From contig JBNGIO010006370.1 of assembly GCA_049999805.1 (NCBI GenBank), positions 373,212 to 437,211 on the forward strand: a stretch of DNA of 64,000 nucleotides. Reading direction: 5' to 3'. The DNA is from Folioceros fuciformis. Lineage: Eukaryota. Every line of letters starts with the position of its first letter. Position 1 is the first letter of the stretch. Both the position numbers and the translations under genes were made by a program. Shown here piece after piece: positions 1-64,000 of this stretch. The notes beneath the pieces are model-generated. The model was not told where the DNA came from. It worked only from the letters and a program-made list of their open reading frames with translations, and did not search any database.

Positions 1-364
1 TGATAGGAAGACTAAGACTAATTTGCTAAGCCTAATGACTACCAATAGCACCTTAAAATGAGGAAAAAACAGCCTACTTACAAAAAAAAACAATGTGTTT
101 CCATTTCGATAAAGTCTTCAGGTTTCCATGGCATCTACCGCTCATGGTGGTAGGGGTGACGTTGGGACGTCTGCATTCCTTGGCGGGATCCCTTTCGAGT
201 CATGGCCTTAGTTCAGCCACAGCACGAGACTTTAATTCAGACTTTAATCCCATGGAGAAGTTTAATGTGACATAACTAAATGAATTTAAAGAGATGGAGG
301 ATGCTGGGCGGGTCACACTGCCATGGACCGTTGTTAGTCAACCTTCCGACAGCGCTCCCGGACG

Positions 365-3055
365 ATGGGCACAGTGTGGCAATCAGCACCGTTGTGGACC
401 CAACAGATTGGTGCGTGTACTGGGCTGCTACCAGCAGCTCCCGCTCACATCACTTCGGGGAGTGAACTGCTGGCAGAAAAAGCCTCCAGGTGGAGCACTG
501 GAAGGAGCCAAGCTCTTCCAGTTTCGAAAAAATGTGTGAGCGGGAACGGATTTTCCAGCGATGGGTTGCGCCGACAGCAGGAGCACTTGTGGCATCAGTT
601 TTTTCTAGACCCTGCCATGTGGGTGGACAACAGACGACACAAGCAGAGCTCCCGTTCGCCTGATTTCCGACGTAAGAGGTCGGGCGAGGTGCTGTGGCTG
701 AACAACATGTTTAAGCCTGCTTGGGTTGATGAGCAGCTGGTTTCCTTGGACATGCAGGTGGTAGGTGGGGCAGCCGCTCTGTCGAAGTTGAGCTTGGATG
801 GGTCTGGCACGAATGTTGGATCGGAAATGGGCGTCGTAACGCCTGGAGTTGTGAGCATGTTGTGTCGGCAGGGGAAGCTGGATGAGGCTGTTGGAGCCCT
901 GGATTCCCTGGCGCAGTCGAGCTCTGCTGTTTCTGAGTCTCTGTTGTACAGTGTGCTGAAGCTGTGTATGGTGAAGAAGGACTTGGTTGTAGGGCGACGA
1001 GTTCATGATCTCGCTGCAGAACTTGGGTACGAGTCGAGTCCGTTTTTGGGGAACCATATCTTGCGCATGTATGCTTGTGGCGGGAGTCTGCAGGAGGCGA
1101 TGGAGGTGTTCACCAGGGTGGGGAAACCGAATGTGTTTATGTGGTTCTCCATAATATCTGCTCATGCGAAGCACGGGAGACCGAAGGAGGCCATACAACT
1201 GTACCATGCGATGCGTAGGTCAGGTGTGAAGGCGAATGCTCACGTCTTTGTGGCTACCCTTCAGGCTTGTGCATTTGCTGCCGATTTGGAGTCTGGCAGA
1301 GAAGTGCACTGTGATGTGTTGCACAGTGGCGTTCCTCCTGACTTGTTTGTTGGCAACTGCCTGGTGGACATGTATGCGAAGTGTGGCGAATTGAAAGATG
1401 CACGCCAGGTGTTTGATAGCATGGTCGTTAAGGATGTGGTGACATGGAATTCCCTGATATCTGGGTATGCGAAATGTGGTGAACTGAACAAGGCACGCCG
1501 TGTCTTCGACAGCATGAGGGCAAAGGATGTGGTGACATGGAATTCCCTGATAGGTGGATACGCCCAGCAGGGTCTCGGACATGAGGCACTTGTCCTGTAT
1601 GGACAAATGGAGCAGGAGGGGCTGGTTTTGGCTGACAATGTTACTTTTGCTTGCCTTCTGAAGGCCTGTGCAAGCACTGGTGCCTTACAGAAGGGCAGGC
1701 AGCTGCACTCGCAGATTGTTGAAAGAGGGCCGCTGAATGACATAGTGCTGGGCAACTGCCTGGTGGATCTGTATGCCAAATGTGGTGAACTGGATGCTGC
1801 ACGCCAGGTTTTTGTCAGCCTCTCGTGTAAGGATGTGGTGACATGGACATCGCTGATCTCTGGGTATGCAAAGGGAGGACTGGGCCAAGAGGCACTTGAT
1901 TTGTATGGACAAATGGAGGAAGCGGGCCTGATTTTAGCTGATGATGTTACTCTTGCTTGCCTTCTGAACGCCTGTGGAAGCACCGGTGCCTTACAAATGG
2001 GCAGGCACCTGCACTTGCAGATAGTCGAAAGGGGACTGCTGGACAACACAGTGCTCTGTACCTGCTTGTTGGACATGTATGCAAAATGTGGTGAACTGGA
2101 AGACGCACGGCAGGTTTTTGACATCATGGCCACAAAGGATGTGGTGACATGGACCGCCCTCATATCTGGGTATGGTACTTGTGATGATGGTCAGAAGGCA
2201 CTAGCTTGCTTTGAGGAGATGATAGCGTCTGGTATTCAGCCGAATGATGCTACGTTCACTTGCCTTTTAGTAGCATGCAGTCATGCGGGACTGGTCCATG
2301 AGGGCCGCAAGCACTTCGATTCCATGGCTCAACAACATGGCATCCAACGTACTTGTGAGCATTACAATTGCATGGTTGACCTTCTTGGGCGTGCAGGCCA
2401 ATTAGATGAGGCAGAGCAGATGCTGTTGTCATATGAGGGCCGAAGTAATGTTGTGGGCTTGAGGTCTTTGTTGAGTGCCTGTAAAAGTCATGGGGACATA
2501 GAGAGGGCAGTGTGGTGTTTTGAAAACATTGTCCAGCTGGAGCCCCGGGAGGCAACCGCTTATGTGCTCATGGCCAATGCCTACGCGGATGCAGGTAGGT
2601 GGACCGATGTGGACAGAATTGAAACACAGAGAAAGTTAGCAGGAGCTATCAAGAAACCGGCAGTTACGACCATTGAGGTGAATAAGCAGGTACATAGATT
2701 TCTGGTGGGAGGAAGGGGAGAGGATATTTCTTTTAAGGTCGAGAGGACGACTGCACGTCTGGAGCTGGAAGGAGGTCACGTTCCTCATACCAAGTTGGTG
2801 TTGAAGCCACTGGGTGAGAAGCAAAAGGAAGATGCACTTTGCGGGCATGCTGAGAAGCTAGCTCTGGCGTTTGGTCTGTTGAACACTCCGAGTGGGACAC
2901 CTCTGGTGGTAACAAAGAACCTACGGATGTGCAGCGACTGCCACAGCTCTACGGAGATAATGTCAAAGCTTGAGCAGCGAGACATTGTTGTAAGGGATGG
3001 TTACCGTGTGCATCGATTCACAGATGGCTGTTGCACTTGTAAGGGTCGGCCGTGA
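365..3055 (+). CDS. PLS-class PPR protein with N-terminal OSB-like PDF motif and C-terminal DYW:KP (GRP-ending) domain; candidate U-to-C RNA editing factor
   Basis: Intronless 896-aa ORF. PLS repeats (YAKCG..ARQVF..KDVVTW), E1/E2, KKPAVTTIEV with no PG box, GHAEKLALAFGL, KNLRMCSDCH, terminal CTCKGRP*. Confidence 0.95.
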   Translation: MGTVWQSAPLWTQQIGACTGLLPAAPAHITSGSELLAEKASRWSTGRSQALPVSKKCVSGNGFSSDGLRRQQEHLWHQFFLDPAMWVDNRRHKQSSRSPDFRRKRSGEVLWLNNMFKPAWVDEQLVSLDMQVVGGAAALSKLSLDGSGTNVGSEMGVVTPGVVSMLCRQGKLDEAVGALDSLAQSSSAVSESLLYSVLKLCMVKKDLVVGRRVHDLAAELGYESSPFLGNHILRMYACGGSLQEAMEVFTRVGKPNVFMWFSIISAHAKHGRPKEAIQLYHAMRRSGVKANAHVFVATLQACAFAADLESGREVHCDVLHSGVPPDLFVGNCLVDMYAKCGELKDARQVFDSMVVKDVVTWNSLISGYAKCGELNKARRVFDSMRAKDVVTWNSLIGGYAQQGLGHEALVLYGQMEQEGLVLADNVTFACLLKACASTGALQKGRQLHSQIVERGPLNDIVLGNCLVDLYAKCGELDAARQVFVSLSCKDVVTWTSLISGYAKGGLGQEALDLYGQMEEAGLILADDVTLACLLNACGSTGALQMGRHLHLQIVERGLLDNTVLCTCLLDMYAKCGELEDARQVFDIMATKDVVTWTALISGYGTCDDGQKALACFEEMIASGIQPNDATFTCLLVACSHAGLVHEGRKHFDSMAQQHGIQRTCEHYNCMVDLLGRAGQLDEAEQMLLSYEGRSNVVGLRSLLSACKSHGDIERAVWCFENIVQLEPREATAYVLMANAYADAGRWTDVDRIETQRKLAGAIKKPAVTTIEVNKQVHRFLVGGRGEDISFKVERTTARLELEGGHVPHTKLVLKPLGEKQKEDALCGHAEKLALAFGLLNTPSGTPLVVTKNLRMCSDCHSSTEIMSKLEQRDIVVRDGYRVHRFTDGCCTCKGRP

Positions 3056-3931
3056 GGATTATGAAGAACTGGGCTTGCTACTGTCAGGTGAAAGCAAACA
3101 GGCTGAAAAGAGTACGAGTCTTCGAGTTCTGACCAACCAGATGAGTGTGATGTGACCAGACAGGTAATAAGAGTTGTTTACGATCACGAGACTTGTCTTT
3201 CCCTGGAGACCTGATTTGCGCTCATCTCAGAGTGATATCTGTTTTGTCCTACAGGATGCTTCCTCGAAACAGGCTGTTTTGCTCCACGGGAAGCCGCAGG
3301 AGATCACTTTGTACGGATGGAGACCCTCGTATTCCCAACCAAATTCATGTTCCGGCTTTCCAACCTGCCACATTTTGCTTCTTCACCGTGTTTGCAGTTA
3401 AGCAGCTTCACATCTCCCCAGAGAGAGAAAACTGGTAAGTTTTGTTCTTCCTGTAGTTTCACATACATACCTGAGTCTCTTCCGTTTACACTAGCCTGAC
3501 AATGGTGCTGCCGTGTTTTACAGCAGAAAACTGGGCGCGGACGAAGATGTATGGACTGTGGGCGAGGGCGATATACAAATACAATAGTCGTCCTGTGCCT
3601 TGGATTCATACCTGCCCATCGTACTTGAACCTTTGCTCTGAACTCAGGTGTTGAGGGTCAGCTTCGTTTGAGCTTCCATCATAAGAAAAAACAGATTGTC
3701 TTCAATTGTATTAAAAATTCCTTTGTGTTGGAGTACGTGTACATCTTTTCGTTCTGTCCGGATCATTGATCGATGCGAGGAAGCCACCACCTGCATGACC
3801 AGCGCCTCCAGCATTTTGGGTTTTCATGCACCTCCAAACTTCTCGTACGCGCGTTTCGAATGGCCAGGCACAGGAAATGGGCAATCTCCCATAGACTGTT
3901 TGCGGACTTATCTTCTGAGAGCGGTTCCTGA

Positions 3932-6178
3932 ATGATGGCCACGGTATGGCAACCAGACCCGGTATGGACCCAACAATGTGGTGTGTGGACAGGGATTCTG
4001 CCAGGAGCTCCCGCTCATGTCGCCCCAGCACACAAAGCTTGCAGGTGCAGCAGTGTGAGGAGCCCAGCATTTCCTCTTCCGGAGAAATGTGTCGGTGTAG
4101 ACGGATTTTCCAGCGGTGGGCGTCTCCAGGCGAAGGATGAATTGTGGCAACAATTTTCTCTGGGCTCCAGCCCGCCTGGCTTCCGGCGTAAACAGTCCGG
4201 TGATGCTCTGCGGTGGAACAGCCTACTCAAGGCTGCTCGGGTTGATGACCAGCTCGTTTCTTTGGACATGCAGCTGGGTCATGGTGCTTCTCCTTCCACG
4301 TCGAGTTGTCTGGATAAGCCTGAACCTGGTACGCGTGCAGGATCGGCCAGAGGCGCTGTAACGCCTGGAACCGTGCGCAGGTTATGTCAGCAGGGGAAGC
4401 TAACTGAGGCCATTGTAGCTCTGGAATCTCTGGCGCAAACAGACTCTCCTATCTCTCAGTCTCTGTTCTACGGTGTGCTAAGGTTGTGTACAGCTAATAA
4501 GGATTTGGTTGTGGGGCGTCGAGTTCATGATCTCATTCACAAGCTTGGGTACGAATCGAATGCATACTTGGGGAACAATATCTTGCGCATGTACGCATGT
4601 GCAGGAAGGCTGAAGGAGGCGATGGATGTGTTCAACAGGGTGGACAAACCAGATTCCTTTTTGTGGTGTTCCATAATCTCTGCCCACGGTAAACATGGGA
4701 AGCCTGAAGAGGCCATACAACTGTACCATCGGATGCGTAGGTCAGGGGTGAAGGTGGACGGTCACGTCTTTGTAGCTGTACTCCAGGCTTGCGCATTGGC
4801 CGGTGACGTGGAATCTGGCAGAAAAGTGCACTGTGATGTGTTGCACAGTGGCATTCCCACCAACTTGTTTGTTGGCAATTGCCTGGTGGGCATGTATGCA
4901 AAATGTGGGGAGCTGGAAGCTGCACGCCAGGTGTTTGACAGCATGACCACCAAAGATGTGGTGACATGGACCGCCCTGATTGCTGGGTATGCACAGCAAG
5001 GGCTTGGGCATGAGGCCTTGGATGTGTATGGACAAATGCAGCATGGAGGCCTGCTCTTGGCTAGCCGTATTACTTTTGCTTGCCTTTTGAACGCCTGTGC
5101 AAGCACTGGTGCCTTGCAGAAGGGCATGCAGCTGCACTCGCAGATTGTTGAAAGGGGACTTCTGGATGATATATACTTGGGCAACTGCCTTGTGGACATG
5201 TATGCAAAGTGTGGTGAACTGGAGGAGGCTCGCCATGTGTTTGATAGGATGAACACAAAGGATGTGGTGACATGGACCACCCTGATAGCTGGGTATGGTA
5301 CTTGTGATCAAGGCCGCAAGGCTATAGCCTGTTTTGAGGAAATGTTACTAGCCGGTATTCTGCCTAACGAGGCTACGTTCACCTGCCTCTTAGCAGCATG
5401 CAGTCATGAGGGACTGGTCTACGAGGGCCGCAGTTTCTTTGACTCCATGGGTGAACAGCATGGCATCAAACCTACTATTCAGCATTACACCTGCATGATT
5501 GATCTTCTTGGGCGTGCAGGGCATCTAGATGAGGCAGAGAAGATGCTCTTGTCATGTGAGGGCCAAAGTGATGTTGTGGGCTTGATAACTTTGTTGAATG
5601 CGTGCAAAAGCCACGGGGATATAGATAGGGCCAGGTTGTGTTTTGAGCGCATTGTTAGGCTGGACCCCCAGGATGCGCCTGCATATGTTCTCATGGCTAA
5701 TGCCTACGCAGATGCAGGTAGATGGGCCGATTTGGACAGGATTGAAACGTTGAGAAGGGTGGTAGGAGCGAGCAAGAAACCTGCAGTGGCGACCATCGAG
5801 GTGAACAAGCAGGTACATAGATTTGTGGTAGGAGAAACCAGAGAGGATATGGCACTGAAGGTAGAGAGTATGAATGCACGTGTGAAGCAGGAAGGAGGCC
5901 ACGCTCCTCACACAAAGCTGGTGTTGAAACCAGTGTGTGAGACGGAAAAGGAAGATGCGCTTTGTGGGCATGCGGAGAAGCTAGCTCTGGCTTTTGGCCT
6001 CATGAACACTCCAAGTGGGACACCTTTGGTGATAACGAAGAATCTACGCATGTGCAGCGACTGCCACAGTTCCACGGAGATCATGTCCAGGCTTGAACGG
6101 AGACACATTGTTGTGAGAGATGGGTATCGTGTGCATCGATTTGAAGATGGCTGTTGCAGTTGCAAGGGTCGACTGTAG
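3932..6178 (+). CDS. PLS-class PPR protein with DYW:KP domain ending GRL; tandem paralogue of 365..3055
   Basis: 748-aa intronless ORF with the same N-terminus (MATVWQPDPVWTQQ), KKPAVATIEV, GHAEKLA, CSDCH and terminal CSCKGRL*. Confidence 0.95.
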   Translation: MMATVWQPDPVWTQQCGVWTGILPGAPAHVAPAHKACRCSSVRSPAFPLPEKCVGVDGFSSGGRLQAKDELWQQFSLGSSPPGFRRKQSGDALRWNSLLKAARVDDQLVSLDMQLGHGASPSTSSCLDKPEPGTRAGSARGAVTPGTVRRLCQQGKLTEAIVALESLAQTDSPISQSLFYGVLRLCTANKDLVVGRRVHDLIHKLGYESNAYLGNNILRMYACAGRLKEAMDVFNRVDKPDSFLWCSIISAHGKHGKPEEAIQLYHRMRRSGVKVDGHVFVAVLQACALAGDVESGRKVHCDVLHSGIPTNLFVGNCLVGMYAKCGELEAARQVFDSMTTKDVVTWTALIAGYAQQGLGHEALDVYGQMQHGGLLLASRITFACLLNACASTGALQKGMQLHSQIVERGLLDDIYLGNCLVDMYAKCGELEEARHVFDRMNTKDVVTWTTLIAGYGTCDQGRKAIACFEEMLLAGILPNEATFTCLLAACSHEGLVYEGRSFFDSMGEQHGIKPTIQHYTCMIDLLGRAGHLDEAEKMLLSCEGQSDVVGLITLLNACKSHGDIDRARLCFERIVRLDPQDAPAYVLMANAYADAGRWADLDRIETLRRVVGASKKPAVATIEVNKQVHRFVVGETREDMALKVESMNARVKQEGGHAPHTKLVLKPVCETEKEDALCGHAEKLALAFGLMNTPSGTPLVITKNLRMCSDCHSSTEIMSRLERRHIVVRDGYRVHRFEDGCCSCKGRL

Positions 6179-7445
6179 AGGTGAGAAACATGAAGAAGTA
6201 GCCTGGGCTCAAGTGTCCATGCCAGAGACTGACTGCACTCCTTCTTGGGGTGAATGTGCTAGTTCATCTACATGCCTATCCCAACTAAAACATGGATACG
6301 GATGGCTAACTCGTCTGGAGGGTTACAGAGTCGGGCGAGCAGAACTGCGAGATATGGGCAGCTGTAGGAGATCCCGGTTAGAGGAGCAGGCCTGGAATTC
6401 ATCTCAGATCCGTTGTTGACAGCAGAGGCGGGACCTGATTCAGGTCCAACGACAGAAGGAAGCGATGAGCATTTCTTCCGGCAGTGAGGGCTTCTCGCTG
6501 TGAACACGGCAGCCAGGCGTCCCACGTAGGACTGCTCGGTTCAGCCGTGGTGTTGGATGTGCCTCGCAGATTATCCGGAATGTGCCCCTTACCTCTCTGT
6601 ACAAGGGTATGTGCCAGTCCGACTACCTCTGGTGCTGTCCTATGGAGTATGCAGTCTCCGAAAGACAAACTGTTTGAAGTCACTCAAGGAACAAAGGGAC
6701 ACAAAGGAGGGACGTGCACAGGAGAAGCAACTCCGCGTGTCCAATCACGGGGGGGTCAGAGGGGTGAGAAGGAGGCGGTTGAAAGTGCAGCATTGCACCC
6801 TTTCTGTAAATTGCAACCTGAGCATATTTCCATTCTTGTTGGAGCTCATGCTGCTATGAGGCCTGCGAGCCGCAGGGCTTGTTCCAGCAGCTGGTTTGGT
6901 TGCTGGTAGATTTCAGCCTCAGGAGCTGGCAACCTTTTCACTTTGCAAACCATGTGTCTTCACAGGGATCATGAACTGATAGTTGGCAGCTTTGGAGCAG
7001 ACAAGGTATAACTGTAACTATTTCCTAGGCGCTTGTTTTTATGGGCGTTGTGCGAAGGAGAGTTCTAACTAGCATCATCTTGTTTGCTCTGCTGGGTGTA
7101 GGTTGGTGTATTCGTATTCGTGGATGCCCCTCAATGTGCAACAATCACAAACCAGACCCAGATAGCATCGAGGACGCGTGCAGGGACGAGAATTCCGTCA
7201 TTTAGGATCATAGATCTTGTTTTTATATTGGCATCAAAAACTTCGTTAACTGTACCCTGAAGTCTAATGAACAAACATGTTCCTACCTGTGAAACTTTCT
7301 GTCCGGGAAACCATGCTCTTTTCTTCTCTTGGTACCCAACGACGAACCATCGGCACGGATGCTTTTTGGTGGTATGGTCACATACTGGAACTGGGCATCG
7401 TGTCATAGCAGTCGCTCATTTGCCATCAGCCATCTCTAATGAGCG

Positions 7446-8577
7446 ATGGCCACGGCGTGGAAACCGGAGCCTTTGTGTCGGACCCAACAAATTCTCAAGG
7501 CCTGTGCAAGCAGTGGTGCCTCGCAGAAGGGCAGATGCAGCTGCACTCACAGATTGTGAAAAGAGGACTGCTGGACAATTTACTTGTGGGCAACTGCCTG
7601 GAGGTCGTGCATGCAAAATATGGTGAACAGGAAGACGCGCACCAGGTTTTTGACAGCTTGCCCAACAAAGATGTGGTGTCATGGACCGCCCTGATTGCTG
7701 GATATGCACAGCAAGGACTCGGCCAAGAGGCCCCTGTTGTCTATGGACAAATGGAGGAGGTAGGCATGATTTTGGCTGACAATGTTATTTTTGCTTGCCT
7801 TCTGAAAGCATGTGCAAGCAGTGGAGCCTTACAGAAGGGCAGGCAGCTGCACTTGCAAATTGCCGAAAGGAGACTGCCCTGTGGACATGTATGGTGAACT
7901 GGAAGAGGCCCGCCAGGTGTTTGACAGGAGGAACACAAAGGATGTGGTGACATGGACCAACCTGATAGCTGGGCATGGTGCTTGCGACGAAGGTGAGAAG
8001 GCACTAGCTTGTTTTGAGGAGATGTTAGTTGCCGGTATTCAGCCTAACGAGGCTACCTTTGCTTTCCTTTTTGTAGTCTGCAGTCATGACGGTGCTCATG
8101 TGCTCATGGCCAACGCCTGTGCAGATGCAGGTAGATGGACCGATGTAGACAGGATTGAAACACAGAGAAGGGCAGCCGGGGCTTACAAGAAACCTGCAGT
8201 GACCACAATCGAGGTGAACAAGCAGGTGCGTAGGTTTCTGGTGGGAGACGTAGGGAGGGAGGATCTTTCTCTCGAGGTAGAGCACGAAAGCACAGCTGAA
8301 GCGGGAAGGAGGCCACGTAGCTAACGCCAAGTTGGTGTTGAAGCCAGCGTGCGAGAAGGGGAAGGAAGAAGCTCTTTGCGGACATGCTGAGACGCTAGCT
8401 CTGGCATTTGGCCTGTTGATCCCTCTGGTGGTAACAAAGAATCTACGCATGTGCAGTGACTGCCACAGTTTCACAGAGATCATGTCAAGGCCTGAACACC
8501 GAGACGTCCTTGTGAGGGATGCCTACCATGTACATCGATTTGCAGCTGGATCCTGGAGCTGTGACGGTCGACCCTGA
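7446..8577 (+). pseudogene. PPR-DYW:KP pseudogene
   Basis: ATG at 7446 (MATAWKPEPLCRTQQ) joined directly to LKACASSGA. Several deletions and frameshifts across ORF pieces 7439..7897, 7812..8324 and 8332..8577. Retains GHAETLA, CSDCH and CDGRP*. Confidence 0.9.
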
Positions 8578-9132
8578 AGGTTTACCGTAAACCCTGAACT
8601 GACAAAAAACACGACTTGCTAATATGGAGAAACTTCTTGCTGGTCCCTTCACCTCAGATCCGCCTCATCTTACATGTGCAAGTTCATTCCCTTCGGCCAC
8701 TCCAAACAAAATAGGAATTTCGAATATGGAAACCAAAACAGATGGTAGGCACAACTTACCACATCTTCGTCGCGTCCAGACCACCACTAACAAACTGTGT
8801 TGGACACGGCACAGGACCTAATGCTAAATACAGCAAACTATGAAAGGTATGATATGAGAACAAACTGGAGACGAGAGGTCAAATAAAATACCCCACAAGA
8901 TCTATTAAGCAACTGCTAAACATAAAACCTCAAACCAAGGCAAAGAATCCTCATACTAGAATCGGAGGTGCCTTGAGATTGTGGTATTGTGACCTGGGAT
9001 TGTGGTATTTAAGGGGCAGAGGTCCCAACACTTTTCTCCATGTGTTCTTTTGATTGAACAGGTTTGAACGTTCTTCTCAACTATTCAGTAGCTTTGAGCG
9101 CTCTTCTCAACTCTTTAGGACCGTAATTCAAG

Positions 9133-10581
9133 ATGCCTCGAATTTATTTTGTACTGCGCAAGTCTCTATTGATAGCAGGGATATTGTTTCTTGCTATACT
9201 TTTGTGTAGTAGTTGTTTAGCATTTGAGACTAAGCATACAATACAAAAGTATGTGTATCCACGCCGTCCACTCAAGACAAGGATGCTAGTAGGAAAAGTA
9301 GCAGCATCACCAACCACTAAAGTATCAGTGGGCTCAGACTCTGATTCAGACTATAGTAGTATACAAGATGCAATTGATTGTGTGCCTGAGGATAACCCTA
9401 CTAGAGTTATCATCAATATTGCTGCCGGAACTTATAAGTGAGTCTTAATTTTCATGGGCCTTGTGATACATAGTTTTTTTGTTATGGGTCTTGTGATATA
9501 TATATTTTTTGTTATGATATTATTCTTTAATATATTTTTCTTTGCAGGGAAAAAATAGATATCCCATCCAACAAGCCCAGGATTACACTGAAAGGAGCTG
9601 GAAAAAGGAAAACTACGATCGTATGGCATGACAATGCAAATTCAACTGGTAGCACTTATACCAGTGCAACAGTCTCTGTCCACGCAGATTATTTTGAGGC
9701 ACATCATATTCGTTTTAAGGTTTGCTCATCTTTTTTCGCTTGTGACAATTTGTATCAATATGTTTTGAGTTAAAATTTTATAACTTTTGAAATTTCACAG
9801 AATTCGGCGAAGAAGGCAAAACCAGGGCAAGAAGGAGCACAAGCAGTTGCCCTTATGATCGAAGGCGACAAAGCTAAGTTTGATTCATGTATATTCGAAT
9901 CATCCCAAGACACGCTTTATGATAAATCAGGCAGACACTTATTCAAGAACAGTAAGATTATTGGCAACATCGACATGATTTGTGGCAATGGGCAATCCCT
10001 ATACAAGGTAAAGATTGTTGTAAAGATTGGAAAATATGCAAAAGAAAAATGATATTGTTTTTATCAGCATATTAATTGGTACTAAGATGTTTTTGCCTGA
10101 GTAGCATTGTGAGCTTCATTCTATTGCGAACAAGCATGGTGGATCCTTCACGGCACAACAAAGAGAGAATGTAAGTGAGGCAAGCGGATTTTCTTTTGTA
10201 CATTGCAACATCACAGGAAAAGGTTCCAACAACTTGGGAAGAGCTTGGGGATCAGCTTCAAGAGTGGTATTTTCATACACTCATATTGCGGACATAATCA
10301 ATCAAGAGCAACCATGGACCGATTGGAATGATTCGAGCAGGGATGAGTAAGTTCAATTTGATTTTTATTTAAACCATTTTATATTAATTATGTTAAAAAA
10401 AATTAAGTGGGTCTATACTAATTATGTGGGCTGTTGTAGAACTATATTTTATGGCATGTATCAATGCTCTGGTCCAGGTGCTAATAGCACCAATTTTCCA
10501 AGTTATGTGCATGAATTAACAAAGGAAGAAGCACGACCATTTATGTCTCTCGATTTCATCGAAGGTGACAGCTGGGATTAA
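9133..10581 (+). CDS. Pectin methylesterase without PRO/PMEI domain, secreted; exons approx 9133-9437, 9548-9719, 9801-10007, 10105-10346, 10440-10581
   Basis: Signal peptide; motifs SIQDAID, GTYKEKI, QAVAL, QDTLYD, IDMICG, LGRAW, YQCSGPGA; GT-AG introns that keep the frame. Confidence 0.92.
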
Positions 10582-10794
10582 CTTTGCCCACAACGACTCT
10601 TGTTATGAGAATTTTGCATTAGGGGTTAGTCATAATTTAGCACTAGGGACTATCTAGCTTTAGTTCATAGTGCAGCCCTTAAGTTTTGAAAAGCTACCTC
10701 ACTTTCTTTTTTAATGTTTTTTTGAACGAGTCCAATTACGGACGACTAAAATAAAATGCTTAATCTGAAGCCATATTTTGAGGTCAGAAGGAAA

Positions 10795-11090
10795 AGGATC
10801 TCTGGGCCATGTGGAAGGCATTTTCATTCAATTCTCCGGGCCATCTCCGAGGAGTCTTCCATTCCGATCCGTTTTCCCTGCATATCTCCGGGCCATGCAG
10901 ATCTCTGGGCCATCCAGATCTCTGGGCTATGGGCACGGCGTTTTTTGACGTTTCGACGAGCCATGGGAAGACACGTTTCCAAGGTTCGACGAGCCATGTG
11001 CAAGGCGTTTTTCAAGCTTTTGAAGACATGGGCCAGGACGAGCCAAGGTCTTTTCAAGTTTCCGAAGACATGTGCCAAGACAATTTCGGA
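10795..11090. repeat. Degenerate short direct repeats (GATCTCTGGGCCAT and TTCGACGAGCCATG motifs)
   Basis: GATCTCTGGGC(C/T)AT occurs three times and TTCGACGAGCCATG twice within ~300 bp. Confidence 0.55.
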
Positions 11091-11232
11091 TTGTAAAGAG
11101 GCAAGTGCTCCTGAGCGTCTTTGTCTCTCATCAGTCATCCGTTTGGGCAGAGATGAAACTCAGCAAACACATTCGATGCCAAAGAAAAAGAGGGATATTC
11201 TCCGCCGTACACACATGAAGATCCGCTTGTTC

Positions 11233-11382
11233 TCATGGTCGACCCTTACAACTGCAGCAAGCATCTTCAAATCGACGGACACGGTTCCCATCTCCTACAA
11301 CTATGTGTCTCTGTTCAAGCCTTGACGTGATCTCCGTGGAGCTGTGTCAGTCACTGCACATGCGCAGATTCTTGGTTACCAA
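11233..11382 (-). pseudogene. Orphan C-terminal fragment of a DYW:KP domain
   Basis: Minus strand reads VTKNLRMCSD*HSSTEITSRLEQRHIVVGDGNRVRRFEDACCSCKGRP*. The second Zn-ligand Cys codon is a TGA (11347-11349). Confidence 0.9.
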
Positions 11383-11581
11383 TGCTTGAGACACCGATCT
11401 CGGTGATGAGGAGGAAGGAGGTGCATCCGCGTCGGTCATCCATGTTTTTTCTGTACAGTTGGAACCTCTTGGTTTGCATACAAAGATAGTTCATCCACAA
11501 ACCAGTCAATGGCAGGCACATTGATCCCGAAGGAATGTTACATAGTATATATGCCTTGAACCCGGACCAGTTCCTCATTCT

Positions 11582-14500
11582 CTAAGGTCGACCCTTACAA
11601 CTGCAACAACCACTTGCAAATCGATGGACGCGGTACCCATCCCTTACAACAATGTCCCTCTGTTCAACCCTTGACATGATCTCGGTGGAACTGTGGCAAT
11701 CACCGCACATGCGTAGGTTCTTCGTTACCATCAGGGGTGTACCACTCGGAGTGTTCAAGAGACCGAAAGCCAAAGCTAGTTTCTCGGCATGCCCACAAAG
11801 AGCATCTTCTTTTTGCTTCTCACCCAGTGACTTCAACACCAACTTCGTGAGAGGTACGTGGCCTCCTTCCTGCTTCAGACGTGAATTCGTGCTTGCTACC
11901 TTGAGAGTTATGTCCTCTCGTCTTTCTCCCACAAGAAATCTGTGTACCTGCTCGTTCACCTCAATGGTGGCCACTGCAGGTTTCTTATTGCCTCCTGCTA
12001 CCATTCTCTGCGCTTCAATCCTCTCTGCATCGGTCCACCTGCCTGCATCTGCATAAGCATTGGCCATAAGCACATATGCGGACGCCCACCGAGGGTCCAG
12101 ACTAACAATGCTCTCAAAACACCACTTCGCTCTGCCAAGATCGCCATGGCTTTTACAAGCATTTAAAAACACCGTCAGGCCCACAACATTACTTTGGCCC
12201 TCACACGATAACAGCATCTTCTCTGCCTCATCTAAATGCCCAGCACGCCCTAAAAGATCAATCATACAAATGTAATGCTCGAAAGTAGGTTCAATGCCAT
12301 GCTGTTCAACCATGGATTCAAAGTGCTTGCGACCCTCCTGGACAAGTCCCTCATGACTGCATGCTACTAGAAGGCAAGTGAATGTAACACCGTCAGGCTG
12401 AGTGCCGGCAACTAGCATCTCCTCAAAACAAGCTAGTGCTCTGTGACCATCATCACAAGTACCATACCCAGATATCAGGGCATTCCATGTCACCACATCC
12501 TTGGTGGCCAAGCTGTCAAAAACGAGTCGTGCTGCATCCAGTTCGCCACATTTTGCATACATGTCCACCAGGCAGTTGCCCAACACGACGTTACCCAGCA
12601 GTCCTCTTTCCACAATCTGTGTGTGCAGATGCCTGCCCTTCTGTAGGGCACCCGTGCTTGCGCAGGCTTTTAAAACACAAGTCAAAGTAACATCGTCAGC
12701 CAAAATGAGGCCCTCTTGCTCCATTTGTTCATATAGAAGAAGCGCCTCTTGGCCAAGTCCTTGCTGTGCATACCCAGACATCAGGGCATTCCAGGTCACC
12801 ACACTCTTTGTGGCTATGCTGTCAAATACCAGGCGTGCATCTTGCAGCTCACCACACTTTGCATACATGTCCACCAGACTGTTGCCCAGCACTCCAGTGT
12901 CCAGTAGTCGTCTTTCAACAATCTGTGAATGCAGCTGCCTGCCCTTTGGCAAGGCACCAGTGCTTGCACAGACCTTTAGGAGGGAAGCAAAAGTGACACG
13001 ATCAGCCAAAATCAGGCCCTCTTGCTCCATTTGTGCGAACAGATTAAGCGCCTCTTGGCCAGGTCCATGCTGTGCATAGCCAGATATCATAGCATTCCAC
13101 GTCAACACATCCTTTGTGGCCATACTATTAAAAACCTGGCGAGCATCTTCCACTTCACCACATTTTGCGTACATGTCCACCAGGCAGTTGCCCAACAATA
13201 CACCATCAAGTAGTCCTCTTTTGACAATCTGTGAGTGCAGCTGCCTGCCCATCTGTAGTGCACCGGTGCTTCCACAGGCCTTCAGAAGGCAAACGAAAGT
13301 AACATGGTTAGCTACGGTCACACCCTCTTCCTCCATTTGTCCGTACAGAAAAAGCGCCTCTTGGCCGAGTCCTTGCTGTGCATACCCAGCAATCAGCGCG
13401 GTCCATGTGACAACATTCTTTGTGCCCAAGCTGTCAAACACTTGGTGCGCTTTTTGAAGTTCACCACACTTTGCATACATGTCCACCAGGCAGGTGCCCA
13501 CCAGTACGTCATCTAGAAGCCCTCTTTGAACAATCTGTACGTGCAGCTGCCTGCCCTTCTGTAAGGCACCAGTACTTGCACAAGCTTTCAGAAGGCAAGC
13601 GAAAGTAACGTGGTTAGGTGAAATCAGGCCCTCCTCCTCCATTTGTCCGTACAGAGCCAGTGCCTCATTACCGAGCCCTTGCTGGGCATACCCAGCTATT
13701 AAGGCATTCCATATCACTACATTCTTTGTTGCCATGCTGTCAAAAACCTGGCGTGCATCTTTCAAGTCACCACATTTCGCATACATGTCTATGAGGCAGG
13801 TGCCAACAAATAGAGTGATAGGAATGCCACTGTCCAAAACATCAGAATGCACTTTTCTGCCAGACTCCAAATCGGCGGCCAATGCACAAGCTTGAAGGGC
13901 AGCTACAAAGACGTGAGCATCCGCAATCACTCCTGACCTACGCATCTTATGGTACAGGTGTACGGCCTCCAAAGGCTTCCCATTCTTCGCATATGCAGAA
14001 ATTATGGAAAACCACATGAAGGAATTTGGTTTCCCCACCCTGGTGAACACATCCATGGCCTCCTGCAGCCTACCTCCACCTGCATACATGCGCAAGATAT
14101 GGTTCCCCAAGTAGGCATTCGACTCGTACCCAAGTTTCACCGTGAGATTATGGACTCGTCGCCCCACTACCAAGTTCTTTCTCATTGTACACAGTTTTAT
14201 CACTGTGTAAAACAGGGACTGGGAAATCGGAACATCTGTCTGTGCCAGAGATTCCAGGGCTCTCACGGCCTCTGACAGCTTCCCCTGCTGGCATAGCATG
14301 CTCACGGTCTCAGCTGTTATGACACCCACTTTTGATTCTGCACGCATGCCAGGTTCAGGCTTATCCGGAGGGCTCCAGTCGGAAGGATAGGCACCATGAC
14401 CCATCTGCATATCCAAGGGATCGAGCTCCTCATCAACCCAATCTCGCTTGAACGTGTTGTTTAACCACAGGACCTCGCTGGACCCCCCATGCCGGATGTC

Positions 14501-14797
14501 AAGCGATCGGGAGGCCTGCTTATCTCGTCTGCTGTCCCACCCCATGACAGGTTCCGGCAAAGATTGTTGCGACCAATGCTCCTGCTCCTGGTGACGACCA
14601 TCGCTGGAAAACCAGTCCCTACCCACACATTTGGGCGGAAATGGACGAGCTGGGCTACCAACGCTGCTGCAATTGGAGGCTTCGTTTGCAAGGATCTGAC
14701 TCCTTAAAGTGAGGTGGGCGGGAGCGCCCCGAAGAATCCCTGTGCACAAACCACTTTGTTGGGTCCACAACGGTTCCGGTTGCCATGCTGTGGACAT
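11582..14797 (-). CDS. PLS-class PPR protein with DYW:KP (GRP) domain; long paralogue
   Basis: Intronless ORF with ATG at 14797 (MSTAWQPEPLWTQQ), four internal PLS triplets, KKPAVATIEV, GHAEKLA, CGDCH and CSCKGRP*. Confidence 0.95.
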   Translation of the reverse strand: MSTAWQPEPLWTQQSGLCTGILRGAPAHLTLRSQILANEASNCSSVGSPARPFPPKCVGRDWFSSDGRHQEQEHWSQQSLPEPVMGWDSRRDKQASRSLDIRHGGSSEVLWLNNTFKRDWVDEELDPLDMQMGHGAYPSDWSPPDKPEPGMRAESKVGVITAETVSMLCQQGKLSEAVRALESLAQTDVPISQSLFYTVIKLCTMRKNLVVGRRVHNLTVKLGYESNAYLGNHILRMYAGGGRLQEAMDVFTRVGKPNSFMWFSIISAYAKNGKPLEAVHLYHKMRRSGVIADAHVFVAALQACALAADLESGRKVHSDVLDSGIPITLFVGTCLIDMYAKCGDLKDARQVFDSMATKNVVIWNALIAGYAQQGLGNEALALYGQMEEEGLISPNHVTFACLLKACASTGALQKGRQLHVQIVQRGLLDDVLVGTCLVDMYAKCGELQKAHQVFDSLGTKNVVTWTALIAGYAQQGLGQEALFLYGQMEEEGVTVANHVTFVCLLKACGSTGALQMGRQLHSQIVKRGLLDGVLLGNCLVDMYAKCGEVEDARQVFNSMATKDVLTWNAMISGYAQHGPGQEALNLFAQMEQEGLILADRVTFASLLKVCASTGALPKGRQLHSQIVERRLLDTGVLGNSLVDMYAKCGELQDARLVFDSIATKSVVTWNALMSGYAQQGLGQEALLLYEQMEQEGLILADDVTLTCVLKACASTGALQKGRHLHTQIVERGLLGNVVLGNCLVDMYAKCGELDAARLVFDSLATKDVVTWNALISGYGTCDDGHRALACFEEMLVAGTQPDGVTFTCLLVACSHEGLVQEGRKHFESMVEQHGIEPTFEHYICMIDLLGRAGHLDEAEKMLLSCEGQSNVVGLTVFLNACKSHGDLGRAKWCFESIVSLDPRWASAYVLMANAYADAGRWTDAERIEAQRMVAGGNKKPAVATIEVNEQVHRFLVGERREDITLKVASTNSRLKQEGGHVPLTKLVLKSLGEKQKEDALCGHAEKLALAFGLLNTPSGTPLMVTKNLRMCGDCHSSTEIMSRVEQRDIVVRDGYRVHRFASGCCSCKGRP

Positions 14798-15182
14798 CGT
14801 CAAGCGAAAGATGAGTCTAAGGACAGACTACATGTTCTATAGAAGCACATGCCCGGGTATTGAGCTTAAAGCGAAGGGACTATCCATGTGTATGATCACA
14901 CAAATCTGAAGGGTAACTGAGACAAAAATACACTGGAATCTTCCAGCCAAGGAAGAGATTCCAAAGTTTTGGCCACCGACCGGTAAAGCGCGCTTAGATT
15001 CAAGCCATCGAAGAACTCCTTCCTTTCAGAGAATGATTCATTGGATTTGATTACCACAGTTAGGGTGTCAGATGGGGTAGCAGGGAGACGAAGACGTCAG
15101 ACGTTTCTCGGTGTGGCTTGGGATGCGAGCACGTTTTACTTGTCTTCTCTGCCGTAGACACTCGAGCACTGGCTAGTTACTG

Positions 15183-15800
15183 CCACGGTCGACCCTTACA
15201 ACTACAACAAATGGTTGTACGCATCACCCATCCCTTACAACAATGTCACTCTGCTCTATCCTTGACATGATCGCCGTGGAACTGTGGCAGTCACTACACA
15301 TGCGTAGATTCTTCGTTACCACCAGAGGTATGCCACTGGGAGTGTGCAAGAGATCAAACGCCACAGCTAGCTTCTCAGAATGCCCACAAAGTGCATCTTT
15401 TTCCTTCTCCTGCAATGGCCTCAACACCAAGTTTGTGTGAGGTTTATGTCCTCCTTCCTCCTTCATACGCGCATTCGTGCTCTCCACTTTGAGCGCAATA
15501 TGCTCTCGTTTCTCCCACTGGGAATGTGCAAGAGACCAAACGCCACAGCTAGCTTCTCAGCATGCCCAAAAGGGCATCTTCTTTTTCCTTCTCCTGCAAT
15601 GGCTTCAACACCAAGTTTGTGTGAGGTATATGACCTCCTTCCTCCTTCATACGTGCATTCGTGCTCTCTACCTTGAGCGCAATATGCTCTCTTGGTTCTC
15701 CTACCAGGAATGTATGCACCTGCTCCTTTACCTCAACGGTTGCCACTCCAGGTTTCTTGTTAGCTCCTGCTGCCCTTCTCTGTGTTTCAATATAGCCGAT
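15183..15800 (-). pseudogene. DYW:KP domain remnant with an internal ~182-bp tandem duplication
   Basis: KKPGVATVEV...ALKVESTNARMKEEGGH; the segment is duplicated (15333-15514 and 15515-15700). Frameshift near ALCG, stop after VVRDG, and an out-of-frame CCSCKGRP. Confidence 0.88.
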
Positions 15801-15933
15801 TCTGCACCCGCGTCCAGGAAACTTGGAGGGAAAGCTTAATGGTGGTGATGATGTGAAGGCAATTCGTCTCCGAGGTGAGGTCTTTCGAATGGAGAAAATC
15901 ATATCGAGCGGATTGAGGATGCTAATCGAGACT

Positions 15934-18183
15934 CTAAATGGGCATATAATGAGTACATGATATATTCCCAGTTTGCCTCAGCAGTAAGGTTACCTTATCT
16001 AGAAGGTCATGTACTTCCTCATGTTCAGGGTGCTTGCGGTCTCCTACGTAGAATGTGTGCGCTTCCTGCTCGACCTCAATCCAGCTCCACCCAGGTTCCT
16101 TCCAGGCACCTTCCCTCCTTCTGCACTTGAATAGTGCCTTTGCTTGGTCAAAGAGGCCGGCATCGGCATAGATGTGTGACATCAAAACATATGCTGCAGC
16201 ATCCTTGGGTTGCAGACGTAAGGCACAATCAAAAACACGTTCTGCCAGGGCTATGTTGCCATGCTTCCGACAGGCCGCCAGGACGCAAAGCCATGTTGCC
16301 AGGTCAGGCTGAATTGGCATCACTGACAAGAGCTCCTCCACCTTTGAAAAGTTTCCTGCGCGGCCGAAAAGGTCTACCATGCTCACATAATGCTCGATTT
16401 CCGGGGTCACGCCGAAGTCTTTGCTCATGGATTCGAAGTACTCCACACCTTTCTCGACCAGGCCGGCATGACTGCAAGCTGTGAGAAGGGACACAAATGT
16501 CACCGCATCTGGGTGAATTCCTGCTAGTCGCATGGCCTGATAACATTGCAGGGCTTCTTGCCCCAGCCCATACTGAGAATATCCAGTGACCATGGCTGAC
16601 CATGTCACAACATCTCTTGTGCTCATACTATCAAACACCTTGCGGGCATCGTCGAGACTCCCACACTTTGCATACATGGCCACCAGGCAGTTGTTGACAA
16701 CAAGGTCAGCTCCAAGCCCTCTTGTCTGGATCTGACAGTGAAGCTGCTTACCCTGCTGCAATGCACCAATGCTGGCACATGCCTTCAGAAGGCAAACAAA
16801 TGCAACATGATCATTCGGATCGATGCCCTCTTTTTGCATGACTGCATAAAGAGACAGCACTTCCTGACCAAGACCATGCTGGGCATATCCACAAAGCATC
16901 GAGGTCCATGTTACCCCATCTTTGGTCAGCATAGTGTCAAACACCCTGCGGGCCTCGTCCAAGCTGCCGCATTTCGCATACATGTCCACCAGACAGTTAC
17001 TGACAAGCACGTTAGATTCCAGTCCTCTTGCCTGAATCTGAGAATGGAGCTGCTTCCCCTGGTGTAGAGCACCAGTGCTGGCACATGCTTTCAGCAGGCA
17101 CAAGAATGTAACGTAGTCAGCTGGAAACATCCTTTCCTGCTCCATAACTGCGTAAAGCGCAAGGGCTTCCTTACCGTGCCCAAGCTGAGCATATCCTGCT
17201 AGCATAGCAGTATATGCCACCACATTTCTTGAGGGCAAATTATCAAACACCCTGCGGGCATCCGCTATGCTCCCACATTTCGCATACATGTCCACCAGGC
17301 AGCTACCAACAACTACATCACGGTCGAGTCCCCTACCCTGAACTTGGGCATGAAGCTGTTTGCCAAGGTCTAACGCTCTGATGCTGGCACATGCGTTCAG
17401 GAGGCAAACAAAAGTAACCTGGTCAGCTGGTATGATGGCCTCCTGTTGCATATTTGCATAGAGAGCAAGAGCTTCTTCCCCAAGCCCATGCTGGGCATAT
17501 CCTGCAAGCATTGCAGTCCACGTCACCACATTCTTGGTGGTCAAGTCGTCAAAAACCCTGCGTGCATTATCTAGGCTACCGCATTTCGCGTACATGTCAA
17601 CCAGGCAACTGCCAACAAACACATTTGGCTCAAGTTCAGTCCGCAGAAAATCAGCATGGACCTCCCTGCCTGAAGCCAAATCTGCTGCGTTTGCACATGC
17701 TTTAAGGACAGCCACAAATATATGAGCGTCTGGTGTAACTCTTGACTGACGCATCTGCCAGTACAGTTTTATTGCCTGCATGGGTTCTCCGTGTTCGGCA
17801 TGGGCTGAAATCAAGGACGACCACATGTATGCGTCTGGAGAAATCAGTTTGGCGAATACCTCCAATGCTTCAGTCAGCCTACCGTGAGAGGCATACATGC
17901 AGATTGTGTGGTTCGCTAAAAACTTGTTAAGCTCATAGCCACTCGAAACGATAAGACCATGGACCTTTCTTCCAAAATCCAACTCCTTCTTCGTGGTACA
18001 CTCTTTCAGGACCCCTCGGAAGAGAGATGCTGGAATATACGATCCCTGACGAGAGAGCAGATTCAAGGCTTCGACGGCTTCACCAGTCAATCCCTCCTCA
18101 GACTGTTCGCTCCCTTCTCCATGCCCTACCAACCTGCACCACGAAGGCCACTCCCGCCGCCCCCTTGCCTGTAATTTTTTCAT
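15934..18183 (-). CDS. PLS-class PPR protein, E+ type (PG box, no catalytic DYW); 5' end uncertain
   Basis: PLS repeats, E1/E2, KEPGWSWIEV...GDRKHP, then stop before any HxE. First in-frame ATG at 18183; an upstream exon is possible. Confidence 0.9.
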   Translation of the reverse strand: MKKLQARGRREWPSWCRLVGHGEGSEQSEEGLTGEAVEALNLLSRQGSYIPASLFRGVLKECTTKKELDFGRKVHGLIVSSGYELNKFLANHTICMYASHGRLTEALEVFAKLISPDAYMWSSLISAHAEHGEPMQAIKLYWQMRQSRVTPDAHIFVAVLKACANAADLASGREVHADFLRTELEPNVFVGSCLVDMYAKCGSLDNARRVFDDLTTKNVVTWTAMLAGYAQHGLGEEALALYANMQQEAIIPADQVTFVCLLNACASIRALDLGKQLHAQVQGRGLDRDVVVGSCLVDMYAKCGSIADARRVFDNLPSRNVVAYTAMLAGYAQLGHGKEALALYAVMEQERMFPADYVTFLCLLKACASTGALHQGKQLHSQIQARGLESNVLVSNCLVDMYAKCGSLDEARRVFDTMLTKDGVTWTSMLCGYAQHGLGQEVLSLYAVMQKEGIDPNDHVAFVCLLKACASIGALQQGKQLHCQIQTRGLGADLVVNNCLVAMYAKCGSLDDARKVFDSMSTRDVVTWSAMVTGYSQYGLGQEALQCYQAMRLAGIHPDAVTFVSLLTACSHAGLVEKGVEYFESMSKDFGVTPEIEHYVSMVDLFGRAGNFSKVEELLSVMPIQPDLATWLCVLAACRKHGNIALAERVFDCALRLQPKDAAAYVLMSHIYADAGLFDQAKALFKCRRREGAWKEPGWSWIEVEQEAHTFYVGDRKHPEHEEVHDLLDKVTLLLRQTGNISCTHYMPI

Positions 18184-18596
18184 TTTCGGCAAGGGGCAAC
18201 TGATCTGCAATCTCTATCCCTCTGGCATCGCCTGGATGTCCCCTGTCTAATCTCTGGTAAGCCTCCTGGTATGGCATTGCATCTCCTCCTCCTGCGGGAC
18301 CATGGGAGGAGGAGATCCAAAGCCATGGCCTAACCATGGAAGGCAATGTTTCGCGTGCTAACCTGCACTACGTGTCCGCCGCGTTTATTCCAATTGCAGG
18401 GGCTCAGGTGCTGACCAAGGTGGTTCAACCTAACTTCCAAGTTTTGAAAGCTGAACAATATGTATGACATCCGTGCACGCACTCTACGAACTATGGTAGA
18501 TATGGGTTGTGCTGAACTCCGATGCTCGGTGAATGCCAGGTTCTGTAAGGGAGGAAGATCGGCTGGTGTTTTGCTCTGTGGATGCCAGCTGTGGGA

Positions 18597-18880
18597 AGGG
18601 AATCAACACTGAAATGGTTTGCAAGGGAATCAACACCGAAATGGTTTGCAAGGGAATCAACACCAAAATAGATGGTTTGCAGGTGAATCAACACCAAAAT
18701 GGTTTGCATGGAATAACCGAGAATGACTCATCTAAATGGCTGGCAAGGGAATCATCACTACAATGGTTTGCAAGGGACTCAACACCAAAATGATTTGCAA
18801 GGGAATCAACGCCAAAACGGTTTGGAAGGAAATCGACCAGAATGATGATCAAAATGGTTTGGAAGGGAATCAACAACCAA
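18597..18880. repeat. 27-bp minisatellite, about 10 degenerate units (AGGGAATCAACACCRAAATGGTTTGCA)
   Basis: Directly visible tandem units. They generate the repetitive spurious ORFs (KGINTEMVC, GVDSLANHF). Confidence 0.9.
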
Positions 18881-19040
18881 AGAGTATGCCGATTTTGTCT
18901 GAAAGCTTGGATTCAGCTTGCACACTTCGCTTTCAGTACAAATCCTTCCGGATTAGCCATTCGTGAAGTCCAAAAATTTCTCAAAAGCTAGTTGCAGATA
19001 GCACATATTCCACCTATTCTGTCTGATGAGCAGCATTTGC

Positions 19041-21041
19041 CTACTCCGTAGACACCCTGTGATTTGCACGTGTCTCCTCCACAAATCCAGACAAAATCAC
19101 ATCCTCGTCCTGAGCTCCGAGGAAATCCTGTAACCTAGCTTTCTCTATATCGAATGCTATAGGCAGAATGTCATGGTCGGTTTCCTTCTCTAGTATAGCC
19201 AGCACCGAGTTACGACCTGCACATTAAATGCTGGATGTTAGAAAGCCACCAGGATCGAGATCCTCACCTGAAACTGCAAGACAGCGAGCCCCACCTGCAA
19301 GGAACTGTGGCTTGTTGGGGCGGGAAGAAGTGCTGAAGCCCACGAACTCAAAAGTTCCGTCCCTGGAAGCCACCTGCGATACCGGATGATACCTAGGCAC
19401 CACGAAGACTGTGCCTTCTTCCACCCTTTCATGGAGGGCTTTGGTACCGTTGGGATAGGCTATGTGCACATAACCATAGCCCCTGGTTACCAATGCTATC
19501 TCAGTAGCCCTAGGGTTCCAGTGAGGCGCCAGCATCGAACCCTGCGACAGTACAACTCCTCACTCATTCCTCAGCAGTCTCCAAGTCCTAAATGCTGCAG
19601 GACATATCAGACATCCAGAGGAACGGAACTACGTACCGCTTTCAAGCTGACAGCAAACAGCCCAACGTCAGGCTTCTTCAGACGAGAAAATTCGGTCTTA
19701 TCCACTGTTGAGCTCCAACCGTTCTTGTTCTTGAAGTCAGGCTTCTTCTTGAGCAGGTTGAAGGCTTCATCAGACCGAGTCCAACCCAGCAGAGGAATTT
19801 GACCCACAGACTGCTGGAACCAGTCCCACCAGCTCCTGGAGTTCAGACTGCTAGGCTGATAGGGTAAGAAACTGGGCCTCTTTCCAGAGGTTATCCGCTT
19901 TGCTTCCCTGGCTGTTGTGTAGACCATGGGACCTGCACTTTGTGCATTCAGTAAATCCCCGACCTCGATCCTTGACAGCTGAGAACAACAACCACCAGGG
20001 TGAGGATCCTAGACTCTGACATGCATACAGTTCATACAAAGGCAGCCTCTCTTACGTTGAATGCCGCTGCCACCACTTCTGCATCGAACCCAGAGAGGAT
20101 GGTCACAGGATCCCAGCCTCCTGCCACAAAGAAAGGCTGCACCACCATTCCCAATCCCAAGACATTGTCCAAAACCCTTAGCTCCTCCTCGAAGTTGAGC
20201 ACCAACTAGTTGCGTACGGTTTCTGAAGCGAGGGAGGAGAATGCAGCATGCAATTCTGTACCTGGAAATGCCCACGCACAAGGCTGTGTCGCGCATCGAT
20301 CAGGGAGAAGATCTGCAACCTGAGGCCCTTGTCGGTGTTGAGGATATAGTGGACAGTGCCTCCCTCGAGGGTGTACACATCTCCTGCCTCAAGGTCTCTG
20401 TGGACGTATTCATAGTCCTCCACCCAGCCAACCCTCGCACTTCCTGAGCTTTCAGGAACAACATCATTCCCCTTGTTCCACAAAAATTCACACACAATAT
20501 TGCATTCATACATGTCACAGAAGCAGAGATGTTGATAAGCAGCCAGAGATGACCATAGACAGGTAGAGATTGTCACAGCCAAAGATCAACTGAATGCACC
20601 TTTCTGGATGTACAACACCACAGAAGCGTCCAAGTAGTGAGGCAGAAGCAAGCCTTTGGGCTCCAGGGTCAGAAACGCCAGACCCACATCCTTCAGAGTG
20701 GCCACTTCTTTGTCTACCCGCCTGGGTAGCACCCTGAGGACGCCAGCCTGGGTCCTGGCAAACTCCTTGGGGTTGTCCAGAATGAAGGGATAGGAGGATG
20801 TCTCGTTGCTCCCAGGTTCCGTTTCATGCTCGTGCCCATGCTCGGGTTCGTACTCAGGTTCTCGTCGCTCCCGTTCCCGCTCTCTCTCCCGTTCCTTCTC
20901 CCGTTCTCGCCGCTCCTCGCGCTCCTCCCGCTCCTCCCGACCGTGGTCCGAGTAAGCAGCAGCGATGCGAGCACTGAAGGTGAGCACAACGAGCAGTAGC
21001 AAGAGGAGAGCCAGCCGAGAGCGGCCTGTACGGGACGCCAT
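19041..21041 (-). CDS. Vicilin-like (7S globulin, bicupin) storage protein, multi-exon
   Basis: Signal peptide MASRTGRSRLALLLLLLVVL, E/R-rich tract, LEPKGLLLPHYLDA, DLEAGDVY, FFVAGG..P..ILSGFD, MLAPHWNPRATEI, VPRYHPVSQVASRDGTFEFVGFSTS, PQFLAGRNSVL. Confidence 0.9.
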
Positions 21042-22288
21042 TTTCCTGGGCTTTCCTGTCCAGCTCCCTGAGCCTGAATCAATCGGCAGTGCAACACATC
21101 GGAGGGCGGTTTGAGGACCATGGCTACCGGCCCACTGCAGGAGCACTGCAGTCCCTGAGCCATGCGACAGACATTGCCCATGACAGTTGGCGCTGCTGAA
21201 GTCCCTGCATGCGCCCGCCGACGGCAGTTCCCGCACCAGCTGCTTGATTCCTGTGACTCTCTACAAGCCCACAACCAGAGTCCAATAGATCCTCCTGGCT
21301 GCAATTCCTCGAGCTCCAGTTTTAACTCGGAACTGGGAGAGCACAGACATCAGACTTCAGGATTTGACACAGACAAACAGAGAGGAACGAAATCAGCTCT
21401 CATTGTGCTGCGGTGTACACATCAACTGCCACCCCATCCCATGCCCAGCCTGGCCCGTCATCTGATCTCTCTCCGTGATGGCATTCCGCTAAATTCGCCA
21501 CAGAACGGACGTTATTCCAAGTGTCATACCCTTAGCACGTACAGTAGGTGGCACTTATGCCTTCCTGATTGATGAACTGGGTTCCTGATCTCTTCCTTTC
21601 TCTGAGGGAGTGTGTAAAGTTGATGGCTCGATCTTCCACAGTCTCTCAGTCGGGCTCGAGCCGGTGGAGAACAATGAGCCCGCGTTTCTTCTTCACTGAT
21701 CGGGGCTCAGAGGGACAGGATCATGCTGCTTCTTGCCATCCGTCACAGCGGCAGCAGCTGGGCATGGGGGTTGGCGGTACGTGTGTAGTATTGATCTTTT
21801 GGAGGAGGAATGAGATGAAGTTGTCACGCATTTGGATGTGGGCTTGTTGTTGCAGATAAGGTCGCGGCGAGGGAACAGCTGTGGAAAAGCTTTTTCTCGG
21901 ATCCAAGCCTGTGGTGGGACAATAGACCCCGGAAGGTATACAAGCTTTGATGTTGGATTGGGAGATTGCCACCGTTGCAATGTCGGGCAGCCTGCTGATC
22001 CTCCTCTTTTCAGAATAACCCCAGGTATCCTGATTTCAGACACAAGGAAACAAACGACGTGCTGTGGATTGACAGCCGGTGGAATCCTCGGTGGGTTCAA
22101 GCTAAGATAGATGCAATGCCTGAGGCACATGCGTCGTCATCCCAAGGTGTGAAGGACAGCAGCCACTTGGCTTCCGGAGCAGCTGCGGAGTGTTGGAGGT
22201 AGAAAGGAGGCTAGAATGTGTGATTTCTGAGGCTTCCGGTTCTGCTGAGATTGTTAGCGATGTGTGAAGCCTGAGTTTGCATATGCAG

Positions 22289-25200
22289 GGTGGGCAGGAA
22301 TGTTACCAGGCTATGTGAAGGAGGGCAGTTGAAGGAGGCTGTGCTGGTTTTGGATTCCATGTCTGAAAGGGGCCACTGTTGTCCTACCGATGTCTATGTG
22401 CGTGTTTTGCAGGAATGCATCCGACAGAAGGCTCTTGCAGAAGGCAAGAAAGTGCACAAACACGTCATCAGGAGTGGTTCGGACATGGACATGTTGGGTA
22501 ATATTCTGATCAGGATGTACGCTAGCTGTGGAAGTCTGGTTGATGCGGAGCAGGTGTTCGACAATATGGCAAAGGGAAGCTTGCCCTCATGGACGCCTCT
22601 CATCAAACCGTTTGTGGATCATGGGTACTTGAACAAGGCTCTTCAGCTCGTCGCAGGACTGGAGAAAATGCGTGGTGCAAAAGCTGACGTCACTTCTACG
22701 TTTCTCCTCATGGTGAATGCCTGTGCTTCCCCAGAAGCCCTCGGGAGAGGGAGGCAAGTTCACGCTCTGCTTGTGGACAGAGGCTTGGAGTTGGATCCTA
22801 CTGTAAGCAGTGCTCTCCTTGCCATGTATGTCAAGGGTGAATGCGTGGAATATGCCCTTGACTTGTTCCGCAAAATCCCTGATCCAAGTTTGTTGTCCTC
22901 GAATACCATCATATCAGGGCTTGAGCAACAGGGCCTTCCAGCACAGGCTCTTGAAGTTTTTAGAAGCATGGTGCACAGAGGCGTTCAGCCTGATTCCTTC
23001 ACACTTCTCAAGGTTCTGCGCTGTGCGCATAGCCTGCAAGATGTACAGGAAGTTCACTCGTGCATCATGTCATCACAATGTGAGACAAACATCTCTGTGA
23101 AGAATTGCTTGTTGGCCAAGTATGCAAAGTGTGATAGACTGGTGTCAGCACGTGAGGTGTTTGACGGAATGTCAAAGCGCAATCTGGTCACTTGGAACAC
23201 CATGATTGGTGCTGTCTCCCAGAGCCGCGGAGGTGCAGACGAAGCTTTGGCGCTGTTCACAAGAATGTGTGAGGAAGGCACGAGCCCAGATGCAACGACC
23301 TTTGTCTGTTTGCTCAGTGCCTGTTGTGGCTCAGCAGATGTGGAGATGGGTGAGAAGATTCACGATCTCATCAAGAGGCACGGATGTGAAGCAGACACTT
23401 TCGTGGGAAATGCTCTCGTAACCATGTACTCCAAGTGCAGCAGCATATGTGCTGCCCGCGAAGTCTTCGATAACATGAAGGTGCGCAATGTAGTATCTTG
23501 GAATGCCATGATAGCTGCCTATGCCCAACATGGGTTCGGTGAGGACGCACTGGAGCTCTTTGACATGTTGCAGAAATCTGGAATCAGGCCAAACCAAGTC
23601 AGCTGTATTTGTGCCTTGAATGCCTGTGCTGCCATCAAGGCCCTGGAAAAGGGCAGGGACATTCACCAGGTGGTACTCAGATGTGGATACCAGTTGGACG
23701 AGTTCGTGCAGAACAGCTTGGTCGACATGTACGCCAAGTGTGGCAGCATACAGGATGCATGCCATCTGTTCGATGCCAGTTGCAAGCGAAGTGTTGTCCT
23801 CTACACTGCCATGATGAAAGGTCTGTGTCAACAAGGGCTGTTCCTCGAAGCAGTCGACCTGTTTCAGCAAATGCATGAGGAAGGAGTTGAACCCGACAAG
23901 GTGACATTTGTGTGTCTCCTGAACGCGTGTGCCAGTCTGGGAGCTCTGGAGTTCGGCAGGCAGGTGCACTCCCGGATCAGGATGAGTGGGCTGGACAAGG
24001 ACCTGTATGTGGGCACCTGCCTGGTGCACATGTATGCGAAATGCGGGAGCACCGATCTTGCCCGGCAGGAATTCGACAAGCTCCCGAAGCACGATGTGGT
24101 TTCCTGGTGCGCCATGATCAACGGCTACATCCAGGGAGGAAATGCTCCAGCAGCATTACAGCTTTTCCATCTCATGCACGAGCAGGGCGTGGTGGCAGGT
24201 GCTGTCATGTGCACGTCTGTCCTGAACGTGTGCGGCAGCGCTGCTGCCCTGGAAGACGGCCGGCGAGTCCATGCAGATGTGGTGAGATGGGGCCTGGAGT
24301 TGGATCCCCTGGTAGGGCCAGCTCTGGTGGACATGTACGTCAAGTGTGGAGCCACGGGCGATGCACGCCGGGTCCTGGACGTGCTGCCAAAGCGTGACGT
24401 GGTTTCCTTCAGTGCCATGATCAAAGGGTACGCAGAAGATGGGCAGCCTCATGAGGCGTTGCAGCTGTTGCCCCAGATGCTACAAGAGGATGTGAAGCCA
24501 AATGCCGTGACCTTCGTGTCCTTGCTCGCTGCGTGTGCGAGCGTGCCTGCTCTGGAAGAGGGCAGGAAGGTGCACGACCTCGTCGTCCAAAGCGAGCTGG
24601 AGACAGACGTGTTCGTGGCCACTGCGCTTGTGGACATGTACGCCAAGGCTGGAAGCTTGGAGGATGCGTGCCAGGTGTTTGGCAAGCTCCGTGAGCGGGA
24701 CACTGCGACGTGGAATGCCATGATCTTAGCATTTGCGCAGCACGGCCGCGGAACCGAGGCCCTCGGACTTCTGCAGCAAATGGTGGAGGAGAACGTGAAG
24801 CTGGATCGCATCACATGGATCAACATCTTGACAGCCTGCAGCCACAAGGGCCTGGTGGACGAGGGCCTGGAGGTCTTCCGATCGATGGTGGAAGAACATG
24901 GTCTGGTGCCGGAGGACGTGCACTACGGCTGCGTCGTGGACATGTTCAGCCGAGCTGGACGACTGGATGATGCAGAAGCCTTCATCGCTGGGCTGCCTTC
25001 CCCGCCGGGCGTCTGCGTCTGGACGTCTCTGCTCGGTGCCTGTAGAATCCACGGCGATGCAGAGCTCGCTCAGCGAGCTGCTGAGCGCATCTTGGAGCTC
25101 GACCCGGAAGATGCCTCTGCATATGTGCTCATTGCCAAATTCTATTCTGAGGCCGGAAGGTGGGGTGACGGGATTGAAATCCGGAGGTTGATGAAGGACA

Positions 25201-25382
25201 GGGAAGTGAAGAAGCTTCCCGGGTGGAGTCGCATTCAAGTGGACTCTCACACACACACTTTCCTGGCCAAGGACATTTCCCATCCCAATATTCGCGAAAT
25301 ACATGCAGAGATTGCAAGGTTGTTACAAGAAATAGAATCAGATGCTGAATCATCAAACTTCACTACTGATGGTACAGGCTAA
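22289..25382 (+). CDS. Long PLS-class PPR protein, E+ type (PG box, no catalytic DYW); upstream exon/start not resolved
   Basis: 1030-aa ORF of PLS repeats ending KKLPGWSRIQVDSHTHTF..DISHP. The ORF is preceded by an acceptor-like TTTGCATATGCAG ending at 22288. Confidence 0.92.
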
Positions 25383-25432
25383 GAGCTATAGCCTCAACAC
25401 CTAACAAGGCTGCACAAAAATTGGCCCTTCTG

Positions 25433-27023
25433 TCACCTTTGCGTTGCTTCCTGTAGCCTGACGTTCCGGGGCAAGAGAAACTGCACGAATACAGGGAAAT
25501 GATCTGACGGGTAGCGTCCCTGGACGTGATCGTCCACCACCTCGCAGTGCACCGGGTTCAGAGACCGCCCCCTAAATAGGATCCAGTCATGGTGCAACTC
25601 CTGGTTCACCCGCTCCCAGCACAAAAACACAACCCTGAAGACTGCCTTCATCACATCCACCACTGACCTCCTCGTTCCTGCATCCAGCGAGCCACCCTAA
25701 GCACACCAAAAAAGGTAGACGCCGCTACACTGGACTGCAGTCCTCAGGAGATGTATCTCTGCACCTTTAAATCCATGATAAGTGTAGGACAAATGCGCGT
25801 TCTGGCGATGGCGAGCGGCAGCCCAGGCATCCCTCATGTCCCCAGCCAACCCCTGTTCCCTGCAGCGCAACACAAAGTGAGAGAGCAGAAGAGCAGAAAG
25901 ACGGAAGAACCTGTGAAACCAGCTCGCACCTGGAAAAGCCGAGGAGGAAACGGCCGGGCCGCGATGCCTTGTCCGCACAGAAGTCTCCGCAGAAGATGAC
26001 CGGCACAGAGGGAGGCAGCGTCTCGATATGCTGCCAGGCCAAACACGCCCCGCGCAACCGAGCTCGGCTATTAGTGCAGTCCAGGTGAGTGTTAAGGACC
26101 TGGAAGCAGAAGCCGGGAAGCTCCACGCCTTTGATGAGAAACGTGTGCCAAGCTCATGTGTCAAGGGCAAACCAACATCACCAGCAAATTAAAGCGTTCC
26201 TCGCAAGATCAGTCAAATGCAAACAGCGATCCCGGCGGAGGATATCACCCAGGTGACGATGGTCGGCACCTTGGAACCCCAAGCCCTACTCCCCGGATCG
26301 GACGGGGAGTCGGACAGCCAGAACGTTCCACCCTCCATCTTCTCCACCTTGTCTGCGTCGTACAGGATAGAGCAGTGCTGATCGACGGGGTCGCCAGGCC
26401 CGTTTCTCGGATTCCCAAACTGCTCGTAACCTGGCTTGGCCAACATCCATCCCCAAGAACCGTGGACACGACCGTGAGCTAACGCCGAGATTCGCAACGT
26501 TCACGCACTTCACAGAAATCCGGGCTACGATTCCTCAGAATTTCTTGACACACAATTGACACAAATCCCCGCTCCAAACCCTCCGACAGAATCGACAAAA
26601 TTGAGAAGCGGGCCGGGATTGCGTCACAAACCAGACAAGCCCTGCTCCAAATCCTCCAGCTGCGACTTGAGACCTAAGGAACAGAGAAGTTTTTCTCATT
26701 GGTGTCGATTAAGATGAGAAGAGGATACATGAGCGAGCGTGGTACAAACTGTGTGGACTAGTCTAAATCCAACGCCAATTCTCCAGCCCCTTACTCGAGC
26801 TGGGTCAGCAACCCAACCACAAGACAACCCAATCTTACAAAAGAGAAGTGCGGCATCAACACACGAGCTAAGCGAGGCTACCTTCCTGTGTGCACACAAT
26901 CACCGGCGAGTACTTCTTGATGACGTCAATGCACACATGCTTCCTGAGGTGCCAGGCATTGGCGCCGTCGGGCAAGCCGTCCCTGCGCAGATTCAAGGTC
27001 ATCACAGTGAGCGAGATGTTCAT
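25433..27023 (-). CDS. Endonuclease/exonuclease/phosphatase (DNase I-like, EEP) family protein, multi-exon
   Basis: Exon pieces MNISLTVMTLNL, CTQEG, GGTFWLSDSP, VLNTHLD, FCGDF, DWILFRG and YPSDHFPV. Confidence 0.88.
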
Positions 27024-27680
27024 GTTGCCTCCTGCACGAACAACCTCATCAGCCAGTCCTCTAATGAAACGCACGCACCACTGGTAACTCGGGTCTCATC
27101 GTGCCTTGCCGGCGACAAGGACATGGGAGCGCCTCCGTAGTCGACAGCGCACCCGTGCCGTCATCACAACGCCGTGCCATAGGGGAAGCTTTTTTTTTTT
27201 TTTTTGGAGTACTCAACAGTCGGCCCTCTGCCAACAGACTAACTACGACTAAGCCAAATTGTATGCACGCACTTACAGACCTTGACAGGAGCCTTTACCC
27301 TTGCCTAACACGCAGTACTGTACTTCGTAGACTTTACCAACAAACTTGGTCGTCAAAAACTCAAACGCGAATCTGCTGGGAACTCGGGCTGGTGGACTTG
27401 AGAACCACTGATGGAGGGGTCGATAATCGAGCTTGCCCTTCCCAACACCTGTCTGCGTACATACGAAAATCCACCCCACAATCCTCACGCTGCAAACCCC
27501 CCTGATTAGCTGATGGAATTATGGTAATAAAATTAGGTCATGACCCCGTCCTGTCCATCTCCAAGCCGGCGTTACTACTTACAAAGCTCGTTTGGCAGCC
27601 TTGTGCGGTACAGGATGGTGTCCGTCGGTGTCCTATCCGTAGTAGGTACTATCTCGCCAGGCTCTAGACCAGGATAGTTT

Positions 27681-28737
27681 TTAGTCGGAAGATGCCTGTG
27701 CAACCTGAAGCACGGGAGTCAAGACACGACAAACGTATCACATGCGCAAAGGGTTCAACCACACGCACAGCATCCTAAACTGACCTGGAGGAGAGCGGGG
27801 TCAGAGCGGGCCAAGTCGACAGCGGTGCGGCCATCCTGGAGGGCAGCAGTTGAACGGGCCCCCTTGGCGAGTAACAGGCGCGCCACTTCCGCCTGGCCCC
27901 GAACTAAGGCCAGATGCAGCGGAGTCCAGCCTCGGCTATTGCAGGAGCTGGGTTCCGCGCCCTTAGCCAGCAGCAGCTCCACCATGAGGCACTCCCCCAT
28001 AGAAGCGGCATCGTGCAGGGCGGTGTTGCCTAGAGCGTTCTTGATCTCCAGATTTGCCCCGAATTCCAGCAGCACTTGCACCAGCTCCGCCCTGCCTGAG
28101 GCCACCGCCAGGTGCATGGCAGTGCGCCCCTGCCCGTCCTTACCGTTCAGCGCCTCCCCGTCCACATCCCTATCGAGGACCTGCGCATTCCCAAGTCTGT
28201 TCAATCTGTCTGTCTGCTGCATCTGCTTAAACTTTAAGGAACGGAAAGGCAGGGAGGGGGAGAGGTGCGTCACAGGATTCTTCTCACCTCTCTCACCAGC
28301 TCTAAGGCGTGCTTCGTGTCCTGCGACACCAGGGTGCGCAAGATGACGCCGCCCACAAACACGACACGCACGTGCCCATCTGCAAACACTTGCTTCTTGC
28401 CGGGGGAAAACCAGTCCGGGGAGACCGACCGGTTGGGCGGCAGACCCCCTGGCACCACCACGCTGTTCACCATGAACTTGTCCTCGCTGATGGGATATCC
28501 GGACTCCGGCAGCGTCTTCAGGGCGTACATCACCACGTCCAGTGTCAGGGAGCCCAGGGGAGGGATGATGCCTGTTGAAGGCTTCACGCTGTAAGCCCTT
28601 GGCGCCGTGCTTTCGACCTTGAAAGCCACTGGCATGGTGTGCATCACATTACGAATGCGGAATACTCCGGTTGACTTCCTACCCAACTCAAACCATATCG
28701 TCAACTCCTTGGGATCCACAACCAACAGTCGGTCCAT
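27681..28737 (-). CDS. VPY: VAPYRIN-family protein (MSP/VAP domain + about 4 ankyrin repeats), about 289 aa; exons approx 28737-28288, 28180-27785, 27704-27681
   Basis: Start MDRLLVVDPKE, the VAPYRIN-type NVMHTMPVAF...KPSTGIIPPL, and ankyrin motifs GRTAMHLA, GNTALHDA, GWTPLHLA, GRTAVDLA. GT-AG introns in phase 0. Confidence 0.8.
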
Positions 28738-29598
28738 CTGTGCACACCACCTAGCTGGGATCCTCAACTAGCACCTGGTCCATCCCTCCACCTCCTACGC
28801 TGTTCTTGACATCTAGGACGACAACGTTGTTCTCGTCACAGCATCAATGCTGCCAGCCGTACTAATTCAAAGATACCGTACTTTTCCTGATGTTACAGCA
28901 CGCAAACTGGATGCCTCGCAAAAGATTTCTTCCTCAAACACTCCCAGCTGTGTCGCACATCGCCTTGCGACTCATTGAAAGAGTCCCGACTCCCCCCCTC
29001 AATCTGCACCCCAATCCATCAACCATCAGGAGGAACGTCCTCCAAGAGATTGAATGACAAGCACGCTCAAGAGCGATATCCAGACGGCTGCGGAAGGTGT
29101 CAGGAAGATCTCCAAGAAATACAGGAGTCACCGATGAACAGAGAATCTGCCCACGGAACTGAAGCAGACCCCGAACAGACAGATAGCCTCCAGCGCAAGG
29201 CAAGCTGTGAAAGCAACTGACTAGTGAATATCCGCCTGATGCCCAAGATGTGGGATGGAAGGGATGTCTCACAGTGCATCCCGAAAGCAACAAAGAATGA
29301 GTTAGCCAGAAATAGTCGGCTTCCGAACCTACCGGCGTCGGATTCCTCACATGGCGTCACGTCTGGAGTCTTACACCGACCGACATCCAGCCAGTATCTT
29401 CCGGTGGGCATCTCCCTCCACACTTCTGCTGTTCTCCTTAGTTCAACAATCCGGTATAGGGTAATGGTAACGTGCTTGACAGGCACCCAAGCAAGACGGG
29501 ACTCCCTCCGTCTTGGGTCACCTTGCCTTCAAAAAATATTCATAACCGATGAGGTCAGTTGGACGCCACAGATTCCCTTCTCTCTTGAATGGACCTGG

Positions 29599-31273
29599 TC
29601 AATTTTTCTTCTGCCGTTTGCTGAAGTTGGGAGAACGAGACCGGGCTGTTCGAGCAAAGCACATAAACAGATTCTGATAAGCTTCTCGTAGCAAACTACA
29701 ACCTCGCACCACATCCCCATTCAGACAGTTCGGCCGATCCGGGTTCATGTTGGGACCGACCACATGAATCACATGCGTAACACCTTCATCCCGACGCAGC
29801 GGAGACGATAATGACAGAACAACAGTTAGGGCTTTTCCTGGACCAAGTGTCTTGGCCATCTGCTTCGTCGCGGTATCCAGCTCCTTGCCAGCCGCTTTGT
29901 ATATTGCAGCGTTGACGCCCCCACCGCCTGGTGACAAGCGCCTGCAACAGTCCCACTCCGAATCATAAGGGAGGAACAATATGGGATATCGAAGAAGCTA
30001 GACATCACGATATGAGCCGAAATTCACCAGTTTGCAGCATTTGCTATCACTGTGCATCGAATCCCTCCCTTGGACTTCAACTTGGTGATGTCACCAACAA
30101 ACGTGGAGAACCCTGCCTTGTCCAATCCCATCTCCGCTGCCTTCACCCGGACACGTGCGAGCATGTCAGAGCTGGGTGAGACATCCACAAGCACAAGCTT
30201 CAGCCCTTTGTTATCAGCCTGACCGAGAAATTCGGACACCGTCTCCACAATCACTTCTGCGGCTCGGGCATGATCGAATTTAAAGTCACCCGTAGACAGC
30301 GACGGGAAGGCCAATGCCTCCGCCGCATCTGCTGCACGCCCGGAGCTCTCACCTTCCCCCGTACTGCAACTACTAACCTCCCTCTCCGCGACCCTCTTCT
30401 GGAAGAAGGCCAGGAGCTTCTTCTGTCCAGGTGCGGTGGCGGCCTGCTTCTTCACCGGCGGTAAAGGGACTGTACCAAATACTCCCAAAGGCAGACAACC
30501 AGCAGAGTCGAGCTGACTGTACAGAGACAAAACATCCGCTACCTCACCATCCGTTGAACAAAACGTCACCCGGACGAATCCTTCAGCGCTATCAGGGTAC
30601 TCCTGCCCCTTGGCCATCCTATATACCACCGGTGCTGCAGTAGGACCTTTCAAGCCTCCCTCATGTGCAACCCGATTCATGGCACGCTCCACGCAAACCT
30701 TCGCTGGGTAGCTCAGCACCACGGCATGTATCTCTGCACCCGCTTTCCTAGCAAGATCCACGAATTCCACTCGCTGCTTCTTGTCAATATTGCACCTATC
30801 CACCACAACACTGGATCCTTGAGACAAGGCTTTTGCCGTCTGCGTAAGACACTGCTCTTTGGTTCCAGGCTTCCCTGCTGGAGTTGCTTCACCTCCATCC
30901 ACACCCCGGCCACGTTTCCTAGTGGATATCACATCCTGAACACATCCAAAATCCCATTAACCGCAGCATCCTCACACGCACATCCAAAGTCAGCGTACTA
31001 GCAAAATCCGCACAAGGCTCCCCAGCTTCACAAAAACTACATACGCGAGGCCGATCGGTAACAAACCTGGCAAATCCGCACCCAAGGGCGACATGGCTTT
31101 TCCAGCAGGCCAGAGCAGAACGTGNNNNNNNNNNNNNNNNNNNNNNNNNNNNNNNNNNNNNNNNNNNNNNNNNNNNNNNNNNNNNNNNNNNNNNNNNNNN
31201 NNNNNNNNNNNNNNNNNNNNNNNNTCAGGAGAACCAATTTCCCAGGCTCGCGGCCTGCTGCATCTTCCGCCAT
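29599..31273 (-). CDS. P-loop kinase-like + Macro domain protein, homologous to the N-terminal part of plant aprataxin (APTX/bHLH140-type); Walker A falls in the N gap
   Basis: MAEDAAGREPGKLVLL[gap]TFC..RPWVRICQD, VVVDRCN..QR, R..HEGGL, LAFPSLSTGDFKFD, GDIT, IANAANW, GGGGVNAAI, VIHVVGPNMNP; stop after KRQKKN. Confidence 0.85.
31125..31224. other. Assembly gap (100 N)
   Basis: Run of N. Confidence 1.
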
Positions 31274-31322
31274 AGCGCCGCAAACTTCCGAAAACCTAAA
31301 ATCATCGCCCGCGCAAGCACAC

Positions 31323-32130
31323 GAGACGTCTCTACTAGACCGCTGCTCTCCGTGGAGGAAGAAGCGCCTTAACGGAGGAAGCCTCCAGAGATATGTTGCG
31401 ATAATGAAGATTGAGAAGCCTTGAAGCCATAGTGAATGGGAGACCCTTTTTTTTATATAAAAATCCTTGTCCGCAGGACCGTTGGCCGAAACGTAAAACT
31501 GAGACCTCTACGAACCTTCTGCCTAAGCATGGAGATGAAACGCTTAGACGAGAAGCGAAAGCCGGAATCACAAGTTTCATGAAAGTCCTAGCGAGCCGAC
31601 TTCCTCTCCTCGGAGGATAGTGGAACACTTGGCCGAAGTGACAGAATATTGAGACGCAGAATGTACGTCTCGCGATGAGGAAGGGCTTGGCCTCAGTGAG
31701 AAAATTGAGACGTCTCGCGATGGGAAACGGCTCGGCCAAGGTGAGAAAATTGAGAGGTCTAACGATGAGGAAAGGCATGGCCAAGGTGAGAACGTTGAGA
31801 TGAAGAAAGGCGTGGCCAAGGTGAGAATGCTGTGACGTCTCTCACGATCCGAAGCGAGGACACCGATATTTGTCGCGCTGCAGAAAGCGCTGGCCGAAGA
31901 GAGGAGTCTAAGAGACCTGCAGCCATGAGGAAACCCTCGGCCGAATTGAGGGAATCGAGACGTCTCAGGATGAGGAGAAAAGGTTGGACGAAGTGATGTT
32001 AGTACGTATTTCCGACTTGGCTCGATGAGGAGAAAGGAAAGGCTTGGCATGGCCGAAGTGGGAAAATGTTGAGACGTCTCCAAATGAAGAAAACCTGGTC
32101 CAGCGGAGAAAACTCTTTTGAGACGTTTCA
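31323..32130. repeat. Degenerate tandem repeat array (units of roughly 45 bp) built around the palindrome GAGACGTCTC, lying between divergent genes
   Basis: Perfect GAGACGTCTC at 31323, 31707, 31957 and 32071 plus several near-copies, often followed by ...GATGAGGAA...TGGCCRA. Confidence 0.75.
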
Positions 32131-32201
32131 TTAAGTCGAGGACGCTAGCCTAAAGACATCAGAGACCAGAAGCAGCAGCAGAGCGCGGCTCTAACGTGAC
32201 G

Positions 32202-34015
32202 ATGGCGGACGGGGAGGAGACGTCTCCCGCGCTGTCTTTGCGAGAGCAAGGCAACGCTCTGTTCAAGCAAGGGAACTTTCTGAAGGCCGCCGCAGTGTAC
32301 ACGCAGGCCATCAAGGCCGACTCTTCGAACGCCGCGCTCTACAGGTCCGTTCCTTGTGTGCCTACGCGGCGCTGTGGCATGCAGGCAGCACGTATAGCTC
32401 GGGCTTGCCCTGGGGTGCTCGCCCCGCCGCTTTCTCTGTGAAGCTGCCTCATGCTCTGCTTCAGCTGGAAGTGCAGAATTTGGGAGTGCTCAAATGTGGC
32501 AGTGCGGGCAGTGGTGAGGAAGGGTGTCGGTGCCGCTCTGATTCGAGGTGTAATATTGAGTTGTGTGTGGCAGCAATCGTTCAGCTGCCTTTCTCAACCT
32601 CCTGAAAGTGACCAAGGCTCTGGCAGACGCAGAGATGACGATAAAGCTGAACCCGGCGTGGGAAAAGGTGCTGATTGGCAGCGTTGCTCGTATTGAGCGG
32701 TCTCGGATGTGTGGATGCGAGTACGTTGGCACCAGCACGAGATAACACAAGTAATAATGTCGGGTTTGCTTGCTAGGGCTATTTCAGGAAGGGCTGCGTT
32801 TTGGAAGCCATGGAACGACACGAAGAGGTAGCTAACGTGTTTTACTCCTCGTAGGCAGAAGCACCTGCTGTATGTTTTCTTGTCTACAACTTTTAGGAAT
32901 TCGAAACAGTCTGTTGCAGTTCATTCTGCTTACTGGGTCCTTCTGTGAACTTTCGTGCAGGCACTGGCCGCATTTCGATCTGCGTTAGAACAAAATCCTC
33001 AAAGTTCGGAGGTTTCGACGAAGATAAGGAGGCTCTCTCAGGTGGTGCGAGACCAGAAGCGAGCTCTGGAGAAGAAGGCTGTCAAAGCAAATGGGGACAA
33101 ACAGAGTAGTGAATCCGAGCCTACAAAAGGAGACATTGTATGTGTGGTGCAAGCTTGGGTTTCGTCACTGAGCTGGGCCTCTATGCCTGTCAGTTTTGAA
33201 TGTTATTTTCATCTGGATTTTTCAGAGTCAAGGAGGAGTCTTCCAAGGTCTCAGCAGTGATTTAACCGCTTTCACCAAGGACATCATCGATTCCGCCATT
33301 AGGGATTGGAATGCAAACAATGGCAAGTTGGATGCCGGTGTTCGGTTTTTCTTTGGGAACTTAGAGAATCCTTCCAAGGAATTCCTGCCGCTCGTGGCAG
33401 TTGATAAGGTACCGCTGCCATCCGTTATGGCTTTTCTATTGCCCTTGCATCTGCTGGCTGGCACTCATTGATAGTTTTTCGGGACTGGCGGATGTGTCCA
33501 GGCTTTCGAATCCCCAGACACCCTCTCAAGCTGTGTTTCATTTCTGAGGCAGTATGCTGTTGACTCATCATCAAAAGCAGCCTGCCTTGTTGTACCCAAA
33601 AAGAACATCGCATTTCCTCAGGTAAACCCAATCGTTAATAATTCAACTTCAGTTTGGGCCTTGGTCAGGATGCGTTCTCTCCAGAAGATTATGCTGGTAC
33701 AGAAAACTGTCTCTCAATTGCGCTCTCGTGCAGGTGTGGAAGGGTCAGGGAACCAGAAAATGGAAAGCAGGCCACGCGAATGGCTTTTTTGTGCAGCTAG
33801 AATCGTCTACTGCGCGGAGACTATGGTTCGTTCCTTCTTCAACAGAGAAAGGCAGATCAGTTTGCAGGTGCGTCCTACAAGAGTGACAATTCTCCTCTAC
33901 CTCCAAGTTGCTTCGGTTGTCGCTCATACCTCATTTTCTCTCTTGCATGTTGTGCAGGAACCCAGATCCACTGGACATTGACCTGCATGCAGTTCTCCCC
34001 CCACTGTACAGATAA
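32202..34015 (+). CDS. TPR-domain protein (Hop/Sti1-like TPRs), multi-exon
   Basis: LREQGNALFKQGNFLKAAAVYTQAIK, YSNRSAAFL, WEKGYFRKG; last exon NPDPLDIDLHAVLPPLYR*. Confidence 0.88.
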
Positions 34016-34665
34016 ACCTCGGAGTCAATCCTGGCTCTCATCCCGCGAACAATTTTTGATAGCCACTGGCCAGATTATCGACGCTGCCTAACAAGTATAC
34101 CTCCCCCCTCTCTCCCTGCGCGGGAACCAGAAGTTGAGCCAGGCAATCGTCAGGTTAGAGGCTTTCATTCAATAAAGTTTGGAGCACCTTCGACTGACGA
34201 ACACCTAACCCTAATGTAGTTCAATGATCGTATTACGGCACTCACGACTTACGTGACGTAAACTGCGATTATTTAATAGTGATATGCTTCACGTGGGCAC
34301 ACAACGTAACTGTTGAATCTGCTTCTACACATGAGGCATTACTGCATAGTTTTAAGACAGTTCGATAGACCTAATGTTCATATATACATATTGAGATGGA
34401 CAGTTTCATCGTACTGTAGTAATTATTATTTAAAGTTATAGTCAATATCAATAGAAGACAACACATGCATCGACTTCGCACGAGCGAGCGAGTGAGCCAT
34501 CCCCACTCTCCGAACTTCACATAGACCAAGTCCAACCTCGAGTTATTTTCAGCTCATTACGTGTGTCGGGATGAAATTTGGACGTGTGTAGATACAGTAT
34601 TTAGTTCTTGATCCCGTGGGGGCGGTGTAGTGTTTGGAGGCGGGTGCAGTGTTCGGCCGCCTGCC

Positions 34666-36528
34666 ATGGCAGTTTCAGCGCAGCAGCGGCGGATGCGGCA
34701 GGGTTCGATGGCAGTGCTAGCCATCTCGCTGTGCCTGCTTCTGGTATCGCGGTCGCTGCCGCTGCATTGTGGTGCGTCAGAGCTGCAAATGGATCCCAAG
34801 TCGGAATCCGGGAAGGAGTTGCTGCCCGAGGAGCTGGCGGAGCTCGAAGATTTGGATGATGATTTGGAGCTGGCGTTTATGAAGGCGAACCGGCCCGATC
34901 TGCTGGAAAGCGGCGAAGATCCATGGGAAGAGGAGGAGGAGGAGGAGGGGGAGGACGAGAACGGGTTAGGAGGGGATACACAGTATGACGGAGAGGAGTA
35001 TGAGGATGAGGATGAGGAGGAGGAGGGGTTTGGCGGCGCCGAGTATGAGGAGGATGTGGCGCACGACGAGAAGGATGTTGTGGTGCTGACGGGCAAGAAC
35101 TTCACGCAGTTCGTTGAGAGCCATAGCTACGTACTGGTGGAGTTTTACGCGCCATGGTGCGGACATTGCCAGTCCTTGGCTCCGCATTACGCAGAGGCGG
35201 CCACGGTGTTGAAAGGTGAGGCTGCTCTGGCCAAGGTGGATGCCACGGAGGACGATGAGCTTGCAGAGAAGTTCGACGTGCAAGGTTACCCTACATTGCT
35301 CTTCTTTGTCGACGGAGTGAGCAAGCCCTATACAGGCCACCGGTCCAGCGATGAAATCGTGAAGTGGATTCGGAAGAAAATTGGACCTGCTGTCGTGAAT
35401 GTGTCGAGCGCGGCGCAAGCCAAGACTGTTTTATCAGAGGAGAGCGTCGTGGTTGTCGCTCTACTGGAAAGCCTCGAGGGAGCGGACGCTGAGGAGTTGG
35501 CAGCAGCCGCCAGGCAGGCGGACAACGTCTTCTTTGGCCAGACAACTGATCCTGAAGTTGCTGCCGTGTTCCAGTTAGGGGACGGTGCTAAGGCCCCGGC
35601 TTTGGCACTCCTGAAGAAGGAGAAGGAACGAGTGTCGGTCTTCGATGGGAAGTTCGAGAGGAGCACCATTGGGGACTTTGTGGTTCAGAACAGGCTTCCG
35701 CTCGTTGTTACCTTCGGCATGAACACATCGTCCTCTATTTTCGACAGTGATATCAAGAAGCAGCTTCTCTGGTTTGTCTCGTCGGAGGAGTATGAGAGGC
35801 TGCTTCCACACTTCGACGAAGCGGCCAAGTCCTTTAAAGGGAAGATTATTTTCATCCACGTTAACTCAACGGATGCGGAATCCGCAGAGCCTGTCCAGAA
35901 CTTCTTTGGTGTGTCCGGGGATGGCATGATTATTGTGGCTTTTGAAGCTGAGGAAGGGGGTAGAAAGTTCAGGTTTTCTGGCGAGGTCACTGCCGAAAGC
36001 TTGAAGGAGTTTGCCTCAGGCTTCCTGGCAGGCACACTGAAGCCGTTCCTAAAGTCGGATCCTGTTCCAGAGGTGAATGACGGTGATGTGAAGATTGTGG
36101 TGGGCAACAACTTCGATGAGATCGTTCTGGACGAGACCAAGGATGTGCTCCTGGAAATTTATGCTCCATGGTGCGGCCATTGCCAAGAATTGGAACCGAT
36201 TTATGAAAAGCTGGCTAAGCGGTTGAAAGGAGTGGACTCTATAGTCGTCGCCAAGATGGACGGCACAACCAACGAGCATCACAGGGCTAAAAGTGATGGA
36301 TTCCCCACTCTCCTCTTTTTCCCTGCCGGCAACAAGAGTTTTGATCCCATTCCTGTGGATGCCGAAAGGACCGTGAAGGCCTTTGCACACTTTTTGAAGA
36401 AGCATGCGGCCATTCCCTTTACAATCCCCAAGGCGCCCCCAAAGGCGGCCGCCCCGGTGGCAGAGGAGCATCCGGAGGAGGCTCAAAAGATAGCGGTAGA
36501 GGTAGACCAGCCCAAGGACGAGTTGTGA
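34666..36528 (+). CDS. Protein disulfide isomerase (PDIL1-3/1-4 type with acidic N-terminal region), intronless
   Basis: Signal peptide, D/E-rich tract, two APWCGHC active sites and C-terminal KDEL in one continuous ORF. Confidence 0.95.
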   Translation: MAVSAQQRRMRQGSMAVLAISLCLLLVSRSLPLHCGASELQMDPKSESGKELLPEELAELEDLDDDLELAFMKANRPDLLESGEDPWEEEEEEEGEDENGLGGDTQYDGEEYEDEDEEEEGFGGAEYEEDVAHDEKDVVVLTGKNFTQFVESHSYVLVEFYAPWCGHCQSLAPHYAEAATVLKGEAALAKVDATEDDELAEKFDVQGYPTLLFFVDGVSKPYTGHRSSDEIVKWIRKKIGPAVVNVSSAAQAKTVLSEESVVVVALLESLEGADAEELAAAARQADNVFFGQTTDPEVAAVFQLGDGAKAPALALLKKEKERVSVFDGKFERSTIGDFVVQNRLPLVVTFGMNTSSSIFDSDIKKQLLWFVSSEEYERLLPHFDEAAKSFKGKIIFIHVNSTDAESAEPVQNFFGVSGDGMIIVAFEAEEGGRKFRFSGEVTAESLKEFASGFLAGTLKPFLKSDPVPEVNDGDVKIVVGNNFDEIVLDETKDVLLEIYAPWCGHCQELEPIYEKLAKRLKGVDSIVVAKMDGTTNEHHRAKSDGFPTLLFFPAGNKSFDPIPVDAERTVKAFAHFLKKHAAIPFTIPKAPPKAAAPVAEEHPEEAQKIAVEVDQPKDEL

Positions 36529-37039
36529 TAGCCAGTCGTATATAATTTAAATGGAGTCTCTTGGTGTGACCAAAGGTAGACCAGTCCTCTTTCACGTGGA
36601 CTCCACCCCGTGGCGTTACTCGACACAGGGGACTGGTCTGTCCGCAGCATTAATCTGTATGTTGAGATCATCTAGCACTTGTGCTATTCCAAGGAACAGA
36701 ACTTCTGGGGAGTAGTCCCCTTTATTGTCCCACGGCCGCAGTCCAGGCTGCAGCAGCCCATATGGGTTTGCACTTTGCACTCAAGACAAGTTCTAGGTAG
36801 CTCGAATCATACAGTCCGGAAATGAGGAGCCACACAGGTGGCGTGCTTGCAAATTATGCTCAGACGATGTTTCCACCGCACAAGCATCCCACGAGAAAGA
36901 GCGAGCAGAGCAAGAGCAGGAGCCAGACCAGGCACAGCCACCCACGCATCTCCACCATCCCAGAGTTCTTCAAAATTCGGTCACCAGAAACAGCAAAAAT
37001 TGTGAGTGCCAGGAATTTGCAGGGAGGGCACGGGTAAAT

Positions 37040-37544
37040 CTACACCTTGTACCCTGTCAGTGTGCCACCTCTGCCTACGATCTCGCCCACGCAGAACCAG
37101 CAATAACACTCCCCCACGAACAATGCGGCGATTCCGACTTCCTCCAGCTTCAAATCCTGCCTGTTGAGCAACTTCTTCTTCACGTAATCCAGCTCCTTCT
37201 GCAGGGACTCGTAGCGCCCGGGCAAGCTGCACGCACAGGGAATTCATGCACATCACGACCTAGCTGAAGATCATGCAGACAGGGGCACAAGGAAGGCAGA
37301 TCGAGCATGAAAGGAAAACGAAGGATCTGGAAGAAACGAAGGTACGAGGGAAAGGCACGAACCTGGCGAGACGGGTGTAGAAGAGCTGCTTGGAGAGCTC
37401 CTGGCACTTCTCCACCGTCGGCTCGTGCACAATGTACTGCTTGTTCTGCTCCAGCAGCTGCCTGTAGTACTTGGTGCCATGCCGGGTAGCCAGGTCCGTG
37501 GCCACGGACGCCTTGCTCTGCAGCTGCTTCAGCAGCGATCCCAT
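37040..37544 (-). CDS. Mitochondrial ATP synthase subunit g; exons 37544-37363 and 37226-37040
   Basis: YYRQLLEQNKQYIVHEPTVEKCQELSKQLFYTRLAS...WFCVGEIVGRGGTLTGYKV*. Confidence 0.93.
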
Positions 37545-37812
37545 CCCGGCTCCGAGCCTCCCCCGCGTCCGGAGCACGCTGGCGCACATGAAGTCTTCTC
37601 ACGAGAAGAGGGAGGGGGAGGAACCGAGGTAGACGCGAATGCAGCCGCCGCTGCCGGTGCCGATACAGCCGATCTCCTACAGCAAGGCAGGTGAATTAAC
37701 TGTGATGGGCGGCAGGTTGGTTTGTCGTTCGATTGAGTGCTGCTCCTGCTTTAGGTTTGTCGGGAGGCAGAAGAGAGCGTGTTAGGGCAGACGAGACATA
37801 TACGAGGCCCGG

Positions 37813-40119
37813 ATGGCGGTGATGGAGCTCCGATCCCCGGACGTGGTATGGTGGGAGTACCGGGGAGAGGGCGCTGCTAATATTGTGCTGGCTTACCGTG
37901 GTTCTGATCCCGCTCTGGTAAGTCTGTTTGGCGGGTTGGTTTCGGGTTTGGGCCTACGCTTGCTTTGCTTGGCTGTGAGGGATGAAACTTGTTGCTGCGA
38001 TGGCAGATGAGCAAGGTGCTACGGCTGCGGAAAAGTGATGCTCATGCGTTATTGGATGGGGATGTGGGTCCCGTGCTGTCCGAGGATGAACGGAAGCTGT
38101 GGGCAGAGTGGCCGGACATTGCAAACGCCACTTCAGCTGCAGAGCTGGCACATGCATATGCACACCATGTTCTTCGCCCGCTACTTGGATTGGAGCATGT
38201 GGACCCTGGGGTGAGGTCTAGCACACTCTTGCTCTGCTCTCTCCAACGTGGACATGCTGCTCAAATGCACCTTGATGACTGGGGAGAGTTGGTGGTGTCT
38301 GTAGATTCTTGTCTACGCTTCACGTGATTTTCTGGAAGCAGTCAATGAGAAGGTGGTCGAAAAGAGGCCCTTGTGGAGAAGACAGGAAGCCGGTTTGCAT
38401 CTTGTCGGTACAATGGCACTCCTCGTCTCGGATCATTCAGAGTTCCACACCATCTCAAGTATGTGCTCTCCGTTACAGTAGTTCGAGGTCTAGCAGGGAC
38501 TGTGGACTCTGTGATGGAGGATTCGGCCTAGTTCAGGTCGAGTCTGTACGGTGAATGAGAAGATAGCGGTCTGCTCAAGGTCTGTCGCTTATGACACTAT
38601 TTACTTCTACAGGATCAGTGCAGGAGAAGTACCCAGTTATCTCTGTGGAGATCAAGGTAATTGTCAACCCCTAGCATGTTCTGTGTCACAACTGTTTATC
38701 CGAAAAATCAGACACAGCATGTCCTGTTTATTCCCAACAAATGTTCGTATTGGGAAATGTGACGTGCTCTGGTGGGACTTGCAGCCGAAATGTGGCTTCT
38801 TGCCGGAGGCTGAACTACTAGGGGAGCATAATTTGGTGAAGGCAACTGTTCCACGTTTTGCTATTCACCAGCATATGAAGCTTTCGCAGGGCAAGGTGAG
38901 GTGACCTTCAACTGGTTCATCCAGTACCATGTTCACTAACTTGTGGCTCGCCATGTAGTCCCTGAAAATTGTTTCCCCCTTTCTGCAGTGTGCCCTGCAC
39001 CGGTAGGCTGCTTTCAGTATTTTCATCGCTTTTGCGCTATCATTTGAACAGTTCGATTATCAGCGAGTATGCGACAGAACTAAGTTTTTATTGTGGAAGT
39101 AAACTGCCCTGGTATGCAGGCTTGAATTTTTTTTAAGTCTGAGGACCTCTGGTAGTGTTTTTCATTCCCCTCGCTCGCTGTGGCAACTTTCTCGCACCTG
39201 TGCACATGCTGGTTGAGAAGCCTGTCAGCATGTTTCAGCTCACTCTGCCAGACTTTGTTTTGGCGATGTGTACAGGTGGGCACGAGAAGTACGTACTCCC
39301 CTCTGGATCTCTATTCTGGGTCAAGGTCTAGGGTACTGAAGGCCCTTCAGGCACTATTTGAAACTCCACAGAACAACCTTGCCATCTTTGTCAATGGCAT
39401 GAAAGTGTATGGCAATGATTTGGAAGCAGGCAAGGGCGAAAGGGGTGTCAGCAAATTAGAAAGCGTTCTAGGAACCTCCATACTTGGTACGAATGGCCAA
39501 CAGGTGCAGCTGTTACAGGAATTAGTCACAGAAATGCTTCTTCAGAAAGACATATTGAATCGTTTGCTAGCTGTTCAGAGGCGTGATTGCCTGGACATCG
39601 AGGGGTGCATTCATGCCTACTACACATTTTTGAGTAAATATTGCGATGCCTGTGAGGCTCAACAGGAAGAAACAAGCACAGCCCCTCAGGTACTGGATGC
39701 AAAAAGGATCCACTCGTTACCCCAGGAAGACTGCGAGAAACTGGTTAGAGACTATCTTATTTCTGCCACTGCTAAGGATTGCGGTCTGATGCTAACCTTT
39801 CAACCTCTTTCCGGTGAGGGCTATGACGGTGACCACCATAGTATCTTGGAGTATGCACCATCAAATCAGAAGTTCCGTTACAAGGTGCCCTTTCACATCT
39901 CTGCTACAGCGCCCTGTAACTGTTCTGTTTGAACGTCAAGCTTGTAGTGTGGCCTCCGCTCTGTCATCTCACCTTCCACGTCCTTATCTGGTGCAGATGT
40001 TCTTTCTAGATCTGGATCTGAAGCCGTTGAAGAAGATGCCGTACTATTTCAAGCTTGACCAGGAGATTGTCAAGGCGTATCTGCCACACCACACACATCC
40101 GAGTGCCGGAGAGGTGTAG
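37813..40119 (+). CDS. IPK1: Inositol-pentakisphosphate 2-kinase, multi-exon
   Basis: YRGEGAANIV, CVEIK|PKCGFLP, YSPLDLYSG, PQNN, DYLISATAKDC, DLDLKPLKKM. Confidence 0.93.
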
Positions 40120-41212
40120 CATTGTAAGCAGATTTTGGTCATTTTCCTTTAGGAGATCACTCTTAACGTCCTTCGAAGAGGATTCTCTGGCGATCCTAAT
40201 CCGTTGGTCTTCTTCGCGTTCGACAGACTGGTCACTGCATTCTTTTGAGAGCGTAGCTTCGCGACAGTTGAGAGTGGGAATCTCTGTACGACGCGTGGTG
40301 TCCACCTATCGCTATATTCCGTGCAAGGATGCGACGGATATGAGTGCCAGTGGTGGAAACTAACAAGGGGTTGGTTCTTTGCATGTCTCTGCATGTGGAG
40401 CTAGAGGTTAACTTATCGACATCAAGACAGCTCGGTGACAGTGGTGGCAACTGGTGAGCTGAAGTGGGTGGGAAATTCATGTACAGGACCCACCACAATC
40501 GGGCTACTCGCGAAGATGTCTTGCCAAATATGGATCTTGTCCAGAATGCACTATGTAGAGACCATGAGTTTCTTGACGCTAGCTTTCTTTACGCGGTGCC
40601 ATGGCAACCGGTTGTCCCCTCGTCTCGTGTCGGGGTAGATGGAGTTTTCCTTCCTCGTTCCTCTTACGTATGTAGATAGAATAAGTGATTTTTTCTATGT
40701 GTGAAAAGCCTAAGCTCCTGTTTCATGTTCTTCTTAACTCTTCATTTGGTTTGGTTAATGAAATCTCCATTGGTCGCTCAGTTTTCCCTGACTTTGAATG
40801 GCCATCTTGTCACAGCAATCTGTTTGTTACCCAAAGATATTCAAATCCTTTTATTATAATAGGTTGTACTTGTTTTCAATAAAAAGATTTTATATAGATT
40901 AATTTTCCAAATTGCTTCTAGAACTTCAGAAACTTGCCTCTAGCCTGAGATGAGATTGTTGATACCCAATCCGTGACTTCAATATCATGTGATGTGATGT
41001 GATATACAATCTTGGTTTATGTTGTAATAGAAAAAACCTTCATCTCAATGTGTGGTCAAGCTAGTTCACCAAATTATACTAACATCGTGGTTTCTTAGAT
41101 CTTTAAGGGAGTATTAGACCATCATTGATCATAACATAGCCAGCAATAACAATCGGACTGTCTTTCTTTGGTTGTGTCCAACCAACTACTTTACATGGAA
41201 ACAATACTGAGA

Positions 41213-41292
41213 CATAATCCAATTGCTGGTGTTGATTATAGTCTAATTGCTGTTGCTCATCATAGTCCAATTATTGGTGCTGATCATCATCC
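41213..41292. repeat. Three degenerate 24-bp tandem repeats
   Basis: CATAATCCAATTGCTGGTGTTGAT / TATAGTCTAATTGCTGTTGCTCAT / CATAGTCCAATTATTGGTGCTGAT. Confidence 0.65.
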
Positions 41293-41400
41293 TATCTCTG
41301 CCTCTTATCGTTAGAAATGATTTCCTGAGTAGCGAAGATGATCTTCATAAATGATTCCCCGAGCTTCATAGCAAAGCTGATGAAAAGAAGTTGCAAACTA

Positions 41401-41418
41401 AAACCCTAAACCCTAACC
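41401..41418. repeat. Interstitial telomere-like / telo-box motif (AAACCCT)x2
   Basis: AAACCCTAAACCCTAACC upstream of the IQD gene; regulatory role unverified. Confidence 0.4.
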
Positions 41419-42159
41419 TCAGTGTCAAATAACTCCCTTGCAATCTCATATGAGAGAGCTCTTGGCTTTGCTTTCTGGCTTATTGTGTCCTATACCTCAA
41501 TGTTTGTAGATGAGAACATCTGAAATTGTGAAGGAGTAACTCTGCATATGCAAGCCAGAGAATGCAATAACTCTTTTGAAGCATGAGAATGTCCAATATC
41601 GATCTACTGGAAAAGGAAAAGGAAAGGAAAATGCTCCCGGGAACAGAGGGGAACAAACTGAGGAAGGGAAGAGCGAAAAGTGGAGGAGCGCGGATTCACA
41701 GGGATCCACCTGCACGCAACAACAGCACACTTTAGGACAGTCGTGTGGATGGTTTGGTTTGAAAGTTGAGAGGGAGGAGGAGGCGGTTGGACTGCACGCC
41801 CAAACGAAACGCGCAAATAGAACAGTGCGTCAGCAGGGCGGCTGTTTGAACTTACTTACATACAGACATATATAATTTAGGCAAGATTCAAATTTCACGG
41901 CCCTTGATTTGGGGCAGAGTTTGGCGCCATGGCTGCCACGCGGGGGGAAGCGGGTGCCAGGTTGGACCCACGTAGGAGCAGGCATCACCGGGTGGAAGGA
42001 GGGGCCATGTTCCCGACCGGCTCCCGACGGGCTCCTACGGGTCCCGCCGGAGCCCGCCTTTTCTTCTCTCTTCTGTTCTGCCCGCTGGCCGCGAGATGAG
42101 ACCACGAGCCAAGCCCAGCTCCAGACTGAGGAGAGCAAGGAAAGCTTAGCTGGTTGAGG

Positions 42160-42559
42160 NNNNNNNNNNNNNNNNNNNNNNNNNNNNNNNNNNNNNNNNN
42201 NNNNNNNNNNNNNNNNNNNNNNNNNNNNNNNNNNNNNNNNNNNNNNNNNNNNNNNNNNNNNNNNNNNNNNNNNNNNNNNNNNNNNNNNNNNNNNNNNNNN
42301 NNNNNNNNNNNNNNNNNNNNNNNNNNNNNNNNNNNNNNNNNNNNNNNNNNNNNNNNNNNNNNNNNNNNNNNNNNNNNNNNNNNNNNNNNNNNNNNNNNNN
42401 NNNNNNNNNNNNNNNNNNNNNNNNNNNNNNNNNNNNNNNNNNNNNNNNNNNNNNNNNNNNNNNNNNNNNNNNNNNNNNNNNNNNNNNNNNNNNNNNNNNN
42501 NNNNNNNNNNNNNNNNNNNNNNNNNNNNNNNNNNNNNNNNNNNNNNNNNNNNNNNNNNN
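42160..42559. other. Assembly gap (400 N), probably hiding the IQD start codon
   Basis: Run of N directly followed by [10 protein letters not shown], typical of an IQD N-terminus. Confidence 1.
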
Positions 42560-44605
42560 GGGGGATCATCGGCGTGAAGAAGGCGGCTAAGGGCTCCGGC
42601 TCGCCCGCGTCCGACAGGGAGGAAAATGCCGGGAAGAAATCCAAGGATGAGGTGAGGTTGCGTTGCCCTGCGTGCATGTGCATTGGCATTGGTGGAGGAG
42701 GCGGGGAGGGGGGAATTTGGTGCGCTTGGGGGATCCTGGAGGAGAGTGTGGAGTAGTGTTTGGAGTAGGGAGTGTTGTGTTCCGGAGACGTATGGGGGTT
42801 TGAAGGATGTCGATCTGAGTGGAGGAGAGGATAAGAGCTGAGGCTGAGCGTGGCTGTGAGGATTGGTGTGGTGTGGTTTGGTGTGGCAGAGGAGGAAGGA
42901 AAACGATAAGTCGAGGAGGTGGGGCTTGTGGAAGTTCTCTTCCGACGAGGACCATGAGAAGGGGAGCAAGGCGGCGCGGAAGGAGGTCCAGGGGGAGAGA
43001 GGGAACGGGGGAGCTGGCAAGGCCGTAAGTGGCGAGCCGGATTACGTCTCCGGGTTCGAGTCGCCTGCTGCGGGCGGGATTGTGGAGCTGGAGATCAATG
43101 CGCCTCAGGCTGCCTTGTCGTTGAAGGCTGTGAAGGAGGAGTGGGCTGCCGTGCGGATTCAAACGGCGTTTCGGGGATTTCTGGTGCGTTTACGTGGCTG
43201 GATAGCTGGCTGGGAGTTGAAATGAGTGTGCTGTGAGTTTAGCTGAGCTGAGCTCGGAAAGTGATGGTGTGGCAGGCCAGGAGAGCGTTGCGAGCGTTGA
43301 GGGGGCTTGTTAGGCTACAGGCCTTGGTGCGGGGGCATACCGTGAGGAGGCAGGCCGCTATCACTCTGCGTTGTATGCAAGCTCTGGTGAGAGTGCAGGC
43401 TCGAGTGCGGGCCCGGCGGGTGAGGATGTCCAAAGAGGGCCAGGCTGTTCAGAGGAGGCTCGAGCTGCACCGCAGCCAGGAGATGGTGCTGCGGGAATCT
43501 GAGGTGCGCCCGGTTTTTTATGTGGACTTCTACAAGGGTGACGCTGGGTCTCTGTAGGGTGTTTATTTTCCTTGCTCTTGTTTGTGTCGAGAGTATGCTG
43601 ATGATCAGGAGGTGATGGAGGCAGGATGGCTGGTGCGGGAGCCACGGCAGCGTGCAGGAGATACAAGCCAAGCTGCAGCAGAGGCAGGAGGGTGTGATTA
43701 AGCGGGAGAGAGCCATGGCATATGCCTTTTCCCATCAGGTACGAGAATGTACACTCATCGCTTGGTGGCAACGCAACGCGCTCTCTTGCTTGCAATTTCT
43801 TTCTGACATTATTCAAGTGCCGCTGCAGTGGCGCGCCAACTCGAGAGCAAACGTGCCGGTTTATATCAACAATTCGGAGACAGACAAACCGCACTGGGGC
43901 TGGAGCTGGCTGGAGAGATGGATGGCAGCCAGGCCTTGGGAGAACCGTATTTTGGACCAGAGCCTCAAGGACGGCTCTGATACTCTGTCGCTCAAGAGCT
44001 ACGACCACGGTAGCTACGACGACTGTCTGAGTGGGAAGGGAGGCGTCAAGTCCAGGCTGAGCCTAGGGCGGGTTAGTATCCCCAGCTCCAGAACTTCTCC
44101 CACAGCCTTCACCACCTCCCTGCACAAGTCCAGTGCCGGAGCCACTGCCAACGTCCGCATCTCCTCCGTCTACAGCTCCGACCAGCAGTCTGAGGGTAGT
44201 CCGACATCTTCCAGCCGGGGCACCCCAAGATCTTCAGGACCAGCGCTCAGCACTCAGCAGCAGCAACCTCAGCAGCAGCAGCAGTCCACCTCAACAGCTC
44301 CCAAGGCCAATGTGGTGGTCGCCCGGATAGACGAAGCAACAGGGAAGCCCCGTTACCTGGCTGCCACCAAATCAGCAAGAGCCAAGGCCAGATCCTCCAG
44401 CCAGCCCAAACAGAGACCTGCTGCCGAGGAGGCCCAGGCCAAGAAGAAGCGCCTCTCGCTCCCTGCTCCGCCTGCCAAGACCAGCAGCAGTCCCGACTCC
44501 GCCAAGAAGATCTCTGCTGCCACTGTCAAGACGGAGCGGCCACTCAAGTCCTCTGAATCCGGTTCTGTCACCCCCAACGGAGATGGAAGGAGGCCCTTCC
44601 GCTGA
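42560..44605 (+). CDS. IQD: IQ67-domain (IQD) calmodulin-binding protein, 5' end in gap
   Basis: [85 protein letters not shown]. Confidence 0.93.
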
Positions 44606-45396
44606 TGGACATCCTTTTTTCCTTCCGACCCCCATTCATGCAAGTGCCGCTTCCCGGCACTGGTATATGGTTGTAACATCCCGAGTCTAAATTATCCAAC
44701 ATCCAAGTTCGGCAGTGTAGCGAAGAAAAGGTTTGCCTTGTAAGGCACATCAGGTGAAGGCGTCGTGGAGCTTCTTCTTCAACATCTTGTTCGGCGATCC
44801 AGGGTTTCATTTCCAGTGTTAGGCCTGTTCCATCCACACATGTTGAGATCTGACTTGTGGGAGCTAACTGCCTCTACGTTGTTGGCAGTAGTCAGTCCTT
44901 GCAGGCTAAGCAAGGACGGCTAACGTAGCTGTCCAAAGCTGCCTCGCGAACCTCAGCTGGCAGCGACTGTTGAACGGCTTTCGCTTTTCACGCTTTTGTC
45001 TTGAAAGACCACCCATGGACCGGCTCGTGGTCCGAAGATGACAAGACGAGCCATTGTCTGTCACAAGTGTAAACGAGGTACAATGTGAAACCGACGAATC
45101 GGGTTGAGAAATAGCCGCCCATTTGTTCGGCACGTTGGGCAAAAGTCTGTGCTCTGGTATTTACACAATATCTTATTTCACTCATTTTGTTTGATATGTC
45201 CTCATGTATATCCGTTTTTCATAAAATACGCACTACAGGCAAACTCCGCTGTCCGTTTCGGCGTGGCGTATTAAAATCAGCCCCGTGGCATATTAAGATT
45301 AGGCACAGTAGTACAATCCCATTGGCGAAGAAGAGAACCTAAGTAGGGACCATTGTTATTGAAATGCATGGGCCATGGTAAGGATTTTTTCAAGGA

Positions 45397-45450
45397 GTGG
45401 TAGCGTTTCCCCTATGTGACGTGGTGGTAGCGTTTCCCCTATGTGACGTG
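45397..45450. repeat. Perfect 27-bp tandem duplication GTGGTAGCGTTTCCCCTATGTGACGTG
   Basis: Two adjacent identical copies at 45397 and 45424. Confidence 0.85.
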
Positions 45451-46310
45451 GTGGCATTTTGGGTGGCATTTTTCCAGCAATGGGTTTTGATTGCACTACA
45501 AAGGGCTTTGGCAAAATTTTCGGACAACATCAAGCACCACGGATGCAGCTTTAGCGGCCCATGTGGTAAGTAGGCCATACCTTATACTTGAATTTGACAT
45601 CTTATGGGCGATAGGGAGTCACAAGCTAGGTGGACGAGGGGGTTAGGCTCCCATTCTTCGCTTTTCCCCATTATGGATTGTTCCCCTTGTCACGAGGTAG
45701 ATGAACTTCTATCTCTTTTTTTCTATAAAGTCTTGAAGTTTCTTTATGGAACATGGGATCATAGCAAGATTAACCTAAGTTCGTTTTGTCTGTTCCTTTA
45801 ACAGGTCGTTTGCCCTTTTGTACTCCTAATATATTCGGCAATAGAGAGGGTTTGAGTGTTTGATTTAGAGGAAGGAAATGAGTAAGTAAGATCCCTTGGG
45901 GAAGACCCCTATTTGTGGTGGCTCACTTAATGGCCCTTTCTCTTACCACCTTGTCAATTTCATATTGCTTGATATCTCTATGATGGACAATATTCATATT
46001 TTCAGGCCAAAAGGTTGCATAAGGGAAGCTTTCCAACTTTTTTTTTCTACATATTTAATTCACATTGGTTTGAAGGTAAAGATTTCCAAGTGCACTTTGA
46101 GGTTCGCTTCCAAGAAATTGTCTCCTTTGGTCTTCCAAGACATTTCACTTTTCATGGCCTCGCTATTTGGATTTCTTACATAAAAAAGGAACTTCACTGA
46201 CTACTCAACACAAGCAAGCGACTAGCTACTCAGCACTCATACGAGTCCAACTTTCATACGTCCCAAGCTCTGCACTCATGGACCTCGTGCTCTAAGAAAT
46301 GACAACTGAT

Positions 46311-46740
46311 TACTTCAATCACAATCATGATTACAGTGTCTACATCCAAGGGGTAGTTAACATGAAGATGCACGTTCTAAATGTGTTTGTTGGGTTCCCA
46401 AATTCTATAAATAAAGCAAGGATCTTGAGTAATTTAGGCCTTTATCAAAAAGCTATGGCAAGAAATATCTAGAATGGTTAGCACATTAATGTGAGCAATT
46501 TTAGTTTCAAGGAGTACATTGTGGGACACACGGGATTTTCATCATTGCTATGGCTGCTTACACCATTTCCGAGCAAGTACCTGCATTCTTCTACCTGCAT
46601 GGTGGTAGAACGAGCATTCAAAAAGCTTAAAGGCACGTGGAGAATGTGAGGGACAAATGTTTGGAAGACTTGACATGGATACATTGTGGGCACTCATGAT
46701 GTGTTGTTGTTGTCCACATAGCGTACTAATTGAACGTGGA
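46311..46740 (+). mobile_element. Decayed PIF/Harbinger transposase fragment
   Basis: YFNHNHDYSVYIQGVVN..VFVGFPNSINKARILSN..LYQKA, YIVGHTGF..WLLTPF, HSSTCMVVERAFKKLKGTWR, MCCCCPHSVLIERG, with stops. Confidence 0.8.
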
Positions 46741-47379
46741 AAGATGGGCTATGACATTTGGTCTTGCCTTATATGAGTTGTCAAAGGATCATCCAACAGT
46801 AGGTGTCTCTTCCCTATGGTAGAATCCAAATTCAATTCAAGCTTTGAGCTTGAGGCAGAGTCACTACAACCCATTGTAGCTAACATATTGCCTCTAAAAC
46901 TAGGCTTGGGGCCAAAGAGGCCGCCCTCGAGGTCGGCGTCTTAGTGTACAGATGATTCCAAGTGGGCTCAACATTATTGTATGAAAATCTAGGATCTTCA
47001 GGCAACCACAAGGGCCAGCTCAAGGGTGGCCCTCGTTAAAGAAACCAACTCTTGCACCTTCCCTTTGACTCCAAGGTAAGCAGCTACATTAGTCCCCTCC
47101 CCTCTTTGAAAGTGCCCCTCTATAGAAAGTGCCCCTTGCCTTGCACTAAGGGGGGCCTTTGGCGAAGGTGCATCTTGTTTGGTTGATGGTGTCTCCCCTC
47201 TTATAGGGGTTCTTTTCCCTACTACCTCCCATAACTTTAGATTCATTATCAATCTAATTAGCTACCTGCAAAATATAAACTTGTGCAGTGTACACACTTT
47301 CGTTAGTGTCTTAAATCCTTGGTGTGTGAACGGCCTTGGTTCATGATTACTGTTGTAAGGACATTAATTTGTGTAGGTA

Positions 47380-49460
47380 CGAGGCTTCGTCAAATATTTG
47401 AAATGCGAGATCTAAGCTAGAGGTAGTTCATAACTTATGGAGGTAATATAGAACTTATATTACTCCTCGCAAGGACTTTGAGTTTTTGGCGTTCCTGTGG
47501 TATCTTCGGATTTTGTTTATAGGTTTGTGGAAGCAGCTTTTGATAAAGATTTGGCCCATATCATGGACCTTTTACATATTAGTGACTCTCATATTGTGTT
47601 TGGTATTCTTTCTTCTTACTTTGCACGGTGACTGTTAAGCATGCTTGTATGTTGTTGCTTAGGTGCATGTTTAGTAGTGTTTCATCAAATATTTAATCAA
47701 GATAATATATATATAGTTAACAACATAGACATTGAACTAAATGTGTGGATGTGGTTGCAATAAGACTCAAGTAGGATACACAAATGCCTAGCTCAGCGAT
47801 ATTCACTATAAATGTAAGCTTATAAAAATTGAAGTGTCCTTCAAACACCATAAAATCTCCTCCACATGCATCCACACTTCTCAAGAGCTATAAGCTTGTA
47901 AAAGTGCAATATTTACTTCTTTTATAAACTACAAAATCTCCTCCACCTGGTACCACACTTTTTAGAGATGTAAGCTTGTATTTCTCTTAACCGTGCTTTC
48001 TCTCAAATAGGCTTTCTCAAGAAGGACCACTCTCTTGAGTACATAAGCTTGGAAGTCCATTGTCGTGTTAGAAATCCAATTGAGGTGTGTGTGTGCAGTT
48101 TACAAGACCATGTGACCCAATTGTGGATTTAAGATGCTAAGCTACAGCTCTAAGAAGTGTGGATGCAGGAGGAGGAGATTTTGTAGTGATTGAAGCAAGC
48201 AAACACTTCACTCTTATAGAGTTGCATCACCATTATGCAATGCTTAATATGTGTGTAATGTGATGTGGTGTGAATAGTTATTAAATGATGAACCATGCAT
48301 GAGCGCAATGTTAGCAGCGCAACACAACACGACTACACTATCTCAATAGAACTGTTATGCCTTCTCCAATTTTCTTATCAAGCGTCAAGAAGTTCAACAA
48401 TCAAAATATGCAGGCGTATAGGAACATCATAGGTTGCCGCACCTTCGAATGTGTCGTCAATGATTTGGCGTGGAAGAAGGCTTCCTTAGACATGTCTTTG
48501 GAGGGATGGTTTTTTGGCCATGGAGGTCTTTGCCCACCCTAGCTACCTTTCTAGGCCCTCTCGACTCCAATTTTGACCTCTTATTCTCTGCTCTAGGATT
48601 CCTTCCTTCTTAAAGATTTTAACTTAGGTGTTAAGAAGGAGGTTTTCCCTTTATAGGTATCTCTTCAGCAAGCAAGGGACTCTTCGCCTTTAGAGGCTCA
48701 AGAGACCCCATCTTCTTCCACCTCCTTTTCTAGAGAAGGGTTGAGGGGTCTTTATGCCTTCCTCTTGGAAAAGTAATATGGCCAAGCACTAATTGCCCTT
48801 CTTTCGGACTCATTTATACCTAGGTCTTTTTTATCTCATATTCGCTCTTATTTAGGTAAAGAAGTGAGCTCTTAGCTTGTGGCTCGATCATGTATCCAAG
48901 TGTTTCAAATCCTACCATCAACTTTCGCTACCGCGATGAGATTTTGCTTAGGTTTAGCTCACCTCTTGGTTTTCTCTCTCTACAGGTAGGTGTGAGGTTG
49001 CTATTGTCAACATCGGGTCCCATATGTCACATTGTCCCATTGAGGGGCATGGTATTGCTACTCATGATACAATTTAGGTTGCCTTTTTCTTAATGGCTAG
49101 GGAATGTAGGTTTCTTTTAATATTTTGTGCAATGGGTTTTCTCCATGGTGAAAAAGGTTTGTGTCGCTAATATGATTACCATGGATCGTACTAAGGATTC
49201 GATTTGCGAGCATGTCATCATCAAGCCCCCTTAATGGACGACCGAGGGTTGTGCAAGTGCCTAAAGTCCATAAGTGTTTTTCTTCTGCAAAATGGGTACA
49301 TTTTCATCCCCTTTGCCCTTGAGACCTATGGGGCCATGGGCAAGGATGTTTCAAGGTTCATCAAGGAGTGTGCACATGTGTATTATGAGATTCTTTCTCT
49401 TTCCTTTATGGTCTCTTCTTTTGACAACGTGCATGTAGTGCTTTGCAAAGAGCATTGGCC
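47380..49460 (+). mobile_element. Decayed non-LTR retrotransposon of RLE type (CRE-like), interrupted by an insertion
   Basis: Collinear remnants KCEI, GL*VFGVPV.SSDFV, AWKKASLDMSLEG, FATAMRFCLGL, HMSHC...GIATHDTI (zinc knuckle-like), FIPFALETYGAMG and SALQRA. Confidence 0.65.
47631..48357. mobile_element. About 0.7-kb non-autonomous insertion with internal inverted repeats, flanked by a 7-bp direct repeat ACTGTTA
   Basis: ACTGTTA at 47631 and 48351. AAAATCTCCTCCA..CCACACTT..AGAG at ~47852 and ~47933, inverted at ~48140-48190. Confidence 0.55.
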
Positions 49461-50188
49461 AAAGCAGCCTTTATAATAGCAATAAGCATATGTCAAGTTG
49501 CTTGTTGACACTTTTGGTAGGTAGGGTTTTTATTATTCCACATCACAACATTTTGGAAGCAGTAGATAGTTTTGAATGATGTTCTAAGGGGCTTATATTT
49601 GTTTTTGGCCTTGGTCAAGTTGTTCCTCCTAGATGAGACTTTATCAGACTTTACCTCTATTTTTCAGTAATAAAAAATAACATATTTTTTGAAAAGTTGT
49701 CCATAAAAACCAGCCCTAACCTTCCTTTTCAACTCTCCCAAATCTTTTGTAATTTATAATAGTTCTTCCGTCCTAGTTGAACTCGCGCGGTCTTTCCAAT
49801 GTAAAAGTCCTTGCATCCTAAATAAATATAAACAAATAAAAATTATGTCTTTTACGTAACCAGGGCCCGTGAGAACGGCGGTATTGACTCACATTGTTTT
49901 GGCGCTCACTGTGACTCCCGCAGCTCGTGAATCTGTTATCTAGCAGCAGGCAGACATAGAAAAATCACCTGGCCCCAAGGAAGAGAACCATGTGAAGGAC
50001 AGGTAACCAGTTTGACGGGATGGCGTATTCACGTGGCTTGAGGCCGGTGAGGGCCGCGAATCCCCGCGCTCCCAGCAGCCGGGGGATCCCAACGTGCCCG
50101 GCGCTTCAGCTCCCACTTGCCCTGCCTTCACGTTGCAACTGATAAGCGTTGTGTTCCGAAATCGGAGGGGAGCATTACCAGTTCCAGG

Positions 50189-53100
50189 ATGTGGTACAGG
50201 CGGGCTACGTCCGTCTGGGCGCGCGCTGCAGCTTGCCTGCTCCACCAGCCGCCTGGTGCTCCAGTCCGCAGCGTCGGCGATGGAGCGGCGGGAGCTGGAG
50301 TCAGATCTGAGGTCGGGGCCTTAGCCGGATCCGGATCCGTCGGGGGTGCAGCAGCTGTAGCTGGACGCGGAGCAGGGAATGCTGACTCGGGACGATGGCT
50401 GCGTGCTCCGCCGTCTGTTGCACTTCTTCCTTGGCTTCTGGCTGCCGGGTGAGTTCGAGTTGCTTTAGGTTGCAATAAGGATACGAGGATGATCATGCCG
50501 GACTGGACACGGATAAGCAGGATGCGTGTTGCCGAGTCGCGGGCATCGTTGGCCTGGACGCTGGTTTGTAATGAGCGGCTTGTTATTGAACTCACGCTCG
50601 ACTGCGTACGTTTGTGGTTTGGAGGTCCCCGCAGTGGATGCGCCGGCGGGTATGTAGCGCTGGCGGACGCAAGCCCGCCTCAAAGTGCGGGTCCAGAACA
50701 ACAGCTGAAGGAGGAGAAGAGGAAAGAAACGCTAGTGGTTCTAGGGACGGGTTGGGGGGGTATCAGTTTTATCAAGGGGTTGGATACCAGTTTGTATGAT
50801 GTGTACATTATTTCACCTCGGAATTATTTTGTTTTCACTCCTCTGTTGCCAAGTGTGACAACTGGAACAGTTGAAGCGCGTAGTATAACAGAGCCAATCC
50901 GACGGCTCGTTTACAAGGTGAAAATGAGTTTTGCTGCTACTTGGAATTGTTGGTGGTTTTGGAATGTTTGTGTCTAATGCGTGGGCCGAATTATGGTTTG
51001 AGCAGAAACAAAAAGAGGTCACCTTTCTGGAATCTGAGTGCGTGAAGATCGATGCGGAGAATAAGGCTGTCATCTGCGAGGACACCACTGACATTAAGAT
51101 CAAGGGGAAAGACCACTTTGCTCTAGCTTATGACCATCTGGTTATCGCTGTCGGGGCTGAGGCTAACACTTTTGGGACACCCGGCGTTAAAGAGTACTGC
51201 CATTTTCTCAAGGTAGTTTTCGCGTTTTATTTACCGACGCTGAATGCAGCCTTGGCTCTGAGCTGCAAGGATTCCATTCACAGCTCTTTCCTTCATATAC
51301 GGCTGGTTTAGGATGCAGGAGATTGAAGACGCTGAGAAAATCCACCAAGACATTGTGGACTGTTTTGAGAGTGCATGCCTACCTGGTCTAGCCAAGGAGG
51401 ACAAGGAAAAGTTGTTACATTTTGTCATTGTTGGTGGTGGTCCAACTGGGGTGGAGTTTGCTGCGGAGTTGCATGATCTTATACATGAAGATTTAGTCAG
51501 ATATTATCCAGAGGTGAAGGAGTTTGTCAAGATCACGCTTGTCCAATCTGGTGATCACATACTCAATACGTGAGTCCGCACTGGTGCATTGACTGCTTTG
51601 CTCTCTGTGTTCATTAGTTCTAAGTATGAATCCCTGCTAGATGCATTTTCTATAGGGGAGCCTAACAATGCACCCTTTGGTACCGATCATGTGGCCTGTG
51701 TGCAGGTTTGATGAAAGAATTAGTAACTTTGCGGAGGGAAAATTCAGGAGAGACGGTGTGGATGTGAAGACAGCTTGTCGTGTCCTGGCGGTCAGTGAGA
51801 CTGATTTCAAGTTTGTGGAGAAAGCTACTGGAGAGATTCGTAGTGTGCCATATGGACTGGTGGTGTGGTCAACGGGAATCGGGACTCGACCAGTTATTGC
51901 CGACTTCATGGAGCAGATTGGCCAGGTGCATTCTGCTGTCATTTCACCTTATCAGGACGTGTCCTTTTCCTGTTCTGGGTCAAGTGTTTCGATCGGGTTT
52001 ATCATTACTGGAATAACATGGGTATTCTCGTTTTCAACCTTTAGCATGATAGGCGTGCCTTGGCAACGGATGAGTGGTTACGAGTGAAAGGGTGCCAGGG
52101 TGCCTTCGCAATCGGTGACTGTGCCACTGTCGAACATCGGAAGATTGCGGTTTGTCTTCGCAACTGTCTTGCATATTTTTTGCTGCGTGTTGAAGGCAAT
52201 TGTTGGTCCATGGGTCTCTCTGGCTTGCAAGGAAGCTGAATGATGATCTTCTTGCAGGAAGACATTTCTGTCCTTTTCGGATTGGCTGATACGGACGGGG
52301 ACGGTTTTCTGGACTTGAATGAATTCCGTGAAGTTGTGAACAAAATTCGGTCCAGGTACCCTCAGATTGACGTCTACTTGAAGCGCCAGCACTTGAAGAG
52401 CATAGTTGATCTGCTGGATGGCGCTGTTGAAGATCGGAAGGAGGATTCCGTGAAGCTGGACATAGCGGCCTTCAAGAAAGCCCTTTGTCATGCAGACTCT
52501 CAAATGAGAGCCCTTCCAGCCACTGCCCAGGTCGACGGCTGTGCGGATTTTCGCAGTCTCTTGTATCTGTTTATGGCACGCGCTGCCGTGTTTAAACTTC
52601 CCTGTCTACTTGTGTCTTTTGTCCCTTCAGGTGGCAGCTCAACAGGGTGACTACTTGGCCAATGTTTTCAATCACATGGGCAAAGTAGGCGCAGCACCAG
52701 AGGGTCCAATGAGGATCAGAGGCTCAGGGCGGCATCGCTTTCAGCCTTTCCAGTACGTAACCCACTACTTGTGCAATACAGCGGCGGTCAGTCTTGAGCA
52801 GGCTTGGAAACGTCGTCCAATGACACCATGACAAAATTGTGTTGTCTACGCAGGTACAGGCATTTGGGACAATTTGCTCCACTTGGAGGGGAGCAGGCGG
52901 CTGCCGAACTTCCTGGAGACTGGGTTTCTATTGGTCGGAGCACTCAGTGGCTCTGGTACTCTGTATATCTGAGGTGAGACGCTCGTCCATGGCCTGCGGT
53001 GCGATTTCACCTGGCAAGTGGACCTGTCACGTTGGATACTCACTGGCTCTGGAGATGACTCATTTGTCTGTTCGGAGCTAGACATCAGTCACCTTGTTGT

Positions 53101-53207
53101 TGGTCGTTATGATTTGCAGCAAGCAGGTCAGCTGGCGAACGAAGTGCCTTGTGTTGTTTGACTGGACCAAGCGATGCATTTTTGGGAGGGATTCAAGTCG
53201 CGTGTGA
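50189..53207 (+). CDS. NDB: External alternative NAD(P)H:ubiquinone oxidoreductase, NDB type with EF-hand, multi-exon
   Basis: VVLGTGWGG, SPRNYFVFTPLLPS, VGGGPTGVEFAAE, TLVQSGDHILN, DTDGDGFLDLNEF, LPATAQVAAQQG, FGRDSSRV*. Confidence 0.93.
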
Positions 53208-53374
53208 GTTAGCCATGGAAGCAAGTATGTAAGGCATCGGGTAACGTGAGATAGCACCTGCCTTGTTCGGACTGGACACCTGACCTGTCTCCTACAACGG
53301 GAAGGAAACCTGCACACGGGCAGAGGCGATAACCTTCCAGCAGGTCTCAGTCATCGAGCAGGGGTGTGCGAACG

Positions 53375-56300
53375 TCAGGACAGATGATGTGCCATTTTCG
53401 CCGATAGCGTCTCGAGCAATGCGTACACTTTGTCCCGGTCATGATGGTTGTCGTCTCCAGCTCTGAACAAATACACCTTGTCCCGACACTCGATCCAACT
53501 TTGGCCCGGCTGTTTCCAAGCACCTGCGTTCAGTCTCTGTCGCTCGATTGCCTCTGCCTCATGGAACATGTGGGCATGCGCGTAGATCGTGGACATGAGC
53601 ATGTAGGGCGCGCTCTGTCTTGCATCCAGCTTCACAGCACCTTCGAAGGCGAGTCTACCAAACTCGACGTTTCCATGCTTTCGACACGCTCCGAGCAGAG
53701 ACAGCCAAAGCGCAAGATTGGGCTCCACCCGCATCTGCAAGAGTAAAGATTCCACTTGCTCGAACTTCCCTGCACGCCCTAGGATATCGATGATGCTCAC
53801 GTAATGCTGTGCGGAACAAGTGACGCTGTGATCCACCCGCATGGCGTTGAAGAAGACAACGCCCTCACGCACCAGACCAGCATGACTGCAGGCAGCAAGA
53901 ATCGAAAGAAACGTTAATCCGTCCGGCTTCATCCCTGCTTCTTGCATGCCCTCATACAACGCTAAGCTCATCTTGCTGTCTCCTTGCCGAGCGTATCCAG
54001 CGATCAAAGCATTCCAGGACACCAAGTCTCGATCGGGCAACGAGTCGAACACAGCCCGGGCATCCACCATGCTCCCACATTTGCCGTACGCGTGAACAAG
54101 GCAGTTCCCTAACCCTAAGCCAAAGCGGCATTGCAGATCGGAGTTCCTTAAATCGGAATGAATTCGTCTGCACAAGCTGAGGGCCCCGGAATTGCTGCAC
54201 GCTTTCAGGATGCACACAAACGTAGCCTCGTCCGGTTTCACACCTGCTTGCTGCAGACGTTCATAAAGTTGGAAAGCGTGCGTTCCTTGCTCCTGCTGAG
54301 CGTATCCCATGATTAGGGCATTCCATGAAACTACGTCGGGCTGGACCATGGTGTCGAAGATGTGTTGTGCTTCCTCGATGCATCCACACGTTGCATACAT
54401 GTCCACCAATGTGTTACCGACGAAGGGATCAGATTCGTAACCTGCTCGGACAAGGTCGGCATGTATGGCTTTACCCTTCTGGGCCGAACATACTTTGTAT
54501 GTCTGCCCGCCTGAGAAGATGGCTGTTTCTGCGTCTGCCAGGCTGCTGCATGCTTTGAGCAGGCTGACGAACGTGCGATCGTTCGGCCTGACGCTGTGCT
54601 CAAGCATTTGAGCATAGAGCTGCAAAGCCTGGTCACCCTCTTCCTTCTGAGCATATGCAGAGATGATGGCGTTCCATGTAACCACGCTCCGGTTGGGCAT
54701 GGAATCGAACAGGGAGCGAGCCAGGACCGTGCTGCCACATTTGCCGTAAGTGTGGATAAGTGAGTTTGCAACACTGACTCTCCACTGGAGTCCTCTGTCA
54801 GTGATGTCTTTGTGGACTTGGGCACACATTTCCAGGTCTCCGGCATTGCTGCAAGCTTTTAAGAGGCAAAGATATGTGGCTTCGTCAGGGTTCACTTGAA
54901 AAGTTTGCATTTGCATATACAGTAGCCAAGCCTCCTGATCCTGCTTTTGGCTTGCATAACCTGCGATCATCGCATTCCATGTAACCACATTGCGTATGAA
55001 GAGCTTGTCGAATACGAACTTCGCATCCACAACGCTCCCGCACTTCCCATACACATGCACCAGAGTACTGCCCACAAACGTGTCAGATGCATGACCGCTT
55101 CGCACAGCTGCAGCATGAATTGCCTTTGCTCTTTGTAGGGCGTTCAGTTTCAACTCTTGGCCATCCAAAGGAATACCCTCTTCCTTGCCTGCGAAGCTGC
55201 TACATGCTTGCAGCAGGCTCACAAAGGTTCGATCATTAGGACTCACACCATCCCTTTTCATCTGGGCAAAGAGTTTCAGAGCCTGGTCACCCTGTCCTTG
55301 CTGGGCATATCCAGCAACCATGGCATTCCATGACACCACACTGGCTTGTGCCGAAGTAACAAAGACCTGCTGGGCATCCGTGATGCCTCCACAGCTTGCG
55401 TACATATGTATAAGGGCACTGATCACAAGCTCGTCACATTCATAGCCACTGCTTATGATCTGACAGTGTATGGCCTTACCCACACCTAGAGCCGCTACTT
55501 TCATCGACTGACCACTGATTACTGTGTCGTTCTCCAGGGCTGCCAGGCCACCACATGCTCTAAGAACACTCACAAATGTTCGGTCATTTGGCCTTACTCT
55601 TGAATCCAGCATTTGGAAATAGAGTTGCATTGCCTTCGCGAACAGATCATGTTGAGCATATCCCCTGATCATGGAATTCCACAATACGGTGTCCCTTGTA
55701 GATAAGCTTTCAAAAACATGCTGCGCATCCACCAAGGCCCCGCATCTTAGATACGCACCAATAAGAGCTGTGCCCACAAACAAGTCAGAGTCATACCCGT
55801 ACCTCACAAGTGCTGCATGAACTTTCCTACCCATGTCGAGATCTGCCAAGCTGCCACAGGCTTGAAGTGTGCTAACAAACGTCTGGCTGTGTGGCTCCAC
55901 GCCTGCTGCTTGCATTTGACAGTAGTGTCTGATAGCATTCTGTCCTTGTCCAGCTTTACTGTAGCCTGAGATAATAGCTGTCCAACATGATGCAGACCTA
56001 TGTGGTAATTGATTGAATACTTCGATTGCATCTGAGAGGCTCCCCCTTTGGATCAGCATGTTGACCACAGATTCTCCCAAACTGCTGTCCAATGGACATC
56101 CATTCTTGCACATGAGACTACACACTTGTTTGGCCTCCACCGTGGCTCTGCTCTTGATACAAGTCTCCAGAAGGGAGCGATAAATGTGCAGCGGGGCTGC
56201 AATACCCTGTTGGTCCATGTGACACAGCATATTCAATGCCTTCTCCACCCTTCCCTCGATGCATAAGCTCTCTAACCCGGGAGCAGTCTCACTAATGGCG

Positions 56301-56401
56301 TTTGCTGCCATGACCCCAGAGCTTTCAGCACCATATGGCCACCTTTGGTGACCATTCCCAACTGGAACAATCGGCCTTAGCATTTCACATTTTGGGACCA
56401 T
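53375..56401 (-). CDS. PLS-class PPR protein, E+ type, with three extended L-type repeats; start uncertain
   Basis: Intronless ORF; KQPGQSWIEC...GDDNH then stop with no HxE; ~16-aa insertions in three L motifs. Confidence 0.92.
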   Translation of the reverse strand: MVPKCEMLRPIVPVGNGHQRWPYGAESSGVMAANAISETAPGLESLCIEGRVEKALNMLCHMDQQGIAAPLHIYRSLLETCIKSRATVEAKQVCSLMCKNGCPLDSSLGESVVNMLIQRGSLSDAIEVFNQLPHRSASCWTAIISGYSKAGQGQNAIRHYCQMQAAGVEPHSQTFVSTLQACGSLADLDMGRKVHAALVRYGYDSDLFVGTALIGAYLRCGALVDAQHVFESLSTRDTVLWNSMIRGYAQHDLFAKAMQLYFQMLDSRVRPNDRTFVSVLRACGGLAALENDTVISGQSMKVAALGVGKAIHCQIISSGYECDELVISALIHMYASCGGITDAQQVFVTSAQASVVSWNAMVAGYAQQGQGDQALKLFAQMKRDGVSPNDRTFVSLLQACSSFAGKEEGIPLDGQELKLNALQRAKAIHAAAVRSGHASDTFVGSTLVHVYGKCGSVVDAKFVFDKLFIRNVVTWNAMIAGYASQKQDQEAWLLYMQMQTFQVNPDEATYLCLLKACSNAGDLEMCAQVHKDITDRGLQWRVSVANSLIHTYGKCGSTVLARSLFDSMPNRSVVTWNAIISAYAQKEEGDQALQLYAQMLEHSVRPNDRTFVSLLKACSSLADAETAIFSGGQTYKVCSAQKGKAIHADLVRAGYESDPFVGNTLVDMYATCGCIEEAQHIFDTMVQPDVVSWNALIMGYAQQEQGTHAFQLYERLQQAGVKPDEATFVCILKACSNSGALSLCRRIHSDLRNSDLQCRFGLGLGNCLVHAYGKCGSMVDARAVFDSLPDRDLVSWNALIAGYARQGDSKMSLALYEGMQEAGMKPDGLTFLSILAACSHAGLVREGVVFFNAMRVDHSVTCSAQHYVSIIDILGRAGKFEQVESLLLQMRVEPNLALWLSLLGACRKHGNVEFGRLAFEGAVKLDARQSAPYMLMSTIYAHAHMFHEAEAIERQRLNAGAWKQPGQSWIECRDKVYLFRAGDDNHHDRDKVYALLETLSAKMAHHLS

Positions 56402-56969
56402 CTCGTCTTGACAGGCGTGTTCACAAGGCGCACCTGATTCTGTTGCATTAGGGACTGGCGGAGGCAAACAAGAGTCACGTTGCTGCTAAAACGACCCCTT
56501 TGAAGATTACTCGCTTTCAAGACGCTTCTTCTTGGTTAGCATCGGCATGCGCAGTTCACGTGCACAGCACCAAAGCCGTCGACTTTATACTCGCCACGCT
56601 GCTCCAGATGGTGACGTTGCATGCGGGACTCTTTTGAAAAAGAGTCCACTGAAAGGAGAATCACCCCAGATGCAATTACATGTACTGGGTTGTGCATTTG
56701 GCCGGGTGAAGGCCACGTCATGCATCATAGGGGAGATGCCTAGCACGAATTCTACTTGCATCAGGAGGCAAGTGGAGGACAAGGGAAAACGCTGAGGCTC
56801 AAGCTGTTGATTTACTCCGAGCCTTGAGTTGAAGCACTGGATGGTTGCGCGAATTCCAGACCTCAGACAAACCAAGACAAGGACGAGTGATTTGGACCGC
56901 AGTGGATCATTACGTGACAAAAAATCCTACACCGCTCCAGATTCCTGACTCTGGCTAGAAATTGCACAC

Positions 56970-59900
56970 CTATTGATTATGCTCGTAGATCTCCTTGACA
57001 AGATTGAAGAGTGTTCCCTCAAGCAGAAAATCAACCATTTCTAATGTATCCAGGCTAGAGATCGGATCATCAGTGTGGACCCGACCGTATTTGCTCCACG
57101 GTACTATCCGACCAGAACTAGATGGAGAAGCAGCAAGTGGGGAGGAAGTCAGATTTCCAGATTCTGCTTTGTCCAGTCTGTGGACCAACTGCTCAATAAC
57201 AACGTGTTTAGCCCCGGCCTTGTCATCGCTTGGTTTGACAAAAGAAGGATGAAGTTTAGGTGATTGGGGTGTCCCTCCACCAGCAGGAACCCGTGCCTCA
57301 GGCTTTGTTACTTTCAAGCTGTCAACAGGGTCCTGTGATGGTGCACTCAAATTAGGCCTTGCTTTAAGCTCCTCATTGAACATCTGCATATGGGGGTCAA
57401 TGTTGTCAAATCCCGGCTCCAACATTTCCTTCTCCAACGATTCCTGAAGCAACTCCAGCAAGCATTTCTGCACCAGCTCATCTCGGAGCTGAATAGGAGT
57501 TTGTTCTGGAGCATCTGCAGTAGCATTTGTCAGCTTCTCGTCTGAAGTTCTGTGAAACTGGTCCTTGATGAAGATTTCAGCGGCCACGGTAAGGTAGAGC
57601 ACACTCTGCAGAGACAGGGCACCACTATAGGTTTGCTCCCTGCTGGCTTCCGACAGCTCGAGCTGTTCCCTTGCCATGATTCTCTCAGCTAGCAGAGGAA
57701 GCCTACGCGCTGCATTCTCTGTCAACGCCACCAGGGATGATTTCCGAGCGAAGGCCTTGTTGTAGGAATTGCTGCCTAGCCTCTTCCAGTTATTCACAAA
57801 GATCTCCTCCTTCGGCTCCTCTATCACCTTTGGCTCAGCAATTATCTCCGGTGGCACCAGCTCAATGTCACAGCGGAGAGTGGTCTGGAAGACTTGTGCA
57901 CGCACACCAGCCCCGAAGATGACCTTACAAACGCAGGAATGCCCGGGCTCCAAAACGCCGGAGGAGGGCACCACAGAAAACTCACCATACACCATGGCCT
58001 CTGTGGCCATATTGTTATGCCAGAAAAAGGCAATCCGTTCCTCCTGCAGCAGGTTCTTCACGGCCACCAGCTTTCTGTTCCAGGATAGCTCCTCTATTCT
58101 ACCAAAATTGATGAACTCGGTGGATAGCTTTGCACTGTCACCTGGCCACTCGAAGGTGGTGTTCTCAGACAATTTCGGTTGATTTCTCTCTAGGGGGCAT
58201 GGGCAATCTTCACCAGCATGATATCCTATTGCCTTTAAGAAAATCAAACCTGCTTCATGTCCTTCGACCGTGACAGGAATTCTGGCTTCATACAAAATGG
58301 CTTCAACAGGCCGAAAGAGGAAGTTGAGTAGAATGAACTCCCTGGCAGGAATGGACCCAGCAGGGTTGAGACAAGACAGAACTTGGAACCCCCAGTTTTG
58401 CTCCTCCAGGTCATCCAATGGACTCAAGTCCAGGGTGTAGCATATGTCAGAGTCACCGTTATTCCGGAGTTCCACAGTTTGCAAGGGAGGATCATTGTCC
58501 CCAAGGACCACTGGCTGAAGATAATGAATATCAGCTGGGGCGATGGCATGGCTGTATTTCGCACTCTCCCAAGTCCAGACGGGAGGTGGGTTTGGCAAGG
58601 TCTTTCCAGAGAGATTTATCGGTGTGGTCCGACCATCATTTACTTCCAGAAGAATCGGCAGAATATGTGTTCCCTCCTTGCTATGCTTGTAAGTGAGCTT
58701 AATGAACTGGACGTCTCCAGGCTTCAGTCGGCCCTCACGTGGCTCCACTTCGAATAACCTGTTCATCTTCGCATCCAGAAACGCTGTCTCCTCTGGGCTT
58801 GGATCGCCTTCTCTCACCCAGTTTTCGGTGTCCGCCTCCCTATCGTTCCAGATCCTCACTTTCCAAATTGCTGGGAGCCCACCCTGACATTTCACTGCGA
58901 AGTGGACTGTTGTATGCTTTGATCCCTTGCTCCGAGCACCAAACTCCAGAATAAATGGTGTCATTGTAGTCAGTATTGCACCCATACAAAACAGAGATTT
59001 TCCTTTCACTTTGTCCGTCGACAAGATGTGATTCAAGGTGCTGACTCGGATCTCTCTCCATAGCTGAGCTCCGCTCATATCCTCACTTTTCACACCCACG
59101 ATCTTGAGTGCAGGGTACCTCGCAATGGCATCGATGGAGAAGCAAGAGTCAAAGTCAACAGAATCAGTTTGGGCTTCATAGTTCCTTTCAATGCGAGGAA
59201 TCCCTGGGATTGCAGGTAAAATTTCATAGGAGTCTGGAAAGGATGCCGTGCAGACCATTTCTATGGAGAAGGTGATGGGTTCTATGGTTTTCACTGTGAT
59301 GACCACTGGCTGGAAGGACCTGGCAGGAATGAAGGCGCTTGGAGTGTCAAAAATAATGCAGACTAGATTTTCTATTGACTCCTCCTCAGGGCTTCTCAAT
59401 TTAAGCTCATACTGGAGCCCTCCTTCACTGGGGTTGTAGAGGCTCACAGTTACCTTCTTCTCAATACCCACCACGATGATCCCGAGATCCACGACCTCGG
59501 GTCGGATTCGTATCGTGTCCACAATTCCTTCTCCGTGAGCTACCAGTTTGATGGTGTCAAAATACTCTGTGCTTGGCATGGTCTGCAGAGCGATAGCATT
59601 GTTCGCATAGTACGCTTTTTCTGTGCAAGCTGCTGTAAGACATGTGACGTTACATGTGTAGTGTTTCTTCTTGTGTGGAGAAAATGAGCAGTTCAAATAT
59701 ATCTTTTCCTTCCCACGGATCAACCCCGAAGGATTGTCCATAGCAAATATGTCTTTGTACTTGGGAGGAATGTCCCACTGATATTGAGAAGCAATACCAG
59801 AAGTGTTATACATGACGAATGTTTGAAGAACTCTGGTTCCAACACTCGTTGGTTTGAAGCACATGCAAGAGTCATCTTCAACCTTGACCTGGCCATTTCA

Positions 59901-62900
59901 TCAAGCTTCCGCAAGTCAGATCGACAGACAATATCCAGGTGTGCCACAAACATCAGCGCTCTTTTTTGATGCAGTCAAGGTGAATGATGGCAAGCCGAAA
60001 GGGAAATTTGACTGTGCTGAGTGGAACACCTTAGGTAAATGGCTGCTTGCAGTAAGTGACACCACCAGAAAGTCCCGTACGGCATTGTTGAATACGCACG
60101 TCACCTTATTCTGGTAGACCTTCGCTATCTTTGACTCGAATTTAAAAGTTATTATTCGGAGACTATCTCCTGGAATGACGCCTTCACTGGGCACCAAGGA
60201 AAACTCTGGAAGAAGTTCACCGCAGTTGAACGCAAATCTGAGAGCACCCAGCCCACCACCCTCCGTAAGCCTAGCGGGAATTATCAATATCTGATCATTC
60301 GCAACGAATCAAAAGGTCACAGAAGTCGTCCAATGCATTTCAACCACGGGCATCTTCAGCCTTACACATGACGCAGATTGTGGAGGAGCACTGACACATC
60401 ATAATTACAAGTAGTACCTCAGAGGAATTTTGGCTTTGTTGTAAAGTGTTGTGTTCTGGTAGACAGGATGGTTCACCAGCACACCGCGGAAGAAGACATG
60501 CTCGGGGTGAAAGCTGACCCCCAAAGGTACAAACTCTTGTGACCTGAAATGAAAGCTGTGCCCAGATGCTTGCACACATCCTGACCAAGGTGGTGAAATT
60601 GCACACTGCTTGGCACCCAAATCACAGTTGTCATACACTAGGACGGTCAACAGCTTTGAATAATAAGCATTCGTATCGATTGGTGCAAAAGTGGCACTGA
60701 ATGTGAATGCGGCACCCATAGGTATGTCAGCTCGGCGAGGAAAAACTTGAAAGACAGGATCGTTTTCTTCGGGTTTGGGTTGCATTGGTGCACCATAGAC
60801 TTTGATCACAGGGAACTGCTTAAGTCGCGGTGGTATATCCTCTGGAGGTGTCTCCACGAGCCAAAGACAAGTCAATAGAGTATCAGAATTATTGGTCAAA
60901 GTGATATGCTTCACTTCTGACATTTCCCCAGATGATCCAGCTCCGAAGTCCAAGTGTGATACGTCAATTGTTACTGGCTCCCAGTCCACCATCCTCCCAA
61001 GAAAGAGCTCTTCCCACACTGCCTGTGCGGAGTCCTCTTTCCCGAGGTGAATTTGCTTGTGCTTCAATACAAGGCCTTTGTTATTGCCAAGTATCATATT
61101 TGTATCAAGAGACGCAAAGTCACCAGGACCTGGCATTTCATCTGTCAACACATAACTGTTCTGACGGACTTTTTTAGAGGGTTCCAGCACGTTTTGGACG
61201 TATGTATTGGAGCATCGAGGACCGACGTCCCTGAAGCTTATGGTCGACTTCCTTTCTAGATCCAAGGCTACCTTCACTTGCCTCATTCCGTCATCCTCTG
61301 TGATATCAACCCTTTTTATATGTGGCAAGATCAATGCATGCCCAACGTTGATCAAGTCAGTGCCAAGGCTACATAAATTGCCCCAACTCACACGTGCCAC
61401 AGGTCGGGGTTTTTTAGGCGCATGTGCTGTTTCGACCAAATCATCTTTATCCTGATCCTCAAACTGGATAGCCTCAAGCTGGTGGGCTATGGCCGTCTTC
61501 ACATAGGCTCTGTGCTGATCAACATGGTATTGCATGAGTGTCGGCTGCCTTAATGTTTCTTTGAAGCAGGTCCCAATAAAGTCGCAGTAAAGTGGGTAGT
61601 TGTCCTGCACCACACAGAAGACTCGCTGATAGTAGTTCCTAGCCTCGATTGGTTTAAAGTGAATTGTGACTGTGGTAGGTCGCTTAGCGCGAATAGTGCC
61701 CCTGTCAGTCACAAACTCAAAAACTACACCACCCTCTGGTACAAATTGAAAGTTGACAGGCACATCTGATTGATTGTCCAATGTAATAGCACGTGCAACA
61801 GTATCCCCAAGCTCCAAGCTGCCAAAATCCATGGAAAACGTGGAAATCGTCACGGCAGGTCGAGCAGCAGTGCCCGAGCAGGTGAAACAAACACGACTAG
61901 TTGTATTAACAACAATCTCAAATTGCTCTAGGGAGAAGGTGCCGGCACATACAGGAGTGTAACATACCTGCGGAGACCCACGAAGGCCATATAAGTCAAA
62001 CACAACTACTGGCTTCTTGAAAATGAATGGTCTTCATACACATTCTTCTTGTCAAAGAGAGAGCGGAAAAGTAAAAGTATAAGGACTGATCAATGCCTGT
62101 TTAACACACCTTGAGAGTAATGCATGAAGTTGGCCCAATGGTTCCCTCAGTAGGATGTATAGAGAACACAGAGCTAGCACCAAACTGGTCATCATTTTCA
62201 GCTCTACGAACCCAGAACATTGCCGAAACAATGGATGTATTTGTGACCACCATTTGCATGTCCTTGGACGAGTTAACAAGCACGTGTCCAAAGACGAGGG
62301 CACCTGGTGAGAGCGAGAGAACGGGAAATTTTCCAATCCCTGTCATCCTCACCTCTGTCGTCGAGCCCACTGATGTTGTAACGAAAGCCTGGATGATGAA
62401 TTCTAAGTGAGATACAATGTTCAGTATTTGCTGAATCCATCAAGTAGATCGCAAGTCTGCAGGTATCAAGACGAGAGACATGATTGACCGCCGTGGAACT
62501 GGCCTGTTGCAACGATTACAGAGAGAAGCATCTAGTGAAACATCCTGGTGGAGCTGACAGTTGGTGTTAACCTTGGAGACGTACGCAGAGGCATCCTTTG
62601 GGTTAAATCTGCAAACTAGACTGGTAGAGTCTTTGGGCAGTATGGTTCCAGCCTCTGGAATCATGTGAAACGGAAGCTTCACATTCCATTGATAGGCCAC
62701 AGGCACGTCCCCATTGTTGGTAACTTGATATTTCTTGTCCGTAAACTCGTTCACAGTGCAGTAGCCAAAGTCGAAAGCCTTTGGAAAGCCGAGGTCAATT
62801 TGAGGAAGCGAACCCTTCAGTATAAGAGTCCACTTCCACTGCCAAAACGACCACCCTCAGAGGAGTTTCTACAACTCTGGCCGTCGTATCAAAGGCTCGA

Positions 62901-63524
62901 AACCAATGTGCACGCCTCAACATGCTTCCAGCACAGATCATTACCTTTGCCGTAACAAACTCTACACTGCTTTTATAGTTCACGAGGTGGGTGGGCCTGA
63001 AAACAATGTCCATCGTTGCACTAGTTCCTGGGCTCAGCCTGGCAGGCTCCTTGAACTCCATGAGAAAATGTGGCGATGCAGGAGGCTTCCACTGAAAGGT
63101 CTGTCGATCATTTGACAACACCGCCCCCCGTCCCCGCTATTACACAAATGGTCTTGAAGGCACAAAAATATACACAGTGCGAGCCTCTCAAAAGTGTTAG
63201 CAATACCAGCGTCCGCCTGCCCACGTTCTTAATCACAAAACTTTTCCTGTTCTTCTCTCCAGGGTACCAGTGCCGCCATTCTAAGTAAGTGGGGCATTCG
63301 ATGCCCAGCTGCATCCTTCTCAGGAACTTGGTGGGATAATTCAGTGCCTTCACGTACAAATGCCTCTTTGGCAGATACACAGTCTCCGTGGGCCCCAGGG
63401 GCGCATAAAACTTCTTGTCCTCCTCTTTCACTTGTGACATCCGTCTCCTGAGGTCCTCCAACTCCATGATCCCACTTTGCCTCTCCATCTCCCCTGACAA
63501 CGACTTCCTCCGCTCTGCCTCCAT
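56970..63524 (-). CDS. CFAP65: Cilia- and flagella-associated protein 65 homologue (Ig-like ASH/hydin-type repeats), multi-exon
   Basis: GIECPTYLEWRHWYPG..KNV, EPARLSPG..VFRP, repeated DFG..N.S motifs, NYYQRVFCVV, YKHS.EGTHILP, ENWGFQVLSCLNPAG, FRPVEA. Confidence 0.8.
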
Positions 63525-64000
63525 CTCTTAAAGATCCCGCCTCACGAAAACGTAAAAAAATGAATTTCCCCGCCACTGCTGGTCAGTCGTCAGCAGTCCA
63601 CAAGGGTGGAGCCAGTCCTTCCATGACAAGGCCCGTGTGCATCCATCTCCACAGACCTTAGCAAACTGAGGGCAGCAAACTGAGAACAGCAGTTGCATTC
63701 TTCATTGAAAAGGGACCAGGTGTCTGTCACAGCCAACCATATTCACATCAGATCATGAGCATGCGCCATGTGGTTGCTTGCTTGCTTGTCTGCTTGCTGC
63801 CGAACCGAACATCCATCGTGGAAGGGTGGCTGGTCTGCATATGCTCTGCCTTTCTCCTTGAACCCTAACAGTGTCTGGACTTTTAATTGGTCTGCCTATT
63901 GGTCCTGGTTTGGTCCTTTGTCTTCCAGCGCGCTCGTTTCAAGACAACACATACTCGCTCTAGACACCCAACTCGGTGGTGACGGGATGGAATTTACTCA

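Follow-up and report, generated by a model that had tools for sequence, protein, structure and literature searches.

Positions 365-15893 of the window, by which we mean the whole 64,000-nucleotide stretch of Folioceros fuciformis DNA that was analysed, hold three intact PLS-class pentatricopeptide repeat (PPR) genes and three disabled, 5'-truncated remnants. The first three loci lie on the plus strand and the last three on the minus strand. We read them as an old tandem cluster of nuclear PLS-class DYW:KP genes of the GRP type, the products of which are most likely site-specific organellar U-to-C editors, judging from homology to published designer proteins. The features are as follows, with the means by which each was located or typed in brackets.

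g1, 365..3055, plus strand: intact gene, 896 aa, C-terminal CKGRP (ORF, Pfam, motif table)
OSB-type PDF motif of g1, 572..754, plus strand: aa 70-130 (profile and BLASTP)
DYW:KP (GRP) deaminase-like domain of g1, 2654..3052, plus strand: 133 aa counted from KPA
g2, 3932..6178, plus strand: intact gene, 748 aa, C-terminal CKGRL (ORF, Pfam, motif table)
remA, 7491..8574, plus strand: 5'-truncated, disabled pseudogene of the same family, ending DGRP (tblastn)
remB, 11236..11382, minus strand: 49-codon C-terminal DYW:KP fragment, ending KGRP (tblastn)
g3, 11582..14797, minus strand: intact gene, 1071 aa from ATG, C-terminal CKGRP (ORF, Pfam, motif table)
remC, about 15185..15893, minus strand: remnant from E2 to the end of DYW:KP (tblastn)

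A first-pass annotation of this DNA had proposed six loci, three intact and three broken, and their places and strands were all confirmed. Two starts were slightly corrected: that of remA was moved from 7446 to about 7491 by similarity, and that of g3 was changed as well. Under table 11, the g3 frame opens with a TTG at 14803, two codons upstream of the ATG. At about 50% GC, the chance of at least 748 open codons is estimated at ~(61/64)^748, or ~1e-16.

A motif-by-motif segmentation of the three intact proteins gave the regular motif lengths of the PLS class (35-36, 35 and 31 aa), followed by P2, L2, S2, E1 and E2; the motifs are named by what we take to be the scheme in use for such arrays. 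In g1, the PDF motif is followed by S-P1-L1-S1-SS-P1-L1-S1-P1-L1-S1-P2-L2-S2, then by E1, E2 and a 133-aa DYW:KP domain with a GRP end. Compared with g1, the g2 array has one P1-L1-S1 triplet fewer and lacks the SS motif; its N-terminal motif is eroded, and it continues into E1, E2 and a DYW:KP domain with a GRL end. The g3 array is the longest, with five P1-L1-S1 triplets and P2-L2-S2, before E1, E2 and a DYW:KP domain with a GRP end. The PPR codes, given by the fifth and last residues of the motifs, differ among the three arrays. A Pfam search of the three proteins returned PPR repeats, the E motif (PF20431) and DYW_deaminase (PF14432; E from 1.5e-31 to 1.5e-32, that of g1 being 1.5e-31).

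The assignment to the DYW:KP type follows from diagnostic residues. At the position of the PG box, g1-g3 carry KKPAVTTIEV or KKPAVATIEV, with Thr at domain position 5 in g1 and Ala in g2 and g3. Among 34 KP rows, 94% have Ala at domain position 3; among 48 PG rows, 88% have Gly there. Alignments to 9kfx, 7o4e and the PG rows show a 4-residue gap at the xHP of PG domains, and HAE stands in place of HSE. Counted from KPA, the domain is 133 aa long, the published length for KP domains being 132-133 aa. The C-terminal triplet is GRP in g1 and g3, and the GRL of g2 is one residue off. The KKPA(V) box, the missing HP segment, HAE and the GRP/GRL ends singled out in the first-pass annotation were thus seen in all three intact genes. 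Further, the KP/PG-discriminating positions A3, A66 and V119 are KP-like in all three, and V86 is KP-like in g1 and g3. All positions conserved in at least 90% of 34 HAE-bearing relatives are kept in g1 and g3, the only exceptions in g2 being L76M and V86I.

The zinc ligands H65, E67, C93, C96, H97, H120, C127 and C129 are all present in g1-g3. In the g1 domain they fall in HAE at 65-67, C93/C96/H97, H120 and C127/C129, and are accompanied by K88, E101 and G131. Lys88 (in TKNLR) is found in all three proteins; this residue is necessary but not diagnostic, because it is also conserved in PG domains. E101 and G131 are likewise found in all three, whereas position 101 is Lys in 88% of the KP rows and in 100% of the PG rows. 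The Lys-to-Glu change after CxxCH that marks the GRP type has been published as K103 in PG numbering, and its match to position 101 is our interpretation. Matches to solved structures were obtained with 9kfx (1.5e-41), 7w86 (6.2e-30) and 7o4e (6.4e-29). A model of the g1 DYW:KP domain (pLDDT 87) gave six fold matches with E of 0.001 or less, all of them chains of 9kfx, 7o4e, 7o4f and 7w86.

A tree of 87 DYW domains (quick search, SH-aLRT support), in which the KP and GRP labels are the reference rows' own motifs and not a curation, agrees with the residues. The KP clade (38 rows, support 95) is set apart from the PG rows (49 rows, support 95). Within the former, g1-g3 form one clade (99), which is joined by four GRP-ending proteins with a support of 98 when all columns are used. 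With the diagnostic columns dropped, the KP/PG split keeps its support of 95 and the trio has 98; the GRP clade then loses support, and the nearest row to the trio is still a GRP protein. The phylogenetic check put forward in the first-pass annotation therefore places g1-g3 among KP domains even without the columns that define them. Pairing of g1 with g3 is weak (80). The end branches of g1-g3 are similar in length (0.093-0.11), so that no copy appears accelerated. With the C-terminal 157 aa of g1 (E2 and DYW) as query, no close ortholog was found, the best identity being 69%, in a collection from which the organism's own genome is evidently missing. For residues 1-940 of g3, the best identity was 52% among the 120 matches listed from the 8000 candidates scored, the search being saturated by PPR proteins. 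By sequence, g1-g3 belong to a family already known, DYW:KP (GRP); residues and tree agree on the identity that had first been proposed for them, with the GRP clade itself unsupported once the diagnostic columns are dropped.

Within DYW:KP, GRP forms a hornwort subgroup (Gerke et al., 2020, cited in Ichinose et al., 2022, PMC9478123). The genome analysed here also looks like a hornwort's. By published description, hornwort GRP proteins and the designer proteins KP2 and KP3 are like g1-g3 in the KPA box, the missing xHP, the 133-aa domain, HAE, Lys88, the Lys-to-Glu change after CxxCH, Gly for the Asp of DYW, the GRP end and the PLS-E1-E2 arrangement. Unlike KP2 and KP3, g1-g3 occur naturally, each with a PPR array of its own. 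Their C-termini read KGRP or, in g2, KGRL, in contrast to the GGRP of the four GRP-ending database relatives, and g1 adds an N-terminal PDF motif to the arrangement of GRP proteins. DYW:KP proteins of the DRH subgroup and of ferns and lycophytes have the KP box, HAE, Lys88, the missing xHP and the KP clade in common with g1-g3, but they carry Lys 101 and Asp 131, end in DRH, Dxx and the like, and fall outside the GRP clade supported at 98 with all columns. The DYW:PG domains of C-to-U editors (OTP86, 7o4e/7o4f; DYW1, 7w86; synthetic PPR-DYW, 9kfx) have a homologous fold, HxE and CxxCH, a second site of the form H...CxC and the conserved Lys in common with g1-g3. They differ in the PG box, xHP, HSE, Phe for Val119, the DYW end and their separate clade (95).

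The remnants are decayed to different extents. The pieces of remA lie in frames 3/2/3/1 and contain one in-frame stop and several deletions in tblastn alignments. It retains one PLS triplet, P2, some of L2, the tail of E2 and a DYW:KP domain with a 5-aa deletion; the remainder of L2, S2, E1 and most of E2 are gone. Its nucleotide identity to g1-g3 is 76-78%. remB shares the strand of g3 and lies about 200 nt downstream of it, with 75-81% amino acid identity to g1-g3, and a stop replaces the second Cys of its CxxCH. remC has an in-frame stop, an internal tandem duplication of about 190 nt (15333-15527 and 15515-15713, 90% identity), and one HSE copy and one HAE copy; the terminus reads CSCKGRP, and the terminal stop codon is now TGG. 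remC lies 41 nt past the stop of g4, an E+ type PPR gene. The idea that g4 and remC are a single broken gene was rejected, since g4 itself possesses an E2, a PG box and a truncated (E+) end.

Each intact protein would be imported into an organelle, where its PLS array would bind one RNA sequence, with about one nucleotide for every motif, recognised through that motif's fifth and last residues. S2 would then lie about 4 nt upstream of the target, and the zinc-dependent, deaminase-like C-terminal domain would turn the target U into C; the published model has Lys88 attacking C4 of the uridine. As g1-g3 differ in array length and in PPR code, they should serve different sites. The remnants are dead 3' portions, probably what unequal recombination or decay has left behind. 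The U-to-C function is attributed to g1-g3 through homology to published designer proteins. KP2 and KP3, which were built on GRP proteins and are consensus and not natural proteins, gave U-to-C conversion of 26% and 22%, respectively, in Escherichia coli and no C-to-U conversion. HAA and AxxA mutants were dead, Lys88 was essential for U-to-C editing, and a crosslinking/Schiff-base model of the reaction was proposed. The statements of the first-pass annotation on DYW:KP activity and on GRP as a hornwort ending hold.

It is improbable, in our estimation, that g1-g3 encode real editing factors that act from C to U, or in both directions, instead of being dedicated to U-to-C. Their catalytic core (HxE and CxxCH) is common to PG domains, and designer KP6 edits C-to-U both in human cells and in vitro, where U-to-C was not obtained, while single substitutions at Lys88 and a few other positions flip the direction. 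However, g1-g3 possess Lys88 together with the KP-specific residues, and the GRP-based KP2 and KP3, with their U-to-C activity free of C-to-U in E. coli, have been judged to be more optimised for U-to-C. We consider it somewhat less probable again that at least one intact frame, silent or without catalytic activity, is turning into a pseudogene. Three neighbouring copies are already dead, the N-terminal region evolves fast (omega 0.45-0.51), the PDF motif has been lost in g2, and g2 ends in GRL and not GRP. Yet frames of 748-1071 codons are still open after a dS of 0.6-0.7, omega in the DYW domain is 0.10-0.18, the invariant residues are all kept and no branch is accelerated.

The least probable of the alternatives is that the family is amplifying locally at present by recent, ongoing tandem duplication. 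In its favour, six family members lie inside 15.5 kb, remC contains its young 190-nt duplication, and g1-g3 are monophyletic among the sequences available. It is already disfavoured by the divergence of the copies: dS among g1-g3 is 0.59-0.70 pairwise, with 71-72% protein identity, nucleotide identity among the copies is 72-81%, and the distance of the remnants (76-81%) is much like that separating the intact genes. Similarity between copies fades out no further than about 20 nt from the ATG and from the stop, the flanks not being shared, and the window contains no near-identical pair of copies, the duplication inside remC being the only young one. Omega over whole genes is 0.24-0.29. The cluster is an ordinary, old tandem array under purifying selection. 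The birth-and-death turnover suggested in the first-pass annotation fits the presence of intact genes beside disabled remnants; its description of the family as "locally amplifying" is not supported, given the dS values, the unshared flanks, the lack of near-identical copies and the distinct PPR codes. An inverted segmental duplication, considered as an explanation of the three plus/three minus layout, was not supported, since all pairs are about equally distant (76-81% nucleotide identity) and the g1-g3 pairing is weak. A search for traces of retroposition, covering 500 nt downstream of each copy, found no stretch of seven or more A's, which is weak evidence at such an age. Of four sequencing runs compared with positions 1-18500, one guessed to be RNA also covers intergenic positions 6069-7003, 7100-7566 and 10862-11254 in contigs, and so behaves like DNA. 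In a DNA run of the same organism, summed contig depth at the PPR and DYW parts was much greater than at unique parts, a figure that is not a copy number.

To our knowledge, no candidates other than DYW:KP proteins are known for enzymatic U-to-C RNA editing. They are also under development as programmable base editors. To this group, g1-g3 contribute GRP-type domains from nature, attached to three different PPR arrays that could be matched to native sites. Published hornwort genomes contain about 1,600-2,300 PPR genes each, with this subgroup included. Because hornwort genomes already hold many such PPR genes, the cluster by itself changes little.

The N-terminus of g1 carries a PDF motif of the type found in OSB proteins. 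A profile made from non-PPR, OSB-like instances only matched it with 72.9 bits (E 7e-25), and BLASTP gave 45% identity between aa 70-130 and each of the two motifs in a Populus 'OSB1, mitochondrial-like' protein (E 9e-15). With the same profile, g3 showed a degenerate motif (25.4 bits, E 4.5e-10) in which PDF has become LDI, g2 gave no match, and none of 300 shuffled sequences matched. The motif is thus seen at three stages in the cluster: g1 has it intact, g3 has it in degenerate form and g2 has lost it. Pfam returned nothing in the first 170 aa of g1-g3 up to an E of 10, and a model of the motif (pLDDT 78.7, four helices) had no convincing fold match among 48,161 chains, the best Z being 3.6. 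OSB proteins have an N-terminal OB-fold-like domain followed by one or more PDF motifs, and in the OSB-like matches the motif is C-terminal and repeated (median 3 copies). In g1, by contrast, it is single, N-terminal and fused to a PPR editing factor, with no OB-fold part. Since the motif precedes the PPR array and no other domain was identified by Pfam in the first 170 aa, g1 has a motif in common with OSBs without being one.

In OSB1, the PDF motif alone is sufficient for single-stranded DNA binding. We tentatively suggest, as a possibility on the doubtful side, that the PDF motif in a subset of seedless-plant PLS editors is an unrecognised accessory module for nucleic-acid binding or for tethering to the organelle nucleoid. 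If so, the module would be dispensable and shed as paralogues specialise. A functional fusion would also tie the editing machinery to a motif of organellar DNA maintenance proteins. A literature search on PDF motifs in PPR proteins turned up one unrelated review and no description of the pairing, and the supplements of Gerke et al. (2020), Gutmann et al. (2020) and PMC13386178 may list such fusions or these genes. PDF-PPR fusions are also present among named proteins from a moss, from ferns and from a lycophyte, of the PG type as well as the KP type.

Six loci of one family lie between positions 365 and 15893 of the window, the first three on the forward strand and the last three on the reverse strand. 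This arrangement had been proposed in a first-pass annotation and was confirmed: three intact PLS-class PPR genes (g1, g2 and g3) form long open frames, and three disabled remnants (remA, remB and remC) were mapped by tblastn with the intact proteins as queries against the window.

365..3055, forward: g1, 896 aa
3932..6178, forward: g2, 748 aa
7491..8574, forward: remA, pieces in frames 3/2/3/1 with an in-frame stop and several deletions
11236..11382, reverse: remB, 49-codon C-terminal fragment with a stop within CxxCH
11582..14797, reverse: g3, 1071 aa counted from its own ATG
about 15185..15893, reverse: remC, E2 motif to domain end with an in-frame stop

PPR repeats, an E motif and a DYW deaminase domain (PF14432, E 1.5e-31 to 1.5e-32) were found by Pfam in each of the intact genes. 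Three sites are reported to set DYW:KP domains apart from DYW:PG domains: the PG box, the middle residue of HxE and the final triplet. KP domains are mostly 132-133 aa long, without xHP, and need Lys88 for U-to-C editing. Hornwort KP domains comprise the subgroups DRH and GRP; proteins of the latter have lost the Asp of DYW and carry Glu at the place of one conserved Lys (Ichinose et al., 2022, PMC9478123; Ichinose et al., 2025, PMC11845758). All of these KP and GRP features are present in g1, g2 and g3. KKPAV stands where PG domains have their box. At the xHP site, four residues are missing in comparison with 9kfx and 7o4e, PG-type domains of solved structure, and with 48 PG-type rows, and the domain measures 133 aa from KPA. 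K88 lies within TKNLR; HAE, E101 and G131 are all present, and the ending is GRP in g1 and g3 and GRL in g2. Positions conserved in at least 90% of 34 HAE-bearing relatives are all kept, save L76M and V86I in g2. The box, the missing HP segment, HAE and the GRP/GRL end had all been read from the sequence at first pass; alignments and a residue table bear them out, and the KP/GRP call made from them was right.

The same assignment emerged from a tree of 87 DYW domains, three from the window and 84 of 90 database matches, six (P0017, P0022, P0046, P0056, P0074 and P0090) being excluded for truncated or extended C-termini. The g1-g3 domains form one clade (SH-aLRT 99), nested with four GRP-ending proteins (98), and this GRP clade in turn is part of the 38-row KP clade (95), apart from 49 PG rows (95). 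Because the reference labels derive from the rows' own motifs, the tree was rerun after removal of the diagnostic columns, namely those of the box, the indel, the x of HxE, the Lys/Glu change and the terminus. Support stayed at 95 for the KP/PG split and at 98 for the trio and was lost for the GRP clade. A model of the g1 domain predicted with AlphaFold from a 37-row alignment (pLDDT 87.0, pTM 0.75), less confident near the xHP deletion (pLDDT 61-79, residues 21-60), had the DYW structures 9kfx, 7o4e/7o4f and 7w86 as its top matches (E 3.4e-14 to 3.0e-08, TM about 0.5-0.64).

The pairs of fifth and last residues in P and S motifs differ among g1, g2 and g3, being NN, TD and IN at S2 and TN, TN and ND at P2 across the three proteins. 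In the PPR code, ND specifies U, NN and NS specify C over U, TD specifies G and TN specifies A. The RNA footprints predicted from this code all differ, which suggests that the three would serve different sites. By homology they are most likely, and with fair confidence, site-specific organellar U-to-C editors. The GRP-based designer proteins KP2 and KP3, the latter from a hornwort genome, were reported to reach about 26% and 22% U-to-C editing in E. coli and to show no C-to-U activity (PMC9478123), the former depending on HAE and CxxC (PMC9478123) and on Lys88 (PMC11845758). Less probably, g1-g3 are C-to-U or dual-activity editors, or silent; the designer protein KP6 is reported to perform C-to-U editing in vitro (Hayes et al.). 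The cluster adds members to a known family, one that is represented by very many genes in this lineage.

A locally amplifying family, as first suggested, is not what the copies record. Global codon alignments of g1-g3 gave 71-72% protein and 78-79% DNA identity, dS of 0.59-0.70 and omega of 0.24-0.29. Omega is lowest in the DYW domain (0.10-0.18), higher in the PPR array (0.21-0.26) and highest in the N-terminal 165 residues (0.45-0.51). At the DNA level the copies cease to resemble one another about 20 nt before the ATG and no more than 20 nt past the stop. The intact genes are about as far from one another as from the remnants, which share 76-81% identity with them. Array length also varies: g2 has two P1-L1-S1 triplets, g1 three and one additional hybrid 'SS' motif, and g3 five. 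It follows that the tandem family is old, that its members have since diverged and that it is not amplifying at present; gene death it does show. Hornwort PPR expansion is reported to have proceeded mostly by dispersed, retroposition-like duplication (2026 survey, PMC13386178). No A-runs were found downstream of any copy, although for copies this old that is weak evidence. Within single genes, adjacent 306-nt P-L-S triplets are 77-79% identical. The SS motif of g1 (31 aa, aa 358-388, window 1436-1528), between S1 and P1, starts P1-like (VVTWN) and ends S1-like, and looks like the product of recombination between P1 and S1 motifs.

All three remnants retain KP/GRP-like character, with a KKPAV or KKPGV box and a DGRP or KGRP end. 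Nothing is left of remA upstream of the last PLS triplet. In remC the terminal stop codon is replaced, TGG now following CSCKGRP. This remnant also contains an internal tandem duplication of roughly 190 nt at 90% identity (window 15333-15713, reverse), with HAE in one stretch and HSE in the other; no other young duplication was seen in the region. Each remnant has an intact PPR gene upstream on its own strand: g2 for remA, g3 for remB and, for remC, the E+ type gene g4, which ends 41 nt upstream of it. In the g2/remA spacer, one contig from another sequencing run (X3, record 10) under the same organism label joins 7003 to 7100, so that 7004-7099 looks like a 96-bp presence/absence difference.

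The sole unexpected element of the cluster is the fusion of an OSB-type PDF motif to a PPR protein.

572-754, forward: PDF motif of g1, aa 70-130, intact
about 14408-14581, reverse: PDF motif of g3, aa 73-130, degenerate (PDF to LDI)

The motif is absent from g2. In AtOSB1, a 50-aa PDF motif is reported to suffice for binding ssDNA. A profile of seven PPR N-termini matched 1162 representative proteins at E <= 0.001; the best 150 of these comprise 141 non-PPR proteins (median 366 aa, median three motif copies) and nine PPR proteins, in which the motif occurs one to three times at the N-terminus. Among ten clusters whose names were looked up, one is 'protein OSB1, mitochondrial-like' (Populus) and one has a 'Single-stranded DNA-binding protein' member (Ceratopteris); three are nameless and the rest 'hypothetical' or unrelated in name. 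Both motifs of the Populus protein align to g1 (45% and 42% identity, E 9e-15 and 6e-13). A second profile, built solely from 324 motif instances in non-PPR matches, scored 72.9 bits on g1 (E 7e-25) and 25.4 bits on g3 (E 4.5e-10), with no match in g2, g4-g6 or 300 shuffles. Sphagnum, Adiantum and Diphasiastrum likewise have named PPR proteins that carry the motif. No paper describing the fusion was found by full-text search, the scope of which excluded supplements and two key PPR surveys.

The window has a compact, intron-poor layout, with N-runs at 31125-31224 and 42160-42559.

15934..18210, reverse: g4, intact PLS-class PPR gene, E+ type
22290..25382, forward: g5, intact PLS-class PPR gene, E+ type, PF20430
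27755-28767, reverse: MSP and ankyrin domain frame
30024-30932, reverse: AAA_33 kinase-like domain frame
34630-36528, forward: protein disulfide isomerase, two thioredoxin domains
39180-39932, forward: inositol-pentakisphosphate 2-kinase
43652-44605, forward: IQ/DUF4005 protein
53375..56467, reverse: g6, intact PLS-class PPR gene, E+ type
56970-59864 and 60405-62003, reverse: two long open frames with CFAP65-type Ig-like domains (cilia/flagella protein)

With g4-g6, the 64-kb window thus holds six intact PLS genes. These three have, as E+ genes, a PG box and after it a truncated DYW:PG start, and the E+ type is reported to be enriched in hornworts. Taken with the GRP-type domains, the CFAP65-like flagellar genes and the compact layout poor in introns, the E+ genes would suit a hornwort genome. 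The two CFAP65-type frames probably belong to a single gene as separate exons; a gene of this kind fits a plant whose sperm are flagellate.

Follow-up and report, generated by a model that had tools for sequence, protein, structure and literature searches.

The window, that is, the whole stretch of 64,000 nucleotides of Folioceros fuciformis DNA that was analysed, carries close to its start an intronless gene, g1 (365-3055, plus strand), encoding a protein of 896 amino acids. Its layout, PDF-PPR-E-DYW:KP (GRP-type), was assigned from the open reading frame (ORF), its translation, and Pfam matches to the PPR, E motif and DYW_deaminase families. The N-terminal 69 residues (365-571, plus strand) are rich in serine, alanine and glycine and contain only three acidic residues. 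No Pfam or NCBIfam family matched this region, and its composition and position suggest that it is an organelle-targeting peptide. It is followed by the PDF module at aa 70-129 (572-751, plus strand), which is delimited by a profile hidden Markov model (HMM) and backed by shuffles and by hhalign, and whose P-D-F tripeptide lies in the translation at aa 99-101 (659-667, plus strand). The stretch singled out by the first-pass annotation, aa 75-121 (587-727), lies inside this module, and both its wording and the position given for the tripeptide match the translation of the uninterrupted ORF 365-3055 exactly. The same annotation had placed the module between a presumed transit peptide and the first PPR, in agreement with the stretch of about 70 residues before it that could be a targeting peptide.

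Beyond the module lies a short and poorly conserved linker (aa 130-160; 752-844, plus strand), recognised by comparison with g2 and g3, two paralogues of g1 in the window. Computed on aa 130-165, amino acid identity among the three linkers is 0.36-0.58 and dN/dS 0.65-0.84. The PLS-type PPR array spans aa 161-708 (845-2488, plus strand), the first PPR-like alignment starting at aa 161, and is matched by the Pfam PPR families PF01535 (1.1e-83) and PF13041 (3.9e-80); within it, PLS triplets form a tandem repeat with a unit of 306 nt (1465-2174). The array is followed by an E motif at aa 709-771 (2489-2677, plus strand; PF20431, E 2e-14), which includes a KP box identified by pattern match at aa 764-770 (nt 2654-2674, plus strand), and by a DYW-family deaminase domain of the KP/GRP variant at aa 804-894 (2774-3046, plus strand; PF14432, E 1.5e-31). 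The zinc site HxE...CxxCH is present, with HAEK at aa 828 and CSDCH at aa 856. [quoted passage not shown] The protein belongs to the PLS class of PPR proteins, combines an E motif with a DYW domain of the KP type (GRP variant) and, judged by its family, is a candidate organellar U-to-C editing factor. The ORF, its translation and the Pfam matches bear out the earlier proposal that one protein joins a PDF module to a PPR array and to a DYW domain of the KP type. Regarding transcription, contigs from sequencing runs gave nothing specific to g1 among the matches listed, with paralogues cross-mapping. Contigs identical to the window omit 7004-7099 and 18418-18537 and therefore look spliced, and one contig spans 4042-4528, in g2.

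Profile comparisons establish that the g1 stretch is truly homologous to the PDF motif of OSB proteins, as the first-pass annotation had recognised from the sequence. An HMM built from OSB motifs only (134 motif instances from 74 OSB-like, non-PPR proteins) matches the g1 ORF with 70.3 bits and an E-value of 4.3e-21 among 1916 ORF segments of the window, aligned at aa 70-129 (nt 572-751). The isolated stretch of 65 residues scores 78.2 bits, whereas the best of 2000 shuffles reaches 13.3 bits. With this score g1 falls inside the interquartile range for OSB motifs, the median of 238 non-PPR motif instances being 81.1 bits, and among PPR-attached motifs, which score 68-91 bits with the exception of P0092, the nearest database relative, at 55.1 bits. 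Alignment of the g1 motif with hhalign to 15 proteins named OSB1, OSB2 or OSB3 gives a probability of 99.7% and an E-value of 1.1e-26. Of 17 positions invariant in 15 named OSBs, 13 are identical in g1 when mapped by alignment, and the P-D-F residues do not vary among these OSBs or among 15 PPR-attached motifs. The conserved pattern of about 50 residues derived from OSB-like proteins (W..F..P..WWDNR..K.....PDFKHK...E.LW.....P.WV) is present in g1, and the consensus of the 238 non-PPR instances is nearly identical to that of 19 PPR-attached ones. A profile of the motif copies in the window finds 751 matches at E<=1e-3 among 1.84e9 representatives, and these include OSB1 from Populus (E 2.3e-23) and OSB3 from Chenopodium (E 1.4e-50), aligned at their C-terminal repeats.

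Other resources contributed little to this comparison. Pfam holds no model for the PDF motif; a PDB sequence search with the motif profile gave only chance matches (E about 1), and one with the named-OSB profile found only SSB OB folds, the PDF part being unmatched. The best score in the ESM Atlas was 0.82, below the meaningful level. A word search with the g1 motif as a single sequence returned 15 candidates, none of them scored, and one with residues 1-70 of P0111 from Selaginella returned only the query itself. In a tree of 258 motif instances (64 columns, with some of the rows classed as "other" probably being PPR fragments), the PPR-attached motifs are not monophyletic, with 11 changes for 20 instances, a grouping that on such data carries no information. 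A cross-validation with two profiles classified 171 of 200 instances correctly, with class confounded with taxon and fern OSBs among the misclassified OSB motifs, and favours neither one fusion event nor several.

The OSB proteins (OSB1-4 from Arabidopsis and their homologues) have the PDF motif in common with the PDF-PPR proteins, in one to three tandem copies. Contrary to g1, they have an SSB-like OB fold ahead of the motifs and no PPR repeats; the fold is placed by PDB matches to SSB at positions 74-184 of the named-OSB profile and by weak PF00436 matches. In g1 and the other 64 PDF-PPR proteins described below there is no SSB-like domain, and the motifs are N-terminal. Pfam finds no SSB or OB domain in g1, none appears in aa 1-162 at E<=1 with Pfam and NCBIfam, and iterated searches with the N-terminal region of Populus OSB1 recovered 74 and 55 OSB-like proteins and no PPR protein. 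Set against the definition of the OSB family, g1 has the PDF motif (one copy, aa 70-129) and lacks the OB fold, and it is therefore not an OSB protein but a PPR protein carrying an OSB module.

The motif has had different fates in other genes of the window. In g2 (3932-6178, KP type), alignments reveal a motif remnant with a 13-residue deletion at 4115-4270 (plus strand), which the OSB-only HMM does not match significantly (E 4). The motif of g3 (11582-14803, KP/GRP type), at 14408-14602 on the minus strand, is degenerate, with its signature residues replaced in the alignment and a score of 27.7 bits. Between g2 and g3, dN/dS is 1.29 in the motif (47 codons only) versus 0.20-0.24 in the PPR-DYW part, and the synonymous divergence of g1 from its paralogues is 0.58-0.70. 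The motif has evidently been left to decay in these two KP paralogues, and that of P0092 is degenerate as well.

A canonical PDF motif, split by an intron, is found in g5. The first half lies on an exon with AG/GT borders that ends after the invariant K (21856-21935, plus strand; 29.6 bits at HMM positions 4-27), followed by a phase-0 GT..AG intron of 78 nt (21936-22013, plus strand) and by the second half of the motif (22014-22133, plus strand; 46.3 bits at HMM positions 27-60). Once spliced, the motif reaches 80.8 bits with the same OSB-only HMM. The second exon continues to a donor between 22135 and 22198, alternative donors and acceptors being present. The main exon (22290-25382, plus strand) encodes a PLS PPR array, an E motif and a PG-type box, without a DYW domain. 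In all 15 moss-like split loci checked, the intron sits at exactly the same position as in g5.

The fusion extends well beyond this window. Among relatives drawn from the best 150 of 751 and the best 120 of 847 matches, at least 64 further PPR proteins carry one to three N-terminal PDF motifs. They come from Diphasiastrum, Selaginella, Adiantum, Pteridium and Sphagnum, and most of them are of the E type or the canonical DYW type, as are the members from Sphagnum. The best 120 of 847 matches contain 53 PDF-PPR proteins, 47 of which have an E motif; a DYW domain is present in 12, each of which ends in DYW and lacks a KP box, and the other 41 are E-type proteins without a DYW domain. When g1 is included, all motifs lie N-terminal to the PPR array in 63 of 65 proteins, the median start of the first motif is aa 74, the gap between motif and array has a median of about 20 residues, and every protein of the set with a named source organism belongs to a non-seed plant. 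Since up to three tandem copies precede the PPR arrays in relatives, the module is not merely a transit peptide. Thirteen positions are invariant in 15 PPR-attached motifs from the five genera named above, g1 being one of the 15 rows. In raw contigs, the OSB-only HMM matches the start of the PPR ORF in 71 of 80 moss-like loci found with a single-protein query. Intron-bearing forms share a conserved intron inside the motif, and g1 represents the intronless form.

The arrangement in which a short linker joins N-terminal PDF motifs, one to three in number, to a PLS array is old and widespread in non-seed land plants, and the fusion is neither unique to g1 nor specific to DYW:KP proteins. A special link between the PDF motif and DYW:KP, whose co-occurrence the first-pass annotation had proposed to score, is not supported: the KP box is found in none of the 12 DYW-bearing members among the 53 PDF-PPR proteins from the best 120 of 847 matches, the motif has decayed in two of the three KP paralogues of the window, and U-to-C editing in E. 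coli is reported for designer GRP-type KP proteins that have no PDF module (PMC9478123).

With regard to function, the motif is described in OSBs as "responsible for ssDNA binding" (PMC4166229), the only activity reported for it in the available text of two reviews, which are also the source for ssDNA binding by the AtOSB1 motif (PMC6963530, PMC4166229). The preferred explanation, to which we give about an even chance, is that the module clamps single-stranded nucleic acid, in this case RNA, without sequence specificity, as an accessory in cis that would be dispensable for catalysis. Binding of RNA by PPR tracts is parallel: the N-terminal repeats contact the 5' nucleotides, and the DYW domain lies at the base that is edited. 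Because of this parallel binding, the PDF module would sit just 5' of the sequence-specific footprint. There, the invariant aromatic and basic residues (W, F, W, R, K, F, W, W) might raise affinity or hold the target unfolded. Against a clamp on RNA stand the reported preference of OSB1 and OSB2 for ssDNA over RNA (PMC4166229), the dispensability of the motif in the close paralogues g2 and g3, together with its degeneration in P0092, and the editing at 22-26% reported in E. coli for designer GRP-type KP proteins without the module (PMC9478123).

The preference for ssDNA would instead favor a tether, where the module, like that of OSBs, would bind organellar ssDNA in transcription bubbles, R-loops or replication intermediates and bring the editor to nucleoids, so that it meets nascent RNA. 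Binding of ssDNA, preferred over RNA, is the only reported activity of the motif (PMC6963530, PMC4166229), and on the OSB-only profile the PPR-attached motifs, P0092 apart, score like those of OSBs. This explanation is nevertheless unlikely, as the literature searched does not connect editing factors of the PPR family in these plants with nucleoids, and the fixed site directly before the first PPR, at a gap of about 20 residues, would be explained no less well by a longer RNA footprint. More doubtful still is that the g1 motif is a functionless inheritance from an ancestral PDF-PPR gene, merely not yet decayed in the KP/GRP clade. Such a history would agree with the lost signature in g2 and g3, with the dN/dS of 1.29 between their motifs versus 0.20 in the PPR-DYW part, with the degenerate motif of P0092, and with the function of designer GRP proteins without the module (PMC9478123). 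However, g1 retains all 13 positions invariant in the 15 PPR-attached motifs, g1 itself among the rows, and scores within the OSB interquartile range despite its synonymous divergence from the paralogues, two observations that on so small a sample are suggestive only.

It is improbable that the motif serves assembly, by oligomerising or by recruiting another organellar factor without binding nucleic acid. AtOSB2 is reported to be tetrameric (PMC6963530), and other proteins contain tandem arrays of up to 13 motifs, but the available text of the reviews assigns ssDNA binding to the motif, not oligomerisation (PMC6963530, PMC4166229). Redirection of the DYW domain to single-stranded DNA, resulting in DNA base editing, is highly improbable, the point in its favor being only the co-occurrence of an ssDNA-binding motif and a deaminase-like domain in one protein. 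The same module is present on E-type PPR proteins without a DYW domain (41 of the 53 from the best 120 of 847 matches, and g5) and is therefore not tied to catalysis; in addition, PPR-DYW proteins are, as a family, RNA editors. A chance resemblance or a merged gene model, for which nothing speaks beyond the shortness of the motif, is rejected by the HMM E-value of 4.3e-21, by shuffles that do not exceed 13.3 bits, by the single uninterrupted genomic ORF of g1, and by raw contigs, in which 71 of 80 independent loci show the arrangement.

Returning to the clamp on RNA, several known systems offer points of comparison. The hornwort DYW:KP GRP subgroup, whose members are candidate U-to-C editing factors, shares, together with the designer proteins KP2 and KP3, with g1 the PLS array, the E motif, the KP box, HAE...CxDCH and the C-terminal GRP. 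Contrary to g1, the subgroup is described from its P2-L2-S2-E1-E2-DYW end, with no N-terminal module mentioned in the available text, and KP2 and KP3 have no PDF module (PMC9478123). The RRM-PPR proteins from moss (PMC9459714) also combine a PPR array with a second nucleic-acid-related module, the RRM being a general RNA binder beside a specific one; PPR fusions with SMR, NYN, LAGLIDADG, CBS or SAP domains do the same, with a different module. PMC9459714 does not include the PDF motif among the additional domains that it lists for PPR proteins, and neither OSB nor PDF occurs in the fusion survey of PMC13386178. No description of the PDF-PPR fusion was found in the literature searched, where a mention in supplements could have escaped, and the combination is apparently newly recognised here; the fact that Pfam has no model of the motif would explain why domain-based surveys miss it. 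A possible analogy, in function only, is with the MORF/RIP helpers of seed-plant editosomes, accessory factors that raise RNA binding by PLS PPR proteins and whose MORF genes are reported in seed plants only (PMC13386178). Unlike the PDF module, these helpers act in trans and are unrelated in sequence.

In plant organellar RNA editing, specificity is provided by PLS-class PPR proteins, which also underlie programmable C-to-U and U-to-C editors and whose accessory domains have been catalogued repeatedly. To these is now added a conserved N-terminal homologue of the OSB motif, which dozens to hundreds of PPR proteins of the editing type carry in four non-seed lineages and which has a conserved gene structure. 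A more far-reaching scenario, with only a slim chance of being correct, is that PDF-PPR proteins bind both RNA and ssDNA and load on the ssDNA of organellar nucleoids, at transcription bubbles or R-loops, coupling the recognition of editing sites to transcription in hornworts, mosses, lycophytes and ferns. The module would then be an ancestral, built-in helper of land-plant editing factors that became dispensable once seed plants gained MORF proteins and, in the extreme version, some members would act on DNA. If the module raises affinity or opens the target RNA, it would help to explain editing in plants without MORF proteins, and designer PPR editors would gain a small add-on of natural origin.

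The window is plant nuclear DNA, in which six PLS-class PPR genes (g1 to g6) are found beside other genes. The first of them, g1 (365..3055, plus strand), is an uninterrupted ORF of 896 aa. Pfam leaves its first 160 residues without a match and places an E motif at aa 709-771 and a DYW deaminase domain at aa 804-894 (E 1.5e-31), in addition to PPR repeats. In its C-terminal part a KP box replaces the PG box, HAE...CSDCH is present, and the last residues are GRP. DYW:KP domains are known from hornworts, lycophytes, and ferns, and GRP is the name given to one of two hornwort DYW:KP subgroups (PMC9478123). The first-pass annotation had placed a PDF motif, the ~50-aa motif of organellar ssDNA-binding (OSB) proteins, at residues 75-121 of this protein (nt 587-727); the translation is identical to its quote, with the P-D-F tripeptide at residues 99-101 (nt 659-667).

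A profile built from the motif copies of the window (A1) was compared with 1.84 billion representative proteins. At E<=1e-3 it matched 751 of them, of which 249 also passed E<=1e-10 and 23 passed E<=1e-30. Many matches are proteins of 330-470 aa with two or three matched stretches near the C terminus, and among those matched are proteins named by NCBI as "protein OSB1, mitochondrial-like" from Populus nigra (E 2.3e-23) and "protein OSB3, chloroplastic/mitochondrial-like" from Chenopodium quinoa (E 1.4e-50). The N-terminal SSB-like region of the Populus OSB1 is common to 74 of the best 150 of the 751 matches, none of these 74 bearing PPR repeats. An OSB-only HMM made from 134 motif instances of these 74 proteins was then run reciprocally on 1916 ORF segments of the window, where it matched g1 significantly (aligned aa 70-129, 70.3 bits, E 4.3e-21), followed by the second and first motif exons of g5 (46.3 bits, E 2.1e-13, and 29.6 bits, E 3.9e-8) and by g3 (27.7 bits, E 9.6e-8); the score of g2 was not significant (E 4). 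The isolated 65-aa stretch of g1 reached 78.2 bits versus a maximum of 13.3 in 2000 shuffles, and 238 non-PPR motif instances, partly overlapping the HMM training set, had a median of 81.1 bits (quartiles 70.3 / 91.8). In a profile-profile comparison, 15 PPR-attached motifs (A4) matched 15 full-length proteins named OSB1, OSB2 or OSB3 (A5) with a probability of 99.7% and E 1.1e-26, aligning to residues 287-349 of the Populus OSB1. By our mapping from A5 and this alignment, g1 is identical at 13 of the 17 invariant positions of the last OSB motif, the four departures being W to V, K to R, H to R, and T to S. The agreement of the forward search, the OSB-only HMM, the shuffle control, and the profile-profile comparison establishes that the g1 stretch is homologous to the OSB PDF motif. 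Both the observation and the OSB homology proposed in the first-pass annotation were thus correct, and the consensus given there is in substance the one derived here from the data.

As an OSB protein itself, g1 is ruled out: named OSBs possess an SSB-like OB fold (weak matches to PF00436), whereas none was found in g1. The A5 profile matches solved SSB structures at positions 74-184; for the PDF part, neither the A1 nor the A5 profile found a sequence match among solved structures. Pfam-A holds no model for the PDF motif, even in named OSBs. Tandem series of 9 to 13 PDF matches were found in some proteins (P0002, P0003, P0004, P0010, and P0012); P0002 from Kingdonia uniflora (1160 aa), for instance, has 13 together with a weak SSB match. 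Such proteins may be genuine poly-PDF OSBs or products of merged gene models. PDF motifs are also found beside a kinesin motor domain in P0047 from Coptis chinensis, and in an "Interactor of constitutive active ROPs 2" in P0031 from Striga hermonthica; in both cases the model probably joins an OSB gene to the gene beside it.

The motif occurs N-terminally on PPR proteins in 15 of the best 150 of the 751 A1 matches, from Diphasiastrum complanatum, Selaginella moellendorffii, Adiantum capillus-veneris, Pteridium aquilinum, Sphagnum species, and Logan contigs, and Pfam confirmed the PPR identity of all 13 submitted. Of 8000 candidates scored with the A4 profile, 847 proteins passed E<=1e-3. The best 120 of these comprise 53 PPR proteins, 55 with an OSB-type N-terminal region, none with both, and 12 with neither. 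Among the 53 PPR proteins, 51 come from D. complanatum, one from Adiantum (P0036), and one from a Logan record (P0005); 18 carry one motif copy, 28 two, and seven three. Genes for PDF-bearing PPR proteins (PDF-PPRs) are greatly expanded in this one lycophyte, D. complanatum (P0221-P0312): 51 clusters fall among these best 120, and most have two or three motifs in tandem at the N terminus. In 63 of the 65 PDF-PPRs (g1 counted among them), all motifs precede the PPR array; over the 65, the median start of the first motif is residue 74.

The special emphasis that had been placed on DYW:KP was not borne out. According to precomputed Pfam annotation, 47 of the 53 PPR proteins have an E motif and 12 a DYW domain; each of these 12 terminates in DYW, and the KP box is absent from all of them. 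Among the window's genes and the matches listed, the only KP-type members are g1-g3 and the Logan protein P0092. This predominance of E-type and canonical DYW members indicates that the PDF module is a feature of editing-type PLS PPR proteins generally, and not of the KP branch.

Within the window, g5 (main ORF 22290..25382, E-type with a PG-type box) encodes a canonical motif across two small exons. The first (21856-21935) ends directly after the invariant K and is followed by a 78-nt GT..AG phase-0 intron (21936-22013), the second exon starting at 22014; spliced in silico, the motif reaches 80.8 bits. The gene model is provisional, with candidate start codons at 21572, 21623, and 21674 and likewise provisional borders of the next intron. 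Using P0136 from Sphagnum fallax as a query against metagenome contigs, 351 related stretches were found and 80 moss-like loci kept; in 71 of these the OSB-only HMM matches where the PPR ORF begins, in the same orientation. Of the 71 loci, 44 carry a motif split at HMM position 27/28, 22 a contiguous one, and five a partial one; counting distinct motif DNAs (differing by >=3%), 20 are split and 16 contiguous. As in g5, a phase-0 GT..AG intron immediately follows the codon of the invariant K in all 15 distinct split loci examined. This common position argues that the PDF-PPR gene type is older than the divergence of the moss-like DNA and the window's organism, and that the intronless forms g1-g3 are derived, which fits a PPR expansion reported to be driven by retroposition (PMC13386178). 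At one moss-like locus, L009, the contig has a second half-motif match (8751-8819) ~5.7 kb downstream of its first PDF-PPR gene, suggesting tandem PDF-PPR genes as in the window.

The remaining PPR genes, g4 (15934-18213, minus strand) and g6 (53375-56485, minus strand), are PLS genes with a PG-type box and an E motif, and no PDF motif is detectable in or just upstream of either. Contigs of the sequencing run X1, otherwise identical to the window, omit 18418-18537, suggesting an upstream exon for g4. Between g3 and g4, frame-shifted and broken E2/DYW-like pieces (15224-15977, minus strand) are similar to the C-terminal ends of g1-g3 and look like a pseudogene remnant; a 184-nt stretch among them is tandemly duplicated (15333-15691). 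Ordinary neighbors include an AAA_33 kinase-like ORF (30024-30932, minus strand), a protein-disulfide-isomerase-like gene with two thioredoxin domains (34630-36528, plus strand), and a DUF4005 (IQ-domain type) ORF (43652-44605, plus strand). Long ORFs with Ig-like domains of the CFAP65 type (cilia- and flagella-associated protein 65; 56970-62033, minus strand) are consistent with a plant having motile, flagellated sperm. Assembly gaps are found at 31125-31224 (100 bases) and 42160-42559 (400 bases).

In the literature searched, the term "PDF motif" appears in five papers, three of which deal with OSBs and none of which mentions PPR proteins, and searches linking OSB or PDF with pentatricopeptide proteins, including in Selaginella, gave nothing relevant. 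The additional domains listed for moss PPR proteins in one overview are RRM, LAGLIDADG, SMR, NYN, CBS, and SAP (PMC9459714), and a 2026 survey of domain fusions in editing factors (PMC13386178) contains no occurrence of OSB or PDF. Two known modules are joined here in an ancient and common architecture, apparently undescribed in the literature searched.

According to reviews, the AtOSB1 motif suffices for ssDNA binding or is responsible for it, and OSB1 and OSB2 prefer ssDNA over dsDNA or RNA (PMC6963530, PMC4166229). PPR arrays contact the 5' end of the bound RNA with their N-terminal repeats, and the DYW domain is positioned at the edited base. The PDF module holds a fixed position before the first PPR repeat (median gap ~20 residues in the 65 PDF-PPRs, by a crude measure), and its invariant residues are mostly aromatic and basic in the 15 motifs of A4. 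Most likely, the module would act as an unspecific clamp on single-stranded nucleic acid, lengthening the RNA footprint 5'-wards or holding the target open. A tether to nucleoid ssDNA is a rival reading. The emphasis on DNA-directed activity in the first-pass annotation is not supported. A protein-protein role is a further rival to the clamp.

For g1 specifically, the motif could also be a vestige, a reading to be set beside its fate in the KP clade. The KP paralogues g2 (3932..6178) and g3 (11582..14803, minus strand) show a synonymous divergence of ~0.6-0.7 from g1 and each other in the PPR-DYW part, where dN/dS is 0.20-0.24, rising to 0.65-0.84 in the linker. The motif of g2 has a 13-residue deletion, that of g3 has lost several signature residues, and that of P0092, the nearest database relative, is degenerate too (55.1 bits). 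Motif dN/dS is 1.29 between g2 and g3 (47 codons) and 0.38-0.40 between g1 and either paralogue, on few codons. Given the decay in g2, g3, and P0092, the module is dispensable for some KP/GRP proteins, g1 being the copy that kept it. Nor is the module needed for catalysis, since designer GRP-type proteins without it are reported to perform U to C editing at 22-26% in E. coli (PMC9478123). Tandem repeats of 306 nt (102 codons, about one P-L-S triplet of PPR motifs) occur inside g1 (1465-2174, 2.3 copies) and g3 (12463-13808, 4.4 copies) with 77-78% matches, and recent internal duplication probably explains the length differences between g1 (896 aa), g2 (748 aa), and g3 (~1071 aa).

The PDF-PPRs with a visible source, among the best 150 of 751 and the best 120 of 847 matches, all come from non-seed plants, and MORF genes are reported from seed plants only (PMC13386178). 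Resting on the top of these two match lists, such a complementary distribution of MORF and PDF-PPR proteins is suggestive.
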